Assembly: GCF_021054785.1 (NCBI RefSeq)
Contig: NZ_CP088239.1
Coordinates: 1,710,001 to 1,742,000 of the forward strand
Source: Tannockella kyphosi
GTDB lineage: Bacteria; Bacillota_I; Bacilli_A; Erysipelotrichales; Coprobacillaceae
DNA: 32,000 nucleotides
Reading direction: 5' to 3'
In this document: in pieces, positions 1 through 32,000 of the stretch
Position numbering within the stretch: position 1 is the stretch's first letter
Layout of the letters: the number at the start of each line of letters is the position of its first letter
Notes under the pieces: generated by a model
Seen by the model: the letters and a program-made list of their open reading frames with translations, nothing else
What the model was told of the DNA's origin: nothing
Database searches by the model: none
Translations under genes and position numbers: made by a program

Positions 1-30
1 TAAAAGATATCTCTTTTACCGTCCTATTGT

Positions 31-73
31 AACACATCCTTTCTTCATTGCAACAAAAAAAGAGGTTTACACC
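31..73. repeat. Intergenic repeat, copy A (core about 43 bp; weaker similarity spans about 1-96)
   Basis: The core acatcctttcttcattgcaacaaaaaaagaggtttacacc recurs at 2681-2724 with one mismatch and one A indel. On the minus strand it reads as a short GC hairpin plus T-run, followed by TTGCAA-N16-TACAAT promoter-like hexamers. It lies directly 3' of the oxidoreductase stop codon. Confidence 0.6.
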
Positions 74-96
74 CCTTTCAGTTATAGCACTACTAT

Positions 97-1080
97 TTAT
101 TTTTTATCTTGTGGAAATACTACACCTGCTTGTTCTCTACATTCTGTGAGGACACTGTGGATTGCTAGCGAAGTTTCATGAGAACATAATGTGTTTTCTA
201 TCACTCCTTGTTCTACACAATCTATCATTGTTTTAATTTCATAATAGAACATATCTTTTTCACCCACATTTACCACTTCTTTTTCGCTAGTTTTACGATT
301 TATAATAGTGAAATCTCTCATCATACTTGGTGTATTTATGAAAATAGATCCATCTTCCCCATTTATTTCACAACTATTTGTCGTATCACTCGCTTTAGAA
401 TACATTAGTGTTGCTATAAAATCATCATATATTAAAATACTTGATCCAGATATATCTGCTTTCGTATCAAGCAAACTACATGCACTAAGAACTTTATTTG
501 GCTTTCCAAATAATCCAACACAATCAGCCATAATATAAACTCCTAAATCCATTATTGCTCCATTACTCAATTTTGCTTGGAACGTTGTTGGATTTTCATT
601 TCTTAAATATGCATCATATCTTGATGAATATTTACTGAAATTAAAAACTACTTGATGAATTCTTCCTATTGCTTTGATGCTTTCTTTTAATTTTATAAAA
701 TTAGGATTATAAAGTGGAATTAACCCTTCTTGAATGTATACGTTATTTTCTTTTGCAAGATTCATTATTGATACCACTTCATCATAATTAGATGCCATTG
801 GTTTTTCTAAGAAAACAGGTATCTTTCTTTCTAAAAAATAACAAGCTACTTCTTTATGCAATGCATTAGGAACTGCTATGTATACCGCTTCAATCACGTT
901 TGCTTCATACATATCTTGATAACTTTTAAAACAATATTCAATTTTATGTTTTTCCCCAAATTCTTTTGCCAAATCAAGTGTTAAACTTGATACTGCAACT
1001 ACTTCACATCGACTCTCTTGTTTCGCTCCATCCATAAAGAAGTCAGAAACAAAGTTAGTACCTACTATTCCAAATTTCAT
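97..1080 (-). CDS. Gfo/Idh/MocA family NAD(P)-dependent oxidoreductase
   Basis: The N-terminus MKFGIVGTNFVSDFF is a Rossmann motif, and EKPMA is the family signature. The start was moved to ATG at 1080 because GGAGG lies 7-8 nt upstream; the ORF-track start at 1095 lacks an RBS. Confidence 0.85.
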   Translation of the reverse strand: MKFGIVGTNFVSDFFMDGAKQESRCEVVAVSSLTLDLAKEFGEKHKIEYCFKSYQDMYEANVIEAVYIAVPNALHKEVACYFLERKIPVFLEKPMASNYDEVVSIMNLAKENNVYIQEGLIPLYNPNFIKLKESIKAIGRIHQVVFNFSKYSSRYDAYLRNENPTTFQAKLSNGAIMDLGVYIMADCVGLFGKPNKVLSACSLLDTKADISGSSILIYDDFIATLMYSKASDTTNSCEINGEDGSIFINTPSMMRDFTIINRKTSEKEVVNVGEKDMFYYEIKTMIDCVEQGVIENTLCSHETSLAIHSVLTECREQAGVVFPQDKK

Positions 1081-1082
1081 TA

Positions 1083-2087
1083 TTATTCCTCCCAATCAAT
1101 AATAACACCTAAGTAATTATCTTTATCATACATAAGTCCACGATAAGCATCCATTGCTTCTTCTGGTTTTATTGTATGTGTTACAAATTGATTTACATCT
1201 ATTATTTTTTCATTTAATAACTTTTCTAAATATTTAAATGTACTTTGCATTGAATGTTTTGATCCTACTTCTTCACTAAATGGATATCTTCTATTAAAGC
1301 CTCCTACTACATTTAACATTTTCATATGAATAGCGTTTAACATTGGTGTTACATTACAATGATAATCTTCTCTAGGAGATCCTAATAATACAACATTTCC
1401 ATATCTTGCGGCAGCTTGGAAACATACTTCAATGCATCTAGACATCCCAGAAGCATCTACTACTACATCAAATCCATGTCCCTCTGTTTTATCTAGAATC
1501 ATTTCCATTTGTTGTTCTGGTGCTACATCTATTATATTTTCAATACCTAACTTCTCTGCTTTTTGACATCTATTCTTTGCAACATCAATTGCATATACTT
1601 CACAACCCATTTGTTTATATAATAATGTAAGAATTAAACCTAGATTACCTAATCCAAAAATACCTACTTTATCTGTTATTTTTACATCAATTGGTAAAAT
1701 ACCATTCATTGCTATCCATATCATCATTAAGAAACAACCTTCTTCATCCGTAGTCTTTTCATTTAGTTTATATAAAACACCACCATCACTTCTTAACTGA
1801 TTAAAATGATGCATCGATGCATGAGGAGCACTATATAAATATCGAGCCTGAAGTTCAACATCTTTCACATCTTTACCTAACTCTAAAACAGTACCTACAG
1901 AACAATATCCTGGACTAACAGGATAAGTAGCTCCTTTTTTTAAAGCATATACTCTTGATAATTCAGTACCTGGACTTATTAATGATTTATGACATTTCAT
2001 TAAACATTCATCACTTCGTAATTCTTGTTTTAATTCACTAGTAATAACCTTTACATCTTCTTTTCCATCAATCCTTATACTTTTCAT
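1083..2087 (-). CDS. Medium-chain (zinc-type) alcohol/polyol dehydrogenase-like protein
   Basis: GIFGLGNLGLI is a Rossmann glycine motif in mid-protein, and the N-terminal region is GroES-like. It ends 2 nt before the next gene's start, consistent with an operon. No clear catalytic Zn ligands were seen by eye. Confidence 0.7.
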   Translation of the reverse strand: MKSIRIDGKEDVKVITSELKQELRSDECLMKCHKSLISPGTELSRVYALKKGATYPVSPGYCSVGTVLELGKDVKDVELQARYLYSAPHASMHHFNQLRSDGGVLYKLNEKTTDEEGCFLMMIWIAMNGILPIDVKITDKVGIFGLGNLGLILTLLYKQMGCEVYAIDVAKNRCQKAEKLGIENIIDVAPEQQMEMILDKTEGHGFDVVVDASGMSRCIEVCFQAAARYGNVVLLGSPREDYHCNVTPMLNAIHMKMLNVVGGFNRRYPFSEEVGSKHSMQSTFKYLEKLLNEKIIDVNQFVTHTIKPEEAMDAYRGLMYDKDNYLGVIIDWEE

Positions 2088-2114
2088 AAATATCCCTTTC
2101 TAAGGCTTTTCATC

Positions 2115-2133
2115 GATCACAATTTTTGTGATC
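2115..2133. promoter_or_regulatory. Perfect 8+8 palindrome GATCACAA-TTT-TTGTGATC, candidate operator
   Basis: The palindrome was read directly. It sits 28 bp upstream of the dehydrogenase operon start codon (2087), between a TATAGT-like -10 and the RBS. Confidence 0.35.
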
Positions 2134-2189
2134 TAATTACTATATCTCTGTTCCCTCTAACTTATTCAAGATTGTTAGTAAATAAGCAA

Positions 2190-2225
2190 AAAGAAATGAT
2201 TGTACATCCTTATTATCATTTCTTT
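2190..2225 (-). terminator. Rho-independent terminator after the HAD remnant
   Basis: The 11-bp perfect stem AAAGAAATGAT/ATCATTTCTTT has a 14-nt loop and is followed on the minus strand by TTTTGCTTATTT. Confidence 0.5.
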
Positions 2226-2279
2226 ACATATCCTTACTACCCTTTTTATTAATGTTTCTATCTCTAAACTAAAGTCACT

Positions 2280-2575
2280 TTAAACAATGTTATACTTCTT
2301 TAAAAAACAAGCAATTCCATCTTCATTATTTGTTTTTATTACTTCATATGCTGCTTTTTTAACATTATCCATTGCATTACCCATCGCTATCGGGTATTTA
2401 ACAGCATCAAACATTGTTAAATCATTTTCTCCATCACCAAAAACTAGAATTTGATCGAGAGGAATATTCAATCTATTCGCAAGTTTTTTAATAGCGTTTC
2501 CTTTATTTATACCATAAGGGGCACATTCAATCCTGTATTATCCCTACACACATATGTTTTAAAATCGTATTTCAT
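2280..2575 (-). pseudogene. Cof-type HAD phosphatase remnant (internal deletion/frameshift)
   Basis: The in-frame C-terminal piece reads YRIECAPYGINKGNAIKKLANRLNIPLDQILVFGDGENDLTMF...AMGNA, which contains HAD motifs III/IV. There is no DxDGT motif I. The ATG at 2575 has an RBS but reads MKYDFKTYVCRDNTGLNVPLMV* in another frame. Confidence 0.7.
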
Positions 2576-2680
2576 ATTCCCTCCCAGTTATTGTAATAAG
2601 ATAAACAAATGATATCACTTTTAATTTTAGAAGTAAAGATGGTAGTTTCCAAGCCAAAGATCTTCACCTTATATTCTTTC

Positions 2681-2724
2681 AACATATCCTTTCTTCATTG
2701 CAACAAAAAAAAGAGGTTTACACC
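2681..2724. repeat. Intergenic repeat, copy B (weaker similarity spans about 2653-2742)
   Basis: It has the same core as 31-73. It contains the pre-insertion stop codon (2718-2720) and the terminator hairpin GAGGTGTAAACCTC plus T8 (minus strand) of the GntR gene. Confidence 0.6.
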
Positions 2725-2744
2725 TCTCCTAGTTGTACAACAGA

Positions 2745-2752
2745 AGTATACT
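2745..2752. repeat. Target-site duplication, left copy (AGTATACT)
   Basis: An identical 8-mer lies at 4298-4305, immediately outside the GGCTCT... termini. The 8-mer is itself palindromic. Confidence 0.7.
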
Positions 2753-4297
2753 GGCTCTATACTATAACTGGGGGACAAAATATTGTTCTTCAGTTTTTTT
2801 GACAAAATAATAGACATAGATTCTAACTCGTTTTACAATTTAAGTGCTCAAACAAAAACGAAAGGAGTTATAACTATGTCTGCTACTAATTATATCAATG
2901 ATATCCTAAAATCTCTAGAACTTTATGATAATAATGGAGGGTTTATTCCTTTCCCTTATGAAAAGGGAAACTCTTGTTTCCGTTATGAAAAGAAAAAAGG
3001 TGGTACTACCATCAAGTATGTTAATCTTGTCTCTACAAATTCTGCTGCCTATTGTCCTAAATGTGGTTGTGTACATAACATTAAATCAAAAGGGCTTCGT
3101 AAGATCTATTTACATCATGCTACCAACGGACATACAAAAACTATCCTAGAAATAAGTTACCGTAGATACCAGTGTCATAACTGTCACCACTCTTTTAAAG
3201 ATACAATTCCTTTTCGCTTCTTTGAAACAAAGATGACTTATACTTTAGCACAAAGCACGATTCGTTCTTTACAAGAGAACACTGCTTTAGCTGTAGTAGC
3301 TAGAACCTATGGTATTTCTAAGAGTACGATGTATCGTATCTTTTATGATCATATTTATCTATATCACCGATGTTTCCAATTATCTTCTGTTATTTCTATT
3401 GATGAGTTCCGTGGTACGAGTGATGAAGGAATCTATGCTTTCAATATAGTAAATCCTATTACTGGAAAAGTACTAGATATTCTTGGTGATAGAAAAGCAG
3501 AGACTTTAAAGAAGTATTTTGGAGGTTTTACACATGAAGAACGAGCGAAAGTGAAGATAATCATTATGGATTTATCAGGTCCCTTTAAAGCAATAATGAC
3601 ATCTTTATTTCCAAAAGCTGTCATTATCGCTGATAAGTTTCATTATGTTCGTCTCGTAGGTGATAACTTAACACAAGCTAGAATCCAATTCTGTAAGAAG
3701 ATTCATAAAGATCATGAGACATTATCGAAACTAATAAAAAGAAATCTTCATTTGTTTGATCGTTATTATAAAGAATTAGGAAATAAAAAGGAAAACTATA
3801 TTCCTTATTTTAAGAAACATCTAACAAATAAACAATTAGTAGAAGCTATCTTAGAATTAGATATATGTGAAGAGTTTAAAGAAAACTATGATATCTACCA
3901 GAACTTCTTAAAGATTCTACATGAACCTTCTAAAGATTATAAAAAAGCACTTAATGTTTGGTTAGATTATATCTTTGAAACAAAGAATACATACTATGAG
4001 ATTACTGCCAAGAATTTCCGTAAGAATTGGTTTTTACCAATCCTACGTTCCCTTACTTATAAAGCTACTTATCATAGAAATGGAGAATCCTATACAACGT
4101 CATTTAATAATGGTTGCATTGAAAGTCTTAATAATAAATTTAAATTAGTAAAACGTAATGCATATGGCTATCGTTATTTTCAAAACTTAAGAAAACGTAT
4201 CTTTCTACATCTTGGATATTCCTTCCAATTTATAGAAAAAGAAAAGAGACAGGTGATTACTTAATAATCACTTGTCCCCCAGTCTTGACACAGAGCC
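2753..4297 (+). mobile_element. ISL3-family insertion sequence (1545 bp), apparently intact
   Basis: IRL (2753-2778) is GGCTCTATACTATAACTGGGGGACAA. The reverse complement of IRR (4272-4297) is GGCTCTGTGTCAAGACTGGGGGACAA, giving 20/26 matches. It has GGCTCT termini and an 8-bp duplication typical of ISL3, and a single full-length transposase ORF. Confidence 0.85.
2876..4264 (+). CDS. ISL3-family transposase
   Basis: The N-terminus has a zinc-ribbon (CPKCGC...CHNCHH), followed by an HTH (ARTYGISKSTMYRIF) and a DDE region (ISIDEFRG..., IIMDLSGPF). The start was moved to ATG 2876 because AAAGGAG lies 8 nt upstream; the track start at 2783 is a TTG with no RBS. Confidence 0.9.
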   Translation: MSATNYINDILKSLELYDNNGGFIPFPYEKGNSCFRYEKKKGGTTIKYVNLVSTNSAAYCPKCGCVHNIKSKGLRKIYLHHATNGHTKTILEISYRRYQCHNCHHSFKDTIPFRFFETKMTYTLAQSTIRSLQENTALAVVARTYGISKSTMYRIFYDHIYLYHRCFQLSSVISIDEFRGTSDEGIYAFNIVNPITGKVLDILGDRKAETLKKYFGGFTHEERAKVKIIIMDLSGPFKAIMTSLFPKAVIIADKFHYVRLVGDNLTQARIQFCKKIHKDHETLSKLIKRNLHLFDRYYKELGNKKENYIPYFKKHLTNKQLVEAILELDICEEFKENYDIYQNFLKILHEPSKDYKKALNVWLDYIFETKNTYYEITAKNFRKNWFLPILRSLTYKATYHRNGESYTTSFNNGCIESLNNKFKLVKRNAYGYRYFQNLRKRIFLHLGYSFQFIEKEKRQVIT

Positions 4298-4987
4298 AGT
4301 ATACTTGAACATATTTCCATCTAACGTATCGATACCTAAAAAGAATGGTGTCCCATTTACATGTTCCACATGCGTAACATGCAATGTTACTGCACTACTA
4401 GGAATATGTAAAATTCTAGACTCAAACTTAGAAGCACTTTTTGCTTCAATAACTTCTAAACGATGATTGTCCCCTTTTTCTACAAGATACTTTGCAAACA
4501 AATCTTTTACAAACATTTTTGTATCTTTCGATTTCATACCTGGGAAAAACTTCTTTGGAAAATATAAATCTTCTAACGATAAAATAGTTGTTCCTGCACG
4601 ACGGATACGACGCAGTCGATAAACTTCTTCATCCATTGGGAAATTTAAATATACCTCACAAACATGACTTGCTTTCATTTTTTCAAAAGAAATTACTTCA
4701 TAATGAATTTTTCCATATTTCTCAACAATTGTATCATTATCTTTTACAATAACTTTATTAACTGCAATTTCATTTTTATGTCTAGAAACTACTACGCTAG
4801 ACCCTTTTTTACGATGAGCATAACCTTCTTGGATTATTTCATCAAAAGCACGTCTTACTGTCATACGAGAGACACCAAAGTGTTCTGTTAATTCTCTTTC
4901 TGTTGGTAAACTTTGTCCTTCTTGGAATGCACCTGATTCAATTTTTGATACTAAATACTTTTTTATCTCTGGGTATTTCGAAGCCAT
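4268..4987 (-). CDS. GntR/HutC-family transcriptional regulator with an IS-altered C-terminus
   Basis: The N-terminal winged HTH reads LPTERELTEHFGVSRMTVRRAFDEI, followed by a UTRA-like C-terminal domain. The last 9 residues (GSVSRLGDK) and the stop codon are encoded by the IS right end. Confidence 0.85.
   Translation of the reverse strand: MASKYPEIKKYLVSKIESGAFQEGQSLPTERELTEHFGVSRMTVRRAFDEIIQEGYAHRKKGSSVVVSRHKNEIAVNKVIVKDNDTIVEKYGKIHYEVISFEKMKASHVCEVYLNFPMDEEVYRLRRIRRAGTTILSLEDLYFPKKFFPGMKSKDTKMFVKDLFAKYLVEKGDNHRLEVIEAKSASKFESRILHIPSSAVTLHVTHVEHVNGTPFFLGIDTLDGNMFKYTGSVSRLGDK
4298..4305. repeat. Target-site duplication, right copy (AGTATACT)
   Basis: It is identical to 2745-2752. Confidence 0.7.
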
Positions 4988-5012
4988 AATATTCCCTCCT
5001 AATATATTACTT

Positions 5013-5034
5013 GATGGTTTATTATAATACCATC
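5013..5034. promoter_or_regulatory. GATGGT-N10-ACCATC palindrome overlapping the GntR promoter, candidate autoregulatory operator
   Basis: The arms are perfect 6-bp repeats. The AT-rich spacer contains TATAAT on the minus strand. HutC-family operators typically have GGT...ACC arms. Confidence 0.4.
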
Positions 5035-5064
5035 TTTTTTCAATTTGTAAACAATTTAGACACC

Positions 5065-5090
5065 AAAAAAGTAGGAATTTTTCATCCTAC
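5065..5090 (-). terminator. Rho-independent terminator of nrdDG
   Basis: The minus strand reads GTAGGA-TGAAAAAT-TCCTAC followed by TTTTTTGG. The hairpin overlaps the nrdG stop codon (TAG). Confidence 0.6.
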
Positions 5091-5611
5091 CTTAATTGAC
5101 CAAATGAATCAATTTCATGAACAATACATTTATTATCTTCTAAACTCTTTTTTATATCAATAATTCGCTGATTTTTAGATCCTCGATAATATAATGATAA
5201 GCTACGTTGTTCTTTTTCAAACCTTCCATCAACTACACTATCACATGAGAAAAACAATTCTTTTTGTTCCGGTAACAAAGAATCCACTTGTTCATAAACA
5301 TATCCTGTATACATCATAACCGGTAACTTCAAATTACGTGCTGCTTTAATAATTTCTAAACAAGCCAATGCTTGTAGCATTGGCTCTCCACCACTTAAAG
5401 TAATTCCATCTAATAGCGGATTTTCTTTTATCTCTTGAATCAATTGTTCAATTTGATAAATCTCTCCACCATCAATAGCATGACTTTCTGGATTATGACA
5501 ACCTTCACAATGATGATAACAACCTTGACAAAATATAGCATAACGAATACCTGGTCCATCTACAATAGACTCTGCTACCTTCCCAAACAAACGAATGGAA
5601 TTACATGTCAT
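5087..5611 (-). CDS. nrdG: Anaerobic ribonucleoside-triphosphate reductase activating protein (radical SAM)
   Basis: Recognised from VDGPGIRYAIFCQGCYHHCEGCHNP and GITLSGGEP. The start is uncertain. ATG 5611 (MTCNSIRLFG...) gives a typical N-terminal length and overlaps nrdD by 11 nt. The longest ORF starts at 5650. Confidence 0.88.
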   Translation of the reverse strand: MTCNSIRLFGKVAESIVDGPGIRYAIFCQGCYHHCEGCHNPESHAIDGGEIYQIEQLIQEIKENPLLDGITLSGGEPMLQALACLEIIKAARNLKLPVMMYTGYVYEQVDSLLPEQKELFFSCDSVVDGRFEKEQRSLSLYYRGSKNQRIIDIKKSLEDNKCIVHEIDSFGQLR

Positions 5612-7895
5612 GTTTGACACGATCTTTTTCTTCTGCTCGTTTGCCATCATTAAAACGATCCACTGTTCCTACCAAGTATCCTGTAATACGACGAATTCTT
5701 TCAAACCCTTGATGTTCTTCTTCTTTTCTACCACAACATGGACAAACATCATCAATGATTCCATTATAACCACAAACTGGATCACGATCAATTGGGTGAT
5801 TAATTGCACCATATCCAATATTAGCGTCATGCATTGCACGAACTACTTTTTCAAAGGCAACTAAGTTCTTTGATGGATCTCCATCCATTTCAACATAACT
5901 AATATGCCCTGCATTGGTTAGTTCATGATAAGGTCCTTCTATATTGATTTTCTTATGAGCACTGATTGGGTAATATACTGGGACATGGAAACTATTTGTA
6001 TAGTATTCTCTATCTGTAACACCTGCTATTTCACCATATATCTCTTTATCCATTTTAATAAATCTACCAGATAATCCTTCTGCCGGAGTAGCAATTAACC
6101 CATAATTTAAACCTGTTTTTTGAGCTTCTATATCTAATAAACGTCGCATATGTGAAATGATTTGTAACCCTAAACGTTGCGCTTTTTCACTTTCACCTTG
6201 ATGTTCCCCAATTAATGCTTTTAATGTTTCTGCCAACCCTATAAATCCTACAGATAAAGAACCATGCTTAATTACTTCCCCTACTGTATCATCAGCTTCT
6301 AATTTTTCACTATCTAACCAAACTCCTTGTCCCATTAAGAAAGGATAGTTTTTCGCTTTTCTAGCTGCTTGAATTAAATATCTTTCATGCAGTTGATCCA
6401 CACATAAAGCTAACATCTCATCTAACTTTTCATAAAACAAAGAAACATCTCCTTTTGCTTGTAATGCTAGACGAGGTAAATTAATAGACGTGAAACTTAA
6501 ATTTCCTCTACCACTAGTTACTTCTCTTTGTTTATCATGAACATTTGAAATAACTCTTGTACGACATCCCATATAAGCAATTTCTGTCTCTGGAGTTCCT
6601 TTATAATATTGTTTATTAAATGGTGCATCTACAAAAGAGAAATTAGGGAATAAACGTTTAGCAGAAGTACGACACGCTAATTGGAATAAATCATAATTAG
6701 GTTCTCCTTCATTATAATTAATACCTTCTTTTACTCTAAATATTTGAATTGGGAAAATAGGAGTTTCTCCTTTTCCTAATCCATGTTCTGTCGCTAATAA
6801 AATATTACGTACTGCCATTCTACCTTCACTAGAAGTATCCATTCCATAATTAATAGAACTAAAAGGTACTTGTGCTCCCGCACGAGAATGCATTGTATTT
6901 AAATTATGAATAAATGCTTCCATTGCTTGTGCAGTTTCACGATCCGTATTAGCATAAGCTTCTTTATCACAATAAGCTAAAATACGATCAATATCTTCTA
7001 CTCCTTCTTGTTTTAATACATTTTTTAATTCTTCAAAAAATACATCATTACCATCTAATGTTGGTTTATGTTGTAATTCTTTTTTGTATTTCTTTGACAA
7101 AGCTTTTCCATCTTTATCACTTAATAAATTCAATGCTTGCCCTAATGCTGCATAATACCAAGTAATATATGATTTTTTAACGCCTTCTGCCATTCCATAA
7201 TCAAAATTGTAAATAGCTTGTCCTCCATGTTGATCATTTTGATTCGATTGAATCGCAATACAAGCTAACGCTGACATAACAGTAATCGAATTAGGTTCAC
7301 GTAAAACCCCATGACCTGTTGAAAAACCATCTTTACATAATTTAATAATATCTATTTGACAACATGTTGTTGTTAATGTTAAGAAATCCATATCATGAAT
7401 ATGTATATCTCCATCTTGATGAGCCTTTGCATGTTCCGCTTTTAAAACAAACATTAAATTAAATTGTTTCGCAGATTCTGTACCATATTTTAACATAGTA
7501 CCCATCGGAGCATCTCCATTTACATTCGCATTTTCTCTTTTTAAATCACTATCTTTTGCATCTGTAAAAGTAATCTCATGCATCGTTGTCATTAAACGTG
7601 ATTTCATATCACGTTCTCTGGTACGTCCATGACGATATACAATATAAGCTTTCCCTACTTTTGAATAACCTTTTTCCATTAATACTTCTTCTACTGTATC
7701 TTGGATTAGTTCTACGGTAGGTAATTCACTTTTCTTTTCTAATAAACGTGTTTCCACTAATTTAGCTAGTTCTTCTATTATTTCTAGCTCCATTTTCACA
7801 TTACAAGCTTCAAAAGCTTTATTAATTGCAATTTCAATCTTTTTAGGATGAAATTCTTCCAAACGACCATCTCTTTTACGAATATTCTCTATCAT
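5601..7895 (-). CDS. nrdD: Anaerobic ribonucleoside-triphosphate reductase, class III
   Basis: The N-terminus has an ATP-cone (IRKRDGRLEEFHPKKI). The C-terminus has a Zn ribbon (CGYNGIIDDVCPCCG) and the glycyl-radical motif RIRRITGYLVG. The start was moved to ATG 7895, which has GGAGG 9 nt upstream. Confidence 0.95.
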   Translation of the reverse strand: MIENIRKRDGRLEEFHPKKIEIAINKAFEACNVKMELEIIEELAKLVETRLLEKKSELPTVELIQDTVEEVLMEKGYSKVGKAYIVYRHGRTRERDMKSRLMTTMHEITFTDAKDSDLKRENANVNGDAPMGTMLKYGTESAKQFNLMFVLKAEHAKAHQDGDIHIHDMDFLTLTTTCCQIDIIKLCKDGFSTGHGVLREPNSITVMSALACIAIQSNQNDQHGGQAIYNFDYGMAEGVKKSYITWYYAALGQALNLLSDKDGKALSKKYKKELQHKPTLDGNDVFFEELKNVLKQEGVEDIDRILAYCDKEAYANTDRETAQAMEAFIHNLNTMHSRAGAQVPFSSINYGMDTSSEGRMAVRNILLATEHGLGKGETPIFPIQIFRVKEGINYNEGEPNYDLFQLACRTSAKRLFPNFSFVDAPFNKQYYKGTPETEIAYMGCRTRVISNVHDKQREVTSGRGNLSFTSINLPRLALQAKGDVSLFYEKLDEMLALCVDQLHERYLIQAARKAKNYPFLMGQGVWLDSEKLEADDTVGEVIKHGSLSVGFIGLAETLKALIGEHQGESEKAQRLGLQIISHMRRLLDIEAQKTGLNYGLIATPAEGLSGRFIKMDKEIYGEIAGVTDREYYTNSFHVPVYYPISAHKKINIEGPYHELTNAGHISYVEMDGDPSKNLVAFEKVVRAMHDANIGYGAINHPIDRDPVCGYNGIIDDVCPCCGRKEEEHQGFERIRRITGYLVGTVDRFNDGKRAEEKDRVKHDM

Positions 7896-7939
7896 GTTAT
7901 AAATCCTCCCCTGGTAAGTATTATTATATCTTTTTTTAA

Positions 7940-7953
7940 GCATGAAATCATGC
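7940..7953. promoter_or_regulatory. Palindrome GCATGA-AA-TCATGC upstream of nrdD
   Basis: It is a perfect 6+6 inverted repeat about 45 bp upstream of the nrdD start. It does not match the NrdR-box consensus as I recall it. Confidence 0.2.
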
Positions 7954-7967
7954 AATATTAATGATTA

Positions 7968-9593
7968 CTAACGATATTTTTTTAAAGTTACTTGCATATC
8001 TTTATAGATGGCTAATAGATAGCCATCTTTGCATTTTTCTACTACTCCATAACGGAAAACTTCCTCCTTATTTAATTGATAGGTATCAATTAAATAATGC
8101 ATTGTTTCTTTCCGATTTTCTATTTTTGTTTGCCACCATTTTTTAGGTTTTACTTTAGATAATTGTAAATAATCTTCTATTAGTAGTTCTTCTACATCTA
8201 AGTTTATGGTTATACAATACTGATATAAATAATAAAATAGTTCATCATTTTGATAATGAATTGTTTTATAGTTTTGTTCTTTATAGAAGACACCTAGGTG
8301 ATAGAAGAAATAAAATGGAGAATCAATTTGTTGAATAATATAATCCATTGTTTTTTTACATTTTCCACTATTCCAATATTTTTCTAACATATCTTCTGCT
8401 AAGTGAATATCTTGGATATCTTGTTTACTTAAATCATTTCCTTCGATTAGTTCATAAGGAGCATGTTGTTGATAGTGATAACCATAAAAATCAGCTTCTT
8501 TGCGTAGATTCGTTCCTCTCAGTAGTTTTAAGAAACCTAATTGTAATTCTTTAGGATGAAAAGAAAACACATCATCAAATGATTTAGCAAATCTTTCTTT
8601 TGTTTCTAAAGGTAAACCAGCAATTAAGTCTAAATGAAGATCAATAACTTTTGCTTCTTGTAATTGAATAATAACTTCTTTTAAACGATTAAAATCTTGT
8701 CTTCTTTTTACAATTAAATTTGTTGGATCATAAGTAGATTGAATACCTATTTCATAACGAAATACTCCAGGAGTAGCATATTGATGCATATAATCAATTA
8801 TTTTTTGATCTAACACATCTCCATTAATTTCAAATTGACATTGTACATCAAGACGTTGTTTAGAAATAATATGTTTGATAATTTCTAAGGCATGGCTTGT
8901 TTTTGCATTGAAACTACGGTCTAAGAATTTAATTGTTTTTACATTGGTTGCAAAGATTAAATCTAATTGTTTTTTGATATATTCAATACTATAAAAAGTT
9001 AATCCTTTTTCTAAAGAAGATAAACAATAACTACATTGATAAGGACATCCTCTACTTGTTTCAAAATATAAGATACGATGATTCATACTATCTAAGTCTT
9101 GTTCTAATACATAAGGTGAATCAAAAGCTTCTATTACTTCTAAAGGTACTGATTCACATTGCTCATAACTACGATTTGTTTTACTACTAATACCGATTCT
9201 ATTAGGAGTTTGATTTAATTCAATACATTCTAATAAATAAGGAAAAGAAACTTCTCCTTGTCCACTAATTATATAATCTATCTCATAAGTATCTAAAAAA
9301 GGATCAATATCATAACTTACTTCAGGACCACCTAAAATAATAACAATATCCTTTCTACTTTTTAACATACTACAAATATCTTTAATATATTCTACATTCC
9401 AAATATACACACTAAAAGCAACAACATCCACATTCGCTTCCATAATACGATCCACAACATGTTGTTTTGTATCTTTAATTGTGAATTCTTGGAACTGTAC
9501 ATCATGTTTTTCTTTACTAGCCACATATAACAATCGTAATGATAACGATTTATGAATATATTTTGCGTTCAATGTTGTAATTAGTGTTTTCAT
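7968..9593 (-). CDS. B12-binding-domain radical SAM protein (DUF4080-type C-terminus)
   Basis: The radical SAM motif is RGCPYQCSYC (CX3CX2C). A Rossmann-like B12-binding region precedes it (VDVVAFSVYIWN, IILGGPE). ATG 9593 has AGGAA upstream; the track start at 9605 has none. Confidence 0.8.
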   Translation of the reverse strand: MKTLITTLNAKYIHKSLSLRLLYVASKEKHDVQFQEFTIKDTKQHVVDRIMEANVDVVAFSVYIWNVEYIKDICSMLKSRKDIVIILGGPEVSYDIDPFLDTYEIDYIISGQGEVSFPYLLECIELNQTPNRIGISSKTNRSYEQCESVPLEVIEAFDSPYVLEQDLDSMNHRILYFETSRGCPYQCSYCLSSLEKGLTFYSIEYIKKQLDLIFATNVKTIKFLDRSFNAKTSHALEIIKHIISKQRLDVQCQFEINGDVLDQKIIDYMHQYATPGVFRYEIGIQSTYDPTNLIVKRRQDFNRLKEVIIQLQEAKVIDLHLDLIAGLPLETKERFAKSFDDVFSFHPKELQLGFLKLLRGTNLRKEADFYGYHYQQHAPYELIEGNDLSKQDIQDIHLAEDMLEKYWNSGKCKKTMDYIIQQIDSPFYFFYHLGVFYKEQNYKTIHYQNDELFYYLYQYCITINLDVEELLIEDYLQLSKVKPKKWWQTKIENRKETMHYLIDTYQLNKEEVFRYGVVEKCKDGYLLAIYKDMQVTLKKYR

Positions 9594-9606
9594 AACTTTC
9601 CTCATG

Positions 9607-9638
9607 AAAATAATCTAGAGTTTTCTCTAGATTATTTT
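9607..9638 (-). terminator. Hairpin/terminator between the VanY-like gene and the radical SAM gene
   Basis: The 14-bp perfect stem AAAATAATCTAGAG/CTCTAGATTATTTT has a 4-nt loop. It overlaps the stop codon of the upstream gene. Confidence 0.5.
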
Positions 9639-10897
9639 TCTGTTACTTCTGGAATAATATAATTTTCTAAACAATATTCTTCAAAAGTAACTCCTTCTTC
9701 ATAAATTTCTGTTGCTACCTCTACTCCTACATAACGTAAATGCCATGGTTCATGAGAAATACCTGTAATATCAGCAAAATCTTCATCAAAACGGACAATA
9801 AATCCATATTTATAAGAATTTTCTAATACCCATTGATATTCTTCTGTATCACCAAAAACCATACGTTCTCCATCAATTACACTTTGTGATGTTAAATCAA
9901 TTCCTAATCCTGTTTGATGTTCACTAGCCCCTGGTACTGCTACATATTCTGCAGCATATAATCCACCATAAGTATCTTCTCTATCTTGATAAATAGCAGC
10001 TTGATCTTCATAAGAACGATAAGCACTATTTAATACTAAATAATATCCTTCACTTGCTGCATCATCTACCATTTCTTCTAAATCACTAACCGCAACTTCT
10101 CTGACATAATAATTTTCACAATCATCCGCAATAGGAATATCTGGTATTACTAAATCACTTGGTTCATAACTAGCGGCTAAATAGAATCCTTTTTTTACTA
10201 AATTCAAAATGTTATCTGGATCAGTTAACGTATATTCTTGCATTCCACTTTCATAATTATAAGAAAAAATAAATGGATAATTAACGATAGCTACTGTATA
10301 TTCACTACTTTCATATACATCCGCTAAATCAATATAATCTTGTAAGTTTTGAATAACATATCCTTCAATAGAACGATATTCTGCTGTTTGTTTGGCAGTT
10401 AAATTATTATCGATTATATATTCTAAATCTTTAATCGAAGCTCCATAAACTAACATATCCCATACATCTTGGTCATCATATCCTAATCCATCTAAATCAA
10501 TCATCTTATCTTGATATACTTCATCAATAAACGCTACTACTTCTTCTTTTTCTAATTCACTATTATCAACATAATAGTTTTGATACTCATCATAAGAATC
10601 AATATACTCACTTGATTCTAACCAAGTACTAATATCTTCTAAATAATCATAAGATAAAATTAATTGTGCTTCTTCTTTTTCTAAAGATAAAATATCACTT
10701 GTTTGTCCAAATGAATATCCTTTTACTAACAATTGAATTCTTGTTAAGTTTAAAAATATAACTCCTGCTATCACAAAAATTGTTAAAATCGCAATAACCA
10801 CACCAATACGATCAAATCGAAATCTATTTCTTCTACCATAACTACTACTATAATTACTACTATAATAATAACTATTTTTCTTTTTAAATAATCCCAT
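9632..10897 (-). CDS. Membrane-anchored D-alanyl-D-alanine carboxypeptidase family protein (peptidase M15B, VanY-like)
   Basis: The N-terminal TM segment is IGVVIAILTIFVIAGVIFL. The M15 motifs are SAYRSYEDQ, GASEHQTGLGIDL and EPWHLRYVG. Confidence 0.8.
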   Translation of the reverse strand: MGLFKKKNSYYYSSNYSSSYGRRNRFRFDRIGVVIAILTIFVIAGVIFLNLTRIQLLVKGYSFGQTSDILSLEKEEAQLILSYDYLEDISTWLESSEYIDSYDEYQNYYVDNSELEKEEVVAFIDEVYQDKMIDLDGLGYDDQDVWDMLVYGASIKDLEYIIDNNLTAKQTAEYRSIEGYVIQNLQDYIDLADVYESSEYTVAIVNYPFIFSYNYESGMQEYTLTDPDNILNLVKKGFYLAASYEPSDLVIPDIPIADDCENYYVREVAVSDLEEMVDDAASEGYYLVLNSAYRSYEDQAAIYQDREDTYGGLYAAEYVAVPGASEHQTGLGIDLTSQSVIDGERMVFGDTEEYQWVLENSYKYGFIVRFDEDFADITGISHEPWHLRYVGVEVATEIYEEGVTFEEYCLENYIIPEVTEK

Positions 10898-10921
10898 TAT
10901 AATACCTCTTTTCTATCTATG

Positions 10922-11476
10922 TTATTTCCCTTTATTGTTTAAATAATCATTTTTTCCAAATTCATACTGATCATTTCCATCACTATCAAACAATACTACT
11001 AAAGGCATGTCTTCTATTTCTAAACAACGTATTGCCTCTGGTCCTAAATCTTCAAACGCTACAACTGTAGCAGACTTCACACAAGAAGAAATAATAGCTC
11101 CAGCTCCACCAATAGCACCTAGATATACTCCAGTATGTTCTTGAATTGCTTTTTTCACTTCTTCATTACGATAACCTTTTCCAATCATAGCACGCATCCC
11201 TAAACTAATAAACAATGGTGCATAAGCATCCATTCTACCAGATGTTGTTGGTCCACCACTACCAAAGACTTCTCCTGGTTTACTAGGAGTTGGGCCAACA
11301 TAATAAATAACTTGATCTTCTAAATCAATAGGTAAATCTAATCCTTGATCATACAATTCTTTTAATCTTTTATGAGCACTATCACGCCCTGTATAAATAG
11401 TTCCACTTAAATAAATAGTTTGCCCTGCTTTTAAGTTTTTTATTTTTTCTTTTGTAAGAGGTGTTTGTATTTTCAT
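10922..11476 (-). CDS. Fe-S hydro-lyase beta subunit (class I fumarate hydratase / L(+)-tartrate dehydratase family)
   Basis: Recognised from LSGTIYTGRDSAHKRL and GPTTSGRMD. The start codon overlaps the alpha-subunit stop by 1 nt (TAATG). Confidence 0.85.
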   Translation of the reverse strand: MKIQTPLTKEKIKNLKAGQTIYLSGTIYTGRDSAHKRLKELYDQGLDLPIDLEDQVIYYVGPTPSKPGEVFGSGGPTTSGRMDAYAPLFISLGMRAMIGKGYRNEEVKKAIQEHTGVYLGAIGGAGAIISSCVKSATVVAFEDLGPEAIRCLEIEDMPLVVLFDSDGNDQYEFGKNDYLNNKGK

Positions 11477-12321
11477 TATAAAGATACCTCCGTATGTCTA
11501 GCCACATGGCAACAAATACTTACTGCTACTGGCATTCCTGCAATATGAGTTGGAAATGTTTCAATATGCAGTGCTAACGCTGTTGTCTTACCACCATAAC
11601 CTGCTGGTCCAATTCCCATTCCATTAATAGCTTCTAACCATTGTTTTTCTAACAATGCATAACGTTCATCAGGGTGATTGGATCCAATGGTACGAATCAT
11701 TGCCTTTTTAGCTAATTGAGTTACTTTATCAAAAGTACCTCCAATCCCAACACCAATCACCATCGGTGGACAAGCATTCGGCCCAGCACTTTTCACAACA
11801 TCATAAACAAAAGCCTGGATTCCTTCAATCCCATCACTTGGTTTACACATCTTAACCTGTGACATATTTTCAGAACCAAAACCTTTGGGAACAACTTGAA
11901 TATCAAATCTTTCCCCTTCCACCAACGTATAATGAATAACAGCAGGTGTATTATCAAATGTATTCTTTCGATCAAAAACAGGATCACTTACAATTGACTT
12001 ACGTAAATATCCCTCTTCATATCCTTCTCGAACTCCTTGTTGGATTGCTTGTTCCAAACTTCCACCAACAATATGAACTTCTTGTCCGATTGTTATATAG
12101 ATAGTAACCATCCCAGTATCTTGGCAGATAGGCATCCTTTTTTCTTTTGCAAGCGTTGCATTATCTATTAATACTTGCAGTGTATCTTTGGCTAATGAAT
12201 AATCTTCAGCTTGATGAAAAGCTGTGATTCTTTGTTGTAAATCACTAGGCAAATGACAGTTTGCTTGAATACACATATCTTTGATAGTTGTTGTAATCAA
12301 TTGACAATTTATTTCTCTCAT
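11476..12321 (-). CDS. Fe-S hydro-lyase alpha subunit (class I fumarate hydratase / tartrate dehydratase family)
   Basis: PICQDTGMV and VSICCH supply cluster-ligand cysteines. The 281-aa length fits an N-terminal catalytic domain. Confidence 0.85.
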   Translation of the reverse strand: MREINCQLITTTIKDMCIQANCHLPSDLQQRITAFHQAEDYSLAKDTLQVLIDNATLAKEKRMPICQDTGMVTIYITIGQEVHIVGGSLEQAIQQGVREGYEEGYLRKSIVSDPVFDRKNTFDNTPAVIHYTLVEGERFDIQVVPKGFGSENMSQVKMCKPSDGIEGIQAFVYDVVKSAGPNACPPMVIGVGIGGTFDKVTQLAKKAMIRTIGSNHPDERYALLEKQWLEAINGMGIGPAGYGGKTTALALHIETFPTHIAGMPVAVSICCHVARHTEVSL

Positions 12322-12330
12322 AGTTACTCC

Positions 12331-13164
12331 TTATGTCGTATAGTTATCATCATCCAAGCGATCTTTGATGCTTGGATAGTATAATGCATAATAACGTAAT
12401 GATAGTAATTCCATAGCCATTAATAAAGTATGTTTTCCCATCTTACGATTTTTTCTTGATCCTATTAATAATGTATAATCCACTGGTATTCCTAAATCAA
12501 CATTCTCATTACTTGTAATTAAAATGATTTTAGCATTTGATTTCTTTAAATGTTGTAAAATTTTACTAGAAGCATTTGTATAATAACCATTTACTGTAAT
12601 CACCACAGCAATACTATCTTCTGTTAAATTCTTTGCACATTCCAATTGACGTTCTGGTTCCATATGCGCCAATGTAAACTTCTCTAACATCAATAAATCT
12701 GTTTGTAAGTGTAAAGCTGCAGAATGTGAAAATTGAGTTCCAAAAAAAGCAATATTTTCATGATCATGAATTGCTTCTAAAATGCGATCAGCCACATTCC
12801 AATCAAAATAACGAGACATATCTTGCATGCACTCCGCTACTTTTTTAGCATATTGATTGGTTGTTTCTAACGGATTTTCTTTCATTAGATCAAAAGGCAT
12901 ATCAATTAAATTATTGAACTTTTTCGATTGTGAAGAAAAAGTATAACATTCTTGCTTTAAATGAGCAAAATTTTCATATCCTAAAGAACGACAAAAACGT
13001 GAAATAGTAGCAGCAGAAACATAACATTCTTGTGCTAACTGACTAATCCCCATGGTAGATACTTTTTGAAAATTATGAGCCATATACCATGCAATTGCAT
13101 AATTTGTATCCAATTCACTAGTAGTATCTAAAAATATAATTAAACGATAAAATAAACTTTTCAT
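12331..13164 (-). CDS. MurR/RpiR-family transcriptional regulator (HTH + SIS domain)
   Basis: The HTH reads ISQLAQECYVSAATISRFCRSLGYENF, followed by a SIS-like C-terminal half. An RBS (GGGAGGG) is present. Confidence 0.85.
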   Translation of the reverse strand: MKSLFYRLIIFLDTTSELDTNYAIAWYMAHNFQKVSTMGISQLAQECYVSAATISRFCRSLGYENFAHLKQECYTFSSQSKKFNNLIDMPFDLMKENPLETTNQYAKKVAECMQDMSRYFDWNVADRILEAIHDHENIAFFGTQFSHSAALHLQTDLLMLEKFTLAHMEPERQLECAKNLTEDSIAVVITVNGYYTNASSKILQHLKKSNAKIILITSNENVDLGIPVDYTLLIGSRKNRKMGKHTLLMAMELLSLRYYALYYPSIKDRLDDDNYTT

Positions 13165-13370
13165 TTTTGTCCCTCCCTCGTAAGATTATACACTAATTTA
13201 TAATTATTGAAAACTATGAATAATCACATATTTTACATCAATTAAGACAAAGTACTGCGTTATTTTTTAACTATACTATAGCTGTAGTTTAAAAACTACT
13301 CTTATCTCTATAAACCAATTGTAACCTTCCTAAATCTTCATCTCTCTCCTACGATTTAAGATTGGTTACA

Positions 13371-13394
13371 AACAGCACTCACAAGAGTGCTGTT
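13371..13394. terminator. Bidirectional-looking hairpin after the dipeptidase gene
   Basis: AACAGCACTC-ACAA-GAGTGCTGTT is a perfect 10-bp stem. It is flanked by an A-rich stretch on one side and a T-run on the other. Confidence 0.5.
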
Positions 13395-13399
13395 TTTCT

Positions 13400-14344
13400 T
13401 TATAAAAATTGTTGATATACACGTAAAACATTTTTAGAAGTTATCTTATCAATATCTTCTTCACTAAAACCAGCTTCTTTTAAAGCATCTAACAACAAGT
13501 ACATATATCCTGCATTACGCAATTCTAATTTACCTTCAATTCCATCAAAATCACTACCTAGTCCAATTACATCTATGCTTCCAATATCTCGAATATATTG
13601 AATATGTTTTACCATATCCTCTACCCTACTATTCATTTGATCTTTTTGTAAAAAAGGTCCATAAAAATTAATACCGATAACCCCACCACGTTGATCAATA
13701 CAACGAATTTGTTCATCTGTTAAATTTCTAGAAACATCACAAACACTTCTTGCATTACTATGACTTGCAACAATTGGTTTTGTTGTATATTTAAAAACAT
13801 CTTTAAAACCAGCATCACTTAAATGAGAAACATCAATCATCATACCAAGTCTTTCCATTTCTTTTATATAAGCAATACCAAACTCTGTTAACCCTAAATC
13901 TTTTTCATAACAACCAGGATATCCAATACTATTTGGATGATTCCAAGTTAATGCAATCATACGAACACCTAATTCATAATATTCTTCTAATGTATCAATT
14001 GAATCAAAAACAACATCACCTTCTTCTAAAGTTAATAAAGCACCTACTTTCCCTTCTTCCTTACACTTCTCAATATCTTGATAAGTGTAAATAGGTTGAA
14101 TAAATTCTTTATGACGTTCCATTTCTTCATAAAAACAGGCAATGGATCCATTAACATGATCATAACGATCAGATACTTCTTTTAAATCAGTAAAGATTGC
14201 AAAATTTTGAATTAAATAATTTGATTTATATAATTTTTTAATATCAATATGATACTTATTTTGATATAAACTATTTGCTATTCCATTACGGTAATCATAA
14301 AATAATTTCCATATCGTATCACAATGCATATCAACAATAAACAT
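13400..14344 (-). CDS. Membrane-type dipeptidase (peptidase M19)
   Basis: Recognised from the N-terminal VDMHCDT, then IDVSHLS, ASHSNAR and GLGSDFDG, which are metal-ligand motifs of the family. Confidence 0.85.
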   Translation of the reverse strand: MFIVDMHCDTIWKLFYDYRNGIANSLYQNKYHIDIKKLYKSNYLIQNFAIFTDLKEVSDRYDHVNGSIACFYEEMERHKEFIQPIYTYQDIEKCKEEGKVGALLTLEEGDVVFDSIDTLEEYYELGVRMIALTWNHPNSIGYPGCYEKDLGLTEFGIAYIKEMERLGMMIDVSHLSDAGFKDVFKYTTKPIVASHSNARSVCDVSRNLTDEQIRCIDQRGGVIGINFYGPFLQKDQMNSRVEDMVKHIQYIRDIGSIDVIGLGSDFDGIEGKLELRNAGYMYLLLDALKEAGFSEEDIDKITSKNVLRVYQQFL

Positions 14345-14345
14345 C

Positions 14346-14579
14346 TTATAGTACCATACCTTGATACATTGATGTATCTGCTTTTGCTTTTTCTAACCAT
14401 TCTTTTGCTTCTATCATTGCTTCATCTTCTTTATCACCTTCAATAATACCAATACACACTAAATGATAAACATCATAAATACTTTGCCACATAGCATCTA
14501 AATCATCACTTCCTTTATCTGCTTGTTCACTTTCTAAATATAATTCTAAACTTCTTCCTTCTTCAATTAACTTTTCCAT
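14346..14579 (-). CDS. Small acidic hypothetical protein (77 aa)
   Basis: AAGGAG lies 8 nt upstream of the ATG. The stop codon lies 1 nt from the dipeptidase start, suggesting translational coupling. No domain was recognised. Confidence 0.5.
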   Translation of the reverse strand: MEKLIEEGRSLELYLESEQADKGSDDLDAMWQSIYDVYHLVCIGIIEGDKEDEAMIEAKEWLEKAKADTSMYQGMVL

Positions 14580-14638
14580 CTATATTCTCCTTGCAAAATA
14601 ATTAAACTAATTATATCATGATAGTAGGAGGACATACA

Positions 14639-14875
14639 ATGAAATCAATGAGTACTTTCGATGTATTAGATATAAATAATTTATTTAAACAACAAAACAT
14701 AGACTATATTTTAAAATTAAAAGATGCTTGTGGTAGTCAATCACTTACTTTAGTTTGTACTGGTAAAGAAATAGAGATAGGGGAATTATGCGATATAATC
14801 AATACTTTTTTAAAACCTAAATTTATTCAAATAAAACCAAGTTCTATAAACCCTTATAATCTAATTATTTTCTAG
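14639..14875 (+). CDS. Small hypothetical protein (78 aa)
   Basis: AGGAGG lies 7 nt upstream of ATG 14639. A TTGCAA-N17-TATCAT promoter lies at 14591-14619. No domain was recognised. Confidence 0.45.
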   Translation: MKSMSTFDVLDINNLFKQQNIDYILKLKDACGSQSLTLVCTGKEIEIGELCDIINTFLKPKFIQIKPSSINPYNLIIF

Positions 14876-14894
14876 AAAAAAAATTAAATAATAC

Positions 14895-14923
14895 TTGCAT
14901 TGGTTTATTATTAGTGCTATTAT
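14895..14923 (+). promoter_or_regulatory. Sigma-A-type promoter of the tRNA operon
   Basis: It reads TTGCAT-N17-TATTAT and lies about 22 bp upstream of the first tRNA. Confidence 0.6.
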
Positions 14924-14945
14924 ATTTAAGCATTCACATTGCAAT

Positions 14946-15021
14946 GCTTGAGTAGCTCAGTTGGTAGAGCAATCGGCTGTTAACCGATCGGTCGCAGGTT
15001 CGAGTCCTGCCTCAAGCGCCA
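14946..15021 (+). tRNA. tRNA-Asn (GTT), CCA encoded
   Basis: The acceptor stem is GCTTGAG/CTCAAGC. The D arm is TAGCTCAGTTGGTAGAGC, the anticodon loop is CTGTTAA and the T arm is GCAGGTTCGAGTCCTGC. Confidence 0.93.
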
Positions 15022-15024
15022 TGT

Positions 15025-15100
15025 GGCTCGTTGGAGAAACGGTTAACTCACTTGCCTTTCACGCAAGCATTCACGGGTTCGAATCCCGTACGAGTCACCA
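15025..15100 (+). tRNA. tRNA-Glu (TTC), CCA encoded
   Basis: The acceptor stem is GGCTCGT/ACGAGTC. The anticodon loop is CTTTCAC and the T arm is ACGGGTTCGAATCCCGT. Confidence 0.92.
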
Positions 15101-15103
15101 TAT

Positions 15104-15179
15104 GGAGGTTTAGCTCAGTTGGGAGAGCATCTGCCTTACAAGCAGAGGGTCAGCGGTTCGAGCCCGTTAACCTCCACCA
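15104..15179 (+). tRNA. tRNA-Val (TAC), CCA encoded
   Basis: The acceptor stem is GGAGGTT/AACCTCC. The anticodon loop is CTTACAA and the T arm is AGCGGTTCGAGCCCGTT. Confidence 0.92.
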
Positions 15180-15199
15180 TTTTATTTGTTTGTTTGCTT

Positions 15200-15275
<76 letters not shown>

Positions 15276-15281
15276 TTTTTT

Positions 15282-15357
15282 GACCTGCTAGCTCAGTTGG
15301 TAGAGCATCTGACTTTTAATCAGAGGGTCAGGCGTTCGAGTCGCCTGCGGGTCACCA
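15282..15357 (+). tRNA. tRNA-Lys (TTT), CCA encoded
   Basis: The acceptor stem is GACCTGC/GCGGGTC (one G-U pair). The anticodon loop is CTTTTAA and the T arm is AGGCGTTCGAGTCGCCT. Confidence 0.92.
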
Positions 15358-15379
15358 TTTTAATTTATTTTTTTCATAT

Positions 15380-15463
15380 GCGGGTGTGGCGGAACTGGCA
15401 GACGCACTAGACTTAGGATCTAGCGCCTTTGGCGTGCAGGTTCGATTCCTGTCACCCGCACCA
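15380..15463 (+). tRNA. tRNA-Leu (TAG), long variable arm, CCA encoded
   Basis: The acceptor stem is GCGGGTG/CACCCGC. The anticodon loop is CTTAGGA, the variable arm is GCGCCTTTGGCGT, and the length is 84 nt. Confidence 0.92.
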
Positions 15464-15476
15464 TTTGAAAATGCAG

Positions 15477-15500
15477 AACTAGCTTAGGCTAGTTTTTTTA
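15477..15500 (+). terminator. Rho-independent terminator of the tRNA operon
   Basis: AACTAGC-TTAG-GCTAGTT is followed by TTTTTT. Confidence 0.7.
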
Positions 15501-15513
15501 TTTGTTCATATTA

Positions 15514-15555
15514 TTTACTTTTTATTATAAAGAAGAGTATACTTTGTATATACAA
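15514..15555 (+). promoter_or_regulatory. Promoter (TTTACT-N18-TATACT) plus perfect 12-bp palindrome TTGTATATACAA
   Basis: The palindrome (15544-15555) starts 1 nt after the -10 hexamer and lies 22 bp upstream of the rubredoxin-operon start, so it is in an operator-like position. Confidence 0.35.
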
Positions 15556-15576
15556 TATAAGAAGGAGAATACGAAA

Positions 15577-16206
15577 ATGGAGAAATGGAAATGTTCCATA
15601 TGTGGATATATCCACGATGAACAAGAAAATGGTTTATTCAAAGAATTACCTGATGAATATGTTTGTCCTTTATGCAAAGCTGAAAAATCAGCGTTTGTCT
15701 TAGTAGGAGAAACTGTTATCAAAAAAGAAACAAACACGAATATTTTATTAAAAGAGTTTTATGAATTTACGAACCTAGAAAAAAGTATCCTTTGTTCAAA
15801 TCTAGCAAGAGGATGTCAAAAACAATACTTAGAAAGAGAAGCATCTTTATTTACTCAACTGGCCAATTATTTTCATTCAAATAAAGAAAATGCAATATCT
15901 AATGATTTCGTTAATTTAGTTAGCTTAAATAAATTTGATATAGACTCACTTATCCCAACTATTGAAGCCGTTAGTACCAAACATAATGACCGTGGTGCTC
16001 TCCGTGCTTTAGCATGGAATCAAAAAGTATCCATGATTTCTTATCAAATAATGGAGAACTACAAAAAAGACAAAACCTTAGAAAATCAAAGAATTCATGT
16101 TTGTACTATTTGTGGATTTATTTATATTGGTGATTCTTTGCCAGAATTATGTCCGATATGCAAAGTACCAAACTATAAGTTTGAAGAAATCAAAGGAGGT
16201 CTATAA
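15577..16206 (+). CDS. Rubredoxin / rubrerythrin-like helical domain / rubredoxin fusion protein (209 aa)
   Basis: The N-terminal rubredoxin reads WKCSICGYIHDE...YVCPLCKAEKSAF. The C-terminal rubrerythrin-type rubredoxin reads HVCTICGFIYIGDSLPELCPICKVPNYKFEEI. AAGGAG lies upstream of ATG 15577; the track start at 15502 has no RBS. Confidence 0.75.
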   Translation: MEKWKCSICGYIHDEQENGLFKELPDEYVCPLCKAEKSAFVLVGETVIKKETNTNILLKEFYEFTNLEKSILCSNLARGCQKQYLEREASLFTQLANYFHSNKENAISNDFVNLVSLNKFDIDSLIPTIEAVSTKHNDRGALRALAWNQKVSMISYQIMENYKKDKTLENQRIHVCTICGFIYIGDSLPELCPICKVPNYKFEEIKGGL

Positions 16207-16207
16207 A

Positions 16208-16792
16208 ATGTCAAAATCATATGCTGTGCGTAATATAGCACTATGTACAAAAGATTGTTTATGTCTTTATGTTTGCCCTACTGGTGCGGCAGATACTGAA
16301 AACAGTATTATCGATATGGAAAAATGTATTGGATGTGGAGCTTGTGCAAACGCTTGTCCTTCTCGTGCCATATCTTTGGTTCCTAGGGAATTCCCACCTC
16401 AACAAAGACACGATGATGAAGTATTACTTGCAATGAATACATTATTATCAAGCAAAGCAAACCAAGAAAATATAGCGAGTACAATTGATAGTAAATTAGC
16501 CAAAGCAATTGAAAAATCGAATCGTATTATGGCAGAAGACATTATCCGAGAAGCTGGCTATATGTTGCCTCAAAGTGCAAATACTAGAACTTTCTTAGAA
16601 TCACAAGTGGATAACCCAGATATCAAAGAAATCGTTACTGAATTAATGAGTTTGATTCAACCCAATGAAAAAGTAGTTACCAAAGAAATTTGGACATGTT
16701 CTATTTGTGGTTATATCCACACTGGTGAAATGAGTCCAGACTTTACTTGCCCTCTTTGCAAGCAACCAGCTAGCGCATTTACAAAATCCTAA
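16208..16792 (+). CDS. 4Fe-4S dicluster ferredoxin domain / linker / rubredoxin fusion protein (194 aa)
   Basis: One cluster motif is atypical (CTKDCLCLYVCP) and one is canonical (CIGCGACANACP). The C-terminal rubredoxin reads WTCSICGYIHTGE...FTCPLCKQPASAF. AAAGGAGG lies upstream, and the gene starts 1 nt after the previous stop. Confidence 0.75.
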   Translation: MSKSYAVRNIALCTKDCLCLYVCPTGAADTENSIIDMEKCIGCGACANACPSRAISLVPREFPPQQRHDDEVLLAMNTLLSSKANQENIASTIDSKLAKAIEKSNRIMAEDIIREAGYMLPQSANTRTFLESQVDNPDIKEIVTELMSLIQPNEKVVTKEIWTCSICGYIHTGEMSPDFTCPLCKQPASAFTKS

Positions 16793-16799
16793 AAAAAAG

Positions 16800-16824
16800 A
16801 CACCGGCACGAATGCTGGTGTTTT
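16800..16824. terminator. Bidirectional terminator between convergent genes
   Basis: The hairpin is ACACCGGC-ACGAAT-GCTGGTGT (one G-U pair). It is flanked by A8 on the left and TTTT on the right. Confidence 0.65.
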
Positions 16825-17725
16825 ATTCTGTCGTTGTATCTTGCGAGTCATCAGTTACTGTATCATCACTTAATGAACTATCATCTTCTTGAGTATCCGT
16901 TGAATCACTATCATCTCCCGTTGAAGAATCATCCGGAGTTGTATTATCATCTAACGATGTATCATCTGATGCACTGTCATCATCCGTGACATCTGACGAA
17001 GTGCTATCATCTAAACTATCTGATGATGAACTATCACTAGAACTATTTGATGAAGAACTAGTTGTACTATTTGATGATGAACTATCACTAGTGCTGTTTG
17101 ATGAGGAACTAGTTGTATTACTTGCTACCTCTTCCTCTTCTTCCTCTACATATACAAGAATAACAGACTCCACACTATTTCCACTATCATCTGTTGCAAT
17201 CACTTTTACTTCATATTGCCCAGCATTCGTAGCATCATAATCAATATCTTCAAACTCCAATGTTACATCGGATAAATCATCAACGCTAACATACTCTTCA
17301 AAATCAATCAAAGCATAATCCGTACCTACTTCTACTGTCACATCACTAATTTCTTCAAACACAGGTACTGTCGTATCAACAATACAAACCTCAAATATTT
17401 GTACATCTCCTAAATAATTAGCTGTCCCTTGATAGTCCCCTTTAGCAGGATATTCTTGATCTTGTTCATATACGAAATCTATATCAATAACAGTATCTTC
17501 TAATAGATTTGTATTATTACTATCTACAAATTCACTAATCTCTAAAGATATTATTTCTCCATATTCATAATAGAAAGTTTCATCATATAAAACCAATATC
17601 TCTTCATCTTCTTCTATCACTTCTTCTTGCGTCATGTCTAACAAATAAACACCTACAAATAATGCAAATGACAAAAATACTGCAATACCTTTTTTTAAAT
17701 TCGTATCAAAGAAATTATCTATCAT
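16823..17725 (-). CDS. Membrane-anchored surface protein with an Ig-like (DUF5011/HYR-like) domain and a Ser/Asp/Thr-rich tail
   Basis: The N-terminal TM segment is GIAVFLSFALFVGVYLL. The Ig-like segment reads DTTVPVFEEISDVTVEVGTDY...GQYEVKVIATDDSGN. An E6 tract and about 100 aa of low-complexity S/D/T sequence follow. Confidence 0.65.
   Translation of the reverse strand: MIDNFFDTNLKKGIAVFLSFALFVGVYLLDMTQEEVIEEDEEILVLYDETFYYEYGEIISLEISEFVDSNNTNLLEDTVIDIDFVYEQDQEYPAKGDYQGTANYLGDVQIFEVCIVDTTVPVFEEISDVTVEVGTDYALIDFEEYVSVDDLSDVTLEFEDIDYDATNAGQYEVKVIATDDSGNSVESVILVYVEEEEEEVASNTTSSSSNSTSDSSSSNSTTSSSSNSSSDSSSSDSLDDSTSSDVTDDDSASDDTSLDDNTTPDDSSTGDDSDSTDTQEDDSSLSDDTVTDDSQDTTTE
17016..17117. repeat. 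Tandem 51-bp repeat (2 copies) inside the Ser-rich tail
   Basis: The copies are 17016-17066 and 17067-17117. Each encodes a 17-aa Ser-rich unit, and they differ at a few positions. Confidence 0.75.
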
Positions 17726-17798
17726 AATCTAACCCCCATTTCTTATTTATCATACACTTTATAACAAAGAAAATATTCTTTCTTGTCACAAAAAACAA

Positions 17799-18959
17799 TT
17801 ATAATTTAAATATTTCCAATTTCTTTACTTCAATTGCCTTTACTGGACATACTTCATGACAACAAAAACAATGAATACATTGTTTACGAATAATTTTTGC
17901 TTTTTTATCTTTTATTATAATAGCATCTTTTGAACATATTTCCTTGCATTTCCCACAACCAATACATCTTTTTTTATCAATAACAGGATGTGGTGCAATA
18001 GTATGTTCTATTTTTTTAACAATAGGACGAATAAAACTTGGAACAAATGCTGCAAAATCAGTATTCGCATTATTTTTACCAGTATAACTTTCTGGTAATT
18101 TCCAATTAGAAATAGGTTCTAATAATGTTTCATCACCAACTATATCTTTTTTATCAAAAGATTCACTACATAAATTACGACTATTTGCTGCTTTTAAATA
18201 AGGAACACGCATCGCATTTAAATTCATCATGCCTGCTATTGCTAGATCCAGTTGGTACATATTTTCACTAGCCATTACGATTCCAACATTGCGGGGATTT
18301 CCCCCAGCAGGTCCGTCTCCTTCCATCGCTAATATTCCATCCACAATAGCAATATTGGGAGGTATCGCCTCCAATAAATCTACTATCATATGTCCAAATC
18401 TCTCTTTATCAGGAAAACGCATATGCCATTCTGATTTTTTTAACCCTGGTATAATACCAAACATATTTTTACAAGCTGCACTCATTCCTGTCATAACATG
18501 TGTTTTCATTTTCGGTAAGTTAATAATATAATCTGCTTGTAAAACAGGATTGATAATATCAAATTGTTTAGCAACTTGTCCATCTATATCTATGGTTGTA
18601 GATTGACATAATGTATATAAAGCAACCCCTTCTTCGTTACATACTTTCGTCAACCCACAAACTTGATACAATGATTTCATTTGACCAGAATTATATATTC
18701 CTCCAGCAGAATCTAAAACTAAGATATTTTCTCTTTTAGCTCCTCTTGAAAGACAAGCTTTTATTGCTCCTCTTAGTATTTCAGGATGAGTCGTAACTGC
18801 ATGTTCTGGAATATGTTTTGCAAGTAGATTGGGTTTTAAGATTATTTTCGTATTCTCATTAATCTGTTTTGTACTTTCCAGCTGACAAAACATATCCTCC
18901 ACCACTTCAACAGCATCTTGATAACCATTCACTTTTTTAATATATACTTTTTCTTTCAT
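17799..18959 (-). CDS. DUF362-domain protein with C-terminal 2x[4Fe-4S] ferredoxin domain
   Basis: The C-terminal cluster motifs are CIGCGKCKEICSKDAI and CIHCFCCHEVCPVKAI. The N-terminal region of about 300 aa resembles the DUF362 family by eye (LKPNL..., DGILAMEGDGP). Confidence 0.7.
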   Translation of the reverse strand: MKEKVYIKKVNGYQDAVEVVEDMFCQLESTKQINENTKIILKPNLLAKHIPEHAVTTHPEILRGAIKACLSRGAKRENILVLDSAGGIYNSGQMKSLYQVCGLTKVCNEEGVALYTLCQSTTIDIDGQVAKQFDIINPVLQADYIINLPKMKTHVMTGMSAACKNMFGIIPGLKKSEWHMRFPDKERFGHMIVDLLEAIPPNIAIVDGILAMEGDGPAGGNPRNVGIVMASENMYQLDLAIAGMMNLNAMRVPYLKAANSRNLCSESFDKKDIVGDETLLEPISNWKLPESYTGKNNANTDFAAFVPSFIRPIVKKIEHTIAPHPVIDKKRCIGCGKCKEICSKDAIIIKDKKAKIIRKQCIHCFCCHEVCPVKAIEVKKLEIFKL

Positions 18960-18976
18960 ATCTAACTCCTACTTAA

Positions 18977-18996
18977 AAAGCAGATTACTCTGCTTT
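18977..18996 (-). terminator. Hairpin/terminator between the lipoprotein gene and the DUF362 gene
   Basis: The minus strand reads AAAGCAGA-GTAA-TCTGCTTT followed by TTAAG. It overlaps the lipoprotein stop codon and lies just upstream of the DUF362 RBS. Confidence 0.45.
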
Positions 18997-19954
18997 AGTT
19001 TATTGCCATACAATATTTTTGTTCCCCAATCACAAAACGTAATACATTTGAACCAGTAATTTTTTCATCTTCTATTTTTGCAATAGCATGAATAGTTACT
19101 ATATCCCCTTGTTCCATACTTTCATAATCACCTGTAATAAAATCACTTCCATCACTTTCTTCCAATAACAAAGTACCTAAATAAGATTGATAATCTTCCA
19201 ATACAAAAATAACTTCTAATAAATCTTCTAACTCCATATCATCTTGTCCTAAATACTCTATTTCAAAAACCACATGACCATACTTACTCTCTTCTAGGCT
19301 TAAATCATAAAAAGTATAAAAATAATCATGATTTGTTGGTTCCACAATATCACTATACTCTAATGTTGTTACTTTCAAACTACATAAATCTTCTATTTCA
19401 ATTACTTCATTTAATTCTACTTCTTGATAACCTAACATCATTGCTTCTTGATAAGAACCTGGATTCGTTATATCATTTTGATCTTCTAGTACATATTCAT
19501 TATCTCCAACATTGAACGTCATTTCTAACGCTAAACTATCTTCACTCATTTCATAAGGTACTTCAAAAATAAAATGCATATAAGTATCTTGGTCTGTCGT
19601 ATAGGTAGATGCAAAATTATTTTCTAATTCAATCTTTTCTTCTGCAAAATAAGTAGTTGACTCATGAATTACTGTTAAATCTAACTCCTGTTGCCAATCC
19701 ATTTCTTGTGTTACATTTGTTATTGCTACAATAACATGAAAGAAAATACTATCTTCTTCACTAACAACATAACTAGTATAAGCCCCATCTTTTGTAACAG
19801 GATTTATTTCATATGCGAATTCAATTGTATCAATTGTTATATTATATCCATCACATTCAATTTCATCCATTAAATAAACAACTTCGCTCTCTTTAGCGTT
19901 TGCACATCCAACCAATAAGATAGATAGAGCAATAAATAAAACTATTTTTTTCAT
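18995..19954 (-). CDS. Acidic lipoprotein of unknown function, two-domain
   Basis: The signal peptide has a lipobox (MKKIVLFIALSILLVGC). AGGAG lies upstream. No catalytic motif was seen. Confidence 0.7.
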   Translation of the reverse strand: MKKIVLFIALSILLVGCANAKESEVVYLMDEIECDGYNITIDTIEFAYEINPVTKDGAYTSYVVSEEDSIFFHVIVAITNVTQEMDWQQELDLTVIHESTTYFAEEKIELENNFASTYTTDQDTYMHFIFEVPYEMSEDSLALEMTFNVGDNEYVLEDQNDITNPGSYQEAMMLGYQEVELNEVIEIEDLCSLKVTTLEYSDIVEPTNHDYFYTFYDLSLEESKYGHVVFEIEYLGQDDMELEDLLEVIFVLEDYQSYLGTLLLEESDGSDFITGDYESMEQGDIVTIHAIAKIEDEKITGSNVLRFVIGEQKYCMAIN

Positions 19955-19962
19955 ATTTTCTC

Positions 19963-20628
19963 CTAATCTTCTAGTAATTCCTTTACTACAGGTATAATCT
20001 TACTTGATAAAAGTTGATAACCAGTATCACTAAGATGTAAACCATCCACATAGTATTCTAATACACCTTCCTTATTTTCGTCTACAAATTCTTCATAAAC
20101 ATTTAAAAAACTTGTTTTTTTATCACGAATCAATTCTTGATACATCATAAAAATCATTTCTAATAATACATTATTACGAATACCACCTTCTATTTGATAT
20201 CCTTTTAAATGTTCTACACAAGGCAAAGTAGAAACTAACAATATTTTTGTTTCTGGTAAATTACCACGAATAATATCAATAATCATTTTTACATTTAAAG
20301 CAATATTTCTAGGAGAATCCTTTAAACGTATCCCTAAATCATTTGCACCTACTAAAAGAACTACTACTTTAGGATTATACTTAATAACACCTTCATCAAC
20401 AACTGTTAATAACTGTTGAGAAGTTGCACCACTAATACCACAATTATATTTAATAGGAAATGTTGGATAATAGGTATCTATATCACATTGTTCTGTAATA
20501 GAATCTCCAAAAAATACAACTCCACCTTCTTTACAATCTTGATTTGTTTCTACAATTCTTAAAATTGTTCTCACTTGAAAATCTCTTAACTGACTATACC
20601 CTGGGTTATAACTCATTGATTCTTTCAT
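19963..20628 (-). CDS. SGNH/GDSL-family hydrolase
   Basis: The block I motif is VFFGDSITEQ, block III is LLVGANDL, and block V is DGLHLSDTGY. Confidence 0.8.
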   Translation of the reverse strand: MKESMSYNPGYSQLRDFQVRTILRIVETNQDCKEGGVVFFGDSITEQCDIDTYYPTFPIKYNCGISGATSQQLLTVVDEGVIKYNPKVVVLLVGANDLGIRLKDSPRNIALNVKMIIDIIRGNLPETKILLVSTLPCVEHLKGYQIEGGIRNNVLLEMIFMMYQELIRDKKTSFLNVYEEFVDENKEGVLEYYVDGLHLSDTGYQLLSSKIIPVVKELLED

Positions 20629-20668
20629 CTTATTTTTCTCCCTCTATTTTTTACAATTATAGCACAAT

Positions 20669-20699
20669 AAAAGGATAAGCACATTGTGTTTATCCTTTT
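20669..20699 (-). terminator. Second terminator downstream of hppA
   Basis: The stem AAAAGGATAA/TTATCCTTTT has extra pairing inside the loop. On the minus strand it is followed by TTTTATT. The extended -10 of the SGNH gene (TGCTATAAT) lies just beyond it. Confidence 0.6.
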
Positions 20700-20718
20700 A
20701 TGAAAATCATTTTTCCAT

Positions 20719-20742
20719 AAAAAAAGGTCTTACGACCTTTTT
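20719..20742 (-). terminator. Primary rho-independent terminator of hppA
   Basis: The minus strand reads AAAAAGGTC-GTAA-GACCTTTTT followed by TTTATGG. It abuts the stop codon. Confidence 0.7.
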
Positions 20743-22927
20743 AACTAAAGAATTGTAAAATAAAGGAAACTAGGTTAATTTGAGCAAATACTGGTACTAC
20801 TACTAAAGATACGGTTGACATAATTTTAATAAAGATATCTAAACAAGGTCCTACTGTATCTTTTAGTGGATCCCCAACTGTATCTCCTACTACGGCAGCA
20901 CTATGAGCCATACTTCCTTTTCCATAATTTTCTAATCCATCTGCTTCAATATATTTTTTAGCGTTATCCCAAGCTCCACCAGAATTTCCACTGAAAATAG
21001 CGATCATAATAGCACAAATTGTTGCACCAATAATCATACCACCTACAAACTCTGGCCCAAAAACAAATCCAGAAACAACAGGAACTACGATTGCAAGCAT
21101 ACTAGGTACTTTCATTTCTGCAATTGCTCCTTTAGAAGAAATTTCAATACAGCTTTTATAATCAGGTTTCCCAGTTCCATCTAAAATACCTGGAATTTCT
21201 CTAAACTGACGACGTACTTCACTAACCATTTTACGTGCAGATTTACCTACAGCTTCAATTAACATTCCTGAAAATAAGAATGGTAAAGCTCCACCAACAA
21301 CAACACCTGCTAACACCATCGGTGACATAACATTAAGAACTAGTTCCGTTGCAACATCATTATAAGAATATAAGTAGGATATCATCAAAGCTAATGCAGC
21401 TAATGCTCCAGAACCAATGGCAAATCCTTTACCAATCGCTGCTGTTGTATTTCCAACAGAATCTAAAGTATCTGTTATTTTACGTACTTCTGGGTCTAAT
21501 CCACTCATTTCTGCAATACCACCTGCATTATCAGAAATCGGACCGTAAGTATCTACAGAAACAGTTGCAGTTACAAAAGATAACATTCCTACTGCAGCCA
21601 TAGAGACACCATACATACCAGAAACCATATAAGAAAGTAATATACTAGTTGCTAGTACAATAGCTGGAGCCATTGTAGATTTCATACCTAAAGCCAATCC
21701 TTGCGTAATCGTAATAGCTGGTCCTTCTGTTGCAGAATGAGCTAATAGTCTTGTTGGATTATAGTCAGCAGAAGTATAATGTTCTGCAATTGTACCAATG
21801 ATTACTCCTGCAACCACACCAACAGTAGCTGCTATCCATGGAGAAAATGCTCCCATTGTAAACCCTAATGCATCTTTCATTACTTGTCCATCCATTGAAC
21901 TAAACATAAAATAAGAAACACCAAGACCTAATGTAATGGTTAATATAGCTGCCATATAAGTAGCACCATTTAAATCCTTATGTGGATTATCAGACATATT
22001 CTTTTTAAACAATAAAGATGCAATCGCAATAATACATGCAATCAAACCTACTGATACCAACACTAAAGGAAATAAAATACAACGTTCTAATAAATCAGTA
22101 GTCATCCCTGTACCTAAAGCAGTTGATTGCAACAACATATGATAAGCTAAAATAATACCTGCCGAAATAGAACCAACAAAACTTTCTAATAAATCCGATC
22201 CTAACCCCGCTACATCACCAACATTATCCCCAACATTATCTGCAATCGTTGCTGGATTTCTTGGATCATCTTCTGGTATATGAGCTTCTGTTTTTCCAAC
22301 TAAGTCTGCACCCATATCAGCCGCTTTGGTATAAATACCTCCACCAACACGATTAAACATCGCCACAATAGAACACCCTAATGCATATCCTGATAAAGTC
22401 ATTGTAAAAGGAATAAAACTTAATCCTAATAAATTAACATACGTTGCTTCTGTTACATAAACTTGTCCCATCATAATACCAAAGACAACATAAACAATAA
22501 ACAATCCTAATAAAGCAAACCCTCCAACACATAAACCCATAACTGAGCCACCTTGAAAAGCTACCTTTACAGTTTCACCAATATCTCCTGTTTCTCTAGC
22601 TTTATTAGAAACACGAACATTTGCATAAGTAGCAATTTTCATTCCTATCATTCCAGCAAAACCAGACATAACAGAACCAAGAACTAACGCTACTGCTGCA
22701 TGCCATGTTGTAATAAACGCTAAAACAACTGCAACTACTATCACTACCGAATAAAGAATCTTATACTCATAACGGATGAATGCATTCGCTCCTACTCTAA
22801 TAGCATCAGCTATCTCACTCATCTTTTCTGTTCCCTCTGGCATCTTTTTCACTTCTTTAAAATTAAAAGCTGCAAAAGCCAAAGATAAAATTGCTGCAAA
22901 AGCAACTACTACAATAACTACTTCCAT
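20741..22927 (-). CDS. hppA: Membrane-bound cation-translocating pyrophosphatase, K+-dependent type
   Basis: It is a multi-pass membrane protein. Family motifs include DNVGDNVGDVAG, GNTTAAIGKGFAIGS and GDTVGDPLKD. The start was moved to ATG 22927, which has AGAGGAGAA upstream. Confidence 0.93.
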   Translation of the reverse strand: MEVVIVVVAFAAILSLAFAAFNFKEVKKMPEGTEKMSEIADAIRVGANAFIRYEYKILYSVVIVVAVVLAFITTWHAAVALVLGSVMSGFAGMIGMKIATYANVRVSNKARETGDIGETVKVAFQGGSVMGLCVGGFALLGLFIVYVVFGIMMGQVYVTEATYVNLLGLSFIPFTMTLSGYALGCSIVAMFNRVGGGIYTKAADMGADLVGKTEAHIPEDDPRNPATIADNVGDNVGDVAGLGSDLLESFVGSISAGIILAYHMLLQSTALGTGMTTDLLERCILFPLVLVSVGLIACIIAIASLLFKKNMSDNPHKDLNGATYMAAILTITLGLGVSYFMFSSMDGQVMKDALGFTMGAFSPWIAATVGVVAGVIIGTIAEHYTSADYNPTRLLAHSATEGPAITITQGLALGMKSTMAPAIVLATSILLSYMVSGMYGVSMAAVGMLSFVTATVSVDTYGPISDNAGGIAEMSGLDPEVRKITDTLDSVGNTTAAIGKGFAIGSGALAALALMISYLYSYNDVATELVLNVMSPMVLAGVVVGGALPFLFSGMLIEAVGKSARKMVSEVRRQFREIPGILDGTGKPDYKSCIEISSKGAIAEMKVPSMLAIVVPVVSGFVFGPEFVGGMIIGATICAIMIAIFSGNSGGAWDNAKKYIEADGLENYGKGSMAHSAAVVGDTVGDPLKDTVGPCLDIFIKIMSTVSLVVVPVFAQINLVSFILQFFS

Positions 22928-23247
22928 ACTATTTTCTCCTCTTTCGACAGTCTCCCTACTGTCTAATTCTATATAACACCATAAAAATCCACCCCCCAGT
23001 TTCATTTTTATATCATTATATAAGGAATTTGAAATAATACCCCAATAAAGCTATTATAACAATTTTTTCACATAAAGAATATACTTTTCCCTTATAAATC
23101 TTATTCAACTTGCTTCTTTTTATGAAAATATATTTGCAACTTATAATTTCAAATGTTGTTTTATTCAAATACTACAAATTACTCTATTATCAGGATTCTA
23201 CATATTATCTAACATAAAAATTCAAATTAACATTCATAACATTCCAC

Positions 23248-23264
23248 TAGCATTAGTGATGCTA
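23248..23264. promoter_or_regulatory. 17-bp palindrome TAGCATTA-G-TGATGCTA
   Basis: 7 of 8 arm positions pair. It lies 22 bp beyond the ImmA stop codon in the 358-bp non-coding region upstream of hppA. The loop is too small for a good terminator, so a protein-binding site is more likely. Confidence 0.3.
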
Positions 23265-23285
23265 CGTTTTATCAAAAATAAGTCA

Positions 23286-24038
23286 TCATTCATTTAAATC
23301 CACACCTTCATCACTTATTCCATAAACTATATCAGATCGATATGCATCCAATAACAATTCCGCTCTTTTTCCATTACTCACCAACTCTTTTTGTGCGATT
23401 TCTTCCACAATTCGAATATATTCACCAGTTGTAAAATACTTCTTATTATTCGGTGATTTCATATACAAATCAGGTTCATAACCTAATTTCATCGCTTCTC
23501 TAGTTATACCAATATTTGAAAACTTATCATAGTCACCATAACTTATATAGTTTTCTGTACATAACCTTAGTAACATTGCAGTATGACTGATTTGAAAAAA
23601 TTGTTCTGCTCGTATTATTTCCTCTATCGTCCATTCTCTTACACCATCTTGATATTGTCTTAAAGCATCATATGGCATTAATAGATAAGAGGCAAACATG
23701 TCAGCTTCCTTTTCAGAATCATTTTTTTCACCTTTTAACTTCATATCACAAACGACATTTTTTAAACCTTCCTCAAACAGTACATGATAAAGTTCATGAG
23801 CCAATGAAAATCTTTGCCTTCCTAGTGAGGTTTCAGAATTAATACCTATTAAAATATAATCCTCTGTTTTTGTACACATACCACTTATTCTAGATGATAA
23901 CGGATAATAAATAATAGTTATTTTCATTTCTTTCCACGCATTAACATGAGCAAATATATCAATTGGAGAATACGCATCCTCGTTAAACCATTTTCTTACT
24001 TTTAAAGCATACGAATTAAGTTCAATCTCTTTTTTCAT
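23286..24038 (-). CDS. ImmA/IrrE-family zinc metallopeptidase
   Basis: HELYH (HEXXH) is followed by EKEADMFASYLLMP, the family signature. ATG 24038 has GGAGG 9 nt upstream and overlaps the XRE gene by 17 nt. Confidence 0.85.
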   Translation of the reverse strand: MKKEIELNSYALKVRKWFNEDAYSPIDIFAHVNAWKEMKITIIYYPLSSRISGMCTKTEDYILIGINSETSLGRQRFSLAHELYHVLFEEGLKNVVCDMKLKGEKNDSEKEADMFASYLLMPYDALRQYQDGVREWTIEEIIRAEQFFQISHTAMLLRLCTENYISYGDYDKFSNIGITREAMKLGYEPDLYMKSPNNKKYFTTGEYIRIVEEIAQKELVSNGKRAELLLDAYRSDIVYGISDEGVDLNE

Positions 24039-24378
24039 CTTCGTTTTCCTCCACAATGCGACTCATAAATCTTATATTAGCTGCTATTTTATTCATCATT
24101 GCAATACTTTCTAAATCTTCTACTTCAATATTATTAGCTCTGAACGCAAAATCAAGAGGCACAAACCCTTCTTCTTGTCCAAAAAGATATTCTTCACTGC
24201 AACCATATAAATTACATAGTTTTTCAATCAGTTCAACACTTAACTTCCTTGTTCCATTTTCTAATTTAGCTACCATACTTTGATCAACTTTTAAATATTT
24301 GGCCATTTGTTCTTGTGTTATTTTACTTCCTTTTCTCAAACTCTTTAACTTTTGACGAACCACATCATTTTTCTCCAT
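24022..24378 (-). CDS. XRE-family helix-turn-helix transcriptional regulator
   Basis: The HTH_3 motif reads KITQEQMAKYLKVDQSMVAKLENGTRKLS. The start is probably ATG 24378 (GGGAG upstream); the track start is 24393. Confidence 0.85.
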   Translation of the reverse strand: MEKNDVVRQKLKSLRKGSKITQEQMAKYLKVDQSMVAKLENGTRKLSVELIEKLCNLYGCSEEYLFGQEEGFVPLDFAFRANNIEVEDLESIAMMNKIAANIRFMSRIVEENEDEKRD

Positions 24379-24416
24379 AACAGCATCTCCCATTTTTCTT
24401 TTTATCTTACAATATA

Positions 24417-24471
24417 ATTATAACATATATTGTCATATTTTTAATGCTGTTTATAGTTGATTTTATGACAA
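24417..24471. promoter_or_regulatory. Back-to-back promoter/operator region upstream of xre
   Basis: The minus strand carries an extended -10 (TGTTATAAT) at 24417-24425 for xre. The plus strand carries TTGTCA-N16-TATAGT at 24430-24457. The inverted repeat TTGTCATA (24430-37) / TATGACAA (24464-71) brackets the plus-strand promoter. Confidence 0.4.
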
Positions 24472-24596
24472 CACTATTTATTTCAAATAATACATGTGGT
24501 TTTTACAATAATAAAAGAGAGAAACCTGCAAAGCCTCACGTTATCTCTCTAATTTGTTTGATAATTATTTTCCTTTTTACTAACAAAAGTATCTAA
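24465..24596 (+). CDS. Candidate 43-aa small ORF with hydrophobic C-terminus (possibly leaderless)
   Basis: It reads MTTLFISNNTCGFYNNKREKPAKPHVISLICLIIIFLFTNKSI. The ATG lies 7 nt after the TATAGT -10 and there is no SD. It was not in the ORF track because it is shorter than 60 aa. Support is weak. Confidence 0.15.
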   Translation: MTTLFISNNTCGFYNNKREKPAKPHVISLICLIIIFLFTNKSI

Positions 24597-24650
24597 TACC
24601 TTTCTTCAAGGAGCAACCACATTACTTTGTAGTTCTTAGATTCAGCTTTT

Positions 24651-27554
24651 TTATTTTTCAGTAATATAACGATAGACATCTTCTCGAATCGGTGTCTCTA
24701 ATTGCCATTCTATTTCTACTACTGATACTTTTGTATTTGGCATAACAACTTCTTCCGCTTTACCTGTTGCATTCATTCTCCCTAGATAATAAAATTCTTT
24801 TGCAGTCTTATCATCTTTGTTTTTTCTAACAAACAAATCAACTTTAATATTCTCTTTTTTTGCACCCAAGAACATTTGAACATCTTTTGATAATAAGTTT
24901 TTATTTTGTTTAGATATTGCAATTATTTTATCAGAAGAAATAAAACGATCTTCATAACGAGTCTCATCATTTATATCACTATCTTTTTCATAATTAATAA
25001 AAACAGGAAATGTTCTTGTTTTTTCATTATATAAGTATCCACCAATGTTTTGTGCCACAATACTTTGATGCCACTCTAATAATCTACACACATCCTCATA
25101 CGTATATTTTTGATATAAAACAAGAGAAGAGTTTAGATATCTATTACTATAATATTTATGATAACGATATTTACCATACGCTATTAATTCAACTATCATT
25201 TCTTTAAAATTATAATTATTTAAGTAATTCGAAAATTCATCACTAATCTTTACACCATCTGATGTTTTAACAACAAAACAACAATCTTGATATGTTTTTG
25301 TTGAAATCCCAGTAATAAAATTAGCAGATAATACATTTACAACATTCTCAATCGTATTTCCACTTACCACAATATTATGTTTTGTTTGCATCACTTCTTT
25401 AAAAGTAGTTTCGACATCTTTTCCATCTAATAAAATAGATAGCATTTCTAACTCATGTACACGTTTGGCATTGAGTAGTTTCTTAGATATAAATTCTATC
25501 ATTCTATCTTCTACAGGAGACAATCTAACAACATAATCTTTTTCATACTTCACTAAAAATTTATAATAAGAACCAAGTGTTTGATGATCAAAAATACATT
25601 GCACATCCATTTCACCATATATCTCAAAATCCATCAATGTTGGTATTTTCCCAATTTTATTCTTTAAATTCGTATAATTTTCTTTAATCAATCGAACAAC
25701 ACTAAAATTAGCCGCATCGATAGATTCAAATATTTTTTTCTTTGCTATTGCATCAAAATGAATTGTTGAAGTTCCAGGAATAATTCTCTCTCCCTCCATT
25801 ACAAATCGACGAATCGTATCCTTGTTAAAACTACGATCACCATACAAAGCTATTGGTATCATAAAATTAGTTTCATAGTTTCCAATAAAATCCAATATAA
25901 CGACATAATCTTTCTCGTTGTCTTTTCTAAGCCCTCTCCCTAACTGTTGCACAAATACAGTTGGACTTTGTGTTGGTCTTAACATCACGACTTGATTTAC
26001 CTCAGGTATATCCACACCTTCATTAAATATATCAACTGTTAGTAAATAGTCTAATTTGTCATTTCTGTGATCACTTACTAGTCTTTGAATAGCTATTTCA
26101 CGTTTTTCTTGTGAGTCACTACCACTTAATACAAGTGTAGATAACCCTCTTTCATTCATTTTCTCACTTAACTCTTTTGCTTCTTCATTGCGACTACAAA
26201 ACATCAATCCTTTTACTCGATCTCCCGAATATCCGTAATATGCCGCTTTTTCCATAATATAATCAACACGTTCTTCACATATTAAATCATTGAAATCTGA
26301 TTGTTTATTTATCAATACTTCTCCATCGACATGAAAATCAGTCACACCAAAATAGTGAAACGGGCACAACATATCTGCTTCCATCGCTTGTTGAAGACGA
26401 ATCTCGTAAATAATATTATGATCAAACATTCCATAAATATCAATCCCATCCATTCTTTCAGGACTTGCAGTCATTCCAAAATAAAAGCTAGGCAAAAAAT
26501 ATTTCATAATACTATTATAACTTAATGATCCTGCTCGATGAACTTCATCAATAATAATGACATCAAATTCAGATTTATCAAACTTAGAATAAACCTCTTC
26601 TTTTGCCATCATATTCATTGTTGAAAACAAGTAATCTACATTTGTTTCTTTCGAAGTTCCTGATAATAATCCAAATGTTTTCGTATTACCAAATATATTT
26701 TTAAAACTTTTTATAGCTTGTTTTGCAATTTGTTCTCTATGTACAATGAATAATACTTTTTTAGGATTCTGTTCAAACATACTAAATGCTGCCGCATATG
26801 TTTTTCCAGTTCCTGTCGCAGAAATAAGAAGCCCTCTTTTTTCTCCCTTTTTTAATAATTCTTGATAGTTATGAATTACCTTTTGTTGCATTTCATTTGG
26901 TTTTAAGTCATAGATGATGGTTTGTTCTTCTTTTTTAGCAATTACTTTTTTCTTAGCATACTCTATTTCATAGTTTTCTATAAATTCATTAAACTGATAA
27001 GTATCCTCACTAACCCACAATTCTTCAAATTCCTCTAAAATATGATGAATATATTCACCTTGACTTGTAGAAGTAACCTTTGTATTCCATTCCTTATTCA
27101 CACTTAATGCTTTCGCTGTTAAATTAGAACTACCTACAATAACGGTATAATTGCTATCATTCTTAAAAATATATCCTTTCGTATGGAAACCAACATTTCC
27201 TGATTCATACATTCTAAGTTCTATATTACGATAAGAATTTAATTTATGCAGTGCCTTCGGATCTGTAAACATTAAATAGTCCGTAGTTAGCACTCTTCCC
27301 TTAATACCTTTTTGTTCTAACACTCGTAACGTTTCTAAAAGTTGTACTAACCCACTTTGTGTAACAAATGCGACACTAATTATAAATTCTTCGCATCGAT
27401 TAAACTCTGTTTCTAATGTAGTTAACACTCTTTTTCTCTCTTTATAATTATTGGAAACAAATTCCGGTTTATAAGAAGATGTTTTTTTACTAGCAGCATC
27501 AATAAACGCTATTTCTAATCCATCTTTTATTTCTTGTATTACTTTATTAGACAT
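24651..27554 (-). CDS. HKD (PLD-family) nuclease / SF2 DEAD-DEAH (ResIII-type) helicase / DUF3427 fusion protein, 967 aa
   Basis: There is a single HKD motif (GFHTKGYIFKNDSNYTVIVGSSNLT). The helicase motifs are Walker A LISATGTGKT, motif II IIIDEVH, motif III MTASP and motif VI QQLGRGLR. The C-terminal 330 aa or so carries a DUF3427-like signature (LFVRK...FYYLG). AGGAG lies 8 nt upstream of the ATG. Confidence 0.85.
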   Translation of the reverse strand: MSNKVIQEIKDGLEIAFIDAASKKTSSYKPEFVSNNYKERKRVLTTLETEFNRCEEFIISVAFVTQSGLVQLLETLRVLEQKGIKGRVLTTDYLMFTDPKALHKLNSYRNIELRMYESGNVGFHTKGYIFKNDSNYTVIVGSSNLTAKALSVNKEWNTKVTSTSQGEYIHHILEEFEELWVSEDTYQFNEFIENYEIEYAKKKVIAKKEEQTIIYDLKPNEMQQKVIHNYQELLKKGEKRGLLISATGTGKTYAAAFSMFEQNPKKVLFIVHREQIAKQAIKSFKNIFGNTKTFGLLSGTSKETNVDYLFSTMNMMAKEEVYSKFDKSEFDVIIIDEVHRAGSLSYNSIMKYFLPSFYFGMTASPERMDGIDIYGMFDHNIIYEIRLQQAMEADMLCPFHYFGVTDFHVDGEVLINKQSDFNDLICEERVDYIMEKAAYYGYSGDRVKGLMFCSRNEEAKELSEKMNERGLSTLVLSGSDSQEKREIAIQRLVSDHRNDKLDYLLTVDIFNEGVDIPEVNQVVMLRPTQSPTVFVQQLGRGLRKDNEKDYVVILDFIGNYETNFMIPIALYGDRSFNKDTIRRFVMEGERIIPGTSTIHFDAIAKKKIFESIDAANFSVVRLIKENYTNLKNKIGKIPTLMDFEIYGEMDVQCIFDHQTLGSYYKFLVKYEKDYVVRLSPVEDRMIEFISKKLLNAKRVHELEMLSILLDGKDVETTFKEVMQTKHNIVVSGNTIENVVNVLSANFITGISTKTYQDCCFVVKTSDGVKISDEFSNYLNNYNFKEMIVELIAYGKYRYHKYYSNRYLNSSLVLYQKYTYEDVCRLLEWHQSIVAQNIGGYLYNEKTRTFPVFINYEKDSDINDETRYEDRFISSDKIIAISKQNKNLLSKDVQMFLGAKKENIKVDLFVRKNKDDKTAKEFYYLGRMNATGKAEEVVMPNTKVSVVEIEWQLETPIREDVYRYITEK

Positions 27555-27576
27555 ACCATCAACTCCTATCTTTAAA

Positions 27577-27611
27577 ATTATAGCATTATCTAAAATGCGA
27601 TCATAGCATTA
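27577..27611 (-). promoter_or_regulatory. Helicase promoter region with two TAATGCTAT(A/G)AT repeats 23 bp apart
   Basis: The minus strand carries TGCTATAAT (an extended -10) at 27577-27585 and a second copy, TGCTATGAT, at 27600-27608. On the plus strand these read ttatagcatta and tcatagcatta. Confidence 0.45.
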
Positions 27612-27617
27612 GATAAC

Positions 27618-27651
27618 AAAAAGGACTATTTCTGGTAAAAACAGTCCTTTT
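27618..27651 (-). terminator. Terminator insulating the helicase gene from udp read-through
   Basis: The stem is AAAAGGACT/AGTCCTTTT with a 15-nt loop. On the minus strand it is followed by TGTTATC. Confidence 0.5.
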
Positions 27652-27783
27652 CTAGCCTATAATTCAATAAGCAAGATTTTTAATTTATTCATTTTCATAT
27701 CCAACAATCTTTTATATCCTATTACTTTTTGCTCCTCGCCTTTCAACTTTTGTCCTATAAATCTATCCTCTTTATTTATGATA

Positions 27784-27809
27784 AAAGAGGTGTATTACTA
27801 CACCTCTTT
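27784..27809 (-). terminator. Terminator of udp
   Basis: AAAGAGGTGTA/TACACCTCTTT is an 11-bp perfect stem with a 4-nt loop. It overlaps the stop codon and is followed by T-rich sequence. Confidence 0.6.
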
Positions 27810-28577
27810 GTCTTCTTCTATTAAAATACGAATTGCTTCTATTGCTACTTTAATTGGTAATTCTGTATCATGGACAATTGGATTTTCCATTCCTAATGCA
27901 TTACGTTCTTGATTACCCATTACTAAGAAATTGGATCCACAACGTACTTTCAAATGACTTGCAACAATAAATAAGGCTGCTGATTCCATTTCAGAAGCTT
28001 TACATCCTAGTCTTTTCCAAGCTTCCCATTTATTTAACAATTCATAACTTACTGGCATTACTTCTGGTTCATGTTGACCATAAAAAGCATCTTTACATTG
28101 AACTACACCTGTATGATAGGGTGCTCCTAATTTTTTAGATGCTTTTACCAAAGCATTTGTGATATCTAAATTAGCGACTGCAGGGAATTCAATAGGAGCA
28201 TATTCTTTACTTGTTCCTTCATTACGAATAGCGCCTGTTGCAATAACAACATCTCCACCCTTTACATCTAAATCAATACCCCCACAAGTACCAACACGAA
28301 TAAATGTATCAGCACCACAACGATACAATTCTTCCATTGCAATAGAAGCACTAGGCCCACCAATTCCAGTAGAAGTTACACTTACTTTCACTCCGTTTAA
28401 CCATCCTGTATACGTAACATATTCTCTACTATCTGCCATTAATACTGGATTATCAAAAAAAGCCGCTATTTTAGCACATCTTTTAGGATCTCCTGGTAAG
28501 ATAACATATCTACCAACATCCCCTGGTCTTAATTGAACATGATATTGTAATTGTTCATCATCTGTATACTTTTGCAT
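27798..28577 (-). CDS. udp: Uridine phosphorylase-family nucleoside phosphorylase (PNP_UDP_1)
   Basis: Recognised from [37 protein letters not shown] and SEMESAALF. The uridine versus purine specificity was not resolved by eye. Confidence 0.75.
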
Positions 28578-28620
28578 TATAAATACCTCTTTTCTTCTAT
28601 CCCCATTCTATCATGAATAG

Positions 28621-29736
28621 TTATTTATTTGTATTATTTTTAATCATCAATATGTCTGCTGCTTGTTCTACTAACATACCCGCTAACTCAAACATAAATT
28701 TCCTTTCATCACTTTGTAGATTCGTAAATCCTACCAATCCTTGAATCCCTTTATTAATATTTAAATTCTTCATATCCGACAACGTCTTCATTTCCATTGT
28801 ATCTAACCACAAAGATAAACTATCCATTAATCTTTTTCTAGTCTCCGAATCCTTGGTAAGTACTAATTGATGAAAAGAAACTAGTAACTCCTCACTTTCA
28901 ACACTAAAAGAAGAAAGATATTCAAATGAATCAACTTTACATTTCCATGATGTTGCATCATGTTGACGTAGTCCAGGTGCATAAGAAGCAATCACTTTCA
29001 TTTTTTCTTTATGCTCCAACATTCTTCCTATCACTGAACACTCAGGTACATAATTTGTTATTTTAGGAAGAATACTAGCAAGCTCTTTATCATGATAAAA
29101 TTCTGGTAAAAATCCCGGTCCATCAAAACTAAATACTTTTTGAATATAGTGATGATCATCACTATCCATAATAGCTGCAACCATAGCCAAATGAGCACCC
29201 TTTGAATGTCCACCTAAATATAATTTAGTCTTTTTAAATAATCCCTTTGACTTAGGAACCTCTTTTAAATATTCACTAGCTAATACATGTCCATGTATTG
29301 CTGGTGAATATAAAAGCTTCACGTTTTCTTTCCATCCTAGAATTGTTCGATCTGTACCACGATATGCTACAAACTTAGTATTTTCCTCTAATTCAAAAGT
29401 CATTGCTGCAAATTGTGTTATGTTATCACAATCATCTAAAATAACATACCTAGATAAAATAATATCACGATATCTTCTAGCATCTTTTACTTTATCCAAC
29501 ACTTCTAAGATTCTTTGCGAAAATATATACGTATCCTTATTCCCTTGTTCTTTAAAATAGTCTTGATATTTTTGACAAGCTAATGTTAAAGGAACCACGG
29601 TTTCTTTATTAATCCCTATTTCTTCCCACGTTATATAAGCTAACAAAGAAAGAACTAGTGCATCCACTTCATTAAATTCTTTTTCTTTCATTGTTATATC
29701 GTGACGATATAACAAATAAGTAACGATATCTTCCAT
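28621..29736 (-). CDS. Mbeg1-like (DUF2974) alpha/beta-hydrolase-fold protein
   Basis: YLGGHSKGAHLA is the GHSKG nucleophile-elbow motif. ATG 29736 has GAGG 9 nt upstream. The track start at 29745 is a GTG with no spacing to the SD. Confidence 0.7.
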   Translation of the reverse strand: MEDIVTYLLYRHDITMKEKEFNEVDALVLSLLAYITWEEIGINKETVVPLTLACQKYQDYFKEQGNKDTYIFSQRILEVLDKVKDARRYRDIILSRYVILDDCDNITQFAAMTFELEENTKFVAYRGTDRTILGWKENVKLLYSPAIHGHVLASEYLKEVPKSKGLFKKTKLYLGGHSKGAHLAMVAAIMDSDDHHYIQKVFSFDGPGFLPEFYHDKELASILPKITNYVPECSVIGRMLEHKEKMKVIASYAPGLRQHDATSWKCKVDSFEYLSSFSVESEELLVSFHQLVLTKDSETRKRLMDSLSLWLDTMEMKTLSDMKNLNINKGIQGLVGFTNLQSDERKFMFELAGMLVEQAADILMIKNNTNK

Positions 29737-29791
29737 TTCATTCACCCTCTATCTTTATTTTATTCAACTCCATTAAAAAGTTTAAAAAGAA

Positions 29792-29815
29792 AAAATACTT
29801 ATTTCTAAGTATTTT
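29792..29815 (-). terminator. Rho-independent terminator of yeiH
   Basis: AAAATACTTA/TAAGTATTTT is a 10-bp perfect stem. On the minus strand it is followed by TTTTTTCTTTTT. Confidence 0.7.
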
Positions 29816-30899
29816 AAACTAATCCCATACTATATTCTACCACAATTGCAACAATAACAACCAATAAAGAAATAATAAATCCATGTAACATTGGTTTTGT
29901 TCCTGCTTGTTTCATATCTTTAAAACTAGTATGAAACCCTATCGCTGCCAAAGCAGCAACCATTAAAAACTTACTAATATCCTTTGCTAGTAGAGACACA
30001 TTGCTTGGAATATAGCCAAGACTATTAAGAATAGCCATCATTACAAACCCAACAATAAACCAAGGAAATAAAGCTAAGAAAGGAACTGATTTCTTTTCCA
30101 CTTGATGATGATGTAGAATCTCTCCTATTTGTTCTGTTTGACTTACTTCATAAGCATTTATTTGTAACTTAGTTGCTTCTTGATTTTCTTTCTTTTTTAA
30201 ATACATATGAATACAAGCAAAAATTACTACCGTAGGTATAATCGCTAATGTTCTTGTTAGCTTTACCATTGTCGCAAAATCACCAGCTGCTTCACTAAAA
30301 GCATACCCTGCAGCAACAACACTCGAAGTATCATTGACAGCTGTTCCAGCCCATAAGCCATATGCCATATCACTCAATCCTAATGCATTCCCCATAATTG
30401 GAAAAGCCAAAATCATTAACATATCAAAAATAAAAGTAGCAGACATTGCATACGCTATTTCTTCATCTTTTGCCTCAATAACTGGAGCTATTGCCGCTAT
30501 CGCTGAACCTCCACATATTCCTGTCCCAGCAGATATAAGATTTGATATCTTCCAATCTAATCCTAATAATTTCCCAATAAAATAACCACCACCAAAACAT
30601 GTCAATAACGTAAAAAACATCACCGTAAGAGACATTCTCCCTACCGTTAATATCGTTTGAATACTTAAAGAAGCCCCTAATAAAATAATCGCTAATTTTA
30701 ATAACTTCTTTGATGTAAACTTAAACCCTTCTTTTAAAGAATCTACCTGAAAGAAATGATTCCCAAACATTCCCAAAAACATCGCTATAATCGATGCTCC
30801 AATCATATGAATCGGTAACAATTCTTCGATCCATTGTGCTACAAATGCAACCAAGAAACAAACCAATACTCCTGGTATAATTTTTATTATTTTATTCAT
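29814..30899 (-). CDS. yeiH: YeiH/UPF0324-family (putative sulfate exporter family) membrane protein
   Basis: It is a roughly 10-TM protein with family-like segments (SAGTGICGGSAIAA, NDTSSVVAAG). It is divergently paired with a LysR regulator, as in the classical yeiH/yeiE arrangement. ATG 30899 has GGAGG 7 nt upstream. Confidence 0.75.
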   Translation of the reverse strand: MNKIIKIIPGVLVCFLVAFVAQWIEELLPIHMIGASIIAMFLGMFGNHFFQVDSLKEGFKFTSKKLLKLAIILLGASLSIQTILTVGRMSLTVMFFTLLTCFGGGYFIGKLLGLDWKISNLISAGTGICGGSAIAAIAPVIEAKDEEIAYAMSATFIFDMLMILAFPIMGNALGLSDMAYGLWAGTAVNDTSSVVAAGYAFSEAAGDFATMVKLTRTLAIIPTVVIFACIHMYLKKKENQEATKLQINAYEVSQTEQIGEILHHHQVEKKSVPFLALFPWFIVGFVMMAILNSLGYIPSNVSLLAKDISKFLMVAALAAIGFHTSFKDMKQAGTKPMLHGFIISLLVVIVAIVVEYSMGLV

Positions 30900-30933
30900 T
30901 TTCATACCTCCATGGTTGATTATATAACAAATT

Positions 30934-30973
30934 ATTGATAAAATAAATTAATTAGATTTTATGAATTGATAAA
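30934..30973. promoter_or_regulatory. Divergent yeiH/LysR control region with ATTGATAAA direct repeat and a T-N11-A-like dyad
   Basis: ATTGATAAA occurs at 30934-42 and at 30965-73. The dyad TAAAAT-N11-ATTTTA lies between the two copies. Confidence 0.3.
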
Positions 30974-30997
30974 TATATCTTATTAAAGGAGAATGCT

Positions 30998-31852
30998 ATG
31001 ATTGATACTAGAATTTATACTTTTTTAGAATTATGCAAACAAATGAATTATCGCAAAACAGCAGAAGCATTACATATTACCCAACCTGGTGTAAGTCAAC
31101 ATATTAAATATTTAGAAAACTTATATGAATGTACTTTATTTAATTACCATAACAAAATACTTACAAAAACAAAAAAATGCATTGAATTAGAACAATCTGC
31201 TCGTTCTATTCTTTCTTTAAATGATTCTTTAAAAGAATCATTACGTTCCAATGATTTAGTATCTATTCATATTGGAGCTACTAGAACAATAGGAGATTAT
31301 GTCATTGATCAAATAGTAATGGAATTATTAAAAGATCCTTCTATTGATTTTCATTTAACTATTGATAATACTGAAGTATTATTAAAGAAACTAAATAATT
31401 TTGAATTAGATTTCTTATTATTAGAAGGTTATATTGATAAAAATATTTATGATTCTAAACTTATTTCTAAAGAAGAATTAGTTGGTATTTGTTCTAAAGA
31501 ACATCCTTTTTCAAATAAAGAAGTATCTTTATTTGAAATCTTCCAAGAAAATATCATCCTTAGAGAACAAGGCTCTGGTACTAGAGCCTTGTTAGAGAGT
31601 TTTTTATTAGAAAATAATTATTCTTTTGATTCTTTTTGTAACAAGTCTGTTATTAATAGTTACCCATTAATAGAAAAAGCCGTAGAAAATAATATCGCTA
31701 TCTCTTTTGTATATGATGTAATTCCTAAAAAGAATCCTAACTTAGCTACTTTTAGAATCAAAGATGCTTCTATTTATCATGAATTTAACTATGTTTTTTT
31801 AAAAGGAACAAACAAAGAAAAGAAGCTTCAGCTTTTGTCTATTAATCAATAA
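30998..31852 (+). CDS. LysR-family transcriptional regulator
   Basis: The N-terminal HTH reads YRKTAEALHITQPGVSQHIKYLE. The C-terminal half resembles a periplasmic-binding-protein fold. AAAGGAG lies upstream. Confidence 0.85.
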   Translation: MIDTRIYTFLELCKQMNYRKTAEALHITQPGVSQHIKYLENLYECTLFNYHNKILTKTKKCIELEQSARSILSLNDSLKESLRSNDLVSIHIGATRTIGDYVIDQIVMELLKDPSIDFHLTIDNTEVLLKKLNNFELDFLLLEGYIDKNIYDSKLISKEELVGICSKEHPFSNKEVSLFEIFQENIILREQGSGTRALLESFLLENNYSFDSFCNKSVINSYPLIEKAVENNIAISFVYDVIPKKNPNLATFRIKDASIYHEFNYVFLKGTNKEKKLQLLSINQ

Positions 31853-31972
31853 ATGAAAAATATTACCAACGATTACGCTCTTCATTTTGAAGAATGTTTG
31901 AAATGTGCTGATACTGCATTATCTATTTCGAAAAACGCTGGTAAGAATACTTTTACTGCCTATTTTGAATAA
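31853..31972 (+). pseudogene. 39-codon ORF resembling the extreme C-terminus of a GGDEF (diguanylate cyclase) domain
   Basis: It reads MKNITNDYALHFEECLKCADTALSISKNAGKNTFTAYFE. Compare the canonical domain end ...ADxALYxAKxxG+N.... It starts immediately after the LysR stop codon, in the same frame, and has no RBS. Confidence 0.4.
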
Positions 31973-31976
31973 TAGA

Positions 31977-32000
31977 AAAGCTTCCTTTTTAGGAAGCTTT
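31977..32000 (+). terminator. Hairpin AAAGCTTCCT-TTTT-AGGAAGCTTT (cut by the window end)
   Basis: The stem is a perfect 10 bp. Any T-run would lie beyond the window. Confidence 0.5.

Follow-up and report, generated by a model that had tools for sequence, protein, structure and literature searches.

Positions 23193 to 27764 of the window (the whole 32,000-nucleotide stretch of the Tannockella kyphosi chromosome that was analyzed) are best read as a swappable defense cassette. The cassette would combine a SauUSI-family Type IV enzyme with the remnant of a separate XRE/ImmA/PIN-like operon, the two lying side by side by chance, and we put the probability of this reading at roughly 0.8. It is not a new kind of defense system, since the family of the large gene has already been named and the module to which the small genes belong has already been predicted.

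A sequence-only reading of the same DNA had proposed a self-contained accessory module of three genes, and its description of the DNA largely held. All three open reading frames (ORFs) lie on the minus strand where they had been placed (24651 to 27554, 24022 to 24393, and 23286 to 24056). Pfam recovers the claimed fusion of nuclease, motor, and DUF3427 domains in the 967-amino-acid (aa) protein (PLDc_2, ResIII/DEAD, Helicase_C, and DUF3427), and the XRE-HTH and ImmA genes (HTH_3 and Peptidase_M78) do overlap. Core genes flank the segment on both sides, with matches to H+-PPase (E value of 3.6e-242) and PNP_UDP_1. The two hairpins noted toward udp both fold well on the minus strand, the gap of about 270 bp from the restriction gene stop codon to the XRE start measures 257 to 272 bp, and the extended -10 element and ribosome binding site (RBS) of the large gene are present as sequence matches only. 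The window, including the surroundings of the XRE/ImmA pair, is free of integrase and phage genes, as had been stated; the only mobile-element gene in it is an ISL3 transposase at 2783 to 4264, some 19 kb from the module. The limits proposed for the module proved slightly too narrow, and the inventory had missed a third hairpin and the stub of a third gene (Table 1).

The proposal of an accessory insert at the hppA-udp junction was borne out by comparison with a sister strain. Three of its contigs match the window at 99.2% identity on either side of the cassette, up to position 23192 and again from position 27765 on. Between the same breakpoints they hold 3,858 bp unrelated to the window cassette, encoding two C5-cytosine methyltransferases and a Type II restriction endonuclease. 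The site therefore has two alleles, a predicted Type IV enzyme in one strain and a Type II restriction-modification (R-M) system in the other, which makes it a clean, small case of alternative defense cassettes in near-identical strains. A Logan metagenome contig of 4,639 bp is identical to window positions 23163 to 27801 and stops at both junctions. The terminator hairpin of udp sits in the conserved flank, outside the cassette.

Table 1. Features of the cassette between udp and hppA and of its udp-side flank (window positions).
Feature	Positions	Strand	Basis or remark
Variable cassette, 4,572 bp	23193..27764	.	Between udp and hppA; sister-strain comparison
udp terminator hairpin	27784..27809	-	Consensus scan; fold -15.3 kcal/mol, z -6.4; kept in sister strain
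Terminator-like hairpin inside cassette	27618..27651	-	Fold -17.9 kcal/mol, z -4.7; 0/200 shuffles fold as well
Putative -10 (TGcTATAAT, 27577-27585) and RBS (AGGAG, 27563-27567) of restriction gene	27563..27585	-	Sequence reading only
Predicted SauUSI-family restriction gene, 967 aa	24651..27554	-	PDB 7clg_A and PADLOC mREase_IV matches
PLD-family (HxK) nuclease domain, residues 62-180	27015..27371	-	Pfam PLDc_2, E 2.2e-12
SF2 helicase-like ATPase/translocase, residues 217-543	25926..26906	-	Pfam ResIII, E 6.4e-37; Helicase_C, E 7.8e-17
DUF3427 region, residues 688-965	24660..25493	-	Pfam DUF3427, E 1.8e-83
Terminator-like hairpin (24516-24550) and T-tract, between restriction gene and XRE	24505..24550	-	-13.0 kcal/mol, z -2.3
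Putative XRE operator TGTCATA-N26-TATGACA	24431..24470	.	Inverted repeat; proximal half-site abuts -35
Putative XRE promoter TTAAAA, 16 nt, TG-TATAAT	24417..24444	-	Consensus scan 10/12 plus TG extension
XRE-family HTH repressor, 118 aa as called	24022..24378	-	HTH_3, E 5.1e-15; ORF open to 24393
ImmA/IrrE-family (M78, COG2856) zinc metallopeptidase, 250 aa	23286..24038	-	Peptidase_M78, E 3.6e-16; ORF to 24056
19-codon stub (MNDDLFLIKRSITNASGML*), putative third-gene remnant (PIN-like, DUF3368)	23234..23293	-	Start shared with relatives' third gene

[quoted passage not shown] The assignment follows from full-length matches to the SauUSI structure and to a PADLOC profile and from conservation of the catalytic motifs. 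Residues 4 to 965 align collinearly with residues 3 to 952 of SauUSI from Staphylococcus aureus (PDB 7clg_A; E value of 2.7e-209; 38.4% identity), and the PADLOC mREase_IV profile PDLC03658 matches over positions 3 to 952 of 953 (E value of 8.3e-212). In the nuclease domain, the counterparts of SauUSI H119 and K121 are H124 and K126, in columns that are invariant in 81/81 aligned homologues; H119A is the nuclease-dead mutant of SauUSI (PMC7913695). The ATPase consists of a ResIII/DEAD part (residues 217 to 367) and a Helicase_C part (448 to 543), and its Walker A GKT (250 to 252), DEVH (336 to 339), and motif VI R543 are likewise invariant among the 81 homologues. The DUF3427 region corresponds to the coupler and the SRA-like target-recognition domain of SauUSI. 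The two proteins thus share the domain order of PLD nuclease, SF2 ATPase, coupler, and SRA-like/DUF3427 within a single gene. They differ in that identity is only 38%, that the host here is a gut bacterium of the Erysipelotrichia, and in two residues of the modeled 5-methylcytosine (5mC) pocket. The idea that the large gene is a defense gene is well supported by these matches, while the idea that its architecture is unnamed and uncharacterized is not, given that the architecture is that of SauUSI. NCBI names the protein only as a "DUF3427 domain-containing protein," so that the practical value here lies in annotation: it can now be named as a SauUSI-family Type IV restriction enzyme.

The 5mC pocket of SauUSI, itself a model, is partly retained. 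Its residues F841, I842, and D858 are kept as F852, I853, and D869, and a Tyr stands opposite Y831 in the alignment. All 80 members of the clade have Ile in place of M829 and Ala in place of W868, so 2/6 residues of the modeled pocket differ. Because W868, a residue modeled to stack on 5mC, is Ala throughout the clade, any exact modification specificity is tentative. SauUSI acts alone, without a companion methylase (PMC3141236); no methylase ORF occurs in the cassette, and tblastn with C5-methyltransferases found none in the window. Following the mechanism described for SauUSI (PMC7913695), the 967-aa protein would dimerize via its N-terminal PLD nuclease domains, and its C-terminal SRA-like domain would read a modified cytosine (5mC or 5-hydroxymethylcytosine) in incoming DNA. 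Recognition would then activate the SF2 ATPase for translocation along the DNA, which would be cut or shredded.

Such an enzyme would require neither a partner protein nor a methyltransferase, and its gene has promoter-like and terminator-like signals of its own. The putative RBS lies 8 nt before the ATG, and an inverted repeat, TTATCTAA-N15-TTAGATAA, overlaps the promoter region. The hairpin at 27618 to 27651 is located upstream of this promoter and is likely to act as an insulator against read-through from udp. At the other end of the gene, the hairpin between the restriction gene and XRE is followed by the T-tract UUUUAUUAUU.

The XRE and ImmA genes, which overlap by 17 nt as called, form a second unit with a single promoter-like site and an operator upstream. 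PADLOC profiles match XRE as capH (3.8e-8) and PDC-M69A (8e-6), and ImmA as PDC-M69B (7e-21) and, in its N-terminal part only (profile positions 9 to 151 of 242), as capP (9.3e-29). The HEXXH motif of ImmA (AHELYH, 23784 to 23798) is invariant in 22 family members. A scan of the 32-kb window returned a single copy of the operator motif, the one at the XRE promoter, against an expectation of 0 in shuffled sequence. Eight relatives, L094 and L174 among them, have the repeat in the corresponding position before XRE, within differing flanks. Nucleotide homology to the relatives begins at the operator (24470-24471), continues 16 nt beyond the ImmA stop codon, and ends at 23270. Both small ORFs are intact, and all family-invariant residues as well as the operator are kept; therefore, selection probably still acts on the pair to preserve some function. 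An HTH repressor paired with a COG2856 zinc peptidase and a palindromic operator overlapping the promoter are features shared with CapH/CapP, as well as with DdrO/IrrE and ImmR/ImmA. Unlike ImmR/ImmA, the window pair has no integrative element or prophage context and no integrase or excisionase nearby. A prophage origin of ImmA was considered and rejected: the family is nearly absent from IMG/VR viral contigs, where the scan returned one match at 31% identity. CapP-type peptidases carry a GAF sensor domain at the C terminus, and ssDNA stimulates their cleavage. To look at the C-terminal part of ImmA, an AlphaFold model was built from a 22-sequence alignment; its mean pLDDT was 57.7, with values below 50 in the C-terminal part, which is too low for a fold search.

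Comparison with relatives suggests that the pair is what is left of an autonomous operon of XRE, COG2856 metallopeptidase, and PIN-like DUF3368 genes. Relatives at 58 to 76% identity carry a PIN-like third gene, encoding 172 to 193 aa, that overlaps the ImmA stop codon. The window stub begins in the same overlap, and its first 6 residues match the MNEDLF or MTDDLF of the relatives' third gene. A count over the ImmA-family loci gave 36 with a full-length third gene, 10 with a truncated one, and 5 with none, and the truncation series runs through 180, 128, 87, 57, 45, and 19 codons. The PIN/DUF3368 label comes from precomputed Pfam annotation, apparently of a newer release; a direct Pfam search of three third-gene members gave only PF01850 PIN, in one of them (E value of 0.023), and a profile search of PDB sequences with the third gene gave nothing meaningful. 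An Xre/COG2856 (DUF955, ImmA-like)/PIN-like (COG2405, equivalent to DUF3368) combination has been predicted to be a three-component, toxin-antitoxin-like system (PMC2701414, Makarova 2009; PMC5499597, Matelska 2017). Our search turned up no experimental work on the family, and the system stands as a bioinformatic prediction. The window copy resembles it in having overlapping XRE and M78 genes in one operon and a kept HEXXH, and differs in having a third gene reduced to 19 codons, which would make it a degenerate, incomplete member. In an intact operon, XRE would presumably bind the operator over its own promoter, and ImmA would cleave XRE upon some stress signal, derepressing the PIN-like effector. 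With the effector gene deleted to 19 codons, what the window retains would be a self-regulating repressor/protease pair whose only evident target in the window is its own promoter. For testing the three-component toxin-antitoxin prediction of 2009, the conserved operon of XRE, ImmA, and PIN-like genes, together with its operator, is a defined place to begin.

Both units can be interpreted differently. The 967-aa protein might have the SauUSI architecture and yet act on another DNA modification, or serve in DNA repair. Its low identity to SauUSI and the clade-wide changes at W868 and M829 are in keeping with this, as is the occurrence of DUF3427 in enzymes of varied modification specificities among those treated in PMC6765204. 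However, the alignment to SauUSI is full length and collinear, no nuclease or ATPase motif is disrupted, and the F, I, D, and Y of the modeled pocket are kept. The alternative allele at the site is, moreover, a C5-cytosine methyltransferase system, with which a 5mC-dependent enzyme is expected to be mutually exclusive. We consider a different target or a repair role quite unlikely. The XRE/ImmA pair, for its part, might be functional by itself and not a decaying remnant, either as an Xre/COG2856 toxin-antitoxin system, as the PADLOC candidate "PDC-M69," or as a repressor/anti-repressor of genes at other loci in the genome. Its intact ORFs, the retained HEXXH, invariant residues, and operator, and the PDC-M69A and PDC-M69B matches would fit such a role. 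Five family loci lack a third gene despite having room for one, and two-gene ZnMP/HTH-Xre pairs figure among the toxin-antitoxin systems reported in PMC10538038. The stub and the graded truncations of the third gene show recent loss, however, and no second operator is present within the 32-kb window, and we regard a stand-alone function as unlikely.

The sequence-only reading had joined the three genes into one system, in which XRE/ImmA would be co-opted as a damage- or infection-responsive switch of the SauUSI-like gene, comparable to CapH/CapP for CBASS. The capH and capP matches would agree with this, and CapH/CapP-like pairs are known beside several defense systems (10.1101/2022.04.27.489752). 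In addition, the gene order recurs in L094, where a SauUSI homologue (63% identical) is likewise followed by XRE and ImmA and the third gene is cut to 80 aa; decay of the third gene in both cases would fit replacement of the effector. This shared order could hint at a nonrandom association. Nevertheless, a switch of the 967-aa gene is not supported, and the evidence goes against it. The restriction gene promoter lacks the XRE operator motif, and 27555 to 27764 contains not even a half-site. In all cases described, CapH/CapP are encoded upstream of, and divergently from, the operon that they control, and CapH binds the promoter of that operon (10.1101/2022.04.27.489752). The window pair, in contrast, follows the restriction gene on the same strand, with a terminator-like hairpin in between and its operator at its own promoter only, and the capP profile match of its ImmA covers the peptidase half only. 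The usual companion in the family of the window pair is the PIN-like third gene. SauUSI homologues number at least 7,990 proteins at E ≤ 1e-100. When the 80 closest GTDB-representative SauUSI-homologue loci were searched with phmmer (E ≤ 1e-3), an ImmA homologue within 6 kb was found at 0/80, with the proviso that a very distant M78 could escape a single-sequence query; co-occurrence of the two units is weak. The closest SauUSI homologue (62% identity) has a NUDIX gene directly next to it and no ImmA. Reciprocally, only 1 of approximately 40 ImmA-family loci with enough upstream sequence has a SauUSI homologue there; upstream neighbors at other loci include an epimerase, tRNA synthetases, DnaJ, a hydantoinase, a Dam-type methylase, and Wadjet. 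The spacers between the SauUSI-like gene and XRE in the window and in L094 are not homologous. In L174, whose ImmA is nearly identical to that of L094, the third gene is intact and the upstream sequence has no SauUSI homologue. SauUSI itself requires no regulator (PMC3141236). Taken together, a switch-controlled single system is very improbable.

A narrower version, confined to the small lineage of the window and L094, is that an Xre/ImmA module that had lost its PIN-like effector came to control the neighboring SauUSI-type enzyme in response to stress, or to serve it as a safety switch. If true, this would place a Type IV restriction enzyme under the control of a cleavable repressor, and we rate it as a very slim chance. 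More probable than such a takeover is an incompatibility between the two alleles of the udp/hppA site. A predicted methylcytosine-dependent nuclease occupies, in one strain, the slot of a cytosine-methylating R-M system in the other. The SauUSI-like enzyme would read 5mC, and the Type II R-M system would write it. The two may be functionally incompatible and in this way keep up a barrier that blocks DNA exchange in both directions between strains of one gut symbiont that reside together. In this symbiont, the alleles would lend themselves to the study of incompatibility-driven cassette turnover. For transformation of Tannockella kyphosi, a barrier to Dcm-methylated DNA is to be expected, as with SauUSI in staphylococci. 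Candidate target motifs (SCNGS, GCSGC, and CCWGG) were counted in both cassettes, in numbers too small to interpret.

The cassette has a GC content of 0.294, versus 0.310 for the whole window, and shows no compositional signal of recent foreign origin because its GC content matches that of the genome. A search for flanking repeats common to both junctions found none, and no recombinase was identified. A 19-nt imperfect direct repeat (84%) is present at 23083 to 23101 and 27746 to 27764, the latter copy ending at the udp-side breakpoint. As a signal of the cassette ends it is probably a chance match, since its other copy is in the flank, 92 bp away from the hppA-side breakpoint. Variation of defense cassettes at a fixed chromosomal site, between conserved anchors that are here udp and hppA, resembles the immigration control region of Escherichia coli, for which cassette-like variation of restriction genes at one site is mentioned in PMC12707154 (citing Sibley & Raleigh 2004). 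The organism and the anchor genes are different here, and two alleles were seen.

The three open reading frames (ORFs) that the sequence-only reading had described between hppA and udp were confirmed, all on the minus strand. Pfam assigned PLDc_2, ResIII/DEAD, Helicase_C, and DUF3427 domains to the large protein and HTH_3 (XRE) and Peptidase_M78 (ImmA) to the small ones, and it identified the flanking genes as encoding an H+-pyrophosphatase and a PNP_UDP_1 uridine phosphorylase. As called in public assemblies, the XRE and ImmA genes overlap by 17 nt. The window's udp, ImmA, and 967-aa proteins show 100% identity to NCBI entries for Tannockella kyphosi (Erysipelotrichales). Since the ORFs and domains were confirmed, both previously named hairpins were far more stable than shuffled sequence, and TGcTATAAT and AGGAG were found upstream of the large gene, the features of the module were real and correctly described. 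What did not hold was their interpretation as an uncharacterised defence system. The locus is a SauUSI-family Type IV restriction enzyme with an adjoining remnant of a predicted Xre/COG2856/PIN-like module, and both lie within one swappable cassette.

Coordinates of features at the cassette locus
Feature	Window position	Strand	Remarks
967-aa restriction gene	24651-27554	-	ORF call
Terminator-like hairpin and T-tract	24505-24550		between restriction gene and XRE promoter
XRE ORF	24022-24393	-	public-assembly gene callers start at 24378, giving 118 aa
M78 peptidase (ImmA) ORF	23286-24056	-	public-assembly gene callers start at 24038, giving 250 aa
Third-gene stub, 19 codons	23234-23293		opens with MNDDLF, six residues that agree with the N terminus of full-length proteins

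PADLOC model PDLC03658, for Type IV methyl-directed restriction enzymes, aligned along its full length with the 967-aa protein (E 8.3e-212), and a PDB search returned the SauUSI crystal structure, 7CLG (E 2.7e-209, residues 4-965 against 3-952), with 38.4% identity to SauUSI. SauUSI, a Type IV restriction endonuclease that depends on ATP and consists of one protein, combines a PLD nuclease at its N terminus with a helicase-like ATPase and, at its C terminus, a DUF3427 domain; no methylase accompanies it, S5mCNGS sites are its preferred targets, and in S. aureus it is a major obstacle to transformation (PMC3141236). Recognition of methylated sites leads to ATPase-driven translocation, and the DNA between sites is shredded (PMC7913695). 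In an alignment of the window's protein with SauUSI and 79 homologues, the nuclease residues H124 and K126 (SauUSI H119 and K121) were invariant, as were the Walker A GKT, the DExH Glu and His, and the motif VI arginine. Of six residues that are modelled in SauUSI as holding the flipped 5mC, four are kept. With full-length matches and conserved nuclease and ATPase motifs, membership in the SauUSI family is secure, and the enzyme is likely to depend on 5mC or 5hmC. SauUSI W868, modelled as stacking on the flipped 5-methylcytosine, is replaced by alanine (A879 in the window's protein) in all 80 Clostridia/Erysipelotrichia homologues examined, and M829 by isoleucine in most of them; this clade may read the modified base differently from SauUSI. 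The family is very large (7,990 or more proteins at E ≤ 1e-100), and NCBI names the Tannockella member just "DUF3427 domain-containing protein."

The limits of the cassette became clear from other assemblies. One metagenome contig (4,639 bp) has exactly the sequence of window 23163-27801, stops at those positions at both ends, and holds just these three genes. The sequence-only reading had proposed comparing the hppA-udp junction among relatives, and in a sister strain (contigs L082, L083, and L085, from the same run series, with a udp 99% identical to that of the window) the window's insert is indeed replaced by a different cassette. There the flanks are 99.2% identical, the match ending at 27765 next to udp and at 23192 next to hppA, and between these breakpoints lie 3,858 bp of unrelated DNA (L083:5892-9749). 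This alternative insert encodes two C5-cytosine DNA methyltransferases of 314 and 425 aa (51% mutual identity); the other strand codes for a Type II restriction endonuclease of 379 aa whose C-terminal DNA-binding domain is of the NgoFVII type. Because the flanks match while the inserts differ, the module in fact spans 23193-27764, and the udp/hppA site is a slot for alternative defence cassettes. Nucleases that depend on 5mC and systems that write 5mC are known to be incompatible. The window allele is likely, from its protein sequence, to be a 5mC-reading nuclease where the sister strain holds a 5mC-writing system; the two-allele pattern fits such incompatibility, which we infer for this site.

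The hppA gene is not a fixed anchor across the genus, since it is absent from the site in a more distant relative (L091-L093; ∼78% nucleotide identity to window 17799-28577). In that relative, a GDSL lipase gene comes straight after udp, with a DUF362/Fer4 gene behind it, and the position has neither the cassette nor hppA (20741-23005) nor the 319-aa ORF (18995-19954). The longest hppA ORF in the window (minus strand) begins 26 codons before the likely true start, MEVVIVVV..., in the stretch 22925-23005, and its Pfam H_PPase match starts at residue 39. With the true start likely 26 codons further in, the non-coding spacer between cassette and hppA is longer than the ORF list implies. The cassette has the same GC as the genome, and no repeats or recombinase were found at its junctions. 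A 19-nt imperfect direct repeat (84%) occurs at 23083-23101 and 27746-27764, the latter copy ending exactly at the udp-side breakpoint and the former 92 bp beyond the breakpoint on the hppA side. The repeat is probably due to chance, but recombination that brought in the cassette could have left it as a trace.

The relatives of the ImmA protein form a tight family (250 aa, 58 to 76% identity) in which HEXXH is invariant. In a survey of about 65 loci from genomes and metagenomes, XRE lay directly upstream of ImmA in nearly all, and ImmA was usually followed by a third gene whose start overlaps the ImmA stop codon. The third gene was full-length (172 to 193 aa) in 36 loci, truncated (45 to 137 aa) in 10, and absent from 5 despite room for one; in the window a stub is left. 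Precomputed Pfam annotation assigns it to DUF3368 (PF11848), apparently from a newer Pfam release, judging by version numbers. The label is probable rather than certain because our own Pfam scans of the third genes of L097, L099, and L145, for which the precomputed annotation lists PF11848, did not recover it even at E ≤ 10 and gave just PIN at E 0.023 in one member. Matelska et al. place DUF3368 with COG2405 as a PIN-like family (PMC5499597), and the same three-component TA was predicted by Makarova et al. in 2009 (PMC2701414). Nucleotide homology between the window and three related loci (L094, L172, and L174) spans 24470-24471 to 23270, beginning at the first half-site of a putative operator and stopping 16 nt beyond the stop codon of ImmA.

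This operator, the inverted repeat TGTCATA-N26-TATGACA, occupies the same position in the XRE promoter region of at least eight relatives with differing surroundings. The window has one copy (24431-24470; 0 expected by chance), and the 210 bp that precede the restriction gene contain no half-site. As the operator is present only at the XRE promoter and a hairpin lies between the units, the restriction gene and XRE/ImmA would appear to be transcribed and controlled separately. The restriction gene promoter region (27555-27620) contains an inverted repeat, TTATCTAA-N15-TTAGATAA, and a direct repeat, TAATGCTAT x2, that overlaps the -10 element. Neither repeat is related to the XRE operator, and they may be a binding site of another regulator.

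CapH/CapP is one precedent for the proposal that XRE/ImmA switches the restriction gene, and the small proteins do match the PADLOC capH and capP profiles, capP just over the peptidase half. By analogy, the pair probably works as those switches do, with the protease cleaving the repressor; an AlphaFold model of the ImmA C-terminal part was too low in quality for use. However, all CapH/CapP-like pairs found by Lau et al. lie upstream of the controlled operon on the opposite strand, and CapH binds the promoter of that operon (10.1101/2022.04.27.489752), whereas the window's pair is not so placed and the restriction gene promoter lacks its operator. By these features the pair does not qualify as regulator of its defence-gene neighbour. 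Nor did the expected co-occurrence emerge: an ImmA homologue lay within 6 kb in 0 of the 80 closest SauUSI-homologue loci in species-representative genomes, with a weak XRE match in 3, and from the ImmA side, among loci whose upstream sequence extended 1 kb or more, only L094 had a SauUSI homologue upstream (63% identical). There is a small chance that XRE/ImmA was taken over to control the restriction enzyme: both small ORFs are intact in the window, and L094 has the order SauUSI homologue, XRE, ImmA too, its third gene likewise decayed. The chance is larger that the pair still has a function of its own; both proteins match the XRE/M78 pair of the PADLOC candidate system PDC-M69.

Other upstream neighbours of ImmA-family loci include genes for an epimerase, a kinase, tRNA synthetases, DnaJ, a hydantoinase, a Dam-type methylase, and a metallo-beta-lactamase-fold protein, and a Wadjet JetABCD operon. 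The ImmA of L174 is almost the same as that of L094, yet L174 has an intact third gene and lacks a SauUSI homologue upstream. The closest SauUSI homologue of all (L170, 62% identity) has a NUDIX gene directly after it, an order shared by L094, where the XRE-ImmA block is inserted between the two. Given these varied neighbours, the L174 arrangement, and the L094 insertion, the comparisons indicate a module that moves on its own. Almost no ImmA family members were found in viral contigs, and no phage or ICE genes lie near the pair in the window. In another relative (L099:1-9285), a complete Wadjet-like operon (DUF2397, DUF2398, SbcC_Walker_B, and DUF3323/JetD) directly precedes an intact XRE-ImmA-DUF3368 module and shares its strand, which mirrors the arrangement beside the window's SauUSI-like gene.

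Elsewhere in the window, the only mobile-element gene encodes an ISL3-family transposase (DDE_Tnp_ISL3, E 5.8e-39; 2783-4264, plus strand), ∼19 kb from the cassette. The ORFs at 16823-17725 (300 aa) and 18995-19954 (319 aa), both on the minus strand, matched nothing in Pfam at E ≤ 1e-5. A local GC peak of 0.49 is accounted for by six clustered tRNA genes (Asn, Glu, Val, Thr, Lys, and Leu; 14946-15463, plus strand). Two plus-strand ORFs with rubredoxin/rubrerythrin-type domains, 15502-16206 and 16097-16792, overlap by 110 nt; they could be separate genes or parts of a single gene that a frameshift has divided.
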